NCBI GenBank assembly: GCA_020059745.1
Contig: JAGVBK010000002.1
Location: 2,414-66,413 of the forward strand
Direction: 5' to 3'
DNA length: 64,000 nucleotides
Source: Candidatus Shapirobacteria bacterium
Lineage (GTDB): Bacteria; Patescibacteriota; Microgenomatia; UM-FILTER-40-11
Part shown: in pieces, positions 1 to 64,000 of the stretch
How the letters are laid out: every line of letters begins with the position of its first letter
How positions within the stretch are numbered: position 1 is the first letter of the stretch
Program-made: the position numbers and the translations under genes
Notes under the pieces: generated by a model
Databases searched by the model: none
The model's input: the letters and a program-made list of their open reading frames with translations, nothing else
What the model was told of the DNA's origin: nothing

Positions 1-1
1 T

Positions 2-451
2 GTTTCCACCGCCGGCATTCCTGGAAAAATCAAAGAGTTTGCGGATCTGGAAACACAAATTAACCTCGCTATCTCTCTTCATTCGCCATTCCAGGAAAAA
101 AGGGAAGAAATTATGCCTTCTGCTAAAAAAAACACTTTAGGTGAACTTATGGCTTCAGCCGAATACTATGTCAAAAAAACAAATCGTAAACTTTTTTTTG
201 AGTACGCGCTTATTAAAAACATTAACGACAGGAAAGAGGATGCCTTAGAGATTGCAAAGCTTTTTAGAAACAAACTCTTTCACCTTAATCTGATAAACTT
301 AAACCCCACCGGTTCAAAACATTATGCCGCCCTGCCTAAAAATATAGCTGAATTTACCAAAATTCTTGACCAAAAATATATTCCCTATACGATAAGAAGG
401 TCAGTAGGGGCCAGCATTCAGGCTGCTTGCGGCCAGCTGGCTGCAAAATAA
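2..451 (+). CDS. rlmN: 23S rRNA (adenine2503-C2)-methyltransferase RlmN, C-terminal fragment; the 5' end lies outside the window
   Basis: The frame is open from the window edge. The translation ...LAISLHSPFQEKREEI...NLINLNPTG...SIQAACGQLAAK matches the conserved C-terminal RlmN/Cfr radical-SAM region (ISLHAP...INLIPWNP...DIDAACGQLAG). Confidence 0.75.
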   Translation, partial: VSTAGIPGKIKEFADLETQINLAISLHSPFQEKREEIMPSAKKNTLGELMASAEYYVKKTNRKLFFEYALIKNINDRKEDALEIAKLFRNKLFHLNLINLNPTGSKHYAALPKNIAEFTKILDQKYIPYTIRRSVGASIQAACGQLAAK

Positions 452-467
452 TGTTATTATAAAAAAT

Positions 468-1049
468 ATGATTACGCATGTTATTTTTGATGTGGGCGGA
501 GTAATTGTTGATACCGGAAACTTTCCCATTAACACTGCTTCTTTTGTTGCCAGAGCAATTCAGTCTCCTATACTTCGGCTAAGAGCAAGATACCGATCTT
601 TGCTGCCAAAACTTGAGTCAGGCAAAGCTACTTTAAGCAAGCTTGACGAAAAAAGCGCTGCCAAAGTTCTTAGCGCTTACAAAACTTCAGTGGAAAAACT
701 TTTTAAAATCAATAAAGAAGTGCTTGAGACTGCCTTAGAGCTAAAAAAGAAATACAAAGTGGGTATTCTTTCAAACATTGACAGGTATTTGGCCGATATT
801 CCCATGCATAAAAAAATTTACTCTCTTTTTGATAAAAATTTGGTGGTTTTAAGCTATGAATACGGAGTAAGAAAACCTGAAAAAGAAATTTATGAAATTT
901 TCCTTAAAAAAGCTGGGGCCGAACCTGAAAACTGCCTTTTTATTGACGATAACCCTGACAATGTAAAATCTGCTAAGAAACTTGGAATTAAGGCAATTTT
1001 GTATAAAAACCCGAGACAGCTTAAAAAAGAGCTTAAAAAATACCTTTAA
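468..1049 (+). CDS. HAD-superfamily hydrolase
   Basis: N-terminal motif I VIFDVGGVI (DxDG-like) and C-terminal motif FIDDNPDNV are typical of HAD hydrolases. The ORF is 193 aa. Confidence 0.6.
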   Translation: MITHVIFDVGGVIVDTGNFPINTASFVARAIQSPILRLRARYRSLLPKLESGKATLSKLDEKSAAKVLSAYKTSVEKLFKINKEVLETALELKKKYKVGILSNIDRYLADIPMHKKIYSLFDKNLVVLSYEYGVRKPEKEIYEIFLKKAGAEPENCLFIDDNPDNVKSAKKLGIKAILYKNPRQLKKELKKYL

Positions 1050-1115
1050 ATCTGCTTGCATCTTTTTGGCTTCATGAGTTATCTTGTTTTACCTAGTTAA
1101 GGAGGTGAGTTTTTT

Positions 1116-1568
1116 ATGGAAATTGTTTCTCCTGCTTTTGACGAAAGGCAGTATATTCCGGACAAATACACTTGCGAAGGAGAGGATATAAATCCGCCGC
1201 TTTTTTTTATCGGTGTACCCAAAGAGGCGGAAAGTCTGGCTTTAATTGTTGATGATCCCGACTCGGTTACCAGCCAGGGAGGCTGGACCCATTGGCTCAT
1301 ATGGAATATAAAGCCTTCAGTGGAAAAGATTGAAGAAAATTCTCTCCCCAACGGAGCAGTGCAAGGAAAAACTGATTTTGGCTTTAATCACTGGGGAGGG
1401 CCTTGTCCCCCGAAAGGCATTACCCATCATTATCGTTTCATGCTTTTTGCCCTAAAAGATCTTATTCATCTGCCAGAAGGCGCAGACAAAATGTCTTTAA
1501 CTGAAGCTTTAAACGATTTAGTTTTGGATCAGGCAGAACTGGTCGGGCTTTATGCCAGAAAGTCATGA
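1116..1568 (+). CDS. YbhB/YbcL (PEBP / Raf-kinase-inhibitor-like) family protein
   Basis: Conserved motifs DDPDS, WTHWLIWNI and a GxHHY-like motif (GITHHYRF) of bacterial PEBP proteins. A strong SD (aaggagg) lies upstream. Confidence 0.65.
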   Translation: MEIVSPAFDERQYIPDKYTCEGEDINPPLFFIGVPKEAESLALIVDDPDSVTSQGGWTHWLIWNIKPSVEKIEENSLPNGAVQGKTDFGFNHWGGPCPPKGITHHYRFMLFALKDLIHLPEGADKMSLTEALNDLVLDQAELVGLYARKS

Positions 1569-2678
1569 GACAAACTGGACAACTGTTTCGTCCAGGGGAA
1601 CAAAGGAGAAGCTGACTTCCTGGCCAGGATACTTTGCTCCAGGGCCAAATACCTTTGCTGAATTAAGATTTTCTTTGTTTCTTAAAGAAATGTTTTCAAG
1701 TATCTCTCTTAGGCTTAAACCTTCCTTTATAACCAGAGGAGAATCGTAGTCAATATTTTCTCCCTCTTTAAGATACACCCTTATTAGTTTTAAGCGCTTC
1801 CAAACTTCTTCCTTTAAAGTTTCAAGGTTCTTTCCTTCCTGGGAGCTTATAAATATTGGCTTTTCTCCCTCAATCTCGGGAATTTCTTTCCCTCGAGAGC
1901 CTAAATCGATTTTGTTTACAACAACAACAAAAGGAAGATAAACTCGGTTCCCTATAAAAGCATCAACCAGACGGTCGAGAGTAATGTCTTCTTTAATTAT
2001 GATCTCTGCATTGGCTAGCCTGAATTCTCCTGCTAATGAGCGGATAGTATCATAACTAAGTTTAAGGCTGGTGGTTGAGTTAACCTTTATTCCCCCTGAC
2101 GGCTTTTTAAGGATGGTTACTTCAGGCTTTTTCTCATTCAGCCTGACACCGGCTTCTCTAAGTTCGCCAATAATCTGGGGAATTAGTTTCACAGTTTTGA
2201 TATCAACCATAATTACAATCAGGTCAGCATTTCTTGCCACAGCTAAGACTTCCTTGCCCCTGCCTTTACCCGAAGCAGCGCCGGAAACAATCCCCGGAAC
2301 ATCAAAAATCTGTATTTTTGCTCCTTTGAAATCAAGCATGCCAGGAATAACATTTAAAGTGGTAAAGTCATAAGCCCCGATTTTAGAATCAGCATTGGTC
2401 AACCTGTTAAGAAGGGTGGATTTACCGACTGATGGAGGCCCCACTAAAACAACGGTAGCGTCTCCGGTGCTCCTGATTGCATATCCGCCGCCTCCACCCC
2501 CTTTGCCTTTAAAAGCTTTTTCGATCTGCTCTTCTTTTAGTCTGGCAATTCTGGCTTTAAGTTTACCAATATGATGCTCTGTCCCTTTGTGATAGGGAGT
2601 TTTTCTGATTTCTTCTTCAAGCTCTTTAATTCTATCTTCGTTTGTCTGCATTTTTAGGTAAAATGGTATAATAATCAA
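1563..2678 (-). CDS. DRG-family GTPase (OBG-HflX superfamily) with C-terminal TGS domain
   Basis: N-terminal segment TPYHKGTEHHIGKLKARIARLKEE is a DRG/Rbg1 hallmark. P-loop GPPSVGKST and NKID are present, and the C-terminal TGS-like region reads IRVYLKEGEN...GQEVSFSF. There is no glycine-rich Obg fold. Confidence 0.65.
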   Translation of the reverse strand: MIIIPFYLKMQTNEDRIKELEEEIRKTPYHKGTEHHIGKLKARIARLKEEQIEKAFKGKGGGGGGYAIRSTGDATVVLVGPPSVGKSTLLNRLTNADSKIGAYDFTTLNVIPGMLDFKGAKIQIFDVPGIVSGAASGKGRGKEVLAVARNADLIVIMVDIKTVKLIPQIIGELREAGVRLNEKKPEVTILKKPSGGIKVNSTTSLKLSYDTIRSLAGEFRLANAEIIIKEDITLDRLVDAFIGNRVYLPFVVVVNKIDLGSRGKEIPEIEGEKPIFISSQEGKNLETLKEEVWKRLKLIRVYLKEGENIDYDSPLVIKEGLSLREILENISLRNKENLNSAKVFGPGAKYPGQEVSFSFVPLDETVVQFVS

Positions 2679-2690
2679 CCAACCGCTAGT

Positions 2691-4187
2691 ATGAAAAAAT
2701 TCCTTGTTTCAGCCATTATTTTAACATTTTTCATTTTCTTAGCTCCAAATCTATTTGTTATAAGCACCCAAAGCCAAGCCCAAGAGCATGTTTTGGAAGT
2801 AAAAGGGGAGTTTAGTCAAGAATATTCTGAAGAAAATACTAATCAGTTTGGCATTCATATCCTTGATCCTTCTGACCTTGATAAAGCTCGTGAGCTTGTT
2901 AATTCAACCGGCGGAGACTGGGGGTGGGTCACTATAGTTATCAGGGACAATGACCTCAACTACCAAAAATGGCAGGAATTCTTTGACCAATGCCGGGAAA
3001 AGCATCTTATCCCCATTGTCAGAATTGCCACCCATAATGTTGATTCTTACTGGGTAAAGCCAGAAGAACAAGATGCAGAAAAATGGGCTGATTTTCTTTC
3101 CTCGCTTAACTGGCCAACTGAAAAAAAGCATGTCATCATCTTTAATGAACCCAACCATGCCAAAGAGTGGGGCAACAACATAAATCCTCAAGAATACGCC
3201 AGAATTCTCAATAGCTTTGCTTTCAGCCTAAAAGAGAGAAGTAAAAACTTCATGATCATGAACGCTGGTCTTGATTTGGCTGCTCCTAACTCAAAGGAGA
3301 CCATGGAAGCCTACCGCTTTATGGAGGAGATGAGAAAAGAAGTTCCTGATATCTTTGAAAAAATTGATGCCTGGTCATCCCATTCTTATCCAAATCACGG
3401 TTTTGTCGGCAAGCCCTGGGAAAGCGGCAAAACTAGTATCAGGGGTTATGAATGGGAGCTTTCAGTTCTCAAAAACAACTTTGGCGTTAAAAAAGACCTG
3501 TCTGTTTTTATCACAGAAACAGGCTGGCCAAAAAGCGAAAGTAAATATGTCTGGCAAAGAACAAAATATGGCTTAAGAAAAGTAGCTGTCAGTAAGTACT
3601 ATGATTCAAATACGGCGGCAGAGTATCTTAAAAAAGCTTTTGAAGAAGTATGGCTGAAAGACAAAAGGGTAAAAGCGATTACTCCCTTTGTCCTTAATTA
3701 CCCGAACGAACTTTTTGAAAGTTTTTCCTGGTTTGACAAAGAAGGAAAACCATATCCCCAGTACGAAATTATAAAATCAATGGTCAAAGACCGCTGGTGG
3801 CCGAGCCAGGAAACAAAATATGAAATTGAGTCTATTTATCTTCCTTCTTTCATGCCCGTAAAAACAAAATTCTCTGGAAAAATGAAAATAAAAAATGTAG
3901 GCCAATCCATTTGGGGAGACAGAGAAATTTTAAGCGTAGTTTCTCATAACACCGGAGATCTGGTGATAAGCGACCTCATGCTGGGAACAACCAAAGTAAA
4001 ACCAGGCGAAACAATTGAGGTAGAGTTTACTATTGAATCAGCCACTAAATCAGGCCGTTTTAAAATCGGCTGGGAAAAAATGCCTGAATTTGAGCTTAGA
4101 GTCATGCCTCCATCAATTCTTACAGCTGCAAAATATAACCTCTGGGAATCTTTCTTCTTAAAAATAAAATACTTTTTCTTAAAGTAA
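2691..4187 (+). CDS. secreted glycoside hydrolase, clan GH-A (GH5-like) catalytic domain plus C-terminal beta-rich domain
   Basis: Signal peptide MKKFLVSAIILTFFIFLAPN. IFNEPNH (NEP acid/base) and FITETGWP (TExG nucleophile) signatures are typical of (beta/alpha)8 retaining glycosidases. Confidence 0.5.
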   Translation: MKKFLVSAIILTFFIFLAPNLFVISTQSQAQEHVLEVKGEFSQEYSEENTNQFGIHILDPSDLDKARELVNSTGGDWGWVTIVIRDNDLNYQKWQEFFDQCREKHLIPIVRIATHNVDSYWVKPEEQDAEKWADFLSSLNWPTEKKHVIIFNEPNHAKEWGNNINPQEYARILNSFAFSLKERSKNFMIMNAGLDLAAPNSKETMEAYRFMEEMRKEVPDIFEKIDAWSSHSYPNHGFVGKPWESGKTSIRGYEWELSVLKNNFGVKKDLSVFITETGWPKSESKYVWQRTKYGLRKVAVSKYYDSNTAAEYLKKAFEEVWLKDKRVKAITPFVLNYPNELFESFSWFDKEGKPYPQYEIIKSMVKDRWWPSQETKYEIESIYLPSFMPVKTKFSGKMKIKNVGQSIWGDREILSVVSHNTGDLVISDLMLGTTKVKPGETIEVEFTIESATKSGRFKIGWEKMPEFELRVMPPSILTAAKYNLWESFFLKIKYFFLK

Positions 4188-4820
4188 TTTCATCCGGGAA
4201 GATGTGTCGACAGTAAAAACACAAGTATCTGGAAGAGTGGTTTCTCTTTCGATAACCCTCTCAAAGTTAAAGGGTTTTAATGTATAGGGGTAAGAAAAAG
4301 GAAATGTAGAAATAAGAAATAAACTTTCGTTAGGTCCTGTAATTGCAACTCTTACAAAATCTTTCCTACTCCTCTCAGGAATTTCCAAAGAAAGTTCGTC
4401 TGGTTCTCTAAAAGGGTCTTGCACAACTCTTCTAAACTGTTCAGGGACAACTATGTCATCAAGATAAAGTTTACTGTTATTCATTTTTGTTGCAGTTTTG
4501 TAAACTTCGACTAAAACACTAACTGCTTTTTCTGCGTTTTCTCCTTTCTCCCCGGTATTTAAAATCAAATAGTGTGAGTCAACCTGTCTGCAACCCAACT
4601 CTTTAATATAGCTTCCGGCCCTTAAGTATTTAAGCCCAGGGTTAAACTCTGGTAAAATCAACCTCATGTCGTTAACAAATTGCTTCATGGGCTCGGTTTC
4701 TGAAGGGGTGGGGGATTCGGAAGGACTCACTTGCTCTCCCGCACAGGCGGTCAGTACAACCGCTCCGGCAGCTCCAGCAGCAAATCTAATTAAATCTCTG
4801 CGTGAAATCTTTCTTTCCAT
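4179..4820 (-). CDS. hypothetical Tat-signal lipoprotein; start moved to the internal ATG
   Basis: The track ORF start at 4883 overlaps the tRNA-Lys gene. The internal start MERKISRRDLIRFAAGAAGAVVLTAC carries a twin-arginine motif followed by a lipobox Cys. No recognisable catalytic motifs. Confidence 0.45.
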   Translation of the reverse strand: MERKISRRDLIRFAAGAAGAVVLTACAGEQVSPSESPTPSETEPMKQFVNDMRLILPEFNPGLKYLRAGSYIKELGCRQVDSHYLILNTGEKGENAEKAVSVLVEVYKTATKMNNSKLYLDDIVVPEQFRRVVQDPFREPDELSLEIPERSRKDFVRVAITGPNESLFLISTFPFSYPYTLKPFNFERVIERETTLPDTCVFTVDTSSRMKLL

Positions 4821-4825
4821 ATATG

Positions 4826-4897
4826 TGAGGCTGGAAGGATTCGAACCTTCGGCCAATCGCTTAAGAGGCGACTGCTCTACCACTGAGCTACAGCCCC
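4826..4897 (-). tRNA. tRNA-Lys (anticodon CTT), complete cloverleaf, CCA not encoded
   Basis: The reverse complement reads GGGGCTGTAGCTCAGTGGTAGAGCAGTCGCCTCTTAAGCGATTGGCCGAAGGTTCGAATCCTTCCAGCCTCA. It has a 7-bp acceptor stem (one G-U pair), GTTCGAATC T-loop and anticodon loop CTCTTAA. Confidence 0.85.
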
Positions 4898-5148
4898 AGT
4901 TTCTTTTTAATAAACTCTCTTCCTTTAAATGATTTCAACTCTTTCTCTCTCTTAAGAGCTTCATTCCTTGTCTTTAGCTCTTCGTTATAAACAAGTTCCC
5001 AAGGACCTTGATTTTTATAAGTATAACTCCTCGTTTTGCTTGGCAATACCCGATTATGTCTTAAAAGTCTTTCTTCAATATTGTTCGTCTGGCCAATATA
5101 TATTTTTCCAGAAGTCAAACTTCTAACTACATAAACAAAATATCCCAT
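4888..5148 (-). CDS. GIY-YIG nuclease family protein (small stand-alone, UPF0213-like)
   Basis: MGYFVYVVRSLTSGKIYIGQTNNIEERLLRHN is the canonical GIY-YIG motif (YxYxL..GxxYIGxT...R..EHN). The ORF starts 14 nt downstream of a partial tRNA-Lys copy. Confidence 0.75.
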   Translation of the reverse strand: MGYFVYVVRSLTSGKIYIGQTNNIEERLLRHNRVLPSKTRSYTYKNQGPWELVYNEELKTRNEALKREKELKSFKGREFIKKKLGL

Positions 5149-5161
5149 ATCTTACCCGTTT

Positions 5162-5212
5162 AATCGCTTAAGAGTCCGCCGGCTGGCGGATCTACCACTG
5201 AGCTACAGCCCC
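5162..5212 (-). repeat. partial tRNA-Lys copy 2: acceptor 5' strand and D-arm, a 16-nt GC hairpin insertion, then an anticodon-loop segment; the T-arm and acceptor 3' strand are missing
   Basis: The reverse complement GGGGCTGTAGCTCAGTGGTAGA|TCCGCCAGCCGGCGGA|CTCTTAAGCGATT matches the full tRNA-Lys at 4826-4897 outside the inserted hairpin. It then diverges into the GIY-YIG start. Confidence 0.7.
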
Positions 5213-5220
5213 AAGATAAT

Positions 5221-5460
5221 CTATATTCTGCTTTCTAAAAATCTTCTTCCGAATCCCGTCTTAAAATACTTTTCTCTTTTCAAAGCCTTTTCTTTATTTA
5301 AACAAGCCTCATAATATACCAAACAAAAGGGAATTCTGTTTCTTGTTGATTCAACTAAACCTTTATTATGTTCTTCCACTCTTCTTTTGAGATTATCTGT
5401 GTAACCAACATAAAGATCTGAATCAACTTTACTTTTTAAAACATAAGTGTAATACGTTTG
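5221..5460 (-). CDS. second GIY-YIG nuclease family ORF with no ATG/GTG/TTG start; possible pseudogene or non-canonical initiation
   Basis: The stop-to-stop frame translates QTYYTYVLKSKVDSDLYVGYTDNLKRRVEEHNKGLVES...KREKYFKTGFGRRFLESRI with a full GIY-YIG motif. The first sense codon follows a TAA directly. The ORF is absent from the track because it has no start codon. Confidence 0.5.
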   Translation of the reverse strand, partial: QTYYTYVLKSKVDSDLYVGYTDNLKRRVEEHNKGLVESTRNRIPFCLVYYEACLNKEKALKREKYFKTGFGRRFLESRI

Positions 5461-5477
5461 TTAAAAGTATTTTAAAG

Positions 5478-5547
5478 TACTGCTCTACCTGCCCGCAACG
5501 CCAGCAAGCTGGCTTGCGTGGCGGGCGAGCCACTGAGCTACAGCCCC
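5478..5547 (-). repeat. partial tRNA-Lys copy 3: the 5' half with a roughly 42-nt GC-rich imperfect hairpin inserted at the same D-loop position as in copy 2
   Basis: The reverse complement reads GGGGCTGTAGCTCAGTGG|CTCGCCCGCCACGCAAGCCAGCTTGCTGGCGTTGCGGGCAGG|TAGAGCAGTACTTTAAAATACT. The flanks are identical to tRNA-Lys positions 1-18 and 19-27. Confidence 0.65.
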
Positions 5548-5588
5548 GGATATCAAACTCTAAACCCTAAAATCTAAACTCAAATAGG

Positions 5589-5662
5589 TGCGCCAGGGGT
5601 GATTCGAACACCCGACCCCTTGTTCCGAAGACAAGTGCTCTAATCCGCTGAGCTACTGGCGC
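5589..5662 (-). tRNA. tRNA-Arg (anticodon TCG)
   Basis: The reverse complement reads GCGCCAGTAGCTCAGCGGATTAGAGCACTTGTCTTCGGAACAAGGGGTCGGGTGTTCGAATCACCCCTGGCGCA. It has a perfect 7-bp acceptor stem and anticodon loop CTTCGGA. Confidence 0.85.
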
Positions 5663-5809
5663 TCGATTTATCACTCAAAAGGCTCATAAATTATAACATT
5701 TTTGAGACTTAATTTCCTCAGTTTTATATTAAAAATTGCCAAAAGTGTTAGAATATAGATATCGGAGTCTCTTCGGTTCATTGGGCAAAGGCGCCCAAAA
5801 GGAGGCAAA

Positions 5810-5950
5810 ATGAGAGACGAAGAGATAATCGAACAGCACTTGAGGCAGCGTGAAGCCTCTGAGGGTGATCGGTTTTTTAGGTTTTTCATCATCGGAACAA
5901 TCCTGTTCATCCTCATCCTCGCGTTGCCGTACATTGTTGCTGTCATCTAG
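5810..5950 (+). CDS. small hydrophobic peptide (46 aa), hypothetical
   Basis: SD AAGGAGG lies 6-7 nt upstream of the ATG. The translation is MRDEEIIEQHLRQREASEGDRFFRFFIIGTILFILILALPYIVAVI. A GC hairpin and T-run after the stop look like a terminator. Not in the ORF track, which has a 60-aa minimum. Confidence 0.4.
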   Translation: MRDEEIIEQHLRQREASEGDRFFRFFIIGTILFILILALPYIVAVI

Positions 5951-6046
5951 TTTTGGCTAGCCCGGCTCTGAGGGTTTTTTCCTACCTTCATCCGGGCAAT
6001 TCCTTTAACGCTTCCTATTCTTTTTTTTAATTGCTAAAATAGATTA

Positions 6047-6721
6047 ATGAAAACAAATATTGTTGCCACTATCGGCCCGTCTTCGCTTAATCTTTCTATC
6101 TTCAACAAAATGGTTGAGGCAGGTATGGATTTTATCCGCCTGAACTCCAAATACGGCACCCATACTCAATATGACAAAGCTTTAAAAGATGCCGGTAAAA
6201 ACTCAAGTCTTGAGATTATTTTTGATATTTCCACCCTCCAGGCCCTTGATTATTTTATTAAAAATGACCTTGAATACTTGGCATTGTCTTTTGCCGAATC
6301 AAGGGAACAAATTGAAGAAATTAAAAAAATTGCTCCCAAGGCAAAAATCATTTCTAAAATTGAATCCGTAAAAGGGGTTGAAAACTACGATGAAATCGTG
6401 GATTCTTCCTGGGGGGTAATGATTGCCAGGGGGGACCTGGGTAAGGCGATTCCTTTAGAGCAAATACCGTGTCTGCAAAAGAGCCTTGTTGCTAAAGCGG
6501 TAAAAAAGGGAAAGTTTGTTATTGTTGCCACAGAAATGCTTCTTTCTATGGTAGAAAACCCAATCCCTACCAGGGCAGAAGTCTCGGATGTGGCCAACGC
6601 CATTTATGATGGCGCTTCAGCGGTAATGCTTTCCGAAGAAACGGCCATCGGTAAATACCCGGTTGAATCAGTAGATTTCATGAACAAGATAATCAAACAC
6701 ACCGAAAGCTGTATTTTTTAA
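6047..6721 (+). CDS. pyruvate kinase-like (beta/alpha)8 barrel protein lacking the B (lid) domain and the C-terminal domain
   Basis: MKTNIVATIGPSS matches the pyruvate kinase N-terminus KTKIVCTIGP. MIARGDLG, ATEMLLSM, PTRAEVSDVANAIYDGASAVMLSEETAIGKYP are the conserved A-domain active-site motifs. The ORF is only 224 aa and abuts the rarA stop. Confidence 0.6.
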   Translation: MKTNIVATIGPSSLNLSIFNKMVEAGMDFIRLNSKYGTHTQYDKALKDAGKNSSLEIIFDISTLQALDYFIKNDLEYLALSFAESREQIEEIKKIAPKAKIISKIESVKGVENYDEIVDSSWGVMIARGDLGKAIPLEQIPCLQKSLVAKAVKKGKFVIVATEMLLSMVENPIPTRAEVSDVANAIYDGASAVMLSEETAIGKYPVESVDFMNKIIKHTESCIF

Positions 6722-7917
6722 CGTTTCTTTTTAGACTGGTAATACTTTCTCCCTCTTAGCTTTTCCGGAAGATATTCCTCGTCTTTTAATTCCTCTTTGG
6801 TGTAATCGTGGGCATACTTATAGTCTTTACCATAACCCACTTCTTTCATCAGCTTGGTAACTGCATTTCTTAACTTTAAAGGAACAGGCAAATTGCCAAA
6901 TTGTTTAACATCAGCCTTGGCTTTTGCCTCGGCAATGTAACTGCTGTTGTCTTTAGGGGCTAGGGAAAGATAAGCAGCCAACTGGACAATCATTACCCCG
7001 CATTCAGGCATACCCAAAAAATGACAAGCCTGATAAGTAGCTACTGCCAGCTGCAAAGCCTGGGGGTCGGCATTGCCAATGTCTTCAGAAGCAAACCTGA
7101 TTAACCTTCTTGCTACATACAAAGGATCATCTCCACCCTCAAGCATTCTCACCGCATAGTAAATAGCTGCATCGGGGTTAGAGCCGCGCATTGATTTATG
7201 AAGAGCGGAAATAGTGTTGTAGTGCTCTTCTCCTGCTTTATCATATAAAAGAGTTTTCTTTTGAATAGCATCTTCTATGTCTTTTAGTTTAATTAATTTA
7301 CTCAGTTTTGCCGCGATTTCTAAAATATTTAGCGCATTTCTGGCATCTCCATTGGCCGAATCAATTAAATATTGCCTAGCATCGGTTTCTATCTTTACAT
7401 TGAGTTTATTTATTCCTCGCGTAACTATTTTATTCAAATCATTTTCATTAAGGCTTGTTAAAACAAAAACTCGACAGCGAGAAAGCAGAGGTCCGATTAC
7501 CTCAAAAGAGGGGTTTTCCGTTGTAGCGCCGATGAGAACAATGGTTCCGTCCTCAACATGAGGTAAAAAAGCATCCTGCTGAAGTTTATTAAAGCGGTGG
7601 ATTTCGTCGACAAAAAGAATGGTTTTGTTTCCATAAAGTTGCTTTCTTTCCTTGGCCTGGGCAACCACTTTTTTTACTTCATCAATTCCAGAAGTAACCG
7701 CAGAAAAATGGGCAAAATGACTTTGGGTTTTACTGGCGATAATTCTTGCCAGTGTTGTTTTGCCGCAACCGGGAGGACCCCAAAAAATCATAGAAACAAG
7801 CTCGTCTTTGTCAATAAGCCTTTTTAGGATTCCGTTTTCAGCGACAAGATGCTCCTGTCCCACAAAATCATTAAAATCCTTTGGCCTTAATAAGTCGGCA
7901 AGAGGGGAATCTGGCAT
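6718..7917 (-). CDS. rarA: replication-associated recombination protein A (AAA+ ATPase RarA/MgsA)
   Basis: Walker A GPPGCGKTTLARIIA, Walker B ILFVDEIHRFNK, the sensor region and the C-terminal MgsA helical domain. Confidence 0.85.
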   Translation of the reverse strand: MPDSPLADLLRPKDFNDFVGQEHLVAENGILKRLIDKDELVSMIFWGPPGCGKTTLARIIASKTQSHFAHFSAVTSGIDEVKKVVAQAKERKQLYGNKTILFVDEIHRFNKLQQDAFLPHVEDGTIVLIGATTENPSFEVIGPLLSRCRVFVLTSLNENDLNKIVTRGINKLNVKIETDARQYLIDSANGDARNALNILEIAAKLSKLIKLKDIEDAIQKKTLLYDKAGEEHYNTISALHKSMRGSNPDAAIYYAVRMLEGGDDPLYVARRLIRFASEDIGNADPQALQLAVATYQACHFLGMPECGVMIVQLAAYLSLAPKDNSSYIAEAKAKADVKQFGNLPVPLKLRNAVTKLMKEVGYGKDYKYAHDYTKEELKDEEYLPEKLRGRKYYQSKKKR

Positions 7918-7950
7918 GAGTTAATTATATGACTTTGTTTCAAGTGGTCT

Positions 7951-8241
7951 TTACTGGTCTAGGCCCAGAGTGAAAATAAAAGACGGAGGATTAAGCCTTG
8001 AGTCTTCTTTTACTTTGTAAATGTCAGCCTCAATCATTTTTAAATCATCCTCAATTTCCACAATCTCTTTAGAATAAGATGGCGTAGGAGTAAGGGTTTC
8101 CTCGGAAAGTTCTTGAGAACCGGTTTCTTCGGTTTTAACACTAATTGAGGGAACGGTTTTGTCGATTCTGGCATAAAAAAGAAGTCCGGCCAAGCTCAAA
8201 AGAAAGACCAGGAGTACCGACATCATGATGTTTTTTTTCAT
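7951..8241 (-). CDS. small membrane-anchored or secreted hypothetical protein
   Basis: N-terminal hydrophobic segment MMSVLLVFLLSLAGLLFY. Its stop shares the nucleotide 8241 with the start of the upstream gene (translational coupling). Confidence 0.4.
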   Translation of the reverse strand: MKKNIMMSVLLVFLLSLAGLLFYARIDKTVPSISVKTEETGSQELSEETLTPTPSYSKEIVEIEDDLKMIEADIYKVKEDSRLNPPSFIFTLGLDQ

Positions 8242-9026
8242 TATTTAAAATTAAAAATAATATCCCGGTATCCCTTTAAAAGGGATTTCATTGCTACGAC
8301 AGACTTTGTAACTGTATCCCAAATTTCTTTTGATTTTGGAGCGGCATTTCTAAAAGCAAAGCTTTTATAGGAAGTTTCCGCTTCTCTTATTAGGGTGGAG
8401 ACCTTATCCGACTCAAGATCAAGTGAAGAAAGCTTTTCTCTGGAAGCAGGCACCTTGTTTTGGGCTGCGTCACTCGAGGAAAGGAAGCTGTCAATTTTGC
8501 CTCTGTCAATTTTAAGATTATCAAAAATCTTTTTTACTGAACCTATTTCGGTTAATGCTTTGGTCTGGTACCCCAATAGGCTTATCCTCTGGTGATGAGA
8601 TTCCAGTTCCTTTAATAGAGCCTCTGCTTCAGACAAGGTAGTGACCGAATCAGCTTTTACTCTAGCCAAATCAAGGTATTGAAGCTCATCGTCAAGCTTC
8701 ACATATATGTAGTTTTCGTCATAGTTTAAAATCTTGGTTGCTTCAGCCAAGTAGGTTTTAACAAAACTGGCATATGACCGCATTGCTTCTATTTCCGCCT
8801 TTATAAGGCGCTTGGATACCTCTAAAAACTCGGATTGGGCCGAAACCGACTGATAGGCAAGATAGCGGCTTTTCGCCGAACTAAAAGGCTCTAGTAAGCC
8901 CTGGTATTCCCGGTAATCAGAAAGGAGTTCGTTATAAAATTCATTGCTTTTGTTTTGGGCATAAGCCCTTTTGGGAGAAAAGACAAAAAAAGACAAAATT
9001 AAGAAAAAAAAGACTGCCTTCTTCAC
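8241..9026 (-). CDS. secreted hypothetical protein in an operon with the ABC exporter
   Basis: Cleavable signal peptide MKKAVFFFLILSFFVFSPKRAYAQ. The remainder is predicted helical (by eye) and unrecognised. Confidence 0.45.
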   Translation of the reverse strand: MKKAVFFFLILSFFVFSPKRAYAQNKSNEFYNELLSDYREYQGLLEPFSSAKSRYLAYQSVSAQSEFLEVSKRLIKAEIEAMRSYASFVKTYLAEATKILNYDENYIYVKLDDELQYLDLARVKADSVTTLSEAEALLKELESHHQRISLLGYQTKALTEIGSVKKIFDNLKIDRGKIDSFLSSSDAAQNKVPASREKLSSLDLESDKVSTLIREAETSYKSFAFRNAAPKSKEIWDTVTKSVVAMKSLLKGYRDIIFNFK

Positions 9027-9063
9027 AAATTAAGTTAATCAAGTTTAAAAACAAATTTCAAGG

Positions 9064-10275
9064 TCACTCATACCTTAAGGCTTCAACCGGATCCAGTTTT
9101 GCAGCTTTGGCCGCCGGTGCAACTCCAAAGATAATACCCACAAAAGCAGAAACGCCAAAAGCAAGGATAATTGACCAAAGGCTAAATGCGTTCGCAGAAA
9201 TAAGCTTACCAACCACTATCGTTCCCAAAATTCCCAAGATAACCCCGATAGAACCCCCGACTAAGCTTAAGAAAACCGACTCAACTAAAAACTGGGTAAG
9301 TATATCGCCGTTGGTTGCACCAACTGATTTTCTTATCCCGATTTCTCTGGTCCTTTCCGTTACCGAAACAAGCATTATATTCATAATCCCGATACCTCCA
9401 ACAAGAAGAGAAATGGCAGCGATTCCTCCCAGGGCAACCGTCAGAACCTGAAGAATTGAAGAAATTGTAGAAAGAAGGGTACCTTGGTTAAAAACGGAAA
9501 AATCATCCTCTTTGAGTGTTCTTGAAAGCAGGGCTTTAACCCTGAATTTTGCTTCATCCGCCTGGTCTTTATCGGTAAACTTGACCATAATGTTTTGCAG
9601 ATTTTTAATATCAAAGGTTTCCTGGGCTGTGGTAATAGGAATGTAGACAGACCGATCCATCTCTCCTCCGGCAATCCCTGATCCCATACTCTCTAAAGTG
9701 CCAACAACTTTAAAGCGGCTGTCGGCAATAATTATTTCTTTTTCAAGCGGTTCCATGTTGCCATAAAGCTTTGAAGCCACTTCAGGCCCAATAACTGCCA
9801 CTTTTCTGCTTGCATACATTTCCGAGTTGGTAAAAAACCGACCGTCCTTAACCTTAAGGGAAACAAAGTTGATTATATCGGGCGAAGAGCCTCCGATCGT
9901 AATTCTTGTTTGGTTATTACGATATTTGGCCGTACCGGGAATTTCAATATATCCAGTGGCATCCTCAATGGGTTCACCTAAGTTTTTTATTTCTTCAACA
10001 TAAGAGTTTTTTAATTTACTACCTGCAAAGTTAGGAGGGGCGTTGAACGAAACTCCCTCGCCATCGCCACCCATTCTTCCGGGCATAACATAAAGTACAT
10101 TTGCTCCGATTGACTCAAACTGCTCAGTTATGTAATTTTTAAGACCCGTACCCACGGAAACCAAGGTAATAACAGCAAAAACACCGATTATTATGCCGAG
10201 CATCGTTAGAAAAGACCTTGTTTTGTTTCTTTTAATGGCAGATGTTGCCAGTTTCACTGTTTCAAGTACCTCCAT
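9064..10275 (-). CDS. ABC transporter permease, FtsX/MacB-type (MacB_PCD plus FtsX 4-TM domain)
   Basis: One N-terminal TM, a large periplasmic domain and a C-terminal FtsX-like region IGIRKSVGATNGDIL... Confidence 0.8.
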   Translation of the reverse strand: MEVLETVKLATSAIKRNKTRSFLTMLGIIIGVFAVITLVSVGTGLKNYITEQFESIGANVLYVMPGRMGGDGEGVSFNAPPNFAGSKLKNSYVEEIKNLGEPIEDATGYIEIPGTAKYRNNQTRITIGGSSPDIINFVSLKVKDGRFFTNSEMYASRKVAVIGPEVASKLYGNMEPLEKEIIIADSRFKVVGTLESMGSGIAGGEMDRSVYIPITTAQETFDIKNLQNIMVKFTDKDQADEAKFRVKALLSRTLKEDDFSVFNQGTLLSTISSILQVLTVALGGIAAISLLVGGIGIMNIMLVSVTERTREIGIRKSVGATNGDILTQFLVESVFLSLVGGSIGVILGILGTIVVGKLISANAFSLWSIILAFGVSAFVGIIFGVAPAAKAAKLDPVEALRYE

Positions 10276-10953
10276 TTATTCCTCCATGATTTTTCCGTCT
10301 TTAACCCTAACTATCCTTTTGGCCATTTTGGCAATTTCCGGGTCATGGGTTACCAAAACTATGGTATTCCCATTTTGGTAAAGGCTTTTTAAAATATCCA
10401 TGATTTCTTTGCCTGATTTTGAGTCAAGATTTCCTGTGGGCTCATCAGCCAAAATAATTGAAGGATTAGTTATCAAAGCTCTGGCAATTGCCACTCTTTG
10501 CCTTTCGCCCCCCGAAAGCTGGCTGGGAAAATGCTCTAGTCGGTGTTCCAAACCTACTTCAAAAAGAGATTTTTCCGCTCTTAGACGCCTTTCTTTTGAA
10601 GGCACGCCTGAATAAATTAAAGGAAGTTCAACATTGTCCAAAGCTGAAGTTCTGGCAAGTAGGTTAAAAGATTGGAAAACAAAACCGATTTTCTGGTTTC
10701 TTAGCTTGGCAAGCTCACGGTCATTGTTAAAAGAAACCCCCCTGCCTTCAAGAATGACTTCGCCGGAAGTTGGCTTGTCGAGAAGCCCAAGTATGTGCAT
10801 AAGCGTAGATTTGCCGGAACCTGAAGGGCCCACAATTGAAACAAAATCTCCTTTGTTAACTCTAAGAGAAACTTGGTCAAGCGCTTTAACCTCAATATCG
10901 CCCATCTCATAAACCTTCGAGACACCAGAAAGCTCCATGTTTACGGTTTTCAT
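10276..10953 (-). CDS. ABC transporter ATP-binding protein (MacB/LolD-type)
   Basis: Walker [10 protein letters not shown], signature [15 protein letters not shown], Walker [12 protein letters not shown]. Confidence 0.85.
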
Positions 10954-11996
10954 TGGGTTTTAATGCTCATGCCTTCGGTTAGAAGGCTAATATTTGAAGT
11001 GATAATCTGATCTCCCTCGCTAATGCCGGAAATAACCTGGATATAATCATCTCCAATATTGCCAACTTCAATTTCTGCTCTAGTCGCCTTGCCGTCAACA
11101 ACCTTCCATACAAAGGTCTTTCCGTTTTTCTCGGAAAAAGCAGAAATAGGAACAAGTAAAACATCGGTTAATGAGGAGTGAAGAATCTCCACATCACCAT
11201 TCATACCCAATCTAAAGTTTTCAGTCCCACCGGTAAAATAAATCCAGGTGTTATAAGCAGTGCCGCCTCCGCTTGAAGTGCTTGCCTCCAGGTCAATTTT
11301 TCCCACCGTACCTTCAAAGACTTCTTCAGGATAAGCGTCAATAAAAAGCTTAACCTTGTCTCCGATTTTTACTCGTGCCACATCAGTTTCATCAACTTTT
11401 GCCTCAAAATAGATACTTTGCGGATCAACAATTCGGTAAAAAGCCGTCGTCGGACCGACATTAACCCCGGCATAAGGCTGGTCAAGATCTACAACCACTC
11501 CCTCAAAAGGAGAACTTAAAGAGGAAAACCTCACCGCTAAATCAGCAATTTCCACATCCAAAACAGAATTATTTAAGTCAAACTGGGATTTTTCAAGAAT
11601 TCTTTTGATTGAATCGGTAACAAGGCTTTTTTCCTTTTCGTCCTCATAGTCTTCCTGGGTTTGTTCAAAATCCCATCTTTCATTAAGATAGTCATTCATT
11701 TCCTTTTCAAATCTTTTCTGAAGATCCCTTTTGTCAAGAGAGGCGACAGTCTGTCCTTTTCTGACCCGGTCTCCCTTTTTTATCCCAACAAAAGACAAAA
11801 GACCTGAGGTTTGGAATCGTAAGGTGGCGTCCTTTTCAGCCTTGATTTCTCCAGAAGCTGAAGTGAATATTTCCATGTCTCCTTTTTTAACGGTTTCAAC
11901 TGAAAAGGGAGCTTTCTTACGCAGATTTTTTATTGCTAAAAAACCGGCTAAAGCTAAAAGCACGACAGTGAAAATGATAATTATTTTCTTCATCAT
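10950..11996 (-). CDS. HlyD/MacA-family periplasmic adaptor subunit
   Basis: N-terminal TM, coiled-coil region and beta-barrel/lipoyl-like segments. Its stop overlaps the start of the ABC ATPase by 4 nt. Confidence 0.75.
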   Translation of the reverse strand: MMKKIIIIFTVVLLALAGFLAIKNLRKKAPFSVETVKKGDMEIFTSASGEIKAEKDATLRFQTSGLLSFVGIKKGDRVRKGQTVASLDKRDLQKRFEKEMNDYLNERWDFEQTQEDYEDEKEKSLVTDSIKRILEKSQFDLNNSVLDVEIADLAVRFSSLSSPFEGVVVDLDQPYAGVNVGPTTAFYRIVDPQSIYFEAKVDETDVARVKIGDKVKLFIDAYPEEVFEGTVGKIDLEASTSSGGGTAYNTWIYFTGGTENFRLGMNGDVEILHSSLTDVLLVPISAFSEKNGKTFVWKVVDGKATRAEIEVGNIGDDYIQVISGISEGDQIITSNISLLTEGMSIKTQ

Positions 11997-12003
11997 ATTT
12001 TTG

Positions 12004-12088
12004 TGCCAGGGACAGGATTTGAACCTGCAAGCCCTTTTAAGGCGCTAGGTCCTAAACCTAGTGCGTCTACCGTTCCGCCACCCTGGCT
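12004..12088 (-). tRNA. tRNA-Leu (anticodon TAG), long variable arm
   Basis: The reverse complement reads GCCAGGGTGGCGGAACGGTAGACGCACTAGGTTTAGGACCTAGCGCCTTAAAAGGGCTTGCAGGTTCAAATCCTGTCCCTGGCA. Anticodon loop TTTAGGA. Length is about 85 nt. Confidence 0.85.
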
Positions 12089-12261
12089 TTTTGGAAATTA
12101 ACCTTGCAACCAGAAGCAATTATATCTGATTTTAGCCATAAAAAAAATCCCGCAGCATGGCCAGGAAAGGTCGCACACCACAGGATCTAAAAGGAATATA
12201 TCACATAGGAACAGGTTTGTCAAGTATTTTTTAAACTTATAATGTTAGGTTTGTTCATCTC

Positions 12262-12283
12262 GTTTAACAATCGATTGTTAAAC
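12262..12283. repeat. perfect 22-bp palindrome GTTTAACAATCGATTGTTAAAC
   Basis: Exact dyad symmetry around ATCGAT in the intergenic region just 3' of the methyltransferase gene. Candidate operator or bidirectional hairpin. Confidence 0.5.
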
Positions 12284-12294
12284 TTATAGTTTCA

Positions 12295-13056
12295 TTAAAT
12301 AGTGTTAATTCTTTTTCTTGCCAAAATAAAAAAAGAAGGACCAAAGAAATAAGGAGCAAGCAATTTCTGCAGTTTTTTCTCTATGTTGATAAGAAACGCA
12401 CCCGGAAGAATAAGTTTAAGGAAAGAATGCCTAAGGTTTGAGACAGAAAGGGTTTCTTCAACCAAAAACCCGGCTTTTTTTAAATCGTCAATTATTTTTA
12501 GAGGGTGATGATTTAAAAAGGGGATAGAGCCGCTTTTAATGTTGTCCCAGCTTCTTTTTTCCACCGAAGAAAGGTTCTGGCAATAGGAAAAATCTCCTTT
12601 CAGGCAAGCTTTTAACCTGGCAAGAAAATGGATTTTATTGGCAATTTCCACGATAAAATAACCGTCTTTTTTAAGCACCCTCTGAATTTCTTTAAATGAA
12701 GAAAAAGGGTCTTCAAGATGATGGCTAACCCTGATCATAATTGCAACATCAAAAGAACCATCCTTAACCGGAAGCTTAGGCAAAGTGCCTTCCTTAAAAG
12801 AAACATTTTTTATCTTTTGGCAGCGTTCTTCGCCAATCTCCAAAAGCTTTTTTGAAGGATCAACCACCAGGCATTCCTTAAAAAACCCGGAATAAAAATC
12901 GGCCAACCTGCCAAAACCACCGCCAATATCAACAATGGAGCCTTTTGGCTCAACCTTGCTAAAAAAGTATTTCAACGCCTCTCTTTCACAACAGTCCTCA
13001 AAGTTTCTTTTCTGCCAATACGATAAATAGTCATAGGAGTCGTAAGGAGCGTTCAT
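12295..13056 (-). CDS. class I SAM-dependent methyltransferase
   Basis: Motif I VDIGGGFGRLADF and a post-I acidic residue (VVDPS). Size 253 aa. Confidence 0.7.
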   Translation of the reverse strand: MNAPYDSYDYLSYWQKRNFEDCCEREALKYFFSKVEPKGSIVDIGGGFGRLADFYSGFFKECLVVDPSKKLLEIGEERCQKIKNVSFKEGTLPKLPVKDGSFDVAIMIRVSHHLEDPFSSFKEIQRVLKKDGYFIVEIANKIHFLARLKACLKGDFSYCQNLSSVEKRSWDNIKSGSIPFLNHHPLKIIDDLKKAGFLVEETLSVSNLRHSFLKLILPGAFLINIEKKLQKLLAPYFFGPSFFILARKRINTI

Positions 13057-13057
13057 G

Positions 13058-13648
13058 TTAAAAGTCCCCAGTTTCCATTTCCCTTAAGAATTGGTTAACC
13101 CCGGCACACCAGGAGCCGTTTGATTTTGGAGTGTATTTTTTCATCATAACGCAAGGGTCGTCGCAATATCCTTTGGCGCAATAGTTTTGGGCAATACCCC
13201 TGGTAACAACTTCAATCGCTTCGTCCCAATTCTCAAAGCACCTTGTGCCTCTTTCGTGGATGGCCCAACCCCAAGCATTATAGCAATATTCCGGGGACTT
13301 TTTGCCTAAATTCGACTCTTGTTGGGCAATAGCAACAATCAGCCTTGGGTCAACTTCATAACGATAAGCAGCGCTTAAAATTGTTTCAACATGGGGAAGA
13401 AGTGGAGAGTTATACCTTTTTAAGTATTTTTCAAGAATAATGGGAACTGAATCTCCTGATGTGATAGTCTGGGCAATTACGCCCGAATCATCATAATAGG
13501 GAGAAAATATTTTGTTTTGCTGAGGAGAAGTAACTGCCTCTCCTAGAACCGCGCCTGAAGATAACCTGCTACTGAAAAGAAGGGTTAAGCCTAAAACAAA
13601 AGGAGATACAATGAAAAAAATTGAACAAAGAAGTATTTTTTTTGTCAT
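13058..13648 (-). CDS. secreted lysozyme-like / lytic transglycosylase (SLT-domain-like) protein
   Basis: Signal peptide, then LIVAIAQQESNLG resembling the SLT catalytic E-S motif. Cys-rich C-terminal part. Confidence 0.5.
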   Translation of the reverse strand: MTKKILLCSIFFIVSPFVLGLTLLFSSRLSSGAVLGEAVTSPQQNKIFSPYYDDSGVIAQTITSGDSVPIILEKYLKRYNSPLLPHVETILSAAYRYEVDPRLIVAIAQQESNLGKKSPEYCYNAWGWAIHERGTRCFENWDEAIEVVTRGIAQNYCAKGYCDDPCVMMKKYTPKSNGSWCAGVNQFLREMETGDF

Positions 13649-13731
13649 GACAATAGCTTGATTAATTCATGGTTCCATTTTTTAAAACTTTTGTCAAGCA
13701 AACTTATGTGTTAAAATAGGCAATCACTAAA

Positions 13732-14604
13732 ATGACCGAAACAGTAAAAAAAGACAATTTTGAACTAACAAGACTGCCTAAAAAAGCCTTTGAAATTTTG
13801 GTCGCTTTACCCTGGAAAGAAGTTGAAGAAAGCCGCAAAGAGGTAATTAGCCAAGCCAGTAAAACCGTTGAAATCAAGGGTTTCCGCAAAGGCATGGCTC
13901 CGGAAAAGATGGTAGAGCAGTATTTGGGTACACAAAGGCTTTTGGAGCTTACCTTGCAGAAAATAATTCCCGACTACTACCAAAAAGTAGTTGAAGAGTT
14001 TTCCTTAAACCCGATTATAACTCCGAAAATCCAGCTTGTCTCTACCGAAGAGGGCAAAGACTGGCAAGTCAAATTCATTTCGTGTGAACACCCCGAAGTA
14101 AACTTGGGAAATTACAAAGAAGAGCTAAGAAAAATTAAACCAAAAGAGGAAATCTGGACTCCCGGAAAAGAGGAAAAAAAGGAAGAAAAAAAAGAAAATC
14201 GTGACGAGAAGATAAACGAATCAATCTCCTGGCTTATTGACAATATAAAGGTGGAAATTTGCGATCTTCTGATTGAGGAAGAAGTAGGAAGAAGGCTTTC
14301 CGATCTTCTTGACCAAACTCAAAAACTGGGCATTGCCGTAGACCAGTATCTTTCTTCTGTCGGAAAAACAATTGAGCAGCTAAGAGAAGAATATGCCAAA
14401 AGAGCAGCAGACAACCTTGCTTTGGAGTTCATCTTGGAAAAAATTGCTGACCAGGAGAAAATTGAGGTTGGACCTGAAGAACTTGATAAAATCCTTTCCG
14501 CTGCTAAAAATGAGGAAGAAAAGAAAGCGCTAGAAGACCAAAAATATGTTCTTGCTACCATGATAAGAAGGCAAAAAACGCTTGACTTTTTAGGCTCGCT
14601 GTAG
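13732..14604 (+). CDS. tig: trigger factor (short form: ribosome-binding N domain plus chaperone arm; canonical PPIase domain not evident)
   Basis: FELTRLPKKAFEILVALPWKEVEE...GFRKGMAP matches the trigger factor N-terminal signature GFRxGxxP. The ORF is 290 aa. Confidence 0.6.
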   Translation: MTETVKKDNFELTRLPKKAFEILVALPWKEVEESRKEVISQASKTVEIKGFRKGMAPEKMVEQYLGTQRLLELTLQKIIPDYYQKVVEEFSLNPIITPKIQLVSTEEGKDWQVKFISCEHPEVNLGNYKEELRKIKPKEEIWTPGKEEKKEEKKENRDEKINESISWLIDNIKVEICDLLIEEEVGRRLSDLLDQTQKLGIAVDQYLSSVGKTIEQLREEYAKRAADNLALEFILEKIADQEKIEVGPEELDKILSAAKNEEEKKALEDQKYVLATMIRRQKTLDFLGSL

Positions 14605-14646
14605 TAAATATGGGGCATAGTCTAACTTTTATAGGCTAAATACCCA

Positions 14647-15237
14647 ATGAAAAAATCAAAACCGAATACTCCAAACAAAAGAGCCCAAAACAACGACTCT
14701 TTTTTAGAGGCTTTCCGCGACCTAGGATCAGATTTTGTCTCCACTGGTTCAGACCAGTTTAAAGCAGGGGTAAATGACATCAAAGACGCGCTTTTCCCTT
14801 TTTACGAAGAAAGTGAAACAGCCAAACAACAAAGTCCCGAAGTAGCCGAAAAACCCAGGGCAAGAACCGAATATCAGCGCGAGGAAAAAGTGCTCTTCAC
14901 CAGGGAACAAAGAGAAACCCAAACTCAGGTTAAAAATCTTCAGGAGGAGCTTAAAAAACTGGCTAAAGCTACCGTAGATTTGGCCAGTGAAGCCAAGGCT
15001 GCTGAAGTTAACGCCATGCAGGAAGTGCCGGCTGCCGGAAAATATCATGTCAATTTCCTGGAAAAATTTATTAAAGCGCTGGCAGAATTAAGGTCAAAAC
15101 TTGAGGAATCTTCAGTTTGGCTCTCAACCTGGAACAAAAAAGCAAGCAAGAAAAACTATTACTGGGGACAATTTAAGAAATCAGGCTCAAAGTTCCTTCT
15201 TTCCTCAGACCGCTACATGTCCACCCAAGCCGGATAA
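14647..15237 (+). CDS. hypothetical protein, charged/coiled-coil
   Basis: Long ORF with coding-like composition. No recognisable motifs. Confidence 0.4.
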   Translation: MKKSKPNTPNKRAQNNDSFLEAFRDLGSDFVSTGSDQFKAGVNDIKDALFPFYEESETAKQQSPEVAEKPRARTEYQREEKVLFTREQRETQTQVKNLQEELKKLAKATVDLASEAKAAEVNAMQEVPAAGKYHVNFLEKFIKALAELRSKLEESSVWLSTWNKKASKKNYYWGQFKKSGSKFLLSSDRYMSTQAG

Positions 15238-15282
15238 ACTTAGTGATTATTTTTATCTTTGAGGATGTAGAGAAAGGGCTGT

Positions 15283-15355
15283 GGGCGATAGAGGAGTCGA
15301 ACCTCTGACCTCTTCGATGTCAACGAAGCGCTCTAACCATCTGAGCTAACCGCCC
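15283..15355 (-). tRNA. tRNA-Val (anticodon GAC)
   Basis: The reverse complement reads GGGCGGTTAGCTCAGATGGTTAGAGCGCTTCGTTGACATCGAAGAGGTCAGAGGTTCGACTCCTCTATCGCCCA. Anticodon loop TTGACAT. Confidence 0.85.
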
Positions 15356-15396
15356 GATTTTTATATTTTACCAAATTTCAAGGCAAAAAGGAATCT

Positions 15397-16317
15397 TTAG
15401 CTGACTAAAAAACGGCAGGGTTCTGAGTGAAAATAGATTTTAACCGGAAGGCAGCTTCTTAACTCACCGTCAACCTGGGTTCCACAAAAGACCGGAGACT
15501 CTAAAGTAAACCTTTCAGCCCTTGCTGATTTGACCAGACCAAAATTAAGCTTGCCAAAAAGGTGAAATACCAAAGTACCTAAAACCGCCAAAAAATAATT
15601 TTTGTATTCAACATAATAAAGGTCAAAAATTTTATCATCACTTCTAACTTTATTGTCCTTAAAAAAGGGAAAAACTTTTAAGACTGAAGCCTGCATATTA
15701 AGTACGGTAAGAAAGCATATCTTGGTGTTAATTTCTTCTTGGCCAAAACTAATTTTTACCGGAATTTTCTTAAGAGTGATAAGCTTTGTCAGAGCAAAAA
15801 TAATATATGAAAAAATTCCCAAGCAGCTTTTAAGCCTGTCTTTGGTTATTCTTAAAAAATTTTCCTGAAAACCAAGGCCAATCCCTAAAAGAAAGAAATT
15901 TTTTTCGTCACCATAATCAATTACCCCGATATCAACCTCCTTAATTTTCCCTTTCATTAAAAACTCAAAGTTTTCCCTGTTTTTTACCATCTTAAAAGCA
16001 GTGGCAATAAAATTGGCTGTTCCTGTCGGGATAACAGCCAAAGGAGCTTTGATATTGTTCTTAAGCATATAGCCTAAGGTTTCTGAAACTGTGCCGTCTC
16101 CGCCAATACAAACTACACCCTTTTTAATTAAAATTTTTCCGTTTTCAAAAAGTTTGCTTATCGGTATCGGCTTAACTATCTCGACCAGCTTGTATTTTTG
16201 ATTCTTTTGGTCAAGAAACTTTTTAATTTTTTCAACAATTTTTTCTGTGCCGTTGTTGCCGGAAAGGTAGTTGACTATCAGTTCAAAATCATATTCCTCT
16301 TGGTGCATATTATGCAT
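15397..16317 (-). CDS. diacylglycerol-kinase-catalytic-domain lipid kinase (YegS/BmrU-like)
   Basis: GGDGTVSE motif and the overall DAGK_cat layout. 306 aa. Confidence 0.7.
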   Translation of the reverse strand: MHNMHQEEYDFELIVNYLSGNNGTEKIVEKIKKFLDQKNQKYKLVEIVKPIPISKLFENGKILIKKGVVCIGGDGTVSETLGYMLKNNIKAPLAVIPTGTANFIATAFKMVKNRENFEFLMKGKIKEVDIGVIDYGDEKNFFLLGIGLGFQENFLRITKDRLKSCLGIFSYIIFALTKLITLKKIPVKISFGQEEINTKICFLTVLNMQASVLKVFPFFKDNKVRSDDKIFDLYYVEYKNYFLAVLGTLVFHLFGKLNFGLVKSARAERFTLESPVFCGTQVDGELRSCLPVKIYFHSEPCRFLVS

Positions 16318-16337
16318 TTTATCTCAGTATCAACTGC

Positions 16338-16366
16338 TTGACAAATGTGCTTTATTACACTATTTT
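16338..16366 (+). promoter_or_regulatory. sigma70-like promoter (TTGACA, 17-nt spacer, TATTTT)
   Basis: Perfect -35 hexamer TTGACA at 16338-16343 and a 17-nt spacer. The -10 TATTTT at 16361-16366 matches 4 of 6 positions. Confidence 0.35.
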
Positions 16367-16371
16367 TAAAA

Positions 16372-16686
16372 CTGGAGGAGTCAAAAAAGACCGAAATCCA
16401 CCTACGAGCGGGTGGTTTTTCCACAAAATAAATCCTCCAAAAAAGTGCGCAGGGGCGTTCGAGCTCTACCCCGTCTGTATGCCTCCTGTTGTATCATCCC
16501 TGCGCACTTTACCTTTTCTTGACCTTAAAACAAATTTTTCATATAATGATTTATCAAGGCGTTTGCATGAGAATTAACCAACCTCAAAGCCAAGACGAAA
16601 CTCATCGTAAAAGAGTAAAATAAAGAATAAATTAAGAGTGGAACCGTGGTTTTTAAGACCGCCTCTTTAAAAGGGCGGTTTTTTGT
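16372..16686 (+). promoter_or_regulatory. putative T-box riboswitch leader of thrS, including the intrinsic terminator at about 16657-16686
   Basis: At 16629-16649 AAATTAAGAGTGGAACCGTGG closely resembles the T-box consensus AAUUAGGGUGGUACCGCGG. A terminator hairpin plus T-run (ACCGCCTCTTTAAAAGGGCGGTTTTTT) follows immediately. Upstream GC-rich stems lie at 16405-16425 and 16447-16509, and the first hairpin loop contains ACG-A (Thr codon plus purine). Confidence 0.5.
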
Positions 16687-16700
16687 TTAATAATAGATGT

Positions 16701-16928
16701 ATGGCAGTAGATACTAAAGAAAGTAATTTTAAAATATTGTTTAAGAATTTCTTAGGAGGTCTAGGTTGGGCCGTTGGCGCCACTTTCGGGTTTACTCTTT
16801 TTGTGGCGATTGTCACTTTTGTTTTAAGAAGCCTGGGCGGGCTTCCTGTAGTAGGTGACTTTTTTGCCGGAATCATTGAAGCCACCCAAGAAGCTCTTGA
16901 ATCAAGAGGAATGATTAAATTAAGGTAA
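16701..16928 (+). CDS. small membrane protein (about 75 aa), hypothetical; first ORF after the leader
   Basis: ATG at 16701 gives MAVDTKESNF...GWAVGATFGFTLFVAIVTFVL with one or two TM segments. The track ORF starts at an upstream TTG inside the terminator. Confidence 0.4.
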   Translation: MAVDTKESNFKILFKNFLGGLGWAVGATFGFTLFVAIVTFVLRSLGGLPVVGDFFAGIIEATQEALESRGMIKLR

Positions 16929-16930
16929 AC

Positions 16931-18712
16931 ATGGAAGAACAGAAACAAAAACTAAAAATACTGGAAACATTAAGACACAGCGCAAGCCATTTGCTGGCGG
17001 CGGCAGTGCTTGAAATGTGGCCAGAAACCAAGCTTGGAATCGGCCCTGCCATTGAAAACGGCTTTTATTATGACTTTGACTTTAAAGAGCCAATCACAGA
17101 GGCAGACCTTCCCAAAATTGAAGAAAAAATGGCGGAAATTAAAAAAAGGAATCTTACCATTACATGCAGAGAAGTCTTAATAAATGAAGCCAAAGAAATA
17201 TTTAAAGACCAGCCCTTTAAGCTTGAACTCATAAACGACCTTGAAAAAGATGAGGGGATTAAAAAAGTCAGCCTTTATAAGTTGGGGAGTTTTGAGGATT
17301 TATGCCGTGGTCCTCATCTGGAAAACTCCAACCTGATCGGCCCTTTCAAGCTCCTTTCGCTCGCCGGCGCTTACTGGAAAGGGAATGAAAAAAATAAAAT
17401 GTTAACCAGGATTTACGGCACCTCATTTTCTTCACAAAAAGAGCTTGACAGCTACTTAAATTTTCTCAAGGAAGCCGAGCTAAGAAACCATCGGAAAATC
17501 GGCAAAGACCTGGATTTATTCAGCATTAACGAAAATGTCGGCCCTGGGCTTATTCTTTGGCATCCGAAATTATCCGCCACCAGAGAGGTGATCGAAGAAT
17601 ATTGGCGCAAAGAACACCGCAAAAGGGGATACCAATATATATATTCTCCCCATATCGGACTTGATAATCTTTGGAAAACCTCCGGACATCTTGATTTCTT
17701 TGAAGAGGGGATGTATCCGCCGATGCTAATGGAAAGCAAAGATAAAAAAGAAAAAACCCGGTATTTCATAAAACCAATGAATTGCCCTTTTCATATTTTG
17801 ATTTATAAAAACCGGCCTCGAAGCTATCGCGAATTACCAATAAGATATTGTGAACTGGGAACAGTTTACCGCTATGAAGAATCCGGGGTCTTAAATGGGA
17901 TGCTTAGGGTAAGAGGCTTTACTCAAGACGATGCCCATCTTATTGTCAGGGAAGATCAATTTGTCGAAGAAGTAAACAAAGTGTTGGACTTTGCTCTTGA
18001 ATTAAACAAGGCTTTTGGGTTTGACAAGCTCAAAGTTTACCTGTCTCTCAGAGATCCAGAAAATAAAGACAAATATGTAGGTAGTGAAGAAAACTGGCAG
18101 TTAGCGGAAAAAACACTCAAGGAAATTTTAGAAAAAAGAAAGGTGGAATATAGAGAAGATGTCGGGGGGGCAAAATTCTACGGACCAGCGATTGATCTTA
18201 AGGCAGTAGACAGCCTGGGCAGAGAATGGCAGGGAACAACAATCCAGCTAGATTTCAACGAACCCCAAAAATTCGAGATGACTTATATTGGTAAAGATGG
18301 AAAAGAGCACGCCCCTATTATGCTTCACCGCACCTTGCTTGGCTCAATGGAAAGGTTTGTCGCAACCTTGATTGAACAATATGCCGGCGCATTTCCGGTT
18401 TGGCTTGCACCGGTTCAGGTAAAAGTAATTCCTATCTCCGAGAAAAACTTAGAATACGGAAAGAAAATCACTGAAAAAATGATTGAGGAAAATATTAGGG
18501 TTGAGCTTGACGACAGGGATGAAAGAATGCAGGCAAAAATTAGGGACGCAGAACACGAAAAAGTGCCTTACATGCTTATAGTCGGAGCCAAAGAAGAGCG
18601 GGGCAATGCCGTTAGCGTCAGAATGAGAGGGGAAAAAGACCTCGGACCCCAAGCCTTCAGTGACTTTTTTAAGCAAATTAGTGAAGATATTGATAAAAAA
18701 AGGCAAGTTTGA
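16931..18712 (+). CDS. thrS: threonine--tRNA ligase (no N-terminal TGS domain; starts at the editing domain)
   Basis: HSASHLLAAAV editing-domain motif, class II motifs 2/3 (YRYEESG..., GSMERFVATLIE), and a C-terminal anticodon-binding domain. Confidence 0.9.
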   Translation: MEEQKQKLKILETLRHSASHLLAAAVLEMWPETKLGIGPAIENGFYYDFDFKEPITEADLPKIEEKMAEIKKRNLTITCREVLINEAKEIFKDQPFKLELINDLEKDEGIKKVSLYKLGSFEDLCRGPHLENSNLIGPFKLLSLAGAYWKGNEKNKMLTRIYGTSFSSQKELDSYLNFLKEAELRNHRKIGKDLDLFSINENVGPGLILWHPKLSATREVIEEYWRKEHRKRGYQYIYSPHIGLDNLWKTSGHLDFFEEGMYPPMLMESKDKKEKTRYFIKPMNCPFHILIYKNRPRSYRELPIRYCELGTVYRYEESGVLNGMLRVRGFTQDDAHLIVREDQFVEEVNKVLDFALELNKAFGFDKLKVYLSLRDPENKDKYVGSEENWQLAEKTLKEILEKRKVEYREDVGGAKFYGPAIDLKAVDSLGREWQGTTIQLDFNEPQKFEMTYIGKDGKEHAPIMLHRTLLGSMERFVATLIEQYAGAFPVWLAPVQVKVIPISEKNLEYGKKITEKMIEENIRVELDDRDERMQAKIRDAEHEKVPYMLIVGAKEERGNAVSVRMRGEKDLGPQAFSDFFKQISEDIDKKRQV

Positions 18713-18749
18713 TAAACTATGCTCTGATTGAAAACACGCGAAATGAACT

Positions 18750-19340
18750 TTGCGGGTTTTTGGGAAAATAAAACAAATCGTGGGAAAATTTTACCGAATT
18801 AATCAATACATACAAGCAAGAGAGGTTAGGGTTGTTGATGAAAAAGGCAAACAAATTGGCGTAATGCCGATTTTTAATGCCATTCAGAAAGCAAAAGAAC
18901 TGGGCGGTGACCTTATTGAGGTTGCCCCGAACGCTAAACCTCCGGTGTGTAAAATAATAGACTTTAAGAAATTTAAATATCTTGAAGCTAAAAAAGAAAG
19001 AGAAGAAAAAAGAGGACAAAAAGGAGGAGAGCTTAAAGAAGTAAGGCTGTCTCCGTTTATTGCCTCCAATGATTTAAACACCAGAGTTAAAAGGGCAAAA
19101 GAATTTTTAGAAGACGGCGACAAGGTAAAAATCAGGGTTAGATTTTCAGGAAGGGAACTAGGTAAAAAAGAGTTCGGGTTAAAAATAATTAACCAAATTA
19201 CTGAGAAGCTTAAAGATATTTCTGCCCCCGAAGGAGAGCCAAGATTTCAGGGAAGAGAAATGTTTTTAACCCTCTCACCGATAAAACAAAACATAAAAAA
19301 ACAAACAGAAGAACCAGAGGGAGAACAAAATGAAGAATAA
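18750..19340 (+). CDS. infC: translation initiation factor IF-3
   Basis: RINQYIQAREVRVVDEKGKQIGVM matches the IF3 N-domain. The C-domain ...LKEVRLSPFIASNDLNTRVKRAKEFL is also present. Confidence 0.85.
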   Translation: MRVFGKIKQIVGKFYRINQYIQAREVRVVDEKGKQIGVMPIFNAIQKAKELGGDLIEVAPNAKPPVCKIIDFKKFKYLEAKKEREEKRGQKGGELKEVRLSPFIASNDLNTRVKRAKEFLEDGDKVKIRVRFSGRELGKKEFGLKIINQITEKLKDISAPEGEPRFQGREMFLTLSPIKQNIKKQTEEPEGEQNEE

Positions 19341-19530
19341 AATGAAAACAAAAAAATCAGTGTTAAGAAGAGTAAAAATTACTGCCAGCGGCAAGATCCT
19401 TCACGGCTCTAATTTCAAAAGACACTTAAGAAGAAACAAAACAAAATCTCAGCTAAGAAGACTTAAAAAAACAAAAGAGTTTTCTTCTGCCGTTAATTTA
19501 AAAGTTAAAAAAGCGCTAGGAGTATCATGA
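19330..19530 (+). CDS. rpmI: 50S ribosomal protein L35
   Basis: MKTKKSVLRRVKITASGKIL...; basic 66-aa protein. The infC-rpmI-rplT order is conserved. Confidence 0.9.
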   Translation: MKNKMKTKKSVLRRVKITASGKILHGSNFKRHLRRNKTKSQLRRLKKTKEFSSAVNLKVKKALGVS

Positions 19531-19871
19531 GAGTAAAAACAGGATTTTCAAGAAAAAGAGCTCATAAAAAGGTTTTAAAGCAAGCCAAAGGTTACCGGAT
19601 GACCAAAAGAAGGCTTATTAAAGTCGCCAAAGAAGCCTTGCTTCATGCCGGAGTCTACGCTTACGCAGGAAGAAAGCAAAAAAAGCAGGAACAAAGAAAA
19701 CTTTGGATTACAAGAATAAACGGCGCTTTAACTGACACCGGGCTTTCATACAGCAATTTTGTTAAGGCAATGAAGGACAAAAATATTGAACTTGATAGAA
19801 AAGTTTTAGCGCAAATCATAAAAGAAGATCCTGAAGCCTTTAAAAAAATCGTTGAAGAGGTTAAAGGATAA
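19527..19871 (+). CDS. rplT: 50S ribosomal protein L20
   Basis: MRVKTGFSRKRAHKKVLKQAKGYR...; 114 aa. Confidence 0.9.
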   Translation: MRVKTGFSRKRAHKKVLKQAKGYRMTKRRLIKVAKEALLHAGVYAYAGRKQKKQEQRKLWITRINGALTDTGLSYSNFVKAMKDKNIELDRKVLAQIIKEDPEAFKKIVEEVKG

Positions 19872-20055
19872 ATGTTAATTAAAGGCAATGAAGGGGAGAT
19901 GTTCGCCCCGGAGCTGTCCCGCTGAACTTACAGTAAGCGGGACCGGGATTCGCTTCGTCAAAGCGAAAAGGTGTGTCGCCTGAAAAGGACGGAGCACTTT
20001 CTTAAAGTTAAATAAACAGCAGAAAGTAGTCCCGCCGTTGGCGGGATTTTTTTTT
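19872..20055 (+). promoter_or_regulatory. attenuator-like leader between rplT and pheS: a 17-aa leader ORF, four mutually complementary segments and an intrinsic terminator
   Basis: ATG follows the rplT stop directly (MLIKGNEGEMFAPELSR, 19872-19925). The four segments are GTCCCGCT (19915-22), AGCGGGAC (19936-43), GTCCCGCC (20029-36) and GGCGGGA (20040-46), followed by T9. Segments 1:2, 2:3 and 3:4 can pair alternately. Confidence 0.4.
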
Positions 20056-20084
20056 AAGAATCATGTAAGCTATAAATAGCAAAA

Positions 20085-21131
20085 ATGATTAAAAACCAAG
20101 TAAATAACCTGAAAAATGAGGCAGTAGGAGAAATCCTTGAAGCCAAAGACGAAAAAACACTGGAAGAAATCAGAACTAGGTTTTTGGGCAGGTCGGGAAA
20201 GATAAACGAACTGACAAAAGAAATACCCAAGTTTTCTTCTGAAGAAAAGGAAGAAATCGGCAAGCTTATTAACGAAACTAAAAAAACCATTGAAAGTCTC
20301 CTTTCTGAAACTAAAACAAAGTTAAACAGTAAAAAAGAAAAAGAAGAATGGTTTGATGTCACTCTCCCGGGAGAAAAAGTTCCTTTGGGCAGCTTACACC
20401 TGATCACAAAAACCATAAATGAAATTTCAGATATTTTTGCCAGAATTGGCTTTAAAAGAGCCAGATACCCTGAGGTAGAATGGGATTGGTATGCCTTCGA
20501 AGGGCTTAATTTTCCGGAAAATCATCCCGCAAGAGACGAATGGGAAACTTTTTTTGTCGATAACCTTTACAGCAAAAAATATGGCCGGGGGCTTTTAACC
20601 CCGCACACCTCTTCTGGCCAATTAAGGGAAATGGAAGCTACTAAACCCCCAATAAGAATGCTTAACATCGCCAAATGCTACCGCCGTCAGTCAGACATTT
20701 CTCATTCCCCAATGTTTTACCAGTTTGAAGGTTTGGTTGTAGACAAAGGCATTAACATTACCCATCTAAAAGGAACGCTTGATTATTTTTTCAAACAGTT
20801 TTTCGGTCCAAAAAGAGAGGCAAGAATCAGGCCTTTTCATTTTCAGTTTACCGAGCCTTCTTTTGAGGTTGATGTTTCTTGTTCTGAGTGTTTAGGGACA
20901 GGAAAACTAAAAAATGGCGAGGTTTGCCGTGTTTGCAAAGAAGGCTGGCTGGAAATAGGAGGAGCAGGCATGGTTCATCCGAATGTTTTAAAGAACGGAG
21001 GCATTGATCCTGAAGAGTTTACCGGGTTTGCCTTTGGTTGGGGAGTGGAAAGGGTTTTAATGATGAAATACGGCATCGGTGACATAAGATTGCTTTTCGA
21101 GGGAGATTTAAGATTTTTAAAACAATTTTAA
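20085..21131 (+). CDS. pheS: phenylalanine--tRNA ligase alpha subunit
   Basis: Class II catalytic core FQFEGLVVDKGI..., motif 3 GFAFGWGVERVLMM. Confidence 0.9.
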   Translation: MIKNQVNNLKNEAVGEILEAKDEKTLEEIRTRFLGRSGKINELTKEIPKFSSEEKEEIGKLINETKKTIESLLSETKTKLNSKKEKEEWFDVTLPGEKVPLGSLHLITKTINEISDIFARIGFKRARYPEVEWDWYAFEGLNFPENHPARDEWETFFVDNLYSKKYGRGLLTPHTSSGQLREMEATKPPIRMLNIAKCYRRQSDISHSPMFYQFEGLVVDKGINITHLKGTLDYFFKQFFGPKREARIRPFHFQFTEPSFEVDVSCSECLGTGKLKNGEVCRVCKEGWLEIGGAGMVHPNVLKNGGIDPEEFTGFAFGWGVERVLMMKYGIGDIRLLFEGDLRFLKQF

Positions 21132-21137
21132 TTTAAT

Positions 21138-23183
21138 ATGAATATTGTAATTCCCGATTCCTGGTTAAGAGAATACATAAAAACCGAGGCAAAACCAACC
21201 GAAATTGCCAAGTATCTTTCTTTATGCAGCCAGTCAGTGGAAAGACTGGAAAAAACCGGAGTAGATTTTATTTATGACATTGAAATTACTACAAACCGGC
21301 CTGACTGCATGTCGGTTTACGGAATCGCCCGCGAACTTTCTGCGATTTTACCAAGATTTGACATTAAAGCAGAGCTCCTTCCTATTCCCCAAGAAAATCT
21401 TAAAGTAAGTCCACAAAAGAAAAAACTGAATTTTGAGGTAGAGATTACCAAGCCATCCCTTTGTCCAAGATTTACCGCTCTTGTCTTTGATAGTGTTGTT
21501 ATCAAAACTTCTCCGAGGTTTGTTAAGGATAGGCTTGAAAAAGCTGGAATCAGGAGTTTAAACAATGTCATTGATATTTCAAACTATTTAATGATTGAGC
21601 TTGGCCAGCCCATGCATACTTTTGACTATGACAAAATCGGCCAAGGGAAAATGATTTTAAGGGAATCAAAACCAGGCGAAAAAATAGTTACCCTGGACGG
21701 CCAAACCAGACTTCTTGCGCCGGGAACTACAATTATTGAAGACGGAGACGGAAGGATAATTGATTTGTGTGGCATTATGGGAGGAAAAAATTCAGAAGTT
21801 GATGAAAACACCAAGAGGGTCCTTTTATTTGTCCAAACTTATGATCCCCTAAGAATTAGGAGAGCCTGCCAAGCCCTTTCTTTCAGAACTGATGCTGCCA
21901 GCAGGTTTGAAAAAGGAGTTGACCCAGAAGGAGTGATGATTGCAATGAAAAGAGCAACCGGGCTTTTTAAGGACTGGGCTCATGCAGAAACAGCAAGCAA
22001 GCTTTATGATATTTATCCAAACCCGCCAAAGCAAAAAAAAGTAACCCTCAGAAAAGAAAAATTAAACGCTGTCACAGGGCTCGAAGTAAAAGTTGAAAAT
22101 GCGGCTAAAATCCTTACAAGTTTAGGTTTTGCCACAGAAATAAAAAACTCAGGGCAAATAGTTTCTGAAGTTCCACATTGGCGCGATCAAGACATAAATA
22201 TTCCCGAGGATTTAGTTGAAGAAATTGCCAGAATTTACGGCTACTTTAATTTACCAAACGTTTTGCCGCCAATAAGCTTTCCTCAAAAGCCTGATCCAAT
22301 CTTTGAACTGGAAAATATTCTTAAACAGAGTCTCAAATACCGTGGCTTTACGGAAGTGCCGACTTACTCCCTGGTAAGCGCGGAAATGCTTAACAAGGCC
22401 AAAATCGAAAAAGAAAACCTGCTAAAACTTTCAAACCCCCTTTCTGAGGAGCTCTTATATTTAAGAACTTCTCTTCTTCCCAGCTTAATCGCGGTTGTCT
22501 CCAAAAATATTAACCTGATCCTTCAGAAAACTGAAGAAAACGAAAATAAGATTAAAATTTTTGAGCTTTCAAATGTATATATTCCGCAAGACAGCGAAAC
22601 TCTTCCTAAAGAAGTCCCCACCTTGACTTTTATAATTGCCGAGGGTGATTTTTTTGAAGCCAAAGGTATTCTTGAGTCGCTTATTTACGATCTCAATGTT
22701 TCAGGCATTAACTATCAAAATACAGAAGAGGATAGCCTCGTTAATCATTTAAAAGCCGCTGATATTGTTGCCGGTAAAGATAAAATCGGCAGAGTGGGGG
22801 AACTTAGCAAAGAAATGCTCCTCAATTTTGGCGTCAACTTAAAAGTATCGTTCTTGGAACTTGATTTAAGTCTCCTTTTAGAAAAAGCTTTTAAAGAAAA
22901 AAAGCTTATTCCCATACCTAAATATCCTCCGATCATTGAGGACATGACCTTCATTATTCCCGACAAGGTAACAGTTTCTTCGGTAATTCAATCTATAAAA
23001 CTATCCAGTTCTTTAATTAAAAGCGTCAGCTTAATCAACTCTTACGACAACTCAAGAACTTTCAGAATCACTTTTCAGTCAAGGGAAAGAAATTTAACAG
23101 ATAAAGACACTCTAAAAATCCGAGGAGAAATTATCACTAACCTTTCAAAGTTAGGAGTTAATCTTAAACAAAAAGAGGGCTAA
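21138..23183 (+). CDS. pheT: phenylalanine--tRNA ligase beta subunit (short form, 681 aa)
   Basis: B3/B4 and B5-like regions, and a C-terminal FDX-ACB-like region. It lies immediately downstream of pheS. Confidence 0.85.
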   Translation: MNIVIPDSWLREYIKTEAKPTEIAKYLSLCSQSVERLEKTGVDFIYDIEITTNRPDCMSVYGIARELSAILPRFDIKAELLPIPQENLKVSPQKKKLNFEVEITKPSLCPRFTALVFDSVVIKTSPRFVKDRLEKAGIRSLNNVIDISNYLMIELGQPMHTFDYDKIGQGKMILRESKPGEKIVTLDGQTRLLAPGTTIIEDGDGRIIDLCGIMGGKNSEVDENTKRVLLFVQTYDPLRIRRACQALSFRTDAASRFEKGVDPEGVMIAMKRATGLFKDWAHAETASKLYDIYPNPPKQKKVTLRKEKLNAVTGLEVKVENAAKILTSLGFATEIKNSGQIVSEVPHWRDQDINIPEDLVEEIARIYGYFNLPNVLPPISFPQKPDPIFELENILKQSLKYRGFTEVPTYSLVSAEMLNKAKIEKENLLKLSNPLSEELLYLRTSLLPSLIAVVSKNINLILQKTEENENKIKIFELSNVYIPQDSETLPKEVPTLTFIIAEGDFFEAKGILESLIYDLNVSGINYQNTEEDSLVNHLKAADIVAGKDKIGRVGELSKEMLLNFGVNLKVSFLELDLSLLLEKAFKEKKLIPIPKYPPIIEDMTFIIPDKVTVSSVIQSIKLSSSLIKSVSLINSYDNSRTFRITFQSRERNLTDKDTLKIRGEIITNLSKLGVNLKQKEG

Positions 23184-23185
23184 AT

Positions 23186-25837
23186 TCATTCGTCCGAGGT
23201 AGGTACCGGAGTCGGCTGAGGAGTATTGGTTGGCTGGGGGGTGGCGGTTGGCTCAACATAATCCCAAGGAACATTTACTCCAATTTTTATTTCCGAAGAG
23301 CCTTCATGGTCCTTCTCGTCTTTAGCTTCCGCTTTTATTGTATATGTTCCATCAGAGAGAGTAAGATCAAACTCATAAGGCCTTGAGCTAAAAGCTTTCT
23401 TTTCCTGGCCGTTAACATAAATTTTTACACTTTTAATATCGTAAGAGGAAACTGGCTTAACTTTTACAGTAAAACTGGAGCCTTGCTGTGACCTGTCGCC
23501 CGGGCTTTCAAAAATAACATGAACCTGGTCCGAAGTGTTGCAATACTCGGTCGGTGGGTGATAGCGGGAATCCTGTTGTTTGGAAAGCCAGTCGTCAATG
23601 CCTTTCTGCCAACGGTTAAGCTCCCCGGAAGCGGCAAAGGGGTCTTTCTCTTTAAAAATGAAATACTCCTTTTCTTCATAGTCTCCCCGGGCAATGTCAA
23701 CCAGTGTGGCCAATTTACCCTGAGACCGGCAAAGCTTTAATTTTTTGTGAATGGGGTCTTCTCCTACAGGTTCTGTTCCTTGAATAAAGTATTCGGTTCT
23801 TTGTGGAAATCCGTCATGGGCTCTGTAACCAGAGACAGTATCAACTTCAGCAGTCACAATTCCGGGCGGAATTTCAAATTCTTCAACCGGCAGATTTTTT
23901 AAAGCCTCAAGAATTGTCTTCCTCCAAATCGGAGTAGCGCCGGAAACACCGGAAGCAACTTGTTTCATTGAAGTGTTATCATTATTACCCACCCAGGCAG
24001 CCACCAAAATCTGCGGAGTCCAGCCAATAGCCCAGTTGTCTTTTTTGTCATTGGTAGTCCCGGTTTTTACTGCCACTTGGCGGTTTGGAATTTTAAGCAA
24101 ACTGTTTAAGCCAAAGGTCATTTCGCGGGCAGTATTATCAGAAAGAATATGGGAAATTAAAAAAGCTTCCGGCTCGGTAAGAACCCTTTTCCCGGGAATG
24201 GAATTCATCTCTTCCAAAACATTACCATCTTTATCCGTTACTTTCAGGATTGCCAAAGGCTCGGTTTTAAGACCGCCGTTGGCAAAAGCGCAATAGGAAG
24301 AAGCAAGCTCAATCATTTTTATTTCGCCGCCGCCTAAAGTCACTGATAAACCCAAGCGGGAAAGGTTTTCCTTTGTCGGCTCAAGGGTGGAAAGACCCAT
24401 ATTATAGGCAGTGGTTAACATATCTTTAATTCCCACCAAAGCTAGGGTTTTAACAGCGGTAATGTTAATTGAATTTCCCAACGAATACCTTAACTGCATA
24501 GGTCCGTGTTCCTTACCGTCATAATTAGTAGGAATATAGTCGGGTTTCCCGGTTCCTCCGGGAAAGGAGGTAAGAGTATCCATGAGCATAAAAGAAGGAG
24601 AGTAGCCTTCTTTTAAAGCAGTCACATAAGTTACCGGCTTAATGGCGCTTCCCGGCTGGCGCAAGCCTTGAGTTACTACATTAAACTTGCCGTCATAGTC
24701 GGGATCGTCATAACTTTTACTGCCTACCATTGCTAGAATTTCTCCTGTTTTAGTGTTTAGAACTACGGAAGCGCCATTAGTGATATGATAATTTTCAACT
24801 TTTTCAATTTCAGAAGAGACAATTTCCTGAGCTTTTTCCTGAAGTTCCAAATCAAGAGTAGTAGTCACTCTCATGCCGCCAAGTTCAACCGCTTTTTCGC
24901 CATATCGTTCCTCAAGGATTTTTTTTACATGCATAACAAAATGGGGCGCTTTGAGTGTTCCGCTTTGAGTGGAAAACTCAAGGGTATCAATTTCTTTAAT
25001 CGAAACTTCTTCTTCCTCTGGGGAAATATAGCCGTCTTCCTTCATTCTTCTTAACACCGCCTCTGTTCTTTCTTTATAGCCGGTCGGGTCCTGGCCGTAA
25101 GGAGAATAACGAGTCGGGCTTTGGGGCAAACCTGCCAAAAAAGCAGACTCAGTTAAAGAAAGCTCCGAAGCGCTTTTGGCAAAATAGGTTCTGGCTGCTT
25201 CTTCAACACCCCAGATTGTCCCTCCGTAAGGGGCTTCGTTTAAATACATCTGCAAAATCTGGTCTTTTGAATATTTTGACTCAATTTCCAAAGCCAAAAC
25301 AAACTCTTTTATTTTTCTTTTAATTGATCTTTCCGGGGTTAAAAGAACATTTTTAACCAGCTGCTGGGTTAAGGTAGATCCTCCTTGAAGCCGGCGCCTG
25401 GCAAAAATTGTGTAGTAAAAAGAGCGAAGATATCCCTTGGGATCAAAGCCTCCGTGGGTGTAGAATTCTTTATCTTCAATCGCCACTGTCGCTTTTTTTA
25501 AATGATCTGAAACTTCATAAAGCTGAACAGGAGTTCTCTTTTGTGATTCGTAAACATCGTAAATAAGCTTGCCATTGCGGTCAAAGATTTTAGTGGCAAA
25601 GCCTTCTTTTCTGACGATCCTGTCAGGCCGGGGAAGTTCTCTAGCCAAAACTACCAACAAAATTCCGGTTAAAAGAGAAAAAGCGATAACAGAAACAAAA
25701 GCCACAAAAGCCACCAGGGCAAAAATCCTTGATTTATCAAACTTTTTGCTTTTTGAAAGAAAATTTCGGTAAGATTGAGGCTGGCGTATTTGCCAAAGCC
25801 TTCTTTTCCAAACACTGCGCCAGCTTAAATTGGACAT
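23186..25837 (-). CDS. class A penicillin-binding protein (PBP1A-type glycosyltransferase plus transpeptidase) with a C-terminal beta-rich extension and a Pro/Thr-rich tail
   Basis: GT51 motifs (EDKEFYTHGGFD, RRLQGGSTLTQQ), transpeptidase SxxK (GSAIKP), SxN (SLGN) and KTG (KTGTT). The tail reads ...EPTATPQPTNTPQPTPVPTSDE. Confidence 0.85.
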   Translation of the reverse strand: MSNLSWRSVWKRRLWQIRQPQSYRNFLSKSKKFDKSRIFALVAFVAFVSVIAFSLLTGILLVVLARELPRPDRIVRKEGFATKIFDRNGKLIYDVYESQKRTPVQLYEVSDHLKKATVAIEDKEFYTHGGFDPKGYLRSFYYTIFARRRLQGGSTLTQQLVKNVLLTPERSIKRKIKEFVLALEIESKYSKDQILQMYLNEAPYGGTIWGVEEAARTYFAKSASELSLTESAFLAGLPQSPTRYSPYGQDPTGYKERTEAVLRRMKEDGYISPEEEEVSIKEIDTLEFSTQSGTLKAPHFVMHVKKILEERYGEKAVELGGMRVTTTLDLELQEKAQEIVSSEIEKVENYHITNGASVVLNTKTGEILAMVGSKSYDDPDYDGKFNVVTQGLRQPGSAIKPVTYVTALKEGYSPSFMLMDTLTSFPGGTGKPDYIPTNYDGKEHGPMQLRYSLGNSINITAVKTLALVGIKDMLTTAYNMGLSTLEPTKENLSRLGLSVTLGGGEIKMIELASSYCAFANGGLKTEPLAILKVTDKDGNVLEEMNSIPGKRVLTEPEAFLISHILSDNTAREMTFGLNSLLKIPNRQVAVKTGTTNDKKDNWAIGWTPQILVAAWVGNNDNTSMKQVASGVSGATPIWRKTILEALKNLPVEEFEIPPGIVTAEVDTVSGYRAHDGFPQRTEYFIQGTEPVGEDPIHKKLKLCRSQGKLATLVDIARGDYEEKEYFIFKEKDPFAASGELNRWQKGIDDWLSKQQDSRYHPPTEYCNTSDQVHVIFESPGDRSQQGSSFTVKVKPVSSYDIKSVKIYVNGQEKKAFSSRPYEFDLTLSDGTYTIKAEAKDEKDHEGSSEIKIGVNVPWDYVEPTATPQPTNTPQPTPVPTSDE

Positions 25838-25899
25838 TACTTAAATATAACATTAAAGAAAGGGCAAAGCAAAATTAGTATGCTATAATTATTTAGTTC

Positions 25900-27183
25900 A
25901 TGACAGTCGAAAGGTTTATGAAAAAAAAGCAAAATTCAAAAGAAATATCTCTAACAAATCAAAATGAAATATTACAAGCAAAGGTGGACGAAATCCTAAA
26001 TCGTGGAGTTGTAGATATAATTGACAAAGAAAATCTCCAGAGAAGGATGCAAAGTGGAGAAAAACTTCGGATTAAGCTTGGCATTGATCCTACTGGGCCA
26101 AATATTCATATTGGCAGAGGTTCAACTCTTAAAAAACTGAGAGAATTTCAAGAACTTGGACATCAAATTATCTTGATTATTGGAGATGGAACAGCAGTTA
26201 TAGGTGATGCTTCCGACAAAGTTTCTCTTCGCCCAATGTTAACTCCACAACAAATTGCTGAAAACGAAAGAAATTATCTTGAACAAATAGGAAGAATAAT
26301 TGACTTAGATGAAACAGAAATTCATCACAACAGTGAGTGGATAGGAAGACTTACCCCTTCTGAATGGATAAAACTGGCCAGTATTTTTACTGTACAACAA
26401 ATAATCGAGAGAGAGAATTTTGCGGAGAGAATTAAGAGAGGAGACCCTGTTGGCCTTCACGAAACTTTGTATCCTTTACTTCAAGGATGGGATTCTGTGA
26501 ATATTTCAGCCGACCTAGAAATTGGTGGAACAGACCAACTCTTTAACCTGTTGGCGGGTAGAAAAATTCAGGAGCAGTTTGGACAGAAGCCCCAAGATAT
26601 AATGACGTTACAACTGCTAGCCGGAACAGACGGCAGAAAAATGAGCACCAGTTGGGGAAATGTTATTTTGATAATTGACTCTCCCGAAGAAAAGTATGGA
26701 AAAATAATGAGAATTTCCGATCAGCTCATTCCTGTTTATATGGAAATTGCAACAGATATTCCAATGGAAAGAGTCAAAGAAGTTAGAGTGCTCCTCGAAG
26801 AAGATAAAGGAAACCCCATGGATTACAAAAAAGAGCTTGCCTTCAACCTGGTAAAGTTATACGACGGCAGAAAGGCTGCGATAGCCGCGCAGGATCATTT
26901 CGAAAAAATTGTTCAAGAAAAAGAACTTCCCGAGATAATCCCGACATTCACTACTGAAAGTAAAATTGGTATTGATGATTTGGTTACTCTAATGATTAGA
27001 TCAAATATTGTCAAAAGTAAATCTGAAGCTAGACGACTAATAAAACAAGGAGGAGTGAAACTCCAAGATGAAAAAATTGAACTTTCAGAAAAAATAGCAA
27101 TTGTGGTCCCATCTGAAAAAGAAGGAGGGGTAATAATTAGAGCAGGAAAAAGACAATTTCTTAGATTAATATCTAAAAAATAG
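25900..27183 (+). CDS. tyrS: tyrosine--tRNA ligase
   Basis: Class I HIGH-like motif (PNIHIGRG), KMSKS variant KMSTS, and a C-terminal S4-like domain (RRLIKQGGVKLQDEKI). Confidence 0.85.
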   Translation: MTVERFMKKKQNSKEISLTNQNEILQAKVDEILNRGVVDIIDKENLQRRMQSGEKLRIKLGIDPTGPNIHIGRGSTLKKLREFQELGHQIILIIGDGTAVIGDASDKVSLRPMLTPQQIAENERNYLEQIGRIIDLDETEIHHNSEWIGRLTPSEWIKLASIFTVQQIIERENFAERIKRGDPVGLHETLYPLLQGWDSVNISADLEIGGTDQLFNLLAGRKIQEQFGQKPQDIMTLQLLAGTDGRKMSTSWGNVILIIDSPEEKYGKIMRISDQLIPVYMEIATDIPMERVKEVRVLLEEDKGNPMDYKKELAFNLVKLYDGRKAAIAAQDHFEKIVQEKELPEIIPTFTTESKIGIDDLVTLMIRSNIVKSKSEARRLIKQGGVKLQDEKIELSEKIAIVVPSEKEGGVIIRAGKRQFLRLISKK

Positions 27184-27210
27184 ATAACAATTAGAAAGGA
27201 GGTGGAATTA

Positions 27211-27303
27211 ATGTCTGCATTTTTTTACCTGATTAAAGGAATATTCTCGATAAACAAAAAAAGTAGAGAAATTACTTCCTTTATTTCTAGATACCTAAAT
27301 TAA
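27211..27303 (+). CDS. 30-aa ORF, candidate precursor peptide for the downstream radical-SAM enzymes
   Basis: Strong SD AAAGGAGG sits 7 nt upstream. The translation is MSAFFYLIKGIFSINKKSREITSFISRYLN. It ends 3 nt before the first rSAM ORF. No Cys; rich in F/Y/K/R/N. Confidence 0.4.
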   Translation: MSAFFYLIKGIFSINKKSREITSFISRYLN

Positions 27304-27305
27304 AA

Positions 27306-28871
27306 TTGTGCCCGCTCCTCTGTGCAGAAAATAAGGTGTATAAAACACTATTAAATTTTTTTGAAAGAAAATATTGTGTTGTATTTTCTTATTTTCCTCA
27401 AGCTAGAAAATTATTCGACGATTCTTTAAATAATTTTCTACAAAATTTTCCACTTGACACGTCTCACAACACTCTTTTAAAAAATAAATTCACTCTTTTT
27501 CCAATAGTAAATGGATGGATTTCTTCTCATAAAATTAGGCTCTCCAAAGGCTTGCCACCTGATCTTAGTGATTTTACGTATATTGATTTCATTAGTTTTT
27601 TTCACCCTAACAGAAAAGTCAGATTAGCTTCTGATAAATTAAGAAGGAAGCTCGACCTGAATGTTACCTCAATTTGTAACTATAAATGTGAATATTGTTA
27701 TCAAAAAAGTAGAGACGATTGGAAAATAAGAGCTACCCGGGCAAAGGAAACCGAATTAAGTATTCTGGATCTAAAAAAAATAATTTTTGAATCAAGTTTA
27801 CTAGGTGCAAAATATATTAAGATTACTGGAGGAGAACCTTTAACCAAAGAAGGCCTTTTTGATTTAATTGAATATGCAATTAACATAAGAAGTTTGAAAG
27901 AGGTAGAACTCCTTTCTAACGGTTCAATCCTCGCCCTAAAGCTTAATAAACTAAGAAAGTCTATTAAGGGAAACGAGAAGAAATTTCACTTACATTTGTC
28001 AATCGATGGAATATCTAAGGAAGAAAAGAATAATAAGACCTCTATCTCTCACTTAAATAACATTAAAAAAATTATAAGCAGTTTACCGGATATCAAAATA
28101 AGCGTAAATTCAATGTGGTCTGGTTCTATAAGCTACTCACAATTAAAAAAACTTTATTTCATAATGTATAAATATAAAGTTTTCCGATGGACAATAAGTT
28201 TTCCATATCTTGTTAAAACATTAATTGCTGCAGTAAAAGTAAATCCAAATTATACTCCAAAATTTAAAACTGTGGTCCAACTTTCAGAAAAATTAATAAA
28301 ACTACACTCCCAAATGAAAAAACCTTTTAGAATTTCAATTCCGTTAATATATAAGCACGAATTTGATGATTCATTAGCTGAAATTGCCTCGGATGGATTT
28401 GAGGATCATCCCTGTGTCCCATGTCACGGCTCATATTTCATCATTGGGTCAAAGGGTGAGATTCTAGAGTGTTTACTTGCTCCTCCAGGTACTAAAACTA
28501 ATACTAAAACTAGTAACCTTTTAGAATCATTGATAGAAAGTACCGATTCTCCCTTTTATAACCTAAATAAGAGCGATGTTTCTAAAAATTGTAAAGGGTG
28601 CCGGTATGAGATGATGTGTTGTGGACAATGTGTTAATGATAAATCATACAATTTTAGCTACATCTTTAACAAGGAAAATGACTTTGGAAAAGACAAAACA
28701 GCATGTAGCTTGTTGACTCTCTCTGAAAGGTACATTTGGCCTAAGTTGGGCCACAAAGAAAGAAGAAAAATTTTTGCTAGGATCAACAAGAAGGGATTTA
28801 AACCAAACGTTTACAATAACATTTCTGATATGTTATCTGATAAAGAAAATGGAAAGAAAAATAATATTTGA
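27306..28871 (+). CDS. radical SAM enzyme with a C-terminal Cys-rich SPASM/twitch-like domain (start codon uncertain)
   Basis: CNYKCEYC (CX3CX2C) is followed by a glycine-rich SAM motif (IKITGGEP). The C-terminal clusters are ...HPCVPCHGS... and CKGCRYEMMCCGQCVND. About 120 aa precede the rSAM core and could be a peptide-binding domain. The track start is TTG at 27306. Confidence 0.75.
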   Translation: MCPLLCAENKVYKTLLNFFERKYCVVFSYFPQARKLFDDSLNNFLQNFPLDTSHNTLLKNKFTLFPIVNGWISSHKIRLSKGLPPDLSDFTYIDFISFFHPNRKVRLASDKLRRKLDLNVTSICNYKCEYCYQKSRDDWKIRATRAKETELSILDLKKIIFESSLLGAKYIKITGGEPLTKEGLFDLIEYAINIRSLKEVELLSNGSILALKLNKLRKSIKGNEKKFHLHLSIDGISKEEKNNKTSISHLNNIKKIISSLPDIKISVNSMWSGSISYSQLKKLYFIMYKYKVFRWTISFPYLVKTLIAAVKVNPNYTPKFKTVVQLSEKLIKLHSQMKKPFRISIPLIYKHEFDDSLAEIASDGFEDHPCVPCHGSYFIIGSKGEILECLLAPPGTKTNTKTSNLLESLIESTDSPFYNLNKSDVSKNCKGCRYEMMCCGQCVNDKSYNFSYIFNKENDFGKDKTACSLLTLSERYIWPKLGHKERRKIFARINKKGFKPNVYNNISDMLSDKENGKKNNI

Positions 28872-29802
28872 GCTTAAAACAACCTATTATTGCAATCTTT
28901 CTTGCAACTTTTGTGTTTTCTCTAAGAGAAAAAAAGGTAAAAGTTTTATAACCGATAAAGAAATTGAAATAATTTTTCATAGTATTCATAAGAAATATCC
29001 AAAAGTTGATTATTTTATTTATTCAGGAGGAGAACCTACAATAAGACCAAATTTTAAGAAAATTTTTAGTACTGTCCAAGACGTAATCAAACCGAAAGAA
29101 ACAATTGTTCACACAAATGGAATTAAAATCAATAAATTGTTAAGCGCAAAAAATGATTTTGCAATAAATTTTTCTGTTTTTTACTCCTTCCACACAATAA
29201 ATCCAAAAACACATTATAGATTCACTAACTCCAATAAGTTTGCTACGATCAAATCTAATCTATTAAAATTGATAAATAACGGCGTCACGGTTTTTACTAA
29301 TACTGTTGTTATGAAACCTAATCAACATGAAATTGAACAAATTGGAGATTTCTTAGCAAAAAGCAGGGTAAAAGCAATGGAATTTAGGTTCCCTTTTGGA
29401 ACAGAGAGCTTAATCAAGAAAAATCCGTGGATTCTCCCTGATAATTTTATTAGCATTGAAAAACAACTAGCTCGATTAATTACAAAATATTCTGACACTA
29501 TCGATATTTTTATTCATCCATCGGTTCCCTGTCTAATGAAAACAGTAAACACCTTTAACGATGAAGAAAGTATAAAATTAATAGAAGATCAGTCAAAACT
29601 GATATTTAAAAAGAACGTTGATTTTTATAATAAAAAAAATAGATTCATCTTTCTTGACACAAGGATGAGAATAATAACAGGAAATACACAACAAGGAGCA
29701 ATTAATAAGGGGGAAGATATTTTTACGAGAATCAGTTCATGTAGAAGCTGTATTTATAAGAACCTTTGCCTCGGAATCCCCAAAGAATTTCTAATCAAAT
29801 AG
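28849..29802 (+). CDS. second radical SAM / SPASM-like enzyme (start moved to ATG 28849; the track ORF begins at 28774)
   Basis: MERKIIFELKTTYYCNLSCNFCVFS carries CX3CX2C near the N-terminus, followed by YSGGEPT. The C-terminus has ...CRSCIYKNLCLG. It overlaps the 3' end of the preceding rSAM gene by 23 nt. Confidence 0.7.
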   Translation: MERKIIFELKTTYYCNLSCNFCVFSKRKKGKSFITDKEIEIIFHSIHKKYPKVDYFIYSGGEPTIRPNFKKIFSTVQDVIKPKETIVHTNGIKINKLLSAKNDFAINFSVFYSFHTINPKTHYRFTNSNKFATIKSNLLKLINNGVTVFTNTVVMKPNQHEIEQIGDFLAKSRVKAMEFRFPFGTESLIKKNPWILPDNFISIEKQLARLITKYSDTIDIFIHPSVPCLMKTVNTFNDEESIKLIEDQSKLIFKKNVDFYNKKNRFIFLDTRMRIITGNTQQGAINKGEDIFTRISSCRSCIYKNLCLGIPKEFLIK

Positions 29803-30751
29803 CTTGTTTTCCAAAAATAAACTCTTTTATGTTTTGGCCTGCAATCTGTCTAACTACATCAACATAACCAGCCTTAAGTAATTTATTCAAAATAGCAACT
29901 TCGTCCTTGTAAGAAAAATTGACAACGAGTTTCCCGCTTTTATCAGAAAACGAGCCAAAAGGAGCATCTGTTCCCCAAATTAATTTACTACCAATTAGTG
30001 AGTACAAGTTTAATACAACATCAATAACATCCCCATAGTCCAACTCAACAATTCTGGAAGAGAGGTATCTTTCCCTTAAACCCTTGTTCTGTGCAAAATA
30101 ACAGAGGCTAACCAAAGGAGAAGTATCAATATATAAATTTGGCAGGCATGCAACTTTTTCTAAAATTGCTTTATCAAATCCTGCTAAATGAGCCAAGCCG
30201 ACACGAATATTGGGATGGTGTTTTGCGAAAGTGACAACAAGATCTGCTTTTGTATTTTCTTGTTTTCCTGTGTGAAAAATGATTGGAATGTCTTTCTCTT
30301 CAACAATAGACAAAAGCCTATCATCAACATCAGATGGAGTCGATCTTGTGGCTAATGTGTGAATTTTTATTCCAAAAAATTGTCTCTCCAATCTTAAGTA
30401 CTCACATTGTTCCAGCACTTTTTCTTTCGGGTCAAAAGCTAAAAATGGAAAGAAAAAACTATCTGCGTTTTCAATTTTAATCTCTCTTAGTAAAGAGCTA
30501 TTTTCCACCTGATAAGGAAAATCTTCTAAACCCGAAGGCTCCCAACTTCCGAATTTGAGAATTTTTGTTGGGTTATAGTATAGAGTTCCGGGAAAAGGAA
30601 AAATTACTGCTTTAGAAATTCCACCTTCCGATATCTCGCTTATTGTTTCTTTTAAACTGTGAGTCGATGGTATTCTCGGGGTGTAATAATTTAAAAAATC
30701 GATGCCCGTAGCGTGAATGTGAGAATCAATTAACTCAATCTCTTTTCTCAT
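29795..30751 (-). CDS. amidohydrolase-superfamily metal-dependent hydrolase (TIM-barrel)
   Basis: N-terminal IDSHIHA (HxH metal-binding motif), and later His/Asp residues (HTG..., GTDAPFG). Convergent with the rSAM pair; the 3' ends overlap by 8 nt. Confidence 0.55.
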   Translation of the reverse strand: MRKEIELIDSHIHATGIDFLNYYTPRIPSTHSLKETISEISEGGISKAVIFPFPGTLYYNPTKILKFGSWEPSGLEDFPYQVENSSLLREIKIENADSFFFPFLAFDPKEKVLEQCEYLRLERQFFGIKIHTLATRSTPSDVDDRLLSIVEEKDIPIIFHTGKQENTKADLVVTFAKHHPNIRVGLAHLAGFDKAILEKVACLPNLYIDTSPLVSLCYFAQNKGLRERYLSSRIVELDYGDVIDVVLNLYSLIGSKLIWGTDAPFGSFSDKSGKLVVNFSYKDEVAILNKLLKAGYVDVVRQIAGQNIKEFIFGKQAI

Positions 30752-30857
30752 ATAGTAGTGATAAATTTGTTGCTATTTTAGCATAATTAATTTAAATTAA
30801 GGAAATACAAGATATTATCTTGCTATAACAACCAGTAATCCTGGTATAATTTAATAA

Positions 30858-30965
30858 ATGAATTTAACCAAAAAACAAAAAAAACTTTGGACCTTTATTG
30901 TCTTTGTGGCTACAGTCGCTTTAATTCTGACCTCAATGGCACCTTTTCTGACCGCAATTTTTTAA
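30858..30965 (+). CDS. small hydrophobic ORF (35 aa), hypothetical
   Basis: A TATAAT-like -10 lies just upstream. The translation is MNLTKKQKKLWTFIVFVATVALILTSMAPFLTAIF (one TM). Weak evidence. Confidence 0.3.
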   Translation: MNLTKKQKKLWTFIVFVATVALILTSMAPFLTAIF

Positions 30966-30978
30966 AAAGCCTAAGACT

Positions 30979-32991
30979 ATGAATATAAAGGACCCTGTTG
31001 AAAAACTTCCTTTGGTTGGCCCCACTTTTGCCAAAAGGCTTGGCAAACTAAAGATTGAATCCATAGAAGACTTAATAAACCACTTACCCTTTCGCTATGA
31101 TGATTTTTCTCTTATTTCGCCAATTGGCAAAGTTCAGCCAGGTGAAACGGTTACTGTTAAAGGAACAATAGAACAAATCTCAAATGAATACACTAAAAAC
31201 GGCAAAAAGATCCAAAAAGCGGTAATTTCAGACTCAAGCGGTAAAATTGAGGTAATCTGGTTTAATCAGCCCTTTTTAGCAAGAACAATTAAAAAAGGAA
31301 GTCTCTATAATCTTTCCGGTAAAATTGAGTGGTTCGGAAGGCAAAAAGTTCTGCTTTCTCCTGAATATGAGCAACTAAGAGGAGAGACAGGCATTCATAC
31401 CGGAAGGCTGGTGCCTGTTTACCCGGAAACATACGGTATTTCCTCTAAATGGCTGCGCTCCAGAATAAAAACCGCGCTTGAATATTTTAAAGACTCCGTC
31501 GAAGAGTTTCTTCCTCCTGATTTAGTCAGCAAAGAGGGTCTGCTTTCAGAAAAAGAAGCCGTTTCTGAAATTCATTTTCCAAAAAACAAGGAATCTGCTT
31601 TAAAAGCCAGGCACAGACTTTGTTTTGACGAACTTTTTTTAATTCAGCTTGCCGCTTTATTAAGAAAAAAAGAGTGGCAGGAGAAAACCGTAGGAAAAGC
31701 ATTTATTATTGACGAAGAAAAAATTAATGATTTTATCCTTAGTTTGCCTTTTAAACTTACAAGTGCCCAAGAAAGGGTAGTCGGGGAAATTCTTAAAGAC
31801 CTAAGAAAGGCCCAACCCATGAACAGGCTTCTACAAGGCGATGTTGGCAGTGGAAAAACTGTTGTTGCGGCGGTAGCGGTCTTAGCCGCATATTTAAACG
31901 GATACAGTTCCTTAATTATGGCTCCCACAGAAATTCTGGCAAACCAGCACTTTAAAACACTTAGTCAATACCTAAAACCACTAGGCATAGAAGTACGCCT
32001 GGTAACCGGAAGCAGGAAAATGAAGGCAGCCGGGGAAAATCCGGAGGTAGTAGTCGGCACTCATTCTCTTTTGTTCCAGGATTTTGACCCGAAAAAAATT
32101 GGCTTAGTGGTCATAGATGAGCAACACCGCTTTGGGGTGGAACAAAGGTCTGTTTTGGCGGGCAAAGGTGTTTCTCCCCATTTTTTAACCATGACCGCCA
32201 CCCCCATCCCAAGAACAATTGCCTTAACTCTTTTTGGAGATCTTGACTTATCAGTTATTGATGAGCTTCCTCTGGGTAGGATAAAGGTAAAAACTTGGGT
32301 AGTGCCAAAACAAAAAAGGCAAGATGCTTATTCCTGGATCAAGAAAAGAGTCAAAGATACCAAAGAGCAGGCGTTTATTATTTGCCCCCTTATTGAAGAG
32401 TCAGAGTCTCTGGCTTCAGTAAAAGCTGTTAACAAAGAATACGAAATTTTATCAAAAGAGGTCTTTCCGGATCTAAAAATAGGGCTTCTTCACGGACGGA
32501 TAAAGCCGAAAGAAAAAGAAGAAGTTTTAACTAAATTCAGAGAAGGAGAGTATGACCTGCTTTTATCAACGCCTGTCGTTGAAGTGGGGATTGATATTCC
32601 CAACGCTACCATCATGCTTATTGAAGCAGCGGAGCGGTTCGGCCTGGCTCAACTTCACCAGCTTAGGGGAAGAGTTGGCAGAAATAATATGGAATCTTTT
32701 TGCCTTCTTTTTACAGAAAATGAAGTGCTTCCGGTTTTAAGAAGGCTTAAAACTATGGAGCAAACTAATATCGGCATGGAACTTGCAGAAATTGACCTTA
32801 AGCTGAGGGGACCTGGGGAAGTTTACGGCACAAGGCAACATGGTTTTCCTGATCTTAAAGTTGCTTCCTTTGCCGATTTTGGCTTGATTGAAAAAACAAG
32901 AAAGGCAGCCGAGGAAGTCGCCTTAAAAAAATTAGAGCCTCCCTTGCAATCACGCCTGAAAAATTATAAAATAGATTCTGTTACTAATTAA
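30979..32991 (+). CDS. recG: ATP-dependent DNA helicase RecG
   Basis: Wedge domain, helicase motifs GDVGSGKT and DEQHRFGV, and a C-terminal TRG motif region. Confidence 0.9.
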   Translation: MNIKDPVEKLPLVGPTFAKRLGKLKIESIEDLINHLPFRYDDFSLISPIGKVQPGETVTVKGTIEQISNEYTKNGKKIQKAVISDSSGKIEVIWFNQPFLARTIKKGSLYNLSGKIEWFGRQKVLLSPEYEQLRGETGIHTGRLVPVYPETYGISSKWLRSRIKTALEYFKDSVEEFLPPDLVSKEGLLSEKEAVSEIHFPKNKESALKARHRLCFDELFLIQLAALLRKKEWQEKTVGKAFIIDEEKINDFILSLPFKLTSAQERVVGEILKDLRKAQPMNRLLQGDVGSGKTVVAAVAVLAAYLNGYSSLIMAPTEILANQHFKTLSQYLKPLGIEVRLVTGSRKMKAAGENPEVVVGTHSLLFQDFDPKKIGLVVIDEQHRFGVEQRSVLAGKGVSPHFLTMTATPIPRTIALTLFGDLDLSVIDELPLGRIKVKTWVVPKQKRQDAYSWIKKRVKDTKEQAFIICPLIEESESLASVKAVNKEYEILSKEVFPDLKIGLLHGRIKPKEKEEVLTKFREGEYDLLLSTPVVEVGIDIPNATIMLIEAAERFGLAQLHQLRGRVGRNNMESFCLLFTENEVLPVLRRLKTMEQTNIGMELAEIDLKLRGPGEVYGTRQHGFPDLKVASFADFGLIEKTRKAAEEVALKKLEPPLQSRLKNYKIDSVTN

Positions 32992-33052
32992 AAAATCAAA
33001 TTCTGACTACATTTTGCTTAGGATTCAGAATTTAGTGTTTAGAGTTTAAAAG

Positions 33053-33256
33053 ATGACCCCCCTACCAAAAAGACGCTGGTCAACCAGAAGGCAAGGTAAA
33101 AGAAGAGCTACCCATGTTGCGGGAAAGCCCATCATGGTTAAGTGTTCAAACTGCGGAGAATTAAGACAAAGTCATCATGCTTGCCCAAAGTGCGGTTTTT
33201 ACCGGGGTAGGCAAGTCCTACCTGTCGGCAGGCAGGCATTACCAGTAGCCTCATAA
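33053..33256 (+). CDS. rpmF: 50S ribosomal protein L32
   Basis: VKCSNCGELRQSHHACPKCGFYRGRQV is the C4 zinc ribbon typical of L32. The exact start is uncertain. Confidence 0.8.
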   Translation: MTPLPKRRWSTRRQGKRRATHVAGKPIMVKCSNCGELRQSHHACPKCGFYRGRQVLPVGRQALPVAS

Positions 33257-33264
33257 ACGATTAA

Positions 33265-33636
33265 GTGAAAACAAAAAGTGACCCCAGGCACTTAAAAAGA
33301 AGAGAGACTGTCCGCAGCCTCTTTTCCTATATTTTTCAAAAAGAACAACCTCTTTGTCCTCAGGCAAAGGAAGTTGTGTCAAATCTTGATTTTATTGATA
33401 AAGAAATTACCAGCTCAGCCCCTGAATGGCCGCTTGAAAGAATCAATAAAATTGATCTGGCTATACTAAGACTTGCAGTTTATGAACTTTTAATCCAAAA
33501 AAAGGAACCGCCAAAAGTGATTATTGACGAAGCGGTTGAGCTTGCCAAAGAATTCGGCTCGGAAAATTCTGCCGCTTTTATTAACGGTGTACTCGGGAAT
33601 ATACTTAAAATAAGAGAAAATGAACTTACTCAATAA
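33265..33636 (+). CDS. nusB: transcription antitermination factor NusB
   Basis: AILRLAVYELL...IIDEAVELAKEFG...SAAFINGVLGNI. Confidence 0.85.
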   Translation: MKTKSDPRHLKRRETVRSLFSYIFQKEQPLCPQAKEVVSNLDFIDKEITSSAPEWPLERINKIDLAILRLAVYELLIQKKEPPKVIIDEAVELAKEFGSENSAAFINGVLGNILKIRENELTQ

Positions 33637-34324
33637 CACAAACCGTTTAGAGGAAAGTCTTGGAGTAACTTTCGAAAATAAAGAGCTTCTTGAAAGGGCA
33701 ATGACCCACCGTTCTTTTCTTAATGAAGCTAAAAATCCGGAAATTAAGTCAAATGAAAGGCTTGAGTTTTTAGGAGACTCTATTCTTTCTTTTTGGGTTT
33801 CAGAACAGATTTTCAAGGAATTTCCAGATTTGCCCGAAGGAAAGCTTACCCACATAAGAACACATCTGGTGAGAACAGAAACTTTAACAAAACTAGCCCG
33901 AAAACTTAATTTGGGAGAGTTTCTTTTAATGAGCAAGGGTGAAGAATTGGGCGGAGGAAGAGAAAACCCGCTTTTACTGGCCAACTGTTTTGAAGCAGTA
34001 ATTGGAGCAGTCTATCTTGATCAGGGCATTGAAAAAGTTTCTTTGTTTCTTAAAAACAACTTTGAAGATCTGCTTTCACAAATTGATGATGTTGAAGCCT
34101 TAAAAGACAGTAAAAGCCTACTTCAGGAACTCGTCCAGGCAGAAGGGCATCTTTCTCCCGTTTATAAGCTCATTTCTTCTTCAGGCCCTGACCACCAAAA
34201 AGTTTTTACCATGGGTGTCTTTATTGATGAAAGATTAATTGCCCAGGGAACCAGCCGTTCAAAACAAGAAGCAGAAGAAGAGTCAGCCAAGAAGGCGCTT
34301 GAGATTCTGGGTAAAATCAAGTAA
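33620..34324 (+). CDS. rnc: ribonuclease III
   Basis: Signature ERLEFLGDSIL, catalytic E in NCFEAVIGAVYLD, and a C-terminal dsRBD. Confidence 0.9.
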   Translation: MNLLNNTNRLEESLGVTFENKELLERAMTHRSFLNEAKNPEIKSNERLEFLGDSILSFWVSEQIFKEFPDLPEGKLTHIRTHLVRTETLTKLARKLNLGEFLLMSKGEELGGGRENPLLLANCFEAVIGAVYLDQGIEKVSLFLKNNFEDLLSQIDDVEALKDSKSLLQELVQAEGHLSPVYKLISSSGPDHQKVFTMGVFIDERLIAQGTSRSKQEAEEESAKKALEILGKIK

Positions 34325-34336
34325 AATACTAAAACT

Positions 34337-34591
34337 ATGTCTGTAAGTTTAAGACTATCATTAGTTGGAAAAAGAAATCGGCCGATTTATAGAATCGTGG
34401 CCAGCCAAACCCGCTACAAAAGAAACGGTAAAAGCTTGGACCAGCTCGGAGCTTTTAACCCAAACGTTAACCCGCCGATTTTTGAGCTTGACCGCAAAAA
34501 GTTTGAAGAGTGGGTTAAAAAAGGTGCTATTATTTCTACCGGGCTTTATAAACTTTTAAAAGAAAATAACATTCCGCTTCCTATAAAATGA
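34337..34591 (+). CDS. rpsP: 30S ribosomal protein S16
   Basis: MSVSLRLSLVGKRNRPIYRIVA... Confidence 0.9.
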   Translation: MSVSLRLSLVGKRNRPIYRIVASQTRYKRNGKSLDQLGAFNPNVNPPIFELDRKKFEEWVKKGAIISTGLYKLLKENNIPLPIK

Positions 34592-34824
34592 AAGATTTTT
34601 TGTTAAAAATCGTTGCTTTAATCGCCGACAATCCGGAAAATATTGAAATCACTGAAGAAACAGAAGAAAACCTGAAAATTTACACCATTAGTGTTCCTGA
34701 AGAGGAAATGGGCAGGATCATTGGTAAAGGTGGAAAAGTGATAAGCGCGATCAGAAATTTGGCCAGACTAAAAGCAAGCAGAAACAACGAAAAAATTCTG
34801 GTCAGGGTGAACCCTAAAAGTTAA
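34588..34824 (+). CDS. khpA: KH-domain RNA-binding protein (KhpA/YlqC-like)
   Basis: GxxG loop IGKGGKVISAIRNLARL. The rpsP-KH gene order is conserved. Confidence 0.75.
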   Translation: MKDFLLKIVALIADNPENIEITEETEENLKIYTISVPEEEMGRIIGKGGKVISAIRNLARLKASRNNEKILVRVNPKS

Positions 34825-35573
34825 AAAGGAAAGGGATTTTCTTTTCCCACGGTAATGACTTCTTCTCCTTCAGAGGCAGCTAAAGGCTCATACCTCTTAT
34901 AGTTCTTCAAGGTTTCGACTGTTTCTCTGTCCTGGCTTGAAACTTTAGGCAAAGGCTCTTCAGGTTTACCCAAAGTCTTAGGCAGGGGGCCAAAATAACT
35001 CATAATGCTGATTTTCCCGGAAAAATCTGCCAAAGAACCGCTTTCTGTGGCATTGACTGTGCCGAATTTGATGCGGTCAATGGTAACCAAAGGAAGCATT
35101 TTATCAATATTTTCAATCATTGCCTTCAAGTTTTCAAAGGGAGAGTTAAAATCGATTTCAATGGGAAGAGGGGATAGTTTTTTGCTTGCGGACTGAGTTG
35201 ACACTTCACCGGGCGTGAACTTAAAAGCCTCAATAAAAACACCATTTTCAGAAACAATCTGCTTTGACATAACCAAAGTCTGGTAAAAATCTTTTTCTGA
35301 AGGAACAGCGTCAAGAAGAAGCCTGGAATTTTCATAAAGTTCTGCCTCGGAAAGAGAGCTTAACTCGGCCGCTTTTTGGGAAAGTTGGCTTATTGTCTTT
35401 TCCTGTTTTTCAATCTTTTTTCTTGCTTCCTGAATTTGGCGGGTTTTAGGAATAATTAAAAAGACAACTCCCAAAACCACTAAAAAAATTGCCACAAGAG
35501 GAATTAAATACTCCTCCAGTGTTGTTTTTATTTTCTCAGGGTTAATTTTAAAGTCTTTAATGTCTTGACTCAT
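34821..35573 (-). CDS. type IV pilus assembly protein, PilO-like
   Basis: One N-terminal TM, a coiled coil, then a periplasmic domain. Positioned immediately after the pilM/pilN-like genes. Confidence 0.5.
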   Translation of the reverse strand: MSQDIKDFKINPEKIKTTLEEYLIPLVAIFLVVLGVVFLIIPKTRQIQEARKKIEKQEKTISQLSQKAAELSSLSEAELYENSRLLLDAVPSEKDFYQTLVMSKQIVSENGVFIEAFKFTPGEVSTQSASKKLSPLPIEIDFNSPFENLKAMIENIDKMLPLVTIDRIKFGTVNATESGSLADFSGKISIMSYFGPLPKTLGKPEEPLPKVSSQDRETVETLKNYKRYEPLAASEGEEVITVGKENPFPF

Positions 35574-36106
35574 TTCTTAAAATCAAGGTTAATAAAATAT
35601 CTGCCGTCCACAGTCCTGTTTACAGTCTCAAAAACAATTTCCTTATATTTATTCTCGGCTTTTATTTCCTCCACCTTGTTATTTAACTCAGTTAAACAAG
35701 CTACGCCCGCACATCTTCCCTCAATCTTCATATCTCCTTTGGCACCAAAATCCAAACCTGTTATATTCAAATCTTCAACATAAATTTTCTCAAGATCCTG
35801 CATTGAGTTGGCATAAGCTTTTCTGCTTTCAAGAATTGAGTTTACGTGCCTGACTCTGTCTGCAATTGTCACAAGATATGACTCGTTTTTCTCCAAAGCC
35901 TTTATCTGATTCTCCAGGGCAGTGATTTTTTTCCCATTGTTCTTAAACTTCTGGTTTAAAATAATTACAAAGCCAATTACCAGGCAGGCCATAACAATAA
36001 AAACGCCGACAAAAACAAAAGAGGCTGATTTAACCTTTCCTTTTACTTTTTGCTCTTTGGCAATTTTTCTTGCCTCTAAACTGATTAAATTAATACCTTT
36101 GTTCAT
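35570..36106 (-). CDS. type IV pilus assembly protein, PilN-like
   Basis: Short cytoplasmic N-terminus, TM and coiled coil. Follows pilM with a 7-nt gap. Confidence 0.5.
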   Translation of the reverse strand: MNKGINLISLEARKIAKEQKVKGKVKSASFVFVGVFIVMACLVIGFVIILNQKFKNNGKKITALENQIKALEKNESYLVTIADRVRHVNSILESRKAYANSMQDLEKIYVEDLNITGLDFGAKGDMKIEGRCAGVACLTELNNKVEEIKAENKYKEIVFETVNRTVDGRYFINLDFKK

Positions 36107-36112
36107 AGTAAG

Positions 36113-37129
36113 CTAGTCTTTCATTGCCAAACCAATGGCAACGGTGAACATGGGAGAAATTTTTCTTAAGGCTTGCATGCTTTGCTCATCGGTCTTTACC
36201 AAAGAAAAAGGGTCGGCAATTTGAACTTCAAGCCCTAAACCTCTGGTAAAATATTCAGCTAAGCCCGGGAGCAGGGAAGACCCTCCGGAAAGAACCATTA
36301 AGCGCAAAGGATCTTTTTGCTTTTCCTGGTAAAAATGAAGAGCCTTTTTAATCTCATTGCTTACTACCTCAATTATCGGAGCAATTGAGTTAGCAATTTT
36401 TCCCTCAAGCTGATTAGTTAAACCATATGCTTTTTTGTATTCCTCGGCAGTGGCAAGATCAAGGTTGAGAGAAGCACCCAAAGCCCTGGTAATGGCTTCT
36501 CCTGCGGTAGGAAATCTTCTGGAAAGAAAAAGGCTTCCTTTGTTAATAATGGCAACATCCAGTGATTTTGAGCCAATATTAACCAACAAAATGTTTCCCT
36601 GGCTTGAAATCGGCCTTAAACAGCGCACAGAGGCAAGAAGCTCGGTTTCCAAAGCAATTGGTTCAAGCTCAGCCAATTTTAGTATGCGCAAGTATTTGTC
36701 AATTAAGGTTTTTGGTGCTGCCACAATAAGCACCTTCATTTTATTTCTTCTTCGGCTTTCCTCATCATCAATAATCTGCCAGTCAAGATTGACCTCGGCA
36801 ATGGGCTGGGGAATAAGGTTTTCCGCCTCCCAAGGAATTGCCTGGGCTAACTCGTCGTTATTCATTTTTGGAACTTCAATTATCTGGTTAAAAACGCTTC
36901 TTTCCGGCAGCGCCACGACGACTGAGTTTGAATCCACTTTAATCTCGCCTTTAAGCCTTTTTATAGACTCTGCTATGGCCATGAAATCTTTCTCTGCTTC
37001 AGAAGCAAGTCCCGGAGCAGGAGTTTTAATCATACCGGCAGTAACTACCCGGAAAGCTCCTTCCTTGCCTTCAAGTTGAACTATTTTTATGCTATCAGAA
37101 CCAATATCAAGACCAAAATGTCTGGACAT
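36113..37129 (-). CDS. pilM: type IV pilus assembly ATPase-fold protein PilM
   Basis: Actin-like fold motifs MSRHFGLDIGSDSIKIV and ...VLSGGSSLLPGLAEY. Confidence 0.8.
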   Translation of the reverse strand: MSRHFGLDIGSDSIKIVQLEGKEGAFRVVTAGMIKTPAPGLASEAEKDFMAIAESIKRLKGEIKVDSNSVVVALPERSVFNQIIEVPKMNNDELAQAIPWEAENLIPQPIAEVNLDWQIIDDEESRRRNKMKVLIVAAPKTLIDKYLRILKLAELEPIALETELLASVRCLRPISSQGNILLVNIGSKSLDVAIINKGSLFLSRRFPTAGEAITRALGASLNLDLATAEEYKKAYGLTNQLEGKIANSIAPIIEVVSNEIKKALHFYQEKQKDPLRLMVLSGGSSLLPGLAEYFTRGLGLEVQIADPFSLVKTDEQSMQALRKISPMFTVAIGLAMKD

Positions 37130-37974
37130 TACTCAATCCCTCCTCCCGAATACAGCAAATTATCAAAAATTGCCGGAGTTGAATCATAAAGCTGGCATTC
37201 TTCATACCTTTTTGTCACCCCAGACTCTTCAATCGTAGCCGTAACCGGAAAACAGGAACCCTGAACAGGTATGTTTCCGCTACTCCTAAGGCCAACGGGC
37301 TTGGCGGTAGCATTGAATAAAAGCCTGGCTTTAACCATGTATTTTGTTCCCGAAGGAGGAGTAATTGTGGGCGAGCAAAAAGCAAAATTCTGACCGCCAA
37401 ATTCATAATCGCTGCAAGAACCGTTAGCGCTAAAGTTCGTTTGGCTTGACCTTCTGGTGCTGTTTGGGTCATAAACATATCTTTTTATCTTAAAAGACCC
37501 ATCGTGGTAAATTAAAGTAACTTCAAGAGCCGGAGTGGTAGAAGACGAAGCGGATTCGCCGCTTTCCCCCCAGTAAAACCTGAAAGTGCCATTGTAACTT
37601 ACGCTGGTATCAATATTACCGTCGCTATCATGCCCCACAAACCATACCGTAATTGGCTCATTGGCTTTAACTTTACTTGGGTAAACATACTCGGCACTTA
37701 AACCTAAATCGTTTCTTTGAACCACATAATTAACACCGTTAAGGGTCCCGGAAACAGCCGAATTTGACCTGATTGCTTTTTCCAGACCTGCTTGTGCAAC
37801 CCACAAAGCCCTGGCGGATTCTTGTGACTGTTGGGAAATTTTAACGTCAGTAATGGAACGGGAAACCAAAGAAAGGCCGACCGTAAGAATAACTGCAATT
37901 GCCAAAAGAAGAATTAAAACCGCTTGTCCTTCCTCTTTTTTATTTCTTTTAATTAAATAGGGCAGTCTGCTCAT
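37129..37974 (-). CDS. pilus-associated hypothetical protein with N-terminal TM (PilX-like?)
   Basis: N-terminal hydrophobic helix LILLLAIAVILTVGLSLV, then a Ser/Thr-rich beta domain. In operon with pilM. Confidence 0.4.
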   Translation of the reverse strand: MSRLPYLIKRNKKEEGQAVLILLLAIAVILTVGLSLVSRSITDVKISQQSQESARALWVAQAGLEKAIRSNSAVSGTLNGVNYVVQRNDLGLSAEYVYPSKVKANEPITVWFVGHDSDGNIDTSVSYNGTFRFYWGESGESASSSTTPALEVTLIYHDGSFKIKRYVYDPNSTRRSSQTNFSANGSCSDYEFGGQNFAFCSPTITPPSGTKYMVKARLLFNATAKPVGLRSSGNIPVQGSCFPVTATIEESGVTKRYEECQLYDSTPAIFDNLLYSGGGIE

Positions 37975-38013
37975 CTAAAAAAAGTTTAGATTAAAATTAA
38001 AATCAAGTCAATG

Positions 38014-38511
38014 CTAGTAGTTTCTGGTAACGACTTCGCTTTTAAAATTTATGGTTGATTTTTCTTCCGGCCTTAAACCTGTTCCTTTATTGCCGATTGA
38101 AAAGTTAATGACCACTCTCGTCGGTTTTCCGGGAGAAGAGGTGCAGGAAAAACTGCAGCTTTTAACCGCAACATTTGAACCTGTCAAACTGGCTGAGTTT
38201 GAACTGATTTTTCCTTCTGCCGTGTTGCAGACAAAATCGATTAATTGGTTGTTCAAGTCAGTAACCCTAATAGTCGTTGAGTTGGGGCAGCTGACCGAAA
38301 GAGAGTTTAAAATCATACCTTGCATCACAGAAAGGGCATAGTCGCCATTTTGCCGGACTTCTTTAGTAATTTCCGCCTTGCTGTTTGCTTTCATAGTGGA
38401 AAGAAGAAAGCCGGAAACAATTACCCCTACCAAACCAAGCATGGAAATAACCACTATCATTTCCATAAGGGAATAGCCTTTGTTTTCTTTTAATTTTTTA
38501 ATTTGAAACAT
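38014..38511 (-). CDS. type IV pilin-like protein; start moved to the Met preceding the prepilin motif
   Basis: KGYSLMEMIVVISMLGLVGVIV is a class III signal peptide (G|Y/F...E5). The longer track ORF overlaps the previous gene. Confidence 0.55.
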   Translation of the reverse strand: MFQIKKLKENKGYSLMEMIVVISMLGLVGVIVSGFLLSTMKANSKAEITKEVRQNGDYALSVMQGMILNSLSVSCPNSTTIRVTDLNNQLIDFVCNTAEGKISSNSASLTGSNVAVKSCSFSCTSSPGKPTRVVINFSIGNKGTGLRPEEKSTINFKSEVVTRNY

Positions 38512-38950
38512 GGGTATCAAAATGCAGTGAATACTCATAACTTCTGCTGTTGCAGTCAGAACCCGCCCCTTTATCTGCCCAATAAATATCAACAGAGATT
38601 TTCACCAGCTTGGCAGAACTTATATCGGGGGTACTTGCCGGCAAGGAATTATAGTCATTGAATAGGCTTGATTTAATACAGTAACCAGTATTTGAAGTAT
38701 CAACCGGGTAATTGTAGGTGGATTCTGGAGACGGAACTAAATTCCAAAAAGCCGCCGGGTCAGAATATCTTGAATTAACAATACTTGCAATTTTTTTCTG
38801 GGCCAAAGCGGTGGCTTCAGTCTGATCTCCCGAAAATCTGGTCGTTTTTACCGCCGTGCTGGTGGAACGAATAAGGCCAACTGCCACCAAAGAGGCAATT
38901 GCCAGAGCAATGATTACTTCCCACAACGATTGTCCTTTTTGCTTAGCCAT
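38498..38950 (-). CDS. minor pilin-like protein (PilV-like)
   Basis: MAKQKGQSLWEVIIALAIASLVAV is a prepilin-like leader with E at +5. Confidence 0.5.
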   Translation of the reverse strand: MAKQKGQSLWEVIIALAIASLVAVGLIRSTSTAVKTTRFSGDQTEATALAQKKIASIVNSRYSDPAAFWNLVPSPESTYNYPVDTSNTGYCIKSSLFNDYNSLPASTPDISSAKLVKISVDIYWADKGAGSDCNSRSYEYSLHFDTHVSN

Positions 38951-39433
38951 TTATTCTCCCTGAATGTAAATAGCCCCTCCCGGGTCAACTACCACCACCT
39001 TTTGTTTACCGAAACCGCTTACCGTCAGATTGTTTCCACCCGTCATACTCACACCCTGCCTTAAAACCTTAAAAGAAGCTGAGGTAAAACCGGTTAAGCT
39101 AACCCCGGAAACACTGCCTGTTTTTATCTCTGAACCAGAATAGGCAGGGGTGCAAACCGGGATAATAGTATATGCTTTAGTGGTGTGATTAATTGAAAAC
39201 ATGTAGGCATTTAAAGTGCCGCAACCGCTTGAAGGCTTTTGGTTGTTGGCTGCCAAGCTTTGAGCCATCCTTAAGTCCTGAACAATCTTTTTTGCCGCCT
39301 GGTTAACAATTTGGGCACGGTTAAAGTCAATGTATGAGGCAATGCTGACCGAAGAAACAATGGCGGTAATTGAAATAACTATTAAAAGTTCAACTAAGGA
39401 AAACCCTGGGCAGTTTCGATGATTTCTCTTCAT
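38951..39433 (-). CDS. pseudopilin / type IV pilin-like protein
   Basis: CPGFSLVELLIVISITAIVSSV class III signal peptide. Confidence 0.6.
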   Translation of the reverse strand: MKRNHRNCPGFSLVELLIVISITAIVSSVSIASYIDFNRAQIVNQAAKKIVQDLRMAQSLAANNQKPSSGCGTLNAYMFSINHTTKAYTIIPVCTPAYSGSEIKTGSVSGVSLTGFTSASFKVLRQGVSMTGGNNLTVSGFGKQKVVVVDPGGAIYIQGE

Positions 39434-39447
39434 TATTCACAATCACT

Positions 39448-39879
39448 CTAGGGATTACTTAATTTGTAATTGCAAGCAGCTGTGCCGCAATTACCACCAC
39501 AATCACAAGTTCCCTGGGTAGCGGAAAGGGTTTCAAGATAAGCACAAATGCAATAGGTATTAGCACTAATAAAATTGTATCGATATTGGTATGTAGGAGA
39601 AAGTGTGTCTTGTGGAACTAATTGCATGTAAACATCCGTGCCTGCAGAAAAGGACGAACCAAAAGGAAAGCTATCGCTTGCATAATAAGTCTTAAGGTCA
39701 TTTCTGTAGATTTCCAAAGCACTTCTTATTTGCTCCAAGTCTGCTTTTCTTTTTGAGTCCCTGGCGCTTTTTCTTGCCTGGCTAAAGCCAACGAAAGAAA
39801 CACCGATTAAAACCCCGATAATGGTTATTACTACCAAAAGTTCGATAAGGGAAAATCCCTTGTTTTTTTCCTTTTTCAT
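39448..39879 (-). CDS. type IV pilin; start moved to ATG 39879 (the track ORF extends to 40167 through the upstream gene)
   Basis: MKKEKNKGFSLIELLVVITIIGVLIG, and a Cys-rich C-terminus (CICAYLE...CDCGGNCGTAAC). Confidence 0.65.
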   Translation of the reverse strand: MKKEKNKGFSLIELLVVITIIGVLIGVSFVGFSQARKSARDSKRKADLEQIRSALEIYRNDLKTYYASDSFPFGSSFSAGTDVYMQLVPQDTLSPTYQYRYNFISANTYCICAYLETLSATQGTCDCGGNCGTAACNYKLSNP

Positions 39880-39880
39880 T

Positions 39881-40333
39881 TTAGAAAGGACAGGTTGCAC
39901 TTGACGGCGCCGAGTTTCGGTTTCCGTTCCTACCGTTTGAGCAAATAACATAGTATGTTTTTGAAGATGTTTTCTCAAGCTGAGCTGCCAAAACATAACC
40001 TGTTGAATTTGAATAGCAAAGATAGTTGCGACCAGAAACAGGATCATTGAGACAAACTCCGGAAAGATAAGTATCCTGAAACCCGCTGACCCCGCAAAGG
40101 TTAGTAATGGCTCCACTTGCAGCAGGGTAATTTGAATTATTGGACGAAGCGTAGTTTTCAAGAGCAATACGGTATTGATTAAGGTCCGATTTCCTGGTTG
40201 TATCCCTGGCTCCTTTTTCTGCAGTCATGTACCTCGCTGCCCCGAAACCCACTAAAATTGCAATTATGGAAATCACTACCAAAAGCTCAATTAGGGTAAA
40301 ACCTTGGGCGAAGATATTTAATCTTTTAATCAT
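39881..40333 (-). CDS. type IV pilin
   Basis: AQGFTLIELLVVISIIAIL; C-terminal Cys pair. Confidence 0.7.
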   Translation of the reverse strand: MIKRLNIFAQGFTLIELLVVISIIAILVGFGAARYMTAEKGARDTTRKSDLNQYRIALENYASSNNSNYPAASGAITNLCGVSGFQDTYLSGVCLNDPVSGRNYLCYSNSTGYVLAAQLEKTSSKTYYVICSNGRNGNRNSAPSSATCPF

Positions 40334-40376
40334 ATTTTGTTCCCTAATACATAATACTTAATAGATAATACGAGCT

Positions 40377-40856
40377 TCATGGTTCTGTTACCTCATATTT
40401 AAAACCGCTTTCGCAACTGGAATCTGCAATCCCATCCGGATCTGATGCATTTTCCAAACAAGCTTTAAGTGTATACATTAAACTATTGGTATCATTACGG
40501 TCATAGATATAATCAGAGCTGTCAAGGGGATCTACCGGCACTGATTTCATATAGTCTCCGCTTTGGAGAGCTTCAGACCAACCCGAATCAGGATAGGAAT
40601 TATTATCCTGTTTATACATTTCCAGAGCATTCTTTATTTCCTTAAGATCAGCTTTTCTCTTGCTGTCTCTGGCTCTTTCTCTGGCACCGGCAACATTGCT
40701 GATAAGAAGGGTGGTAAGTATCCCCAAAATGGCGATAACAACCAGAAGTTCAATCAAAGTAAAACCGCTCTTTGAACCATGAACATTGAATAATGAACGA
40801 TGGGAAAATTGTTTCTTATTGGTTACTTTATTCATGGTTCTTTGTTCATAGTTCAT
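40377..40856 (-). CDS. type IV pilin
   Basis: KSGFTLIELLVVIAILGILTTLL; C-terminal disulfide-type Cys pair. Confidence 0.7.
   Translation of the reverse strand: MNYEQRTMNKVTNKKQFSHRSLFNVHGSKSGFTLIELLVVIAILGILTTLLISNVAGARERARDSKRKADLKEIKNALEMYKQDNNSYPDSGWSEALQSGDYMKSVPVDPLDSSDYIYDRNDTNSLMYTLKACLENASDPDGIADSSCESGFKYEVTEP
40728..40773 (-). repeat. 46-nt exact repeat (copy A) within the pilin gene 5' region
   Basis: GTATCCCCAAAATGGCGATAACAACCAGAAGTTCAATCAAAGTAAA is identical to 41239-41284. Confidence 0.8.
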
Positions 40857-40873
40857 TGTTCACAGTTCCCGGT

Positions 40874-41305
40874 TCACGGACTTGTATTCGAGCTTGATAC
40901 TCCAAAATTATATTCTTGTGCATTGCAAGTAAAGGGGCCGCCTATATTCTGATCTTCCGTATTTTCCAGTCTAGCATAAATTTGATAGGAGGTTCCATTC
41001 GGGCCAAGGATATAACAATACGGGGGGTTTTCAGTTGGGTCAGAAGGAATAAGTTTCATGTAAATCGTCTCTCCGTCCCTAAGTTCCGAACCCCAATTTC
41101 CTTGTATTTCTGGATATTGTCTATGGTCATTAAAATACATTTCCAAAGCTCTTTGCAGTTGTTGTAAATCTGATTTTCTTTTGGCATCTCTGGCTTTTGC
41201 CTGGCTTGCCCTAAAACTGGATAACCCGATAACCGAAAGTATCCCCAAAATGGCGATAACAACCAGAAGTTCAATCAAAGTAAACCCTTTTTTATTTTTT
41301 ATCAT
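40874..41305 (-). CDS. type IV pilin
   Basis: KKGFTLIELLVVIAILGILSVIG. A 5' segment is nucleotide-identical to the neighbouring paralog. Confidence 0.7.
   Translation of the reverse strand: MIKNKKGFTLIELLVVIAILGILSVIGLSSFRASQAKARDAKRKSDLQQLQRALEMYFNDHRQYPEIQGNWGSELRDGETIYMKLIPSDPTENPPYCYILGPNGTSYQIYARLENTEDQNIGGPFTCNAQEYNFGVSSSNTSP
41239..41284 (-). repeat. 46-nt exact repeat (copy B) within the adjacent pilin paralog
   Basis: Identical to 40728-40773. Both encode the FTLIELLVVIAILGIL prepilin helix. Confidence 0.8.
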
Positions 41306-41929
41306 TTAATCTCCAACATAAGTACATTCATTCACGCCAGCTCCACATCGTGTTTCACAAAAGTCAATGACATCATATTTTGGATCACAAATATAGTCTT
41401 CGGTAATCGGGCGGCAGACTCCATTAAAACATCCATAAAAACCGGTTTGGGAACCGGCGGAAGTAGGAACAAGATTTAAATTTGGGCTAGTAACAAAATA
41501 ATTTGTTTCCTCGATAAAGCTTCCCATAGATTCATTTTCCAGCGTAGCATAGACAACGAAATATTTGCAATTATCTGGCTCAGGTCTTTCGTACGGATAA
41601 GGTTCATTAGTCAGGGGATCACAGGGCATTCTTTTTATATAAGGGTCAAACTCAGCAGAAACAGTGCAACCTGTAGAATATATAGCAGCAGGATAGCAAC
41701 CATGGTCTCCGGCATAATCTTCTAAGGAGGTGGCAATTTTCTTTAAGTCCGACTTTCTTCTGGCATCCCTTCCTTTGCCTATTTGGATACTGGGGTTAAT
41801 TGATAGGGCAACTAGCAAAGCCAAAAGTCCTACCACCGTAGCCACAATTAAAATTTCAATAAGAGTAAGACCTTTTTCTTTTTTTAAAAAAGCAGTTTTT
41901 CCAAGGTTTTTATTATCTTTTCTCCCCAT
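41306..41929 (-). CDS. type IV pilin-like protein (larger, Cys-rich)
   Basis: KGLTLIEILIVATVVGLLALL; 10 Cys in the C-terminal domain. Confidence 0.65.
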   Translation of the reverse strand: MGRKDNKNLGKTAFLKKEKGLTLIEILIVATVVGLLALLVALSINPSIQIGKGRDARRKSDLKKIATSLEDYAGDHGCYPAAIYSTGCTVSAEFDPYIKRMPCDPLTNEPYPYERPEPDNCKYFVVYATLENESMGSFIEETNYFVTSPNLNLVPTSAGSQTGFYGCFNGVCRPITEDYICDPKYDVIDFCETRCGAGVNECTYVGD

Positions 41930-42648
41930 AGGTAAGACAGAGTAGTGCCGAAAACCAAAAAGGGACCAAAAGCTATTGGTTTTCCGAATTTAGCTTTCTT
42001 AACTAAAATTAGTATGATACCCAAAAAAGCGCCTGTCAAGAAAGCAATATAAAAAGCTATGACCACTTTGGGAAATCCCAATACCAAACCCATTAAAAAA
42101 GACAGCTTCACATCCCCAAACCCCATTCCCTTACCCTTGGTAATCAAAAAAAGCGAAAGAAACAGTAAGAAAGAAACTACTGCCGAAGGCAGGTGGTTAG
42201 TAACCAGTAACCAGTAATCAGTAACAAGATAATAAATAAAATAAATCAGACAAAGAGGAAGAACAATTTTATCCGGAATTATCTGGTGTTCAAGATCTAT
42301 AAAAAAGATAACTATCAGGCCGGAAAATAAAATTAGAGATAGAATCAGACCAATTGTACTAATTTGTCCAATTTGACTAAAAACCAAGACAAAAAATCCC
42401 GCCGCCAGCAGCTCAACCAGCGGGTAACGCCAAGAGATAGGGGAGTGGCACTGCCGACAGAGGCCTTTTAAAATAAAAAACGAAAAAAGAGGAACATTGT
42501 CAAACCAGGAAATTTTTTTTCTGCATTTAGGACAAAAAGACCTTTTAAAAACAAAAGGTATATTCCGGGGCAGACGATAGATAAGAACATTTAGAAAGCT
42601 TCCAATCGACAGTCCGAAGAATGCTAAAACAAAAAAAAGAACAAGCAT
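41884..42648 (-). CDS. pilD: prepilin peptidase (A24 family)
   Basis: N-terminal zinc-binding CPKCRK...CRQCH, a polytopic membrane domain and catalytic Asp regions (FIDLEHQIIPD). Confidence 0.85.
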   Translation of the reverse strand: MLVLFFVLAFFGLSIGSFLNVLIYRLPRNIPFVFKRSFCPKCRKKISWFDNVPLFSFFILKGLCRQCHSPISWRYPLVELLAAGFFVLVFSQIGQISTIGLILSLILFSGLIVIFFIDLEHQIIPDKIVLPLCLIYFIYYLVTDYWLLVTNHLPSAVVSFLLFLSLFLITKGKGMGFGDVKLSFLMGLVLGFPKVVIAFYIAFLTGAFLGIILILVKKAKFGKPIAFGPFLVFGTTLSYLWGEKIIKTLEKLLF

Positions 42649-42725
42649 AGATAATATTTTAAACCATTTAGAAAAAACAAAAATAGACAGGCCTTTAAGA
42701 CCTGTCTATCTTGTAATCAAAATTC

Positions 42726-43301
42726 TTATGGCAAACAGGAATAATAAGTTTCACCATCCCCCTCTGGATCACAAATGTTTGCACTGGCAGCAGTTAAATC
42801 GTCTGGTAATCCGGCGGTGCATCTGTCTTCCGCCTCGTCTTCAAAGCTTGCCGATTGGGGGTCAAAACAAATATAAGTTGAGTCTCCTGTATCTCCCCCA
42901 TTGTAAACATAAAGAGTGTTGTATTCGGTTTGGGAAATTCTGTCAACAAAAGAAGCTTTAATTTCTCCTGTACCTGCCTCTGAAAGCTTGTCTAAAACTG
43001 CATCCGAGCCGCCGGAATCAAGCCAAGCTTCGTCAACTGCCGTCCAAGCCTGAGCATCAGCACCGTCGTTTGGCGAGATTTGCCAAGGATAGTAACCTTT
43101 GGTGGTGTAGTACCTGTCAATGGCGGAAAGCACTTGCTCAGCGTCAGATCTGCTTCCTGTATCTTTTCCTCTGTTAATTTGTTCAATTGGGTTAATAGCC
43201 GAAAGAACTGCCACTGCCAAAATACCCAAAACCGCGATAACAATCAAAAGCTCAATCATGGTAAAACCTTTAGAAAGTTTTTTCATTTTTCTCATTTTCA
43301 C
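42726..43301 (-). CDS. pilA: type IV pilin (major pilin candidate, adjacent to pilC)
   Basis: KGFTMIELLIVIAVLGILAVAVLSA. Acidic C-terminal domain with Cys pairs. Confidence 0.7.
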   Translation of the reverse strand: MKMRKMKKLSKGFTMIELLIVIAVLGILAVAVLSAINPIEQINRGKDTGSRSDAEQVLSAIDRYYTTKGYYPWQISPNDGADAQAWTAVDEAWLDSGGSDAVLDKLSEAGTGEIKASFVDRISQTEYNTLYVYNGGDTGDSTYICFDPQSASFEDEAEDRCTAGLPDDLTAASANICDPEGDGETYYSCLP

Positions 43302-43335
43302 CCCCTTTCGGCTTTAGGTTGGTAGTAAAGACTAA

Positions 43336-44541
43336 TTAAAATTGGCTTGTCAAGTTGTAAATCGGCATGATTATGGCAATAACCATAAACCCGACTCCCA
43401 CACCCAGCAATACCATTATTAGAGGTTCTATAGCACTTGTCAAGCCTTTGAGAGATTCCTCTGACTCCGACTGGAAATACTTTGAAACCTTAAGCAAAAC
43501 CTCGTCCATCTTCCCGGTTTCTTCACCAACAGAGATCATTTGGCTGACAATTTGAGGAAAAAGTGGGTTCTCGCCTATGGCCTCTGAAAGAGGCAGTCCT
43601 TTTTCAACCTGCTTATTGGCAACCATAATTCCTTCCTCAATCATGACATTGTCGGCAGCTCCGGCTGATATTGTCAAGGCCTCAATAATAGAAACTCCGG
43701 CACCGACAAGAAGGCCGAGCGTCCTGGTAAGCTCTGCCAGGATAACATTGGTATGAAGGGTTCCGAAAATCGGAATTCTAAACTTAATCTGGTCGATTCT
43801 TCTTTTGCCTTCTTTCTGTGAACTTACCATCCTGTAAAGATAAGAAGCTCCAACAATTCCGACTAGAAACAACCACCAGAAATTTACCATGAAATTGGAA
43901 ATGCTGATTAGTATCTCGGTTGTCTGGGGAAGCTCAGCGTCAAACTCTTCATAAAGAGAAGTAAGCTTAGGGATAACGAAAATCATCATAATAAACATAA
44001 CCACAACCATGCCGGAAATAACTATTGCCGGGTAAATCAAAGCGCCCTTAACTTTGGCTTTGAACTCACGCTGCGCCTCAAGGTTATCCGCTAGCCGGTT
44101 TAGAATATTGTCTAAAACTCCGGCTGATTCGCCTGCCTTTACTAAAGCAATGTAAACTGAAGAAAAAATCTTCGGAAACCTGGCCATTGAGTCAGCCAAA
44201 GTTGAACCGCCCTCAACATCCCTTAGAATCTCTGCCGCCGCCTTGTTTACCTCAGAACTTCCTTGGGATTTTAGAATTAAAAGAGCTTCAGTTAGGGGAA
44301 GGCCGGCATTAATCATTGTTGCCAGCTGCCTGGTAAATGTTGCCACCTCGGCAACTGAAGTTTTTTTGAAAAACTTTTTGAAAAGATATTCAAAAAAGCT
44401 TTCGTTCTTTTCTTTTATTGAAAAAGGGTAGACATGCTTTTCCTTAAGAATGGCGATTGCTTGTTTCTGGTCGCGGGCCTCAACATCACCGGCAACATCG
44501 TTTCCTTTAGCGTCTTTTGCTCGATAAGTGTAAGTGGCCAT
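43336..44541 (-). CDS. pilC: type IV pilus platform protein PilC (GspF family)
   Basis: Two GspF repeats and three TM segments. 401 aa. Confidence 0.85.
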   Translation of the reverse strand: MATYTYRAKDAKGNDVAGDVEARDQKQAIAILKEKHVYPFSIKEKNESFFEYLFKKFFKKTSVAEVATFTRQLATMINAGLPLTEALLILKSQGSSEVNKAAAEILRDVEGGSTLADSMARFPKIFSSVYIALVKAGESAGVLDNILNRLADNLEAQREFKAKVKGALIYPAIVISGMVVVMFIMMIFVIPKLTSLYEEFDAELPQTTEILISISNFMVNFWWLFLVGIVGASYLYRMVSSQKEGKRRIDQIKFRIPIFGTLHTNVILAELTRTLGLLVGAGVSIIEALTISAGAADNVMIEEGIMVANKQVEKGLPLSEAIGENPLFPQIVSQMISVGEETGKMDEVLLKVSKYFQSESEESLKGLTSAIEPLIMVLLGVGVGFMVIAIIMPIYNLTSQF

Positions 44542-44542
44542 T

Positions 44543-45607
44543 TTAAAGCTTCTTCAATAACCTGGAAACTTCTTCCGGCCTTAAAGCAAAAAGCCTAGCT
44601 GTTTCCATGGTAATTGCCCCCTCATTAACCAGTTTAACCAGGGAAGATTCAAGGGTAGACATTCCTAAAGAGCCGGAAGTCTGAATTATGTTGTCAATCA
44701 TGTGTGTTTTTCCTTCTCTAATCGCGGTTTTTACTGCAGCCGTGGCAATCATTACCTCGTGAGCAAGTGTTCTCCCTTCTTCGATGGTAGGAAGCAGCCT
44801 TTGGGAAAAGACCGCCTCGAGACAGGTAGAAAGCTGAATCCTAACCTGGTTTTTTGATTCTTCAGGGAAAGCGTCAATAATTCTGTCAACTGTTTGAGAA
44901 GCAGAATTGGTATGCAAGGTAGAAAAAACTAAATGCCCGGTTTCAGCAATGGTCAAAGCTGCTGAAATTGTGTCGTAATCTCTCATCTCACCAATAAGCA
45001 CCACATCAGGATCTTCCCTTAAAACAGACCTAAGCGAAGCTACCCAAGAATGGGTATCAAGCCCAAGCTCTCTTTGGGAAACTAAAGCTTTGTTATTTTG
45101 GAATACAAACTCAATCGGGTCTTCAATGGTAATGACATTACAGGAACGGGTATTAACAACTTCATTGATTATTGCTGCCAGGGTAGTTGACTTTCCATGT
45201 CCGGTCGGCCCGGTTACTAAAACAAAGCCTTGCTTAAGTTTTGCAAATTCATGACAAATACTTGGCAACCCCAAATCTTCAATGCTTCTTATCTTCATGG
45301 GAATAAAACGGAAGGCTCCGGCCAAGGTGCCTTTCTGGTTATAAATGTTTACCCTGAACCTTCCCTGGCCAGCCAACTCAAAGGAAAAATCAATCTCTTT
45401 GTTATTGATTAAAAGCTCTTTTTGCTCTTCCTGAAGAATTGAAAAAATCAGGTTTTCCGCATCTTTATCTGTTAAAACACCAAATTCATTTAAAAAGCGA
45501 AGCTCGCCGTGAATTCTTAAACAAGGAGGAACACCAACTACCAAATGCAGATCTGAAGCTTTTCTTTCAATTGTCAGGGCAAGTAAGGTCTTTATGTCTG
45601 TGGTCAT
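44543..45607 (-). CDS. pilT: twitching motility ATPase PilT
   Basis: Walker A GPTGHGKSTT, Asp box, Walker B, His box. About 354 aa with no N-terminal GSPII_E_N domain. Confidence 0.85.
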   Translation of the reverse strand: MTTDIKTLLALTIERKASDLHLVVGVPPCLRIHGELRFLNEFGVLTDKDAENLIFSILQEEQKELLINNKEIDFSFELAGQGRFRVNIYNQKGTLAGAFRFIPMKIRSIEDLGLPSICHEFAKLKQGFVLVTGPTGHGKSTTLAAIINEVVNTRSCNVITIEDPIEFVFQNNKALVSQRELGLDTHSWVASLRSVLREDPDVVLIGEMRDYDTISAALTIAETGHLVFSTLHTNSASQTVDRIIDAFPEESKNQVRIQLSTCLEAVFSQRLLPTIEEGRTLAHEVMIATAAVKTAIREGKTHMIDNIIQTSGSLGMSTLESSLVKLVNEGAITMETARLFALRPEEVSRLLKKL

Positions 45608-45649
45608 AGATACCTCTATAAAAATAGTAAACTAATAAACATTTTTTTT

Positions 45650-47365
45650 CTAGTCTTGTGCAACCCTTAAAACTTCTTCCATTGTTGTCACTCCCTCCAT
45701 AACTTTAAAATAGCCATCCTGCTTTAGGGTAATCATTCCTTCTTCAAACGCTGCTTTCTGAATATCGATTCCGGCTGACCTGGAAATAATCAGCCTGGCG
45801 ATTCTTTCCGTTACCGGCAAAACTTCAAAAATTCCCACCCTGCCAAAGTAGCCGGTATTGTTGCATTCAGGGCAACCCTTGCCCCGAAAAAGCTGAGGCT
45901 TTTCTCCTGGTTTTTCCATATATAAAGGACCTAAAACGTTTTTAATGTCAGCAAGAACATCCGGGGGAGGGTCATAGGCTTCGCGGCAAGAAGGGCAAAT
46001 TTTTCTGCAAATTCTTTGGGCAACAATAGCTGTTAAGGTAGAGGCAAGCAAAAAGGGCTCTGCTCCCATGTCCATCAAACGCGGCATCGCACCGGCCGCG
46101 CTTTTGGTATGAATGGTAGAAAAAACTAAATGCCCAGTCAAAGAAGCTTGTATAGCAAGGTCTGTCGTCTCTCTGTCTCTGATCTCTCCAACCATGATAA
46201 TATTGGGATCCTGCCTTAAAAAGGCTCTCAAGCCAGAGGCAAAGGTTAAACCGGCCGCAGGATTGACCTGAACCTGATTCACCCCGGCAATCTGATACTC
46301 AACCGGATCCTCAAGAGTAACTATGTTTACTTTTGTAGTGTTAATTTTAGAAAGAATGGAATAAAGAGTAGTAGTTTTCCCGCTGCCGGTCGGACCGCAG
46401 ATTAAAATAATCCCGTGCGGCCTTAAAATCGCATCCTGAAGATTTTTAAGCGCCCGGCCCCGCAAACCCAATTCCGGAAGAGTGGGCACACCGCCGCTTT
46501 TTTTAAGAAGCCTCATCACCACTTTCTCGCCGTGAACCGTAGGAAGAGTAGAAACCCTTAAATCAACCTCCTGGCCATCTGCTTTAAAATTAAACCTTCC
46601 GTCCTGAGGAATTCTTTTTTCGTCAATTTTAAGATCAGTTAAAACCTTTATTCTTGAAACTAAAGCCTCATGAACTGTTTTGGGCAAAACCAGTTTTTCG
46701 TGGAGAATGCCGTCAATGCGATAGCGAACCCTCGATTTGTCTTCTTCCGGCTCGATATGAATGTCTGAAGTCCGATACTTAATAGCAAATTCAAGAACCG
46801 TAGAAACAATTTTGGCCACCGGCTCTTTTCTTAAAACTTCAGCGTTTTGAATATCAATTACCTGGCCAGCCTGAGCTTCTTTGGAATCAGATGTTTCTTC
46901 AAGCGCAGCGCTTACTTCAGTAGAAAGATTCTGCGAATATCTCTCGCCAATGGCGGTCACAACCTCTTCTTCTAGGGCAATATAGGGTTTAATTTTTTTT
47001 CCGGATTTAAGTTCAATAAATTCAATCGCTTCCAGATCAAGAGGGTTAGCAAAAGCTACGGAAAGCTCTTTTCCGTCTCCGCTTATGGCAAAAGGGATTA
47101 ACCTGTATCTTTCTGCTACTGCCCGGGGAATAAGTTGAAGTACTTCAGGTGCAGTTCCGATATCCCGCAAGGTTGCAAAAGGAATATTAAAAAGTTCTCC
47201 TTTAGCTTTCACTATCTGTTCCTTGTTCACAAAACCCGACTCTTCCAAGAGCTGTTCTTCCGGTTTGCCGGTGCTGGCATATAAAACATTAATTTTCTCG
47301 GCTTGTTCGGGAGAAAGGCTTTTTTTCTCGGTAAGAAGTTTTGTTATACTTAGACTGTTGGGCAT
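45650..47365 (-). CDS. pilB: type IV pilus assembly ATPase PilB (GspE family)
   Basis: N-terminal GSPII_E_N domain, Walker A GPTGSGKTTT and tetracysteine motif CPSC...CPEC. Confidence 0.85.
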   Translation of the reverse strand: MPNSLSITKLLTEKKSLSPEQAEKINVLYASTGKPEEQLLEESGFVNKEQIVKAKGELFNIPFATLRDIGTAPEVLQLIPRAVAERYRLIPFAISGDGKELSVAFANPLDLEAIEFIELKSGKKIKPYIALEEEVVTAIGERYSQNLSTEVSAALEETSDSKEAQAGQVIDIQNAEVLRKEPVAKIVSTVLEFAIKYRTSDIHIEPEEDKSRVRYRIDGILHEKLVLPKTVHEALVSRIKVLTDLKIDEKRIPQDGRFNFKADGQEVDLRVSTLPTVHGEKVVMRLLKKSGGVPTLPELGLRGRALKNLQDAILRPHGIILICGPTGSGKTTTLYSILSKINTTKVNIVTLEDPVEYQIAGVNQVQVNPAAGLTFASGLRAFLRQDPNIIMVGEIRDRETTDLAIQASLTGHLVFSTIHTKSAAGAMPRLMDMGAEPFLLASTLTAIVAQRICRKICPSCREAYDPPPDVLADIKNVLGPLYMEKPGEKPQLFRGKGCPECNNTGYFGRVGIFEVLPVTERIARLIISRSAGIDIQKAAFEEGMITLKQDGYFKVMEGVTTMEEVLRVAQD

Positions 47366-47402
47366 TAATACTAATTAAAGAGTAAAAGAACCTAAAAAGT
47401 CA

Positions 47403-48146
47403 ATGTTGGAAACTTATGATACTCCTTGTCTTTTAATCGCCGGCTCAGACAGCGAAGGAAGGCTTAAAAAAGCAGAAGAAATCACTAAAATCTTTTTTAA
47501 AGACCAGGAGAATAATCCTGATTTTTTGCTGATTTCTCCCCAATTAAGCATTGGCATAGAAGAGGTAAGGGGGCTGCAAAAATTCCTTGAGCTTAAATCT
47601 TTTAAGGCCGGTAAAAAAACGGCGGTTATTGCGGAAGCCCAGGAACTTACTCCTGAAGCCCAAAATTCTCTTCTTAAAACCCTGGAAGAACCACCGCCCA
47701 ACTGCCAAATTATTCTTTGCGTTTCCGAGCTTTCTTTAGTCCTGCCGACAATTATTTCCCGCTGCAGAATCATTGAACTTTCTTTAAAACCCAAAGCAAA
47801 GCTGTCAAAAAAGGAAATGGAAACCGGTTTAGATGACTTTGAAAAATTGCTTTCCTCAAACCTTGGCGAAAATTTTGTCAAGATTGAAAAGCAGGCATTA
47901 AAAGACAGAAAGGAAGCAATAAACTACCTTAACCGTTTAAGCCTTGTTGCCAGAGAAGTTTTGCTTTCAAGGTACAAAAATATAGAAAAAGGAAGTCTAA
48001 AAATAAAGCTTCCAGATTGCTCAAATAACGACTTGATTATGGTATTATCATTAATTGCTGACGCTGTTAAAAAGCTTGAAGCAAACTGTAATATCCGCCT
48101 GGTTTTGGACAATTTTATGATTGATATAAATGCTAAAATTTGCTAA
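47403..48146 (+). CDS. holB: DNA polymerase III delta-prime-like clamp-loader subunit (short, degenerate P-loop)
   Basis: LKTLEEPPPNCQIILCVSE and TIISRC (sensor-2-like) motifs. No intact Walker A, as is typical for delta-prime. Confidence 0.55.
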   Translation: MLETYDTPCLLIAGSDSEGRLKKAEEITKIFFKDQENNPDFLLISPQLSIGIEEVRGLQKFLELKSFKAGKKTAVIAEAQELTPEAQNSLLKTLEEPPPNCQIILCVSELSLVLPTIISRCRIIELSLKPKAKLSKKEMETGLDDFEKLLSSNLGENFVKIEKQALKDRKEAINYLNRLSLVAREVLLSRYKNIEKGSLKIKLPDCSNNDLIMVLSLIADAVKKLEANCNIRLVLDNFMIDINAKIC

Positions 48147-48170
48147 AATAGACTTACTTTTTGAATATAA

Positions 48171-50180
<2,010 letters not shown>

Positions 50181-50182
50181 TT

Positions 50183-52822
50183 ATGGAAGTAGTTAAAAAC
50201 GATATTGGCAAAATCAAGTCCGTAAAAATTACGGAAGAAATGGAAAGGTCATACCTGGACTATGCCATGAGCGTTATTGTCCAAAGAGCCCTTCCCGATG
50301 TTCGCGACGGCTTAAAGCCTGTTCACCGCCGGATTCTTTACGCCATGCACCAAATGGGGCTGGGCCATACCTCAAAGTTTTCCAAATCGGCAAAAGTAGT
50401 TGGTGAAGTACTGGGAAAATACCACCCGCATGGAGATTCTCCGGTTTACCAGGCGCTGGTTCGCTTGGCCCAAAACTTTAACATGCGCTACCCCTTGATT
50501 ACTGGACAAGGCAACTTTGGTTCTGTTGACGGTGACCCGGCAGCAGCCATGAGGTACACGGAAGTAAAAATGGCTCCGATTTCCCAGGAAATGCTGGCTG
50601 ACATTGAAAAAGACACTATTGACTATATTGACAACTTTGACCAAACTCTTAAAGACCCTGTTTACCTTCCGGCCAAAATTCCCAACCTGCTTTTAATGGG
50701 TGCAGAAGGAATTGCCGTCGGAATGGCTACTAAAATCCCGCCCCATAACCTTACTGAAGTCATTGATGCAACTAATTTCTTAATCGAAAAAGGATCAATG
50801 ACCGAGTCGCACGAGAGCAGGGGAGAGGCACAAATTGAATTCAAAAAAATCAGCTTTGACGGCGAGGAAGAAAAAGAAAGCGGGCAAACCCAGGAAAAAG
50901 CTAGATTAAGATTTGGAAGCCAAGCCAGCATCGAAGAAATCATGCAGTTTGTCAAGGGCCCGGATTTCCCAACTGCCGGCCAGATTTTTGACCAGGAAGG
51001 GATAAAAGAAGCTTACTCAACCGGCAAAGGCAGAATCGTTATCAGGGGTAAGGCGGAAATTGAGGAAAGCAAGGGAGGAAAATTCCAGATAATTATTTCT
51101 GAGCTTCCTTATCAAGTAAACAAGGCCCAGCTAATCGCCAAAATTGCAGATTTAGCCAAAGACAAAAAAATTGACGGCATTGCCGACTTAAGAGATGAGT
51201 CGGACCGGCACGGAATTAGGGTGGTGATTGAACTTAAAAGAGATGCCAGGCCAAAGTCCGTCTTAAACAATTTGTTTAAAAAAACGGAGCTGCAAACCAC
51301 TTTCCCGGTCAATACCGTGGCTTTGGTTGACGGCACGCCAATGACCCTCAACATCAAACAAATTCTTGAAGAGTTTATTGACCACCGGCACTTAGTCATC
51401 ACCAAAAGAAGCGAGTTTGAGCTTAACGAAGCTAAAGCAAGAGCCCACATTCTTGAAGGCCTGCTCATTGCCCTTGATAATCTGGACGCTGTTATTGAAA
51501 CCATCAGAAAGTCAAAAGACGCAGATGAAGCTAAAGCAAATTTAATAAGTAAATTTAAACTTACAGAACTTCAGGCCACAGCCATTCTTGATATGCAGTT
51601 AAGAAGGTTGGCAGCCCTGGAAAGGCAAAAAATTGAAGACGAGTACAAAAAAGTAAAAGAAACTATTGACTATTTAACTGATCTTTTGGCTCATCCGCAA
51701 AAAATACTTGAAGTTATTAAAACTGAACTTGAAGAAATTAAATCCAAATACGGAGATGAAAGAAGAACCAAAATTTATAAAAAGAAGGCGGAAGAGTTTT
51801 CCGAAGAAGACCTTATCCCCAACGAAGAGACAATTATCATTGTCACTTCTACAGGATACATAAAAAGAGTGCCAAGAGGAACCTATAAAACGCAAAAAAG
51901 AGGAGGGAAGGGCGTTGTGGGAATGAAAACAAAAGAAGAGGACGAAATTTCCCATCTTCTGACCGCAGAAACTCATGACTTTATTCTTTTCTTTACCAAT
52001 AAAGGCCGTGTTTTCAGGCTCAGAGTTTGGGAACTTCCCGAAGGTTCGAGACAAGCCAAGGGCCAGGCAATTATTAACCTTATCAATATTGAACAAGGCG
52101 AAAAAATCGAGTCAATTTTAACCACAAAAAACCAAAATAACAATAATGAAGAGTTCCTTTTCATGGTTACTAAAAAGGGCATTGTCAAAAAAACAGAAGT
52201 CTCAAAATTTGAAAATGTCCGCTCTTCAGGAATAATTGCTATCAAGCTGGCAGGCGGAGATGAACTTTGCTGGACAAAAATAACCTCCGGAGACAACCAT
52301 ATTCTTCTTATTTCCCACGAAGGAAAGGCAATTAGGTTTAATGAAAAGGATGTCAGGCCAACAGCCAGAGATACTATGGGCGTAATCGGTATTAACCTTT
52401 CAAAAGAAGATTATGTGGTGGGCATGGAAGCCCTGCCTGCTAAAACAGAAAGCCCGCAGGATAAAAGAAAGAAAGTATTTAAAGACATATTGGTGGTCAT
52501 GGAAAGAGGCTTAGGTAAAAGAACCGGCTTTTCAGAATTCCCCTTGCAGAAAAGGGGAGGCATGGGAGTTAAGGTTGCCGAAATAACCCCAAAAACAGGA
52601 AAAGTGGTTTGCTCCCAGTTTGTGGACGAAAATGTTGAACAGGTCATTCTAACCTCAAAACAAGCCCAAATTATTAAGCTCCCTGTTAAAAACATTCCCC
52701 GCTTGGGCCGGGCTACTCAGGGGGTAATTTTAATGCGCTGCGGCCACGACGGAGATTCTGTCTGCGCTGTTTCCTGTCTGAAAAAGGAAGACGAAGAGAT
52801 AGAAGAAACCAAAACTTCTTGA
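50183..52822 (+). CDS. gyrA: DNA gyrase subunit A
   Basis: Active-site region AAMRYTE, a QRDR-like region ([14 protein letters not shown]) and C-terminal beta-pinwheel repeats. Starts 3 nt after gyrB. Confidence 0.95.
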
Positions 52823-52856
52823 TAAATTAGGCAATTTTAATACAATTCATTAACCT

Positions 52857-53378
52857 GTGAATAAAAAAGAAGAAAAACAAGCCCCAAAACCTAAAGAAAA
52901 AGTTTCCTCAGAAGAAAAAAAGGATGGTCCGCAAGTCAGCAAACTTTGCCGATCTGAAAAAGATAAGGTCATTGGCGGAGTTGCCGGTGGTTTAGGAGAG
53001 TTTTTTAACATTGACCCTATTATTTTTAGAATTCTTTTCGTGCTTTTTGCCCTAAACGGCTTTGGTTTCATTTTTTACTTTGCTCTTTGGATAATTATTC
53101 CCTCAGAAAAAAGAGTAGGAAAAAATACTGACGAAAACATTAGATACAATATTGAAGAAATTAAAGACCGGGCCAACAACCTTGCAGCAGATATTCGTGA
53201 AGGAAGGGAAAAAGAAAGGTCCAGAAATTGGATCGGAATTGTCCTTATCTTACTTGGTTTTTTCTTTCTTTTAGAAAACTTCGGTCTTTTCAGAATTGTT
53301 AACCTTGCCAGGTTTTGGCCCCTTTTTATCATCGTCCTTGGTTTTGCCATACTTTTAAAAGATGGAAAAAGAAACTGA
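52857..53378 (+). CDS. PspC-domain membrane protein
   Basis: KLCRSEKDKVIGGVAGGLGEFFNIDPIIFRILFVLFAL matches the PspC domain signature. Confidence 0.6.
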   Translation: MNKKEEKQAPKPKEKVSSEEKKDGPQVSKLCRSEKDKVIGGVAGGLGEFFNIDPIIFRILFVLFALNGFGFIFYFALWIIIPSEKRVGKNTDENIRYNIEEIKDRANNLAADIREGREKERSRNWIGIVLILLGFFFLLENFGLFRIVNLARFWPLFIIVLGFAILLKDGKRN

Positions 53379-53619
53379 AAGAAAAGGAAACGGAGTTACT
53401 TGGGCAGTTTTCCTTATCTTTGCTGGAGTTATCCTTCTTTTAAATAATCTTGGTCTGGTTTCCTGGTCCGTTTGGGCTTCTTTGTGGAAATTTTGGCCGC
53501 TTATCCTTGTTTTAGGGGGCTTGGAAATAATCTTTGGCGGCAGTCTTATCGGAAACTTTTTTGTGACAATCTTAGGCTTGGCAGCAGCTTTTTTACTTAT
53601 CTTTCTTAATTTTTTTTAA
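53362..53619 (+). CDS. small membrane protein (2 TM), hypothetical; overlaps the PspC gene end
   Basis: Hydrophobic 85-aa ORF, translationally coupled to the PspC-domain gene. Confidence 0.4.
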   Translation: MEKETERKGNGVTWAVFLIFAGVILLLNNLGLVSWSVWASLWKFWPLILVLGGLEIIFGGSLIGNFFVTILGLAAAFLLIFLNFF

Positions 53620-53621
53620 CC

Positions 53622-54029
53622 TTACTTCCTCTTAAGCTCGCCTTTAGTTGATTCCCATAAATCTTTAGCGTCTCCCTCAATTGCCCGGCCAAAAGCCAAA
53701 CCTATGGCAATGGCAAAAGTTAAAGTTAACCCGCCGGCAATCGCAGCCAAAATTGCTTCTCCAATACCAAAGTAGTCAAGAATAATAAGAATCAGAAGAA
53801 TCCTTCCGGCAATGGAAACTATTTTGGCTAAAATCCCTAAAACCCGGTTGTCGAGGTTAGTACCCTTAAGGTCAATTCTTCTTATCAAGCTCGTGGCCAA
53901 ATTTATAAGGGCAACACCAATAATCCAAATTACCACAGCTACAATAATCATTGGTATCAATCTTATGGCATCAACTACCAAACGGCCCAGAGAATCAGCA
54001 ACGGCATTAATAAAGTTCATAATTTTCAC
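53622..54029 (-). CDS. hypothetical membrane protein
   Basis: 135 aa with three or four predicted TM helices. No motif recognised. Confidence 0.4.
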   Translation of the reverse strand: MKIMNFINAVADSLGRLVVDAIRLIPMIIVAVVIWIIGVALINLATSLIRRIDLKGTNLDNRVLGILAKIVSIAGRILLILIILDYFGIGEAILAAIAGGLTLTFAIAIGLAFGRAIEGDAKDLWESTKGELKRK

Positions 54030-54125
54030 CTCCCGTCAAACACACATTCCCATAGATTTTTGCTTTCTGTCAAGCAAAAGAGAGTCTTGTTTCATTAAAG
54101 AAACAGATTTATTAACATCTATATA

Positions 54126-55079
54126 TTATTTTTTAGGTTTTGAAAGGGGATGGAATTTACGGTGAGTCTCTTCGGCGAATCGGTCAGAAGCGTGAACATA
54201 GCGGGTTGTAGTGTCAAGAGACTCATGGCCAAGAAGAATTTGAATCGCTGCCGGACTGGCACCCGACTCTGCCAAGTAAGTGGCAAAGCCATGCCTTAAA
54301 GAATGAGCAGAAGTGGGAACATTAATTTTTAACTTTTGCCGATACTCTTTTATTTTTGCTTGAATGTAGTTTGTAGAAAGCCTTTTTTTTGATTTAGATA
54401 CATTAAGACCGCTGTAAGGAATAAAAAGGGCGTCAAAGGCATCCTGGCGGGTCGCGAGATAGCGTTCTATGATATTTTGGGCCCGAGGGGTTAAATAAAC
54501 AAATCTTTCCTTTTTCCCCTTTCCCAAAACAAAAATTCTGCCGCTGCCGTCAATGTTTGACCGGTTAAGACGGCAAAGTTCGGATATTCTCATTCCGGTT
54601 GAAAAAAGCACTTCCATAATCGCTTGATTTCTTAAGGCCACTAAAGGGTCGTTTTCAAGATAAGCCGGTGATTCAATTAATTTAATAATTTCTTCAAATT
54701 CTGCAACCTGGGGATGACGTTTCTCTGTTTTGACCATCTTTACTGCCTCAGGAGGAATCGGACAAGGCAAGTCCATTTCAATAAGATACTTCAGATAGCT
54801 TCTTAAAGCAGAAAGCATCCTGTTTAGGCTTCTTGAAGATAATGTATCTTGAGATTCTTCTTCTTTTATGGCTGTTTTTCGGTCTTTTGAGGCTAAATAA
54901 GCCTTAAATTGAGCGACTACTCTTTTGTCAACCTTGTCAAGGGGAGTAGAGGAGTCCTCTAAAAATCGGGAAAATACGCTCAAATCACGCTCGTAATTAT
55001 AAATAGTTTCTAAAGAATAATTATTTGTTTTTAAATGAAGAAGGAAATCATCAAAATAAGGCAACATCTTTTTTATCAT
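54126..55079 (-). CDS. xerC: tyrosine recombinase XerC/XerD family
   Basis: An N-terminal SAM-like core-binding domain, then the catalytic motif HSLRHGFATYLAESGASPAAIQILLGHESLDTTTRYVH (R..HxxR..Y). Confidence 0.85.
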   Translation of the reverse strand: MIKKMLPYFDDFLLHLKTNNYSLETIYNYERDLSVFSRFLEDSSTPLDKVDKRVVAQFKAYLASKDRKTAIKEEESQDTLSSRSLNRMLSALRSYLKYLIEMDLPCPIPPEAVKMVKTEKRHPQVAEFEEIIKLIESPAYLENDPLVALRNQAIMEVLFSTGMRISELCRLNRSNIDGSGRIFVLGKGKKERFVYLTPRAQNIIERYLATRQDAFDALFIPYSGLNVSKSKKRLSTNYIQAKIKEYRQKLKINVPTSAHSLRHGFATYLAESGASPAAIQILLGHESLDTTTRYVHASDRFAEETHRKFHPLSKPKK

Positions 55080-55183
55080 ACCAGAGAGCTAGGGGAGAAT
55101 AAATAAAATAAGTTTGTCATAACAAGGGTCCTGCCCCATGAGTCTAGGACTGAGTGTAAGAGATATTATACTCAGTCGATAAC

Positions 55184-55212
55184 ATCATATTGGAAAATCT
55201 TCTTTTTGTCAA
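55184..55212 (-). promoter_or_regulatory. near-consensus sigma70 promoter for xerC (TTGACA, 17-nt spacer, TATGAT on the - strand)
   Basis: The reverse complement of 55207-55212 is TTGACA and of 55184-55189 is TATGAT, with a 17-nt spacer. Downstream (- strand) a 7-bp hairpin ACTGAGT...ACTCAGT lies in the 5' UTR before the xerC ATG at 55079. Confidence 0.45.
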
Positions 55213-55675
55213 CAACCCCCTAGAAAGCCCTAGAAAGGCCGAAAGAGGATAAAGACGGCATTTAATCATTTCCTTCTCCATAATTTGTGCCTCCTTTTTT
55301 TGTTTTTCTTTACAAAAAGCAAGGCTTTTTAAGATCCACCCCCGGGATCTCTAAAGAATCTCTCCTTATGGAAGTTTTGTAAGAAATTTTTTACAGTTAT
55401 CCACAATCGGGAATAAATAACTAGTATCAAACTATATCATTTGTGCGTGATTGGGCTATATGAAGACCAAAACTAGAGAAAACACTTTTTAGCACTTTAA
55501 TAAACTTTTTGCCAGACCGTGAAAAGAACTTATAATATTGTGAAAAGAATGTCCTATAACTATTATAGGCTTTACTATTATAGGATAATTTACCTTTTTA
55601 CCCCTACCCCTCTCCTCTACCCAAAGTTCCGTCAATCTTTTTTAAAAAATTAAAATTTTAAATTAAAAATTGTGG

Positions 55676-56449
55676 TTAACCCCAGGAAGTGTATGAAAGA
55701 AGAATCAAAAGAACTACCAGACCTACGGTAAGGTACTCCTGCACTGTTTTCTTAAAAAGCCTGTCGCTTAGCTTGGCCTGTACAATCCCTAAAGATACAT
55801 AAACAAGCGAGGTCAGAAAAAGCGAGCCGAGAGTAATTGCTGTTGGCCAAAAAGACATAATTAAAGCTATTTCCCCCATTCCTAAAGCAGGAATTAGAGT
55901 ATAAAGTAAAAGTTTCCTGCCAATTTTTTCATCTAAATTTACTGACCAGTTACCGTGGAGAAAAAGTAGAAAGGATGAGATAAAAACCAAAGCTGCATTT
56001 TCATAAAAAGTAAGCCTGAAGGAAAAAATTGTGTCGTAAAGAAGAAACGAGGTAATTAGCGTCAAGAGAAATCCGGCCGCAGACGCAGACCGGAAAAGCT
56101 GAATTGTCCTTATTGAAGCCACGGAAAAGATATTCTCACTGAGAAAAAGCGCATACATTCCCAAAAAGTAAAAGATAATTATCGGAATAGCGGCAATCAG
56201 CGAGCCTGGAAGTAAAAAGTAAAAAAGGCCAATTCCGGCAGTAAATAGAACCGGCAAAATCCAGGACATAAGCCAAACAGGACCTTTTAAGGCTTCCTTA
56301 AGCGACCAAAACGTTAAAGGAATCGGCAGTAAAGAAAGAATGACAATAGCCAAATAGCGATTTTCAATACTTCCAAATTGGATAAAAGAAAGACCTGCGG
56401 TTAGAAGCAGTGAACTAAAGATAAACTTTCTTCTTTTTGTTAAAAACAT
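55676..56449 (-). CDS. hypothetical polytopic membrane protein
   Basis: 257 aa with about 8 TM helices. No motif recognised. Confidence 0.45.
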   Translation of the reverse strand: MFLTKRRKFIFSSLLLTAGLSFIQFGSIENRYLAIVILSLLPIPLTFWSLKEALKGPVWLMSWILPVLFTAGIGLFYFLLPGSLIAAIPIIIFYFLGMYALFLSENIFSVASIRTIQLFRSASAAGFLLTLITSFLLYDTIFSFRLTFYENAALVFISSFLLFLHGNWSVNLDEKIGRKLLLYTLIPALGMGEIALIMSFWPTAITLGSLFLTSLVYVSLGIVQAKLSDRLFKKTVQEYLTVGLVVLLILLSYTSWG

Positions 56450-56458
56450 TTTAAAAGG

Positions 56459-57211
56459 CTACTGCAGTTTTGACAGCATTTCTTCGGGAAAATCAAAGTT
56501 AGCATAAACCTTCTGAACATCATCCAGAGATTCAAGCTTTTCAATCAACCCCATCACCTGCTGTGCGGTTTTGGTATCATTTATTGGCATCATGTTTACC
56601 GGCTTCATTACAAGCTCCACACTCTTTGGCTCAATCCCCTCTGCTGTTAACTTGTCTTTAAAAACCATCAGGTTGTCAGGGTGAACATATATTTCCAAAA
56701 GCTCGCCAGCTTCTTCAACATCCTCAGCCCCTATGTCAATTAACCTAAGGATTAATTCGTCTTTACCCTCTTTTGCCTCAACGGTAATCAGGCCCTTTTT
56801 TTCAAAGTTAAATGCTACTGAACCCGGAGAAGCGACGCTGCCACCTGCTTTGTCGAAGATATTTTTTACTTCTTGAACCGTTCTTTGCTTGTTGTCTGTA
56901 GCGGTTTCCACAAGAATACCCACCCCGCCTGGACCATAACCTTCATAGGTAACCTCAGTAAAGCCGTCACCTTCGCCTTTTCCGGCTGCCCGGTCTATGG
57001 CTCTTTGCACATTGTCCTTGGGCATGTTAGCCGCCCTTGCTTTTTCCAAAACCAAACGGAGCTTAAAATTATGGTTAGGATCAGTAATACCGCCAGACTC
57101 TCGAACAGCAATTATAATTGCATTTGAAATCTTGGTAAAGACCTGGCCTCTTTTCTGATCACTTACCTCTTTTTGTCTGTGAATAGTCGCCCATTTCGAA
57201 TGACCTGACAT
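56459..57211 (-). CDS. yebC: YebC/PmpR family DNA-binding transcriptional regulator
   Basis: MSGHSKWATIHRQKEVSDQKRGQVFTK is the conserved N-terminus. 250 aa. Confidence 0.9.
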   Translation of the reverse strand: MSGHSKWATIHRQKEVSDQKRGQVFTKISNAIIIAVRESGGITDPNHNFKLRLVLEKARAANMPKDNVQRAIDRAAGKGEGDGFTEVTYEGYGPGGVGILVETATDNKQRTVQEVKNIFDKAGGSVASPGSVAFNFEKKGLITVEAKEGKDELILRLIDIGAEDVEEAGELLEIYVHPDNLMVFKDKLTAEGIEPKSVELVMKPVNMMPINDTKTAQQVMGLIEKLESLDDVQKVYANFDFPEEMLSKLQ

Positions 57212-57289
57212 CTTAACTGCTTTCTGGCTACTTTCTACTGTCTACAGTAATAAAAAACAGCAAACTGTAAGCTATAAGCTTTGTACATT

Positions 57290-58195
57290 TTACCATTTTT
57301 TACCCTCATTTTTCCAGTAATTCTCTCCAAAAACTATGGTAACGTCCGCCCTTGCCTCTTCGTTGCCAATTTGCTCAACCGGACAGTCGTATATGTACCT
57401 TATCCACCTTAGAGTATAACTTTCCCTTGGGTCTTTTCCGGTAATGATGCGGCATCTTTCTTGTTTTTCCGGCGCATCCGCAATCCTGACAATTCTTCCT
57501 CCTGACTTGTCAAACAACCGAGACATTCTCTGGGCTAAACCGCTTTGCTCAGTGGCATTAAGCACTTCTATTGAAAGCGACTCCTCTCTAATTTTTCTGT
57601 CTTTGAAAAAATCCCCTGCTTCACCGTTATAGTTTACTAGTTTTACCAAAGAAGAATTTATCCTTAAAGATTTGACCAGAAGTACAATAAGATCAACTTT
57701 ACTAAGGTTCGTTTTTAACTCCCCCTTTAACCCTCTAAAAAAGATTTTGAAAAAAAGTCGGCGGGAAGAATTAAGATAAAAATCGGCCTTGCTTTTCTCA
57801 TCATAGAAATAGCCAAAAATTGCTACGGGAATATTTTCCTGCAGAGTTTCTGCAAGAAGCTCCCCTCCTTTGCCTTCAAGCTCTCCCAAAGCATAAACTT
57901 TTCTAAGTTCATATTCGCCAAAACCTCTGGTTACCCTGAACTTATTATAAACAGGCAAAGTTAAAACTAATCCATTTTGCTCTTCAAAAGAAAAAACAAA
58001 AGGATTTTTTTCTTTATCAATAAAAACAAAATTCACCCTGTTTAAGGAAAGAAAGCTTGATGTCTTTAGCTTTAAGTAAACCAAAACGGAAAAAATTAGG
58101 CCAAAGAAAAGGCCAAGGAAGACAAAAAAGACAAAAAAATTTGCGGCCTTTACTTCTTTCTTTTTTGTTCTTTTTTTCTTGCTCATAAAACCCAT
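57290..58195 (-). CDS. hypothetical membrane-anchored protein, possibly LytR-CpsA-Psr / LytR_C-like
   Basis: Basic N-terminus, one TM, then an extracytoplasmic domain. The C-terminal segment ...RIADAPEKQERCRIITG...ADVTIVFGENY resembles a LytR_C domain. Weak. Confidence 0.35.
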   Translation of the reverse strand: MGFMSKKKRTKKKEVKAANFFVFFVFLGLFFGLIFSVLVYLKLKTSSFLSLNRVNFVFIDKEKNPFVFSFEEQNGLVLTLPVYNKFRVTRGFGEYELRKVYALGELEGKGGELLAETLQENIPVAIFGYFYDEKSKADFYLNSSRRLFFKIFFRGLKGELKTNLSKVDLIVLLVKSLRINSSLVKLVNYNGEAGDFFKDRKIREESLSIEVLNATEQSGLAQRMSRLFDKSGGRIVRIADAPEKQERCRIITGKDPRESYTLRWIRYIYDCPVEQIGNEEARADVTIVFGENYWKNEGKKW

Positions 58196-59370
58196 TCTGA
58201 TTTTAACTTATGAAAACTTCCCTGGTTTATAGACTCTCTTATCTTTCTTACTAATTTTTCCATAAAACTTAAGTTATGATAAGTCGCCAATTTGTAGGCC
58301 AAAAGCTCGTTTGATTTAAAAAGGTGGTTAAGATATCCTCGGCTGTAATTTCTACATACAGCACAACCACAGTCTTTTTCGAGAGGTTCTTTGCTCGCTT
58401 TAAAAGCCGGTTTAGTTACATCATAAGAATATTTAACTTCATTTTTTGTGTCTTTATAAGGCCGGCAAAGAAGGTGCCCCATCCGTCCCAGCCTGGTTGG
58501 CATTACACAGTCAAAGCTATCAATTCCCCTTTCTACTAAAGCAAAAATATCATCTATCTCGCCCACCCCTAATAAATGCCTTGGTTTTTTATCAGGCAAA
58601 TAAGGCACTGTCCAATCAAGCACCTCCTGCATTTCCTTTTTACTCTCTCCTACCGAAACTCCGCCAATGGCAATTCCAGGAAAATCTAACGAAACAATAT
58701 ATTTAGCCGACTGCTCTCTTAGTTCCCTATAAACACCTCCCTGAATAACACCATATAAAGCCTGGTAGTCCCTACCTACCTTTTTATAAGCCTCAAGGCT
58801 CCTTAAAGCCCAACGATGGGTTCTTTCCATAGCACTCTTTGCATATTCCTTTGTTGCCGGATAATAAGTACATTCATCAAAAGCAATTATTAAGTCCGCT
58901 CCTAAAATTGACTGGGCTTCAATGGAAAACTCAGGGCTAAAGAAATGCTTAGAGCCGTCAAGGTGTGAACGAAAAGAAACCCCGTCTTCGGTTATTTTAA
59001 CCAAAGCCGGCTCAGTTTCTTCATGAATTATCCCCAACCTTCTTTTAGTATTTCTCCTTCCCAAAGAAAAAACCTGAAAACCTCCTGAATCAGTAATTAA
59101 TGGACCCTTCCAGCCGATAAATTCATGCAAACTCCCGAAATTTTTGATCATCTCAAGCCCGGGCCTTAAATAAAGGTGGTAGGTGTTAACAAAAAAAAGC
59201 TGAACCCCAATTTCTTTAAGTTCCCGATTATCGATTGACTTTACCGTTGCCTGGGTACCAACCGGAACAAAAGCCGGTGTTTCTATCTGGCCGTGAAGAG
59301 TTTTTATTATTCCTGTTCTCGCCCTTGAATTTTTATCTTCTTTTAAAACCTCAAAACTGAATTTACCCAT
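58183..59370 (-). CDS. tgt: queuine tRNA-ribosyltransferase (tRNA-guanine transglycosylase)
   Basis: LITDSGGFQVFSL catalytic Asp region and zinc site CGCAVCRNYSRGYLNHL. Confidence 0.9.
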   Translation of the reverse strand: MGKFSFEVLKEDKNSRARTGIIKTLHGQIETPAFVPVGTQATVKSIDNRELKEIGVQLFFVNTYHLYLRPGLEMIKNFGSLHEFIGWKGPLITDSGGFQVFSLGRRNTKRRLGIIHEETEPALVKITEDGVSFRSHLDGSKHFFSPEFSIEAQSILGADLIIAFDECTYYPATKEYAKSAMERTHRWALRSLEAYKKVGRDYQALYGVIQGGVYRELREQSAKYIVSLDFPGIAIGGVSVGESKKEMQEVLDWTVPYLPDKKPRHLLGVGEIDDIFALVERGIDSFDCVMPTRLGRMGHLLCRPYKDTKNEVKYSYDVTKPAFKASKEPLEKDCGCAVCRNYSRGYLNHLFKSNELLAYKLATYHNLSFMEKLVRKIRESINQGSFHKLKSEWVL

Positions 59371-59439
59371 TAAATTAATTTATGAAAAAAAATGTTAATA
59401 AAACAAGCACAAAAAAAAGAAGAAAAACCAGGCATACAC

Positions 59440-59835
59440 CTATGATACCTTTTGCTTTTTTCTGAAGTCAACGAGAAATAACGCAAATCCTAAGGCAATC
59501 ACTGCGTCAGCCAAATTAAAAGCAGGAAAAAGCCAAAAGCTTAGATAGTCCACAACTCCTCCTCTGATAACCCTATCCAAATAATTTGAAAGCCCTCCGC
59601 CAATAATTAAAACCAGGCTTAAACTCCGGGGAAACTTCTTAATTGAAAAAACAAAGAAAACCGCGATAAAAAAAGGCAGGATAAAAAGAAGCAGTTTAGA
59701 AAAAAACGGATTTTCAAAAAGACCAAAAGAAATGCCTTTGTTAATTAACACCCCTGTTTTTAAGAAAAAAAATTTAGCAAGCTGGTCAAGGACAACAATC
59801 AGAAGAAAAATTACTTGGCCTTTTCTTTTTCGCAT
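59440..59835 (-). CDS. lspA: lipoprotein signal peptidase II
   Basis: NKGISFG and FNLADAVIALG motifs (catalytic Asp). Four TM helices in 131 aa. Confidence 0.7.
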   Translation of the reverse strand: MRKRKGQVIFLLIVVLDQLAKFFFLKTGVLINKGISFGLFENPFFSKLLLFILPFFIAVFFVFSIKKFPRSLSLVLIIGGGLSNYLDRVIRGGVVDYLSFWLFPAFNLADAVIALGFALFLVDFRKKQKVS

Positions 59836-60173
59836 TTAATGCAAACCGTGGCTTCAGGAAAAACTGTCAAGCGGTCTGTATCAATCATTTTACCGCACTT
59901 CTCACAAACTCCATATTTGCCGATTTTTATTCTTGTTAAAGCTTTTTTGACTTGAACAAGTTTTCTGTCAATTTCTTTTTTTAAGCCTTCAACATTGGCA
60001 TGGCCAAACTGTTCGGAAGCATCAGCGTCAGAAGAAGCATTGTCGAGAATTCTTTTGGGATCCTTAAAAGGATCTTCGCTATCAAGCTCCTTTTTTCTTT
60101 TACTAAGCTTTTCTTCTTCTTTGCTTAAAAATTGCCTTATGGGTTCAATCAATTTTGCCGGAAAAATACTCAT
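59811..60173 (-). CDS. DksA/TraR-family C4 zinc-finger protein
   Basis: CEKCGKMIDTDRLTVFPEATVCIKC (C4 zinc finger) after a coiled-coil region. Confidence 0.75.
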   Translation of the reverse strand: MSIFPAKLIEPIRQFLSKEEEKLSKRKKELDSEDPFKDPKRILDNASSDADASEQFGHANVEGLKKEIDRKLVQVKKALTRIKIGKYGVCEKCGKMIDTDRLTVFPEATVCIKCEKEKAK

Positions 60174-60943
60174 ACGCTTTTATTTAATTTAATAAATTTT
60201 AGGTCTTCTTTTATTTTCCTTTCAGAGCGGTGATAAAGAATTACCAAAGATAGTAAACCCAAAACCCCTAATAAACATTTAGAGTATAATCCATGGTTTT
60301 TCAAAAAAGCAAGTATCAAAAAAAAGAAAGACAGCATTAAACTGTAGAAAGAAAAAAGAAACCCGGTTTTGCCGCTTTTATACCAGACAAAAGAACGATA
60401 TCTATTTTTAATAAAAGGAAAGGAAAAAAGCCCGATTATGCCTAAAACCGGATAATAAAGATCAATAAGCAAGCCCGAGCTAAGGAAAAAACCAATTCCG
60501 CCAATAAAAATAGAAACCAGTAAAGGAAGAACGAGGCTGTCCATAATTTCCCAACTATTAATCTTTATTTTTCTGGCACGGGCAAAAGCAGCCAAAAAGG
60601 CGCCGGCAAAAGCACCTTCTAAGGAAAAATTAGCCTCATGGTTTAAAACTAACCAACTAGTTAAAGATATTCCAAAAGTTGGCAAGTTAGCTAAAACAAA
60701 GATAAGCCTTGAGGCAACAACGGCAAAAACAAAAATTAGGATAGTTAAGTTGAAAATTTCATCTTCCCTGACATCTTCTTTCAGGCTTCTCCAAATAAAA
60801 AAAGAAGATAAAAACCCAGCCGCGGCCAGGCCTGTCAAAAAGGGAGTAACCGTAAAATTTCCGACTGAAAATGAAAGATCAGGCATGCTTGTTTGTCTTT
60901 GACTTAGCCATTCTATCACAATATACTTTAACCATGTTTTCAT
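60170..60943 (-). CDS. polytopic membrane protein, possibly prolipoprotein diacylglyceryl transferase (Lgt-like)
   Basis: 257-aa membrane protein immediately upstream of lspA, with a loose resemblance to the Lgt N-terminal region. Low confidence in the function. Confidence 0.4.
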   Translation of the reverse strand: MKTWLKYIVIEWLSQRQTSMPDLSFSVGNFTVTPFLTGLAAAGFLSSFFIWRSLKEDVREDEIFNLTILIFVFAVVASRLIFVLANLPTFGISLTSWLVLNHEANFSLEGAFAGAFLAAFARARKIKINSWEIMDSLVLPLLVSIFIGGIGFFLSSGLLIDLYYPVLGIIGLFSFPFIKNRYRSFVWYKSGKTGFLFSFYSLMLSFFFLILAFLKNHGLYSKCLLGVLGLLSLVILYHRSERKIKEDLKFIKLNKSV

Positions 60944-61401
60944 TCGCTCATGCTTTTACCGGCGGCACAATTGCCTATGCCGCAGAAAATCCCCTAGTTG
61001 CTCTTCCCCTTGCTCTAACTTCACACTTTGTCCTTGATATGCTTCCCCATTGGAACCCCGATATCCCCAAAGAAAAGAAAAAATTCGGTAAAATCAGTAA
61101 AAAAACCCAGTTTATAATTTTTCTTGATGTTCTCCTGGCGTTAGTTTTAGGTTTATTTATTGCTAGCCTCGCCTACGTAAAATCAGCCCAAACAAGCAGT
61201 TTTGTAAGAATAATTTTAGGGTGTTTTTTCGCAGTACTACCCGACCTTATTGAGGCCCCACTCCTTCTTTTTAATATAAAAGGCGAATTTCCAAAAAGGC
61301 TTCTTAAAATTCAGTCAAAATTGCAGTGGAATATTCCTCTTCCCTGGGGACTTATAACTCAAGTAGTTTTAGTTATTTCTCTTTTTTTAGTTTTCTTCTA
61401 G
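60871..61401 (+). CDS. hypothetical membrane protein
   Basis: 176-aa ORF with 4-5 hydrophobic helices. Its 5' end overlaps the divergent lgt-like gene, so the true start is probably the internal Met at about 60934. Confidence 0.35.
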   Translation: MKDQACLFVFDLAILSQYTLTMFSFAHAFTGGTIAYAAENPLVALPLALTSHFVLDMLPHWNPDIPKEKKKFGKISKKTQFIIFLDVLLALVLGLFIASLAYVKSAQTSSFVRIILGCFFAVLPDLIEAPLLLFNIKGEFPKRLLKIQSKLQWNIPLPWGLITQVVLVISLFLVFF

Positions 61402-61404
61402 TTT

Positions 61405-62493
61405 TTAGGTAGAATTTGGCAGAACCATGGGAACAACAGGAGTTTTATAGCTCGTAACAATTGAAATGATTAAAGCGCTAATCATTATCAAGAAAGGCAG
61501 AATTGCCAAAAAAATGTAAAAAAACTCAATCTTTTTTGAAGGCACAAAGTCTTCGTCGCCTTTTAAGCGGCGCACATGTTCAAAAAGCCTGTAGCAGTAA
61601 ACAAGAACAAAACCTGAAAGAATTATGTTTCCAGTATTGGTTAGCAAGCTCAAAAAGGTATTTTTATTATTTTTCACAATAAGCCCAAGAAGAAAAGAAA
61701 AAATGAAAGAGACAAGAAAGATAGCTGCTTCTGCAAAAATAATTCTGCCTATAACCTTTGCCCTGGCCCTGTTTACATAATAACGGCTTTTAAGCAAGGC
61801 TTTAAGCCCATAAACATCCTCTGTAATGACCACAAAAATGACAAAAGAAAGCGAAAAAGCAATAAATATGCCTGGAAAAATAAAGAAAATAAAGCCTCCA
61901 AAAATTATTAAACCCATCAGCGCTCCTGCCCACCAAACCTTAAAGAATTTTTTACCGGCGGCTTTTAAGTAGTCCATTATCTTTCTTTTTTCGTTGCCGG
62001 AAAGAGCCTCGACAAAAGCAATTATTGAAAGGTAGCTAAAATAAAAAGACAGAATAATGAAAACAGCGACAAGGACAAAAACGATAATCATGTTAGACGA
62101 TGAAAAGCCTGCTCCCCTGTTTATAAAGATTGCTGAAACACCAGCCCCAAAAACCGTAACTAAAAGAAAAATTAAGGCTTGCAATAAAAGAGGAACAAAA
62201 AGTATGCCAAGAAGAGTTGGAAGCTTATCTTTGATTGACAAGAAAGTTTCTTTTAACAAGCTAAAAGGGCCGGGAATTGTCCCCGGATTGTTATTTTCCG
62301 GCCGGGATTGACCCTGGAGCATTGACGAAGAACTCGCAACAGCCGGAGTTTGTGGTTCATTAGCTTTTTTAAAAGCTTCATTAATATCGATTTCTTGCCA
62401 ACCGTTTGCCCTTAAAACTTCCTTTATCTTTCCCCCCCCCACCCCCGAGGTTGTTTGTACTTTAATGTAGTCCATTAATTCTTCAGTAACCAT
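61405..62493 (-). CDS. hypothetical membrane protein with an N-terminal soluble domain
   Basis: 362 aa: a soluble N-terminal region of about 70 aa, a Pro/Ser-rich linker, then 6-7 TM helices. Confidence 0.4.
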   Translation of the reverse strand: MVTEELMDYIKVQTTSGVGGGKIKEVLRANGWQEIDINEAFKKANEPQTPAVASSSSMLQGQSRPENNNPGTIPGPFSLLKETFLSIKDKLPTLLGILFVPLLLQALIFLLVTVFGAGVSAIFINRGAGFSSSNMIIVFVLVAVFIILSFYFSYLSIIAFVEALSGNEKRKIMDYLKAAGKKFFKVWWAGALMGLIIFGGFIFFIFPGIFIAFSLSFVIFVVITEDVYGLKALLKSRYYVNRARAKVIGRIIFAEAAIFLVSFIFSFLLGLIVKNNKNTFLSLLTNTGNIILSGFVLVYCYRLFEHVRRLKGDEDFVPSKKIEFFYIFLAILPFLIMISALIISIVTSYKTPVVPMVLPNST

Positions 62494-62576
62494 TTGATAT
62501 CAAGCATAAAATTAAAAGTAAAATAATGCAATCTTCTCTTCATTCCTAAGGCTTTTTTTGGTAAAATAGCACTATT

Positions 62577-62663
62577 GCCGAGGTGGCGGAATGGTAGACG
62601 CGCAGGTCTCAAAAACCTGTGGGCCTAAAGCTCGTGAGGGTTCGAGTCCCTCTCTCGGCACCA
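62577..62663 (+). tRNA. tRNA-Leu (anticodon CAA), long variable arm, CCA encoded
   Basis: GCCGAGGTGGCGGAATGGTAGACGCGCAGGTCTCAAAAACCTGTGGGCCTAAAGCTCGTGAGGGTTCGAGTCCCTCTCTCGGCACCA. Anticodon loop CTCAAAA. Confidence 0.85.
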
Positions 62664-62679
62664 AAAGAAAATTCTTCCT

Positions 62680-64000
62680 TTAATACCTTCTTATCAAAGC
62701 ATCTTTTGGATATTCATACTTTTCAATTACTTCTTTATTATTTTCGTTTCTTTTAACAAAAATAATTGTGAACTCATCCGTCCAAACCAAAGCCCACCTT
62801 GAATCATTAAGCCTATTTGAAAGAAAAGCTCTTGCCCAATCAGTCCCGTCTAGCTTGTTAAACACGATAACATTAAAACCCAAATGGTCATCTACTTCTT
62901 GCCATACTTTTTCATTCTCCTGCATGGGAATGTATATTTTTTTAAAAAAATCAGACGGATATGCCTCGGGTCGATTATCCACAAAAACTTTTTCATACGG
63001 ATAAAGATGATAAATCAGGTACCCCCCAATATCATAATTGTTAAAAATCGGGCCAGATATTTCTTCTTTTTTAATAAACTCTGCTGCTGAAACTCCGTTA
63101 CATAATCCAATCCCTGCCCGATACTTAAAAAAAGAAAGCCAATAAGCAGGGTTTGCACAAAAATTAACAAGGACAATCAAAAAAAAGAGCGAATAAACCA
63201 AGAAAAGTGCTGTTATTTTGTCTTTAATTATCTGTTCTTGGCCGGTTAATAACTTTATGTTTTTTGCGGTAGTAACTGTTGCAAATAAACCAAAGATGGC
63301 AAAGTTCCTGGTTGCAGACCAAGCCAAAACTGAGAAAAAGATATAAAAAATTATATTCCTTATTTCAACACTTTTCCTTTTATACATGGGGATAATCCAC
63401 GAAAAAAATGAGGCGGCAAAAACCATTTTAAAAGATAAGGTCATTTTGCCATACCCGAACATGTCATGAACGAAAACAGACACGTTTTCTGAAACTGGAT
63501 AAGAATAATTATCAAAAATATTTAAAGGATAAAGCATTCCCTTTATCCCAGCGGGGTTAACTAAAACAGCGGCTAAGGAAATTAGCCCAATAATTACTAT
63601 ATCTTTAATTGTTTTATTATTAGAACTATTATCTATTTTTCTGGTTTTATTAATAAAACTGCCAATTACTGCTTCCAGCCAAAAAATGCTAAGAATAAAA
63701 AAACCTAAAAAGAAATAAATATGCAAATTTATCCATAAAAGCTCAATAAGAGGAATTAAAAACAGCCATTTTATCTTTAAATTATTAAGTTTATAAGTTA
63801 ATAGTATCCAAAAAATTAAACCTGAAAAAAGATATGAAAAAACTTCAGGACGAACTTCCACCCTACTCAAACTTACGGGAATAAATAAAAGAGAAACCAA
63901 TAAGGCACTAGTAAAATCTGATTCTCTTTTAGCTATTTTAAAAAAAAGATAAAATGTGGAAATATTTAGAAAAATAAAGAAAACTGAAAGTCCGGTAAAC
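62680..64000 (-). CDS. large polytopic membrane protein (possibly a glycosyltransferase-like C/PMT-type fold); the N-terminus extends beyond the window
   Basis: The frame stays open from the track TTG at 63900 up to the window edge (...FYLFFKIAKRESDFTSALL-VSLLFIPVS...). Multiple TM helices followed by a C-terminal soluble domain. Confidence 0.45.
   Translation of the reverse strand, partial: FTGLSVFFIFLNISTFYLFFKIAKRESDFTSALLVSLLFIPVSLSRVEVRPEVFSYLFSGLIFWILLTYKLNNLKIKWLFLIPLIELLWINLHIYFFLGFFILSIFWLEAVIGSFINKTRKIDNSSNNKTIKDIVIIGLISLAAVLVNPAGIKGMLYPLNIFDNYSYPVSENVSVFVHDMFGYGKMTLSFKMVFAASFFSWIIPMYKRKSVEIRNIIFYIFFSVLAWSATRNFAIFGLFATVTTAKNIKLLTGQEQIIKDKITALFLVYSLFFLIVLVNFCANPAYWLSFFKYRAGIGLCNGVSAAEFIKKEEISGPIFNNYDIGGYLIYHLYPYEKVFVDNRPEAYPSDFFKKIYIPMQENEKVWQEVDDHLGFNVIVFNKLDGTDWARAFLSNRLNDSRWALVWTDEFTIIFVKRNENNKEVIEKYEYPKDALIRRY

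Follow-up and report, generated by a model that had tools for sequence, protein, structure and literature searches.

Nested GIY-YIG cassettes with cognate hairpins at a bacterial tRNA-Lys gene suggest serial homing-type insertion

Tyrosine-integrase islands that occupy tRNA genes restore an intact tRNA and leave a partial repeat at one end; their length runs to kilobases, and as a rule it is the 3' part of the gene that is duplicated. Hairpins are recognised by the HUH transposases of IS200/IS605 and REP/RAYT elements, and mitochondria contain GC-rich palindromic or double-hairpin elements to which no enzyme has been assigned. Homing endonucleases of the SegB type carry a C-terminal DNA-binding region. 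SegB itself, a free-standing GIY-YIG homing endonuclease of T4-like phages, is encoded in a tRNA gene cluster and spreads by cleaving the allele that lacks its gene, into which it is copied together with flanking markers (PMC2330249). In fungal mitochondria, mobile endonuclease ORFs (mORFs) create 'gene hybrids', as in atp6 of Allomyces macrogynus and in atp6, atp9, cox2 and nad3 of Glomus, the replacement being of foreign origin in some cases (PMC3630166). Repetitive hairpin elements have been described as well (PMC2800124). Our full-text search of the literature returned no account of GIY-YIG cassettes combined with tRNA stubs and hairpins. Here we analyse such a locus in a 64,000-nucleotide stretch of a Candidatus Shapirobacteria contig, called the window below. 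Its sequence suggests that it probably holds two nested copies of a mobile tRNA-targeting cassette, whose serial homing-type insertion would rebuild the tRNA gene and strand its old 5' part.

On the minus strand, the locus reads tRNA-Arg, remnant 3, g2 (GIY-YIG), remnant 2, g1 (GIY-YIG) and intact tRNA-Lys(CTT). The tRNA-Arg(TCG) gene (5587–5662, minus strand; ARAGORN; Rfam tRNA, 68 bits) is the first gene of the tRNA operon that hosts both cassettes, and its succession by tRNA-Lys(CTT) recurs among relatives. Upstream of it, inspection of the sequence suggests a candidate extended −10 promoter element, TGTTATAAT (5690–5698, minus strand), which a two-hexamer promoter scan did not call; a terminator scan of the minus strand from this element to tRNA-Lys called none. 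The tRNA-Lys(CTT) gene (4825–4897, minus strand) is recognised by ARAGORN and, at full length, by Rfam (76 bits), its minimum-free-energy fold is a cloverleaf, and we interpret it as the rebuilt, functional gene. All parts of both units are co-oriented with the tRNA operon. The two GIY-YIG genes are the sole ORFs between tRNA-Arg and tRNA-Lys, no integrase or other recombinase lies nearby, and a Pfam search of the adjacent ORFs returned GIY-YIG-type domains only, with no HUH (Y1) transposase. An earlier, sequence-only reading had divided this minus-strand region into three parts, and its main elements lie where it had placed them.

The upstream unit, which we take to be the older, begins with remnant 3 (5479–5547, minus strand), its left stub. 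Positions 5547–5530 correspond to nt 1–18 of tRNA-Lys, 5529–5488 form a 42-nt GC-rich imperfect hairpin that interrupts the D loop behind nt 18 without removing any tRNA nucleotide, and 5487–5479 (TAGAGCAGT) resume with nt 19–27. The GIY-YIG gene g2 follows (5221–5457, minus strand; 78 codons; Pfam PF01541, E=8.5e-16), with a frame that is open from 5460, immediately after a TAA, ends in a stop at 5223–5221 and is otherwise intact. The sequence-only reading had described this ORF as opening after the TAA without ATG, GTG or TTG; a start codon is indeed absent, yet the 'missing' start is a change of ATG to ACG at 5457–5455. Homologues, of which there are more than 1296, are typically 78 aa long and begin MYYTY, and g2 is 83% identical to an ATG-starting protein, P0112. 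In the closest relative of the unit (L087), an identically placed copy of this 42-nt hairpin precedes a g2-like gene with ATG and a tRNA-Lys(TTT). The ACG is present in all five strain contigs, and we interpret it as a sign that the older unit is decaying. We considered, and set aside, a sigma-70 promoter that the hairpin would create ahead of g2 (TTGCGG, 18 nt, TAAAAT), as it falls under the scan threshold.

The downstream and presumably younger unit, about 330 bp long, starts with remnant 2 (5162–5212, minus strand). Here, 5212–5191 correspond to nt 1–22 of tRNA-Lys, 5190–5175 form a 16-nt hairpin, TCCGCCAGCCGGCGGA, that stands in place of nt 23–30, and 5174–5162 (CTCTTAAGCGATT) correspond to nt 31–43. 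In the intact tRNA, the displaced 8 nt, GCAGTCGC, complete the D stem and supply nt 26 together with the anticodon stem's 5' strand. The two hairpins thus do not share a single D-loop position, as had been proposed: one is an insertion after nt 18, the other replaces 8 nt after nt 22. Homology of the tRNA-Lys 5' copies, by contrast, was borne out base by base over nt 1–18 and 1–22; the 18-mer GGGGCTGTAGCTCAGTGG occurs exactly three times in 64 kb, against an expectation of 0, and all three 5' segments are mutually identical. The nuclease gene g1 (4888–5148, minus strand; 86 aa; PF01541, E=5.7e-16) has its TAG stop inside tRNA-Lys, at nt 8–10 of the latter.

The 16-nt hairpin type occurs once in 64 kb, which led us to reject a genome-wide repeat, and the other notable GC hairpin of the window, at 20030, is an ordinary terminator. 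The unit hairpins themselves were rejected as terminators, since no T tract lies 3' of them and the scan called none on the minus strand.

That the arrangement arose without any mobile element, by local tandem duplication and decay of a 'GIY-YIG plus tRNA-Lys' pair or by misassembly of a repeated tRNA, deserves hardly any credence. The identity of the three 5' segments would fit this explanation, and unequal crossing-over can make tandem units. However, g1 and g2 share only 37% identity and come from separate subfamilies, each with its own cognate hairpin, which rules out a recent tandem duplication, and both units closely resemble ones found at other tRNAs and in other genomes. Contigs from five independent assemblies (three Logan runs, SRR10812146-8, and two JGI metagenomes, 3300007351 and 3300037067) agree base for base in structure, at 99.5–100% identity and with no indels, so the arrangement is not an assembly artefact, an outcome that had been named as a possible refutation.

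Both cassettes are present in all five contigs of this species. Neither an exact-pattern scan nor look-ups of neighbouring genes revealed an empty or single-cassette allele. An empty allele would join the spacer GAGTTTGATATCC directly to GGGGCTGTAGCTCAGTGGTAGAGC, and a g2-only allele would join the g2 3' end to the intact tRNA. An exact 30-mer spanning the tRNA 3' end and downstream flank had zero matches in metagenome contigs, the downstream ORF, as called, had no record in a database look-up, and look-ups of the pyruvate-kinase-like neighbour yielded nothing but this same structure or contigs interrupted within the repeat.

A split or permuted tRNA, one of the earlier suggestions, finds no counterpart at the locus: with permissive thresholds, ARAGORN and Rfam detected no 3' halves and no additional tRNA-like matches, so that the window contains only 5' tRNA fragments beside a complete tRNA-Lys. 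The tRNA and group I intron search that had been recommended recovered the intact tRNAs and no intron; Rfam intron families had no group I match in 4300–6100 at E up to 10, there is no ribozyme core, and the intact tRNA is uninterrupted. Both explanations were therefore rejected.

Both proteins are GIY-YIG nucleases, as had been recognised, with PF01541 scores of 59 bits (g1) and 58.5 bits (g2) against a cutoff of 22.6, and the Y, G, R, H and E columns of the catalytic motifs are invariant in both homologue alignments (A2, A3). They lie below the cutoff of 56 bits for the group I intron endonuclease family TIGR01453, at 28.1 bits for g1 and 21.5 bits for g2. Each consists of the catalytic core only (86 and 78 aa) and lacks the DNA-binding domain of known GIY-YIG homing endonucleases. 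The closest solved structures, weak matches with E about 1e-3, are UPF0213 proteins (1zg2, 1ywl) and SLX1 (6seh). Among phage records and viral contigs, no close homologue of g1 or g2 was found, and a phage origin was rejected, since the GIY-YIG matches there were weak or partial.

Comparison with 160 related loci, comprising the best 80 relatives of g1 and 80 relatives of g2, shows that other bacteria carry cassette-type units, at well over 100 loci in all. The canonical g1 unit consists of tRNA nt 1–22, a 16-nt hairpin (TCCGCCAGCYGGCGGA) for the next 8 nt, nt 31–43, an 86-aa GIY-YIG gene and an intact tRNA; the canonical g2 unit has tRNA nt 1–18, a 42-nt GC hairpin in the D loop, nt 19–27 and a 78-aa GIY-YIG gene. 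A same-strand tRNA starts −7 to +35 nt from the gene end in 57 of the best 80 g1 relatives; nearly all of these tRNAs are Lys-CTT or Lys-TTT, with some Asn and one His. The g1-type stub architecture with hairpin precedes the GIY-YIG gene in 53 of the 56 relatives with a tRNA downstream, and the stub agrees in sequence with the local tRNA to the left and right of the hairpin, cognate anticodon included. Eleven more g1 relatives have the mirror form, with the intact tRNA directly upstream and a hairpin-bearing 3' stub after the gene. About half of the 80 g2 relatives lie directly upstream of tRNAs (at least 13 identities, 5' tRNA repeat, GC hairpin).

Units are found singly, in tandem and nested. 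Identical tandem units occur at two loci (L016 and L064), while nested units of differing subfamilies are seen in the window and at four others (L017, L019, L037 and L098), one of which (L098), from another genome, also has two GIY-YIG genes within its tRNA-Arg to tRNA-Lys interval. The proposal that GIY-YIG cassettes were inserted serially into tRNA-Lys, each bringing or creating a new 5' half, therefore finds support in outline, since both units are canonical members of two widespread families and tandem and nested arrays recur. The distribution of the unit is patchy. The same hairpin is present in contigs labelled Bacteroidota and Chlorobi. In the nuclease tree, which is built on ~85 residues and poorly resolved, upstream and downstream forms, as well as Lys-CTT and Lys-TTT targets, are interleaved. 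Two loci (L015 and L018) share 87% identity that is confined to the stretch from stub to tRNA; this delimitation of the unit is suggestive, not decisive, because the tRNA and ORF are conserved anyway. Among the homologues, some proteins end in VAQR or VAQW, or in VDPPAGGLL, where ORF calls run into tRNA or hairpin sequence.

Each nuclease subfamily is paired with its own hairpin. The 16-nt type is present at 72 of 80 g1 loci and 1 of 80 g2 loci, the long-arm GC type at 6 of 80 and 41 of 80, respectively. Across relatives the stems are always perfectly Watson-Crick around a centre that varies between 2 and 4 nt; stem changes are always compensated, and 174 stem cells contain no G:U pair. This pattern is more readily explained by a DNA hairpin than by a duplex site of fixed spacing, and arguably than by an RNA. 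Together with the subfamily specificity, it favours hairpin-directed transposition, an explanation that we consider unlikely but the most serious of the alternatives: a structure-specific nuclease of the SLX1/UPF0213 type would cut the GC hairpin, single-stranded or extruded as a cruciform, cargo would be inserted or excised at palindromes, and the tRNA duplications would be repair by-products. SLX1 is indeed among the nearest solved relatives, hairpin arms flank the whole ORF at three g2-related loci (L111, L151 and L170) or a complete tRNA (L088), and two further loci (L007 and L008) have a full hairpin on either side of the cargo. In most units, however, and in both units of the window, a single closed hairpin is present on just one side; homology-dependent repair would still be needed to account for the rebuilt tRNA and for stubs with tRNA sequence to either side of the hairpin; and we know of no GIY-YIG transposase.

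Several relatives suggest that the tRNA part of a unit can come from a foreign copy. At L054 and L074 the stub is unlike the intact tRNA left of the hairpin and identical to it on the right; at L007 the acceptor strands of the two stubs complement each other and depart from the sequence of the intact tRNA that the stubs enclose; three different tRNA-Val genes are nested at L088; and L151 has the same partial duplication at a protein-coding gene, with two copies that differ in their 5' UTRs. Over all loci, stub/tRNA mismatches showed no significant excess left of the hairpin (40/726 left versus 24/396 right). In the window a foreign origin would be invisible, because both stubs are identical to the intact tRNA.

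On the homing-type reading, each cassette would consist of a minimal GIY-YIG nuclease gene and its cognate GC-rich hairpin. Its insertion would strand the front part of the resident tRNA upstream as a non-functional, hairpin-bearing stub, and a complete tRNA gene would be rebuilt, or supplied, immediately 3' of the nuclease gene. In the window, a g2-type cassette with its long D-loop hairpin would have arrived first; a g1-type cassette, with a 16-nt hairpin for the 5' strand of the anticodon stem, would then have entered the tRNA-Lys behind g2, turning the 5' part of that tRNA into remnant 2 and pushing the older unit upstream, where g2 may have lost its ATG after displacement. On this reading, g1 and g2 would cleave tRNA genes. 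Spread could proceed by a break in an unoccupied or occupied tRNA gene at or near the hairpin-marked position and repair by copying of the occupied allele, with stub and intact tRNA as homology arms, a route resembling that of free-standing homing endonuclease genes and fungal mitochondrial 'mobile ORFs'. Some observations speak against this reading: the searches above revealed no empty or single-cassette allele; mismatches across loci show no significant excess left of the hairpin; the tRNA gene of the occupied allele is still intact and apparently open to cleavage; the nuclease is reduced to its 78–86-aa core; and hairpins are also found in stub T loops or other positions, in nuclease-free arrays, and flanking an ORF or whole tRNA, none of which simple homing predicts.

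The position of the units within an operon raises the further alternative of a resident, domesticated operon, which we regard as improbable. A GIY-YIG host factor would be co-transcribed with tRNA-Lys, the stub would act at the RNA level, as a leader or trailer with a part in mRNA stability, processing or regulation, and gene conversion would maintain the likeness between stub and tRNA. Such an arrangement would account for the strict co-orientation in a tRNA operon without terminators, for hairpins placed 15–40 nt ahead of the start codon or just past the stop in relatives, for the g1 stop within the tRNA, through which RNase P cleavage and translation would compete, and for ORFs conserved at 50–65% identity with catalytic motifs intact. 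Yet the tandem and nested units, decayed copies, stub arrays, many tRNA targets, protein-gene target and foreign-tRNA stubs indicate insertions, the distribution is patchy, and G:U pairs are absent from the stems. RecA-dependent conversion needs a minimal efficient processing segment, for which the 13 nt right of the hairpin are too short. As a secondary role alongside insertion, a tRNA-like leader for nuclease expression or processing, also suggested earlier, could hold, because the cassettes are co-oriented with the tRNA in an operon without a terminator.

The missing DNA-binding domain could also be explained if the nuclease were RNA-guided, which we judge very improbable. The stub would be transcribed as a guide-like RNA in which the hairpin is a protein-binding handle and the tRNA flanks pair with the tRNA gene, directing the GIY-YIG core. 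In keeping with this, a conserved handle, specific to each subfamily, is combined with variable flanks that always agree with the local target on either side, and the stub adjoins the ORF, 5' or 3', in the same orientation; TnpB/omega-RNA homing offers a functional parallel (PMC10690162). Against it stand the lack of G:U pairs, arrays that repeat the same fragment instead of diverse spacers, and a guide that would match the adjacent intact tRNA too. More broadly, the stub might serve as a specificity module, the hairpin being a handle for the GIY-YIG core and the tRNA segments guiding it through RNA pairing or a branched or cruciform DNA substrate; this is a long shot, and if it were right, the GIY-YIG system would home under nucleic-acid or structural guidance and put its own copy in the place of an essential tRNA gene, acting as a natural 'cleave and rescue' drive. 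To our knowledge, an RNA-guided GIY-YIG enzyme has no precedent.

If serial homing-type insertion is correct, the units would form a class of selfish elements, compact (about 330 bp) and widespread among bacteria with small genomes, that stack at one site and colonise essential tRNA genes without destroying their function. This would explain many annotations of a 'GIY-YIG nuclease family protein' beside tRNAs, as well as ORF calls that enter tRNA or hairpin sequence, and a core without a DNA-binding domain would appear to spread site-specifically. The strict pairing of nuclease subfamily and hairpin suggests a recognition principle that is directly testable and perhaps reprogrammable.

Among known systems, the locus shares insertion at a tRNA, a restored tRNA and a partial repeat with tyrosine-integrase islands, and differs from them in its ~330-bp units, the absence of an integrase, with only GIY-YIG ORFs between the tRNAs, and repeats that, in the window, are 5' parts. 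Its short GC-rich hairpins in an AT-rich genome, accompanied by an element-encoded nuclease, recall hairpin-recognising elements; unlike in IS200/IS605 and REP/RAYT, there is no HUH protein, and the hairpins are embedded in tRNA gene fragments. As single-domain GIY-YIG cores, g1 and g2 resemble UPF0213/SLX1-URI proteins (1zg2, 1ywl, 6seh), for which we know of no report of a tRNA-linked, hairpin-linked or mobile context, and not the canonical I-TevI/Seg type, which has about 200 aa or more, with an N-terminal GIY-YIG and a C-terminal DNA-binding domain. With SegB the locus has in common a GIY-YIG gene that lies between tRNA genes and outside introns; the partial target duplications and hairpins set it apart. 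Like fungal mORFs, the units combine an endonuclease ORF with a replacement part-copy of the host gene, while the native part ends up beside the ORF as a displaced duplicate without function, and in the window each ORF lies between a functional and a displaced partial copy (remnant 2/g1/tRNA-Lys and remnant 3/g2/the former tRNA-Lys). Unlike mORFs, the units reside in bacterial chromosomes (candidate phyla radiation and FCB-type contigs), target mainly tRNA genes, displace either the 5' or the 3' part, encode a 78–86-aa GIY-YIG core instead of a full LAGLIDADG or GIY-YIG enzyme, and bear a subfamily-specific GC hairpin in the displaced fragment. The homing-type reading would therefore extend the 'mobile ORF plus replacement gene fragment' mechanism, described in the literature searched only from fungal mitochondria, to bacterial chromosomes and tRNA genes.

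The locus is read on the minus strand and opens with tRNA-Arg(TCG) (5662-5587), followed after a 39-nt spacer by a tRNA-Lys 5' stub, remnant 3 (5547-5479), in which tRNA-Lys nt 1-18 lead into a 42-nt GC-rich imperfect hairpin, CTCGCCCGCCACGCAAGCCAGCTTGCTGGCGTTGCGGGCAGG, and then into TAGAGCAGT, equal to nt 19-27. An AT-rich spacer of 21 nt separates this stub from g2 (5457-5221), a GIY-YIG ORF, and 8 nt further on lies a second stub, remnant 2 (5212-5162), comprising nt 1-22, the hairpin TCCGCCAGCCGGCGGA, which replaces the 8 nt GCAGTCGC, and CTCTTAAGCGATT, equal to nt 31-43. Another 13 nt lead to g1 (5148-4888), also a GIY-YIG ORF, whose stop codon is overlapped by the intact tRNA-Lys(CTT) (4897-4825). 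Both ORFs match the GIY-YIG domain at E ~1e-15 and are 37% identical to each other, while an 18-mer shared by the tRNA-Lys copies occurs three times in the 64-kb window, against zero expected. The G+C content of the window is 39%, and that of the hairpins, read by eye, ~75-80%. Five contigs, from three sequencing runs and from two JGI metagenomes, reproduce the structure without indels and at 99.5-100% identity, and the finding is real rather than ordinary annotation noise.

The sequence-only reading had described this locus correctly apart from two points. It had placed both hairpins at one tRNA position; they lie at different ones, after nt 18 in remnant 3 and after nt 22 in remnant 2. It had also reported that g2 lacks a start codon: ATG is indeed absent, but the 'missing' start is a point change of ATG, reading ACG in all five contigs. 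The closest relative of g2 (L087, 83% identity) has the counterpart arrangement, with GGGGCGTTAGCTCAGTGG, CCCGCCCGCCACGCAAGCCAGCTTGCTGGCGTTGCGGGCAGG and TAGAGCAG in order upstream, an ATG start and tRNA-Lys(TTT) 7 nt downstream, from which we conclude that remnant 3 and g2 form a canonical unit whose start codon has mutated.

One related locus (L005, JGI 3300037067) equals the window from tRNA-Arg, across both cassettes, to the final base of tRNA-Lys; from its nt 788 (window 4824), unrelated sequence stands in place of the ORF at 4820, reflecting a chimeric assembly or else a rearrangement in the strain with its breakpoint precisely at the 3' end of the tRNA. In the window, this ORF (4179-4820, minus strand) starts 5 nt past the tRNA-Lys 3' end, with no 3' tRNA stub in between, and has a weak twin-arginine signal match.

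The unit built on g1 belongs to a large family, and the g1 homologues are 80-90 aa proteins, for the most part from Patescibacteria. Several database ORFs of this family have odd termini (VDPPAGGLL, VAQR, VAQW), which are translated hairpin and tRNA 5' ends and gave the first hint of a conserved context. In 57 of the best 80 matching genomic loci, a same-strand tRNA begins -7 to +35 nt past the gene; Lys-CTT and Lys-TTT account for nearly all of these tRNAs, alongside a few Asn and a single His. The gene is preceded by an incomplete copy of the same tRNA, running from nt 1 to ~22, through a hairpin (consensus TCCGCCAGCTGGCGGA) and the cognate anticodon loop, on to nt 42-63; this 5' stub and hairpin are found in 53 of 56 loci with the tRNA downstream. 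A mirror form, consisting of intact tRNA, gene, stub from ~nt 8-22, hairpin and nt 32-76, occurs in 11 loci, eight of them with the hairpin. At least 15 loci with the tRNA downstream also have hairpin-bearing 3' stubs past it, in some cases as stub arrays, and about ten g1-family loci use a second hairpin position, the D-loop one of remnant 3, where TAGCTCA precedes the hairpin and GGTAGAGCAG and a break follow it. Tandem arrays of 70-85-nt units, up to five or more copies, are seen in L038, L009, L027, L050, L052 and L053; every unit is a tRNA-Lys fragment containing a hairpin, and the units follow one another without an intervening nuclease gene. Past the intact tRNA, 3' stubs of L008, L027 and L052 (forward) and of L053 (reverse) have in their T loop a further hairpin flavour with a conserved tail, TCCGCCnnnnGGCGGA+CAGGCT(A).

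The g2 unit belongs to a second family (>1296 homologues of g2, typical length 78 aa). In about half of its best 80 matching loci, which come from metagenomes, a tRNA follows directly, and the locus has a 5' tRNA repeat and a GC hairpin; at least 13 tRNA identities are represented. In L111, L151 and L170, GC arms flank the ORF itself. At L151 (~nt 1380-1860), the GIY-YIG ORF lies between arms CCCGCCCGCCTCGCC ... GGCTCGCGTGGCGGGCG inside a protein-coding gene, MKKILIFSTAYLP..., whose first ~50 nt are duplicated, the copies differing at three positions and in their upstream sequence and 5' UTRs. Three different tRNA-Val genes are nested at L088, one enclosed by hairpin arms: in L088-L091 (Doudnabacteria MFFA01000003 and relatives, nt 1380-1960), a GIY-YIG gene with a long-hairpin 5' stub before it is followed by an outer tRNA-Val, whose D loop is split by hairpin arms around a complete third tRNA-Val. 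In nine further loci (L160-L162, L166, L167, L169, L172-L174), short inverted repeats CCCTGTTAAATA ... TATTTAACAGGG enclose g2-like ORFs within 3-15 nt, and the ORFs interrupt genes for four-helix-bundle proteins (23S rRNA intervening-sequence type) between ...SN and (IAE)AWRKR..., with no tRNA or target duplication visible.

Hairpin type and nuclease subfamily are tightly linked: the 16-nt type occurs at 72/80 g1 loci versus 1/80 g2 loci, and the long-arm GC type at 6/80 versus 41/80, the window holding both cognate pairs next to each other. Arm variants are all altered on both sides (TCCGGC/GCCGGA, TCAGGC/GCCTGA, TTCGCC/GGCGAA, TCCGTC/GACGGA, CCCGCC/GGCGGG, CCCGTC/GACGGG), with 100% pairing true by construction since hairpins were chosen by perfect pairing, and they follow the nuclease tree in part, GTC/GAC for example being common to L047, L067 and L072. 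Centre length ranges between 2 and 4 nt, and such variable spacing favours a hairpin over a rigid duplex binding site. No G:T pairs were found in the stems, although the hairpin finder permitted them, an absence that DNA fits somewhat better than RNA. Within the window the 16-nt type is confined to this locus; similar arms at 20030-20046 (TCCCGCCGTTGGCGGGA and a T run) belong to an ordinary intrinsic-terminator-like hairpin unrelated to the tRNA-linked ones. The subfamily-specific hairpin could be the recognition structure of its nuclease, as the nearest solved relatives include the structure-specific SLX1. It could also be a heterology that splits the repeat into lengths of 22 nt and 13 nt and thereby shields the cassette from loss by recombination, or else an RNA element or the handle of a guide-like RNA.

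Nuclease and tRNA-Lys expression are probably coupled, since the cassettes lie in a tRNA operon with one candidate extended -10 box, TGTTATAAT (graded good), preceding tRNA-Arg, and no minus-strand terminator was called before tRNA-Lys within the operon. In the window (4888-4897, minus strand), nt 8-10 of tRNA-Lys supply the TAG stop codon of g1, so RNase P processing would strip it from the g1 message; many g1 relatives share this overlap, at distances of 0 to -7. TATAAT-like boxes 5-12 nt before the start codon are frequent in D-loop-hairpin units (L071, L082, L063, L085, L060), and g2 is preceded (5488-5466) by TTGCGG, the 3' arm of the hairpin, 18 nt and TAAAAT. This layout suggests that D-loop-hairpin units may yield near-leaderless transcripts from a promoter carried by the element.

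We consider it likely that the locus consists of serially inserted mobile cassettes. L016 and L064 contain identical units in tandem, and units of different subfamilies are nested in the window, L017, L019 and L037; in another genome (L098), the tRNA-Arg(TCG) to tRNA-Lys(CTT) interval is likewise doubly occupied. Both orientational forms and both Lys isoacceptors are intermixed in the nuclease tree, weakly resolved for such short proteins. Outside Patescibacteria, the same 16-nt hairpin (TCCGCCAGCTGGCGGA or TCCGGCGGCTGCCGGA) adjoins g1-like genes in L175 (labelled Bacteroidota) and L176 (labelled Chlorobi); L175 has its unit twice in tandem, in identical copies that each close with a terminator-like hairpin. 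At L007, the acceptor strands of the left and right stubs are mutually complementary (GGGGCTG and CAGCCTC), but the intact tRNA between them differs (GGGGCGT and ACGCCTC), indicating that a resident tRNA was split and a different tRNA came in. Stub and intact tRNA differ at four (L054) and two (L074) positions left of the hairpin and are identical right of it; over all loci, this left/right asymmetry is not significant, and most loci, the window included, have a stub identical to the local tRNA to either side of the hairpin.

The cassettes may well have spread by break-and-copy homing, the steps of which we infer as follows. The nuclease would break a tRNA gene at or near the hairpin-marked position, in the D loop for g2-type enzymes and, for g1-type ones, at the end of the D stem and the anticodon-stem 5' strand. 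With an occupied allele as template, the stub would be the pairing partner of the left broken end, and the intact tRNA or a 3' stub that of the right one, and copying in between would carry over the hairpin, the nuclease gene and part or all of a tRNA. In an occupied genome the rebuilt tRNA could be cut again, giving tandem or nested units, with older ones pushed outward to decay. The order in the window, with g2 upstream and its ATG lost, is exactly what such re-cutting and outward decay would give, and the scheme reproduces all observed architectures, those of L007 and L008 included. T-loop hairpins, stub arrays and arms around an ORF or tRNA suggest that the hairpin leads an independent existence, and they keep alive a model in which the hairpin itself directs transposition.

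Full-text literature searches, with incomplete coverage that leaves room for an earlier description, returned no report of bacterial tRNA-linked minimal GIY-YIG cassettes with cognate hairpins, and the locus is the local example of a widespread, apparently undescribed element family. No intron, integrase or HUH transposase was found at the locus. While g1 and g2 are members of the GIY-YIG superfamily, canonical GIY-YIG homing endonucleases have a DNA-binding domain, whereas g1 and g2 are without one and score under the family cutoff; there is a real chance that their recognition principle is new. The logic of break-and-copy homing is shared with the Seg endonucleases, free-standing enzymes of the T4 tRNA region (PMC2330249), and with the mobile ORFs of fungal mitochondria that give rise to gene hybrids (PMC3630166), and the functionally closest system is the mitochondrial mobile ORF with its replacement gene fragment.

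Follow-up and report, generated by a model that had tools for sequence, protein, structure and literature searches.

Why should a short peptide-coding reading frame, two radical-SAM genes and an amidohydrolase gene lie between tyrS and recG in a tiny-genome CPR bacterium, and what might such a set of genes produce? A first-pass annotation of the window (the whole 64-kb stretch of DNA that was analysed) had described these genes as a cryptic RiPP-like cassette in a CPR-like host. The small ORF, both radical-SAM genes and the convergent amidohydrolase are all present, and an identical protein in NCBI is assigned to Candidatus Microgenomates. We conclude with considerable confidence that the cassette was acquired horizontally and belongs to a very rare and as yet undescribed radical-SAM RiPP-like system, the core of which is the peptide, the first radical-SAM enzyme (rSAM-A) and a tyrosyl-tRNA synthetase (TyrRS) gene. 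The features of the locus are as follows.

25900..27183, + strand: tyrS, tyrosyl-tRNA synthetase (TIGR00234, 320 bits against a cutoff of 113.8)
27192..30857, no strand: inserted module, comprising the Shine-Dalgarno (SD) sequence, peptide gene, rSAM-A, rSAM-B, and the amidohydrolase with its upstream region (blastn against the relative L099)
27194..27202, + strand: SD sequence GAAAGGAGG of the peptide gene, 8 nt 5′ of the ATG (sequence reading)
27211..27303, + strand: precursor-like peptide gene, 30 aa, MSAFFYLIKGIFSINKKSREITSFISRYLN (conserved in 12/12 independent loci)
27306..28871, + strand: rSAM-A, radical-SAM/SPASM enzyme with a helical N-terminal domain of ~115 aa (PF04055, 51.7 bits)
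28849..29802, + strand: rSAM-B, second radical-SAM enzyme, its C-terminus with a single twitch-like auxiliary-cluster motif (PF04055, 66 bits)
29795..30751, − strand: metal-dependent amidohydrolase (PF04909, 48.2 bits against a cutoff of 26.4)

Origin of the insert

The three-gene neighbourhood and its peptide ORF are inserted directly 3′ of the tyrS stop codon. The close relative L099 lacks the cassette and has tyrS followed directly by recG, in the same PBP-tyrS-recG synteny as the window; positions ~27192-30857 are therefore a 3.67-kb insertion. By blastn, L099 1057-2234 corresponds to window 26005-27182 and L099 2243-7306 to window 30867-36000, with nothing between, and the finer limits (27192-30857) come from inspecting the junction sequences by eye. 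GC content of the insert is 0.312 versus 0.396 elsewhere in the window, with three 1-kb bins between 27 and 30 kb at 0.303-0.304 (elsewhere 0.396 ± 0.025; z about −3.7), and GC3 of the cassette is 0.25-0.28 versus 0.37. The empty site in the relative and the anomalous composition directly show that the cassette is foreign, horizontally acquired DNA, as had been suspected from its AT-rich, codon-atypical appearance beside the flanking genes.

The peptide gene

Judged by its conservation, the small ORF is a genuine gene and no chance reading frame: it is present in all 12 independent loci with a homologue of rSAM-A, and its pN/pS of 0.28-0.53 indicates purifying selection. The first-pass annotation had set conservation in relatives as a test of this ORF, which proves to be the constant companion of the rSAM/SPASM enzyme. 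Its C-terminus is invariant across loci, T-S-x-x-S-x-Y-L-[N/S]-stop (T-S-x-x-S-x-Y-L-N in the window), and its N-terminal part is amphipathic. The 64-kb window contains just one ORF ending in S-x-Y-L-[NS]-stop, namely this gene. Most other loci have a GGAGG-type SD 5′ of the peptide ORF, and in L002, L095 and L097 it lies within the last codons of tyrS. The Y-L-[N/S] end does fit an aromatic-X-X three-residue motif, but the cyclophane or cross-link chemistry first put forward for the peptide is a guess.

One reading of this arrangement is that the ORF encodes a leader or arrest peptide acting in cis (TnaC/SpeFL-like, perhaps tyrosine-sensing) to regulate the genes that follow, and that the radical-SAM enzymes act on something other than a peptide, such as a nucleotide. 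The conserved residues reach the stop codon, the ORF is mostly 14-52 nt 5′ of rSAM-A or just 5′ of tyrS, and a terminator-like hairpin follows it in L009 and L011. Both radical-SAM proteins have nucleotide-directed enzymes, MoaA and viperin, as their top NCBIfam matches. However, these scores are generic (64 bits for rSAM-A against a MoaA cutoff of 284; 49 against 180 for the viperin model NF038283), and the full SPASM domain and SuiB-like fold described below point to a peptide substrate. In Frankia (L005), moreover, the peptide gene and tyrS are divergent, the former lying upstream of no cassette gene, and the peptide has one conserved Tyr codon rather than a run of them. A leader peptide is thus a very improbable explanation.

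Radical-SAM enzymes and cassette types

rSAM-A is common to all loci and to both cassette types. Its ORF of 521 aa opens with TTG 27306, 2 nt past the peptide stop; this start is uncertain because the N-termini of homologues fit GTG 27336 better. The initial description of a CX3CX2C protein with an N-terminal extension and C-terminal SPASM cysteines is borne out: the radical-SAM motif is CNYKCEYC (residues 124-131), the extension spans ~115 aa, and the 7-Cys SPASM pattern is complete (C373-x10-G-x4-C389; C429-x2-C-x5-C-x3-C442; C467; plus C370). All of these motif and SPASM cysteines are invariant in 15 homologues. The extension, first proposed as a possible peptide-recognition element, is modelled as all-helical, with no canonical RRE winged helix or PqqD-like fold. 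The AF2 model (pTM 0.85) has SuiB as its best PDB match (E 8e-10), and the nearest solved folds are the peptide maturases SuiB, SkfB and PqqE. Among curated family models none fits rSAM-A or has it near its cutoff; anSME (41 bits, cutoff 349) and MoaA, two non-RiPP assignments that would have spoken against a maturase, are both below cutoff. Only ~6 full-length clusters at 50% identity were found among 1.84 billion representatives.

The rSAM-B gene overlaps that of rSAM-A by 23 nt. As annotated, it encodes a second radical-SAM protein with CX3CX2C (CNLSCNFC, residues 15-22) and a C-terminal cluster (HPSVPC...CRSCIYKNLC), but the cluster is a single twitch-like motif rather than a full SPASM. 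Matches to rSAM-B number only 4 among 5.8 billion clusters, and the gene is confined to the window, L002, L095, L096, L097 and L010. Of the tandem pair, rSAM-A alone is universal; rSAM-B and the amidohydrolase belong to one cassette type. The amidohydrolase gene is convergent in the window, as first noted, where it overlaps rSAM-B by 8 nt; elsewhere it is co-directional. Its residues H11, H13, K129, H160, H188 and D262, which we take to be the amidohydrolase metal-site signature, are invariant in 5 orthologues; comparison with the PDB gave no near solved structure.

In type 1 cassettes, including that of the window, the peptide ends in Asn and is accompanied by rSAM-B and the amidohydrolase, the latter specific to this type. 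In type 2 it ends in Ser and is accompanied by an HprK-like P-loop protein and a second protein without assigned function, so that the last residue and the set of tailoring genes change together. CPR bacteria, Frankia and Bacteroidota are among the hosts, as are integrase-bearing islands, and the genes common to the loci are those of the cassette only. The family is extremely rare, with some 6-12 clusters in 1.8 billion representatives, and no paper describing it was found in the literature.

Type-2 cassettes are found on mobile DNA: an integrase is present at tRNA-Met, one island recurs in two contexts, and ArdA, TIR, RM and SNF2 genes are near. This neighbourhood could suggest anti-phage defence, for instance a viperin-like nucleotide modifier coupled to TyrRS in defence islands, and the PADLOC pVip models do match both radical-SAM proteins (E 1e-11 to 1e-15). 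These matches are nevertheless confined to the generic radical-SAM core, the NF038283 score is low, and no other PADLOC model matches. Bacteriocin and RiPP clusters are also carried on mobile elements, and we know of no defence system with a conserved peptide of invariant C-terminus. Of the readings weighed here, defence is the least probable.

Linkage to tyrosyl-tRNA synthetase

The tyrS gene, first regarded as a mere flank, is in fact the most conserved partner of the cassette. Each of the 12 loci has a TyrRS gene beside it; at least six gene orders occur, and the linked enzymes are of three types: CPR/Thermus-like, canonical bacterial and archaeal. In L010 the TyrRS gene is within the cassette (pep-A-B-tyrS-amidohydrolase), and in L096 the cassette is between two TyrRS genes. 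Compared with the window, the TyrRSs of these two loci (35-37% identity) are less alike than their rSAM-A (45-50%), which means that the cassette has paired anew with different TyrRS genes. Adjacency to TyrRS in every genome found suggests that an undescribed peptide pathway is bound up with this enzyme, and functional coupling of the two is the best reading. The invariant core genes are those for a ~30-aa peptide with the T-S-x-x-S-x-Y-L-[N/S] ending, a radical-SAM/SPASM enzyme whose N-terminal domain is helical, and tyrS.

The cassette could instead encode an ordinary radical-SAM RiPP, cofactor or signal, PQQ- or mycofactocin-like and built on the C-terminal Tyr, its linkage to tyrS stemming from regulation (the tyrS promoter) or history. 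PQQ and mycofactocin likewise involve Tyr-containing peptides, SPASM enzymes and a hydrolase, with no exporters, just as no exporter is conserved here, and rSAM-A has weak full-length matches to MftC, PqqE and PapB-type maturases. Its MftC score, however, is far below cutoff (39 bits versus 265), PqqE is outside the top matches, and such consistent linkage, across three TyrRS types, several phyla and mobile-island copies, is very hard to obtain by history or regulation alone. We consider this quite unlikely.

The window TyrRS is a native housekeeping gene of the Patescibacteria/Thermus type (7943 homologues, mostly Patescibacteria); its start codon is uncertain, the relative's protein having 400 aa versus 427 aa. 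It shares 85% identity with the enzyme of cassette-free L099; residues 180-287 are identical and a mosaic signal is absent. As the catalytic core matches this relative's at 100% identity, it is not an adapted resistant allele. The Tyr- and ATP-binding residues of the linked TyrRSs align with those of solved TyrRSs. All six type-2 enzymes have H-x-G-N where the aligned solved structures have H-x-G-H, and, set against the TyrRSs of Bacillus and Mycobacterium, they are not an exclusive clade. No terminator is predicted between tyrS and the inserted genes in the window, so these are probably co-transcribed.

Such enzymes, catalytically ordinary by appearance and in the window unadapted, and an insertion point that fits a need for co-expression would also suit a TyrRS acting as biosynthetic partner. 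Tyr-tRNA(Tyr) or Tyr-AMP would then be consumed, for example in tyrosine addition as in pearlin- or valanimycin-type steps, and an ordinary TyrRS would be carried or adjoined to secure its supply. A preprint on the tiarins names tRNA-dependent biosynthesis (valanimycin) as the other known reason for an aaRS in a cluster (10.64898/2025.12.02.691738). Against this, aminoacyl-tRNA transferase folds (Fem/GNAT, LanB/PEARL, CDPS) were detected in neither cassette type, only rSAM-A is common to both, and no dedicated tRNA gene accompanies the cassette. To our knowledge no radical-SAM enzyme uses aminoacyl-tRNA. The invariance of a genetically encoded Tyr would also be left unexplained, and a biosynthetic role seems unlikely.

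Proposed function

By analogy with tiarins and microcin C, the product is most likely a Tyr-containing, TyrRS-directed peptide. The whole chain leading to it is offered tentatively, as possible rather than probable. The peptide would be translated from its strong SD, and rSAM-A, with the amphipathic N-terminal part bound as a leader, may modify the C-terminal Y-L-N by 5′-deoxyadenosyl radical chemistry with its two auxiliary clusters, the likeliest outcome being a cross-link or other change at the invariant Tyr. The C-terminal unit would be tailored or released by rSAM-B and the amidohydrolase in cassettes whose peptide has a terminal Asn, and by the HprK-like kinase and second protein in those with a terminal Ser. 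The resulting Tyr-bearing ligand of TyrRS would probably be an inhibitor, its core residue matching the cluster-encoded aaRS as in the tiarin rule and microcin C logic. The linked TyrRS would be a protected or co-expressed target, putatively an additional copy where the cassette is on mobile elements; the native TyrRS of CPR genomes would be intrinsically insensitive. Counting against this TyrRS-directed product are the absence of a conserved exporter, GNAT or other immunity gene in the cassette loci, the native TyrRS, the lack of a canonical RRE, and the non-exclusive type-2 TyrRSs. Immunity also works in trans and alone does not account for an insertion right behind a native tyrS.

Comparison with known systems

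Tiarins are trifolitoxin-like RiPP inhibitors of aminoacyl-tRNA synthetases, and the aaRSs encoded in their clusters correspond in specificity to a residue of the core peptide; ArgRS is the target inhibited by TFX, and intrinsic resistance occurs in some housekeeping aaRSs (10.64898/2025.12.02.691738). The cassette is similar in its RiPP-type organization with a short SD-driven precursor, in the match of its aaRS to the conserved core Tyr, and in its spread over distant phyla. It differs in that the core enzyme is a radical-SAM/SPASM protein, with no TfxB/TfxC FMN-dependent dehydrogenases, GNAT or exporter and no conserved Gln in the peptide, and in that the CPR aaRS is a native housekeeping gene with no demonstrated second copy. 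The preprint contains no mention of TyrRS or radical SAM (10.64898/2025.12.02.691738).

With SuiB/streptide, SkfB, PqqE, MftC, PapB, DynA and the three-residue cyclophane enzymes, the cassette shares CX3CX2C, a 7-Cys SPASM domain and an adjacent small precursor; the C-terminal aromatic-X-X motif recalls the cyclophane enzymes in particular, and SuiB is the best structural match. Unlike these maturases, rSAM-A is near no family cutoff and has an all-helical N-terminal domain in place of a PqqD-like RRE. We know of no SPASM RiPP maturase system linked to an aaRS. As in microcin C, a small ribosomal peptide would have its C-terminal part turned into an aaRS-directed warhead, and type-1 peptides end in Asn like MccA. 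MccB/ThiF-like adenylyltransferase, MccC exporter and MccE/F immunity genes are absent, however, and the matching residue is internal (Tyr, position −3) rather than C-terminal.

Mupirocin, albomycin and agrocin 84 are small-molecule clusters with an aaRS gene. In those of indolmycin and valanimycin, the aaRS genes serve self-resistance or supply (10.64898/2025.12.02.691738). Whereas the partner in indolmycin- and mupirocin-type clusters is a non-ribosomal or small-molecule pathway, here it is a ribosomal peptide with a radical-SAM enzyme; the shared feature is an extra aaRS gene in physical linkage with biosynthetic genes, also on mobile elements.

Peptide gene

The cassette comprises a peptide gene, two radical-SAM enzyme genes (rSAM-A and rSAM-B) and an amidohydrolase gene, with the following features in the window.

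Approximately 27192-30857: insertion, 3,666 bp, GC 0.312, beginning a few bases past the tyrS stop codon
27211-27303, + strand: peptide gene, ORF of 30 codons with a Shine-Dalgarno (SD) sequence upstream, kept in 12 of 12 loci
27306-28871, + strand: rSAM-A, 521 aa, start TTG at 27306, CNYKCEYC at residues 124-131, PF04055
28849-29802, + strand: rSAM-B, CNLSCNFC near the N-terminus, 23-nt overlap with rSAM-A
29795-30751, - strand: amidohydrolase, PF04909, 48.2 bits against a gathering cutoff of 26.4, 8-nt overlap with rSAM-B

The small ORF, which the first-pass annotation had picked out together with its SD (GAAAGGAGG, 8 nt upstream) and proposed to follow into related genomes, is genuine and conserved. 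All of the twelve independent loci that have an rSAM-A homologue and enough flanking DNA to judge carry an ORF of about 30 aa with the same architecture, with a pairwise pN/pS of 0.28-0.53 and, upstream of most copies, a GGAGG-type SD.

Peptides of the cassette loci (type 1 ends in Asn, type 2 in Ser)
Window, type 1: MSAFFYLIKGIFSINKKSREITSFISRYLN
L002, type 1: MKTFFYFLKGLLFSKQRKEITSLISNYLN
L095, type 1: MKSILFLIRGLLFSKKQGEVTSLVSNYLN
L097, type 1: MKTFFYFLKGLLFSSKRKEVTSLISAYLN
L096, type 1: MKIFKLFLKGIFSSNQRKELTSIVSNYLN
L010, type 1: MQKLILFMKGVFISKKSNESTSIVSRYLN
L005 (Frankia), type 2: ...RVRVTSAGSRYLS
L006 and L008, type 2: ...LFRSLF[RK]K...GLTTSTASRYLS
L009, L011 and L098, type 2: ...FFRSLF...TSISSRYLS

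The invariant part is the C-terminal T-S-x-x-S-x-Y-L-[N/S]-stop, in which Tyr is the sole invariant aromatic residue of the core, and the peptide gene is the one ORF in the 64-kb window that ends in S-x-Y-L-[NS]. The Frankia copy is divergent from its neighbours, which favours a trans-acting product over a cis-acting leader. What is conserved in the intergenic stretch between tyrS and rSAM-A is the amino-acid sequence, synonymous changes being frequent. We also considered a pyl-like code expansion or a T-box at this position and rejected both, as no dedicated tRNA or structured RNA was found between the two genes: the tRNA genes that ARAGORN located in these loci are few and lie in the flanks, none of them inside a cassette, and Rfam returned noise only.

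Two features of the surrounding DNA are worth recording. At L002 (4120-4156), L095 (2175-2207) and L097 (2410-2443) the last tyrS codons (...[KE]GGE-stop) contain the GGAGG SD of the peptide gene, and the tyrS frame is longer there than in cassette-free TyrRSs. In the Bacteroidota loci L009 (4505-4570) and L011 (5884-5950) a GC-rich, terminator-like hairpin with a T-run lies between the peptide gene and tyrS; such an element could provide a high peptide-to-enzyme transcript ratio or could be an attenuator. No terminator-like site was found between tyrS and the peptide gene of the window.

Radical-SAM enzymes and amidohydrolase

Both enzymes belong to the radical SAM superfamily (PF04055, cutoff 29.5 bits; rSAM-A 51.7, rSAM-B 66.1), and the generic Radical_SAM domain is all that Pfam identifies in either. 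The start of rSAM-A is uncertain, GTG at 27336 giving a slightly better alignment with the N-termini of homologues. The C-terminal Cys clusters noted on first reading expand to a complete SPASM pattern (C370/C373-x10-G-x4-C389, C429-x2-C-x5-C-x3-C442, C467), the Cys and Gly residues of which are invariant across 15 aligned sequences, as is the CX3CX2C motif. A SPASM domain is defined here by the seven-Cys arrangement CX9-15GX4C...CX2CX5CX3C...C, which binds two auxiliary 4Fe-4S clusters. PF13186 has no match in rSAM-A at E<=1, so its assignment as a SPASM protein rests on this motif together with a fold match to SuiB and PqqE. The AlphaFold model of rSAM-A (pTM 0.85, mean pLDDT 78) has a peptide-maturase fold, closest to the streptide maturase SuiB and followed by MoaA, SkfB, PqqE, BlsE and EpeE. 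The proposed tandem rSAM-SPASM pair holds for rSAM-A and not for rSAM-B, where a full SPASM domain is ruled out by a C-terminal C...CX2CX5C motif that suffices for one auxiliary cluster only.

Neither protein approaches the curated cutoff of any NCBIfam model. The scores of rSAM-A and rSAM-B are 64.2 and 61.9 bits against MoaA GTP 3',8-cyclase (TIGR02666, cutoff 284, radical-SAM core only), 40.8 and 41.3 bits against anSME (TIGR03942, cutoff 349), and 48.9 and 33.3 bits against viperin/pVip (NF038283, cutoff 180), while MftC (TIGR03962) reaches 39 bits against a cutoff of 265 and PapB 45 bits against 340; PqqE is absent from the 25 best NCBIfam matches listed. The placement in a non-RiPP family that would have spoken against a peptide pathway, with MoaA, anSME and viperin all far below their cutoffs, thus does not occur. 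The pVip matches from PADLOC (43-53 bits) cover the generic radical-SAM core only and were discarded as a sign of defence, and membership of the mycofactocin or PQQ families was rejected, since a PqqD-like gene is lacking and the peptide has Y-L-N/S at its end, not Gly-Val-Tyr or E-x3-Y.

The N-terminal extension of rSAM-A (about 115 aa) had been suggested as a possible peptide-recognition element (RRE). In the AF2 model, residues 1-115 form seven helices and no β-strands, which is not the canonical PqqD-like winged helix, and PqqD has no match in any cassette protein. Among the features expected of a RaS-RiPP system, a conserved short precursor gene beside the maturase is present at all 12 loci with its invariant C-terminal motif, and a PqqD-like RRE is missing both from the maturase and from its partner proteins. 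Since an RRE is dispensable for some RaS-RiPP maturases, its absence lowers the case for RaS-RiPP membership and does not exclude it.

The convergent gene encodes, as first described, an amidohydrolase; it is of the PF04909 type, and its superfamily membership follows from the score and from the invariant HxH, K, H, H and D. The residues concerned are H11, H13, K129, H160, H188 and D262, which we take to be the amidohydrolase metal-site signature. Its single-sequence AF2 model (pLDDT 44) was discarded as unusable.

Two cassette types and their mobility

Tailoring genes are specific to cassette type. Type 1, in CPR-like genomes, combines a peptide ending in Asn with rSAM-B and the amidohydrolase, with the exception that no amidohydrolase is present on the L096 contig. 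Type 2 combines a peptide ending in Ser with two other proteins: a P-loop protein of about 270-300 aa, whose H-x-x-x-V...G-x-x-x-x-GK[TS] region is weakly like HPr kinase, and a protein of about 340 aa with an invariant Q-x-x-D-x-x-x-YP-x-x-GGGACP, which has no match among known proteins. This co-variation of the C-terminal residue with the tailoring genes suggests that the tailoring enzymes may act at the C-terminus of the peptide.

Type-2 cassettes sit on mobile DNA. One integrase-bearing island at tRNA-Met, with a type-2 cassette aboard, occurs in two chromosomal contexts of one metagenome (L006 6317-8000 and L007 5128-6805), which is direct evidence for the cassette as mobile cargo. ArdA and TIR genes are found near the L008 cassette, and MmeI-type RM and SNF2 genes border that of Frankia (L005). 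Genomes with a type-2 cassette include Frankia sp. Mgl5 (GCA_023242985.1) and the Bacteroidota MAG JBAXRP01. A Methanosarcinales MAG is given as the source of one member of the family.

Acquisition in the window genome

The low GC and the acquisition suggested on first reading are both borne out. GC falls to 0.30 over 27-30 kb, the remainder being at 0.396 +/- 0.025 (z about -3.7), and a close relative (L099/L100) has the neighbourhood of the window (PBP on the minus strand, tyrS, a 35-aa ORF, recG, L32, nusB, rnc and beyond; its TyrRS aligns at 85-86% identity) from which the cassette is absent. In blastn, window 26005-27182 pairs with L099 1057-2234, and window 30867-36000 pairs with L099 2243-7306; these blocks flank the gap in L099 and thereby define the insertion.

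The tyrS gene of the window is native. It is closest to the relative's gene in every quarter, residues 180-287 being identical, and its low GC3 is also seen in the relative's tyrS. Compared with the allele of the cassette-free relative, it is thus neither specialised nor resistant. Entry of the cassette by recombination within tyrS (homology-facilitated integration) was rejected, as there is no mosaic signal and every quarter is closest to the cassette-free gene.

The 427-aa tyrS ORF has an N-terminal extension of about 25 residues (window 25900-25980) that is missing from the relative's 400-aa protein, and the true start may lie downstream of the listed one. The 35-aa ORF between the insertion and recG (30858-30965, + strand, MNLTKKQKKLWTFIVFVATVALILTSMAPFLTAIF; kept in cassette-free L099 as MRLTKKQKKLWTFIVFVATVALILTSMAPFLTAIF) is probably a real small membrane protein. 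Further low-GC bins at 55001-56000 and 63001-64000 (0.343 and 0.301 against the 0.396 average) may be other acquired segments.

Linkage to tyrosyl-tRNA synthetase

On first reading tyrS had been taken for a mere flanking gene. It belongs to the system: a TyrRS gene accompanies the cassette at 12 of 12 loci in at least six gene orders, an obligate genetic linkage, and in an all-against-all ORF comparison the cassette genes alone are common to the loci.

Gene orders (pep, peptide gene; A, rSAM-A; B, rSAM-B; C, amidohydrolase; unk, the type-2 protein of about 340 aa; > and <, direction)
L002, L095, L097: tyrS > pep > A > B > C; the window has the same order but with C convergent
L010: pep > A > B > tyrS > C
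L096: < tyrS pep > A > B > < tyrS
L006, L008: A > < unk < P-loop < tyrS < pep
L005: as L006 and L008 but with the peptide gene divergent
L009, L011: pep > tyrS > A > P-loop > unk
L098: pep > A > P-loop > unk > tyrS

Three kinds of TyrRS are involved, namely the Thermus/Patescibacteria type in CPR genomes, the canonical Bacillus/E. coli type in type-2 cassettes and an archaeal type in L096. The TyrRSs of L010 and L096 share 35-37% identity with that of the window, less than the 45-50% of their rSAM-A, which indicates that the cassette joined different tyrS genes more than once. On the CPR-like contig of L096, a bacterial-type and an archaeal/eukaryotic-type TyrRS (the latter PRK08560, 388 bits), at 263-1450 and 4358-5482 and both on the minus strand, flank pep-rSAM-A-rSAM-B.

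Assignment as TyrRS was based on the TIGR00234 equivalog cutoff (113.8 bits) together with the class I HIGH and KMSKS signatures. The window protein scores 320 bits and has the HIGR and KMSTS variants typical of its lineage, which are also found in the TyrRS of the cassette-free CPR locus L101; type-2 proteins score 360 bits and have HxGN and KFGKS. All six type-2 TyrRSs (L005, L006, L008, L009, L011 and L098) have H-x-G-N in place of the class I H-x-G-H, which could be an adaptation. A dedicated clade of type-2 TyrRSs was rejected, as they are not exclusive relative to the Bacillus and Mycobacterium enzymes.

Comparison with tiarins and possible role of TyrRS

RiPP clusters encoding TfxB/TfxC often encode an aaRS, the specificity of which always matches the residue before the conserved core Gln of these tiarins; trifolitoxin inhibits ArgRS following uptake and trimming, and the cluster aaRS is proposed to provide immunity, some housekeeping aaRSs being intrinsically resistant (10.64898/2025.12.02.691738). 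By analogy, this preprint is the strongest external support for a product acting on, or with, TyrRS; it mentions neither TyrRS nor radical SAM (10.64898/2025.12.02.691738). The sole feature in common is that the aaRS of our cassettes, always TyrRS, matches a core residue, Tyr. In contrast, the enzymology is unrelated. Tiarins are marked by the TfxB/TfxC pair and the core Gln; there are no TfxB/TfxC FMN-dependent dehydrogenase domains in the window or related loci and no invariant Gln in the peptides.

In the model we favour, rSAM-A would modify the C-terminal Y-L-N/S, the tailoring enzymes would process this C-terminal unit, and the product would act on, or with, TyrRS. We hold a TyrRS-directed product to be possible, at somewhat less than an even chance. 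Its immunity version meets several objections: the cassettes have no conserved exporter or GNAT, the TyrRS of the CPR genomes shows no adaptation, and immunity acting in trans leaves the insertion exactly behind a native tyrS unexplained. These objections keep alive a model in which TyrRS is a partner of, or supply for, the pathway, which we nevertheless regard as unlikely; other alternatives rank lower still. Returning to the TyrRS-directed product, we tentatively propose a second class of ribosomal-peptide systems that would target, or depend on, an aaRS, enzymatically unrelated to tiarins and microcin C, in which an rSAM/SPASM enzyme may turn Tyr-Leu-Asn/Ser into a TyrRS warhead, or TyrRS itself may take part, and in which the peptide, rSAM and TyrRS unit would move between CPR, Actinobacteria, Bacteroidota and possibly archaea.

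Should the link to TyrRS be functional, the product would be a new natural chemotype against an essential, druggable enzyme, the tiarin logic would have arisen independently with different enzymology, and the system would be among very few defined natural-product-like systems in CPR/Patescibacteria. These bacteria are episymbionts with minimal genomes, and for them to keep 3.7 kb of accessory DNA implies that it is of real use. The genomic rule behind the find is that the cluster aaRS matches an invariant precursor residue, and the system is small (a 30-aa peptide and one to three enzymes) and directly testable.

Rarity and related loci

Radical-SAM RiPPs and aaRS-directed RiPPs are known kinds of system; what is new is their combination and its occurrence in CPR bacteria, and there is a substantial chance of a new class once the chemistry is known. 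Full-text literature searches on TyrRS with radical SAM or RiPP turned up no account of a TyrRS-linked radical-SAM peptide system, and NCBIfam, Pfam and PADLOC hold no curated family for rSAM-A, rSAM-B or the peptide. The plasmid and phage collections gave no match to the family, and degenerate patterns scanned against metagenomes recovered nothing but generic radical-SAM genes of 19-36% identity. The genome-scan matches L012-L014 were not retained; of these, L013 alone was inspected, and its match falls within an enzyme-like, unrelated ORF.

In 5.8 billion protein clusters there are 16 homologues for the rSAM-A family, and rSAM-B has only four matches. When 1.84 billion representatives were searched exhaustively with an rSAM-A profile, about six full-length clusters scored above 490 bits, alongside a small number of fragments and three more distant relatives at 200-290 bits. 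Below these, scores fall to about 155 bits, at the level of SPASM proteins of about 380 aa without the N-terminal domain; these nearest sister proteins have no curated family match either.

At the Patescibacteria locus L101 (4733-13165), tyrS is flanked by a different PF04909 amidohydrolase, and nearby are genes for an rSAM/SPASM enzyme, an aminotransferase, an APH-type kinase and a protein sharing the GxxxSGKTS P-loop of the type-2 accessory protein. The locus yielded no Y-L-N/S peptide, and with no matching peptide and no orthology it was rejected as a cassette member and treated as a different cluster, which may be a further one associated with tyrS.
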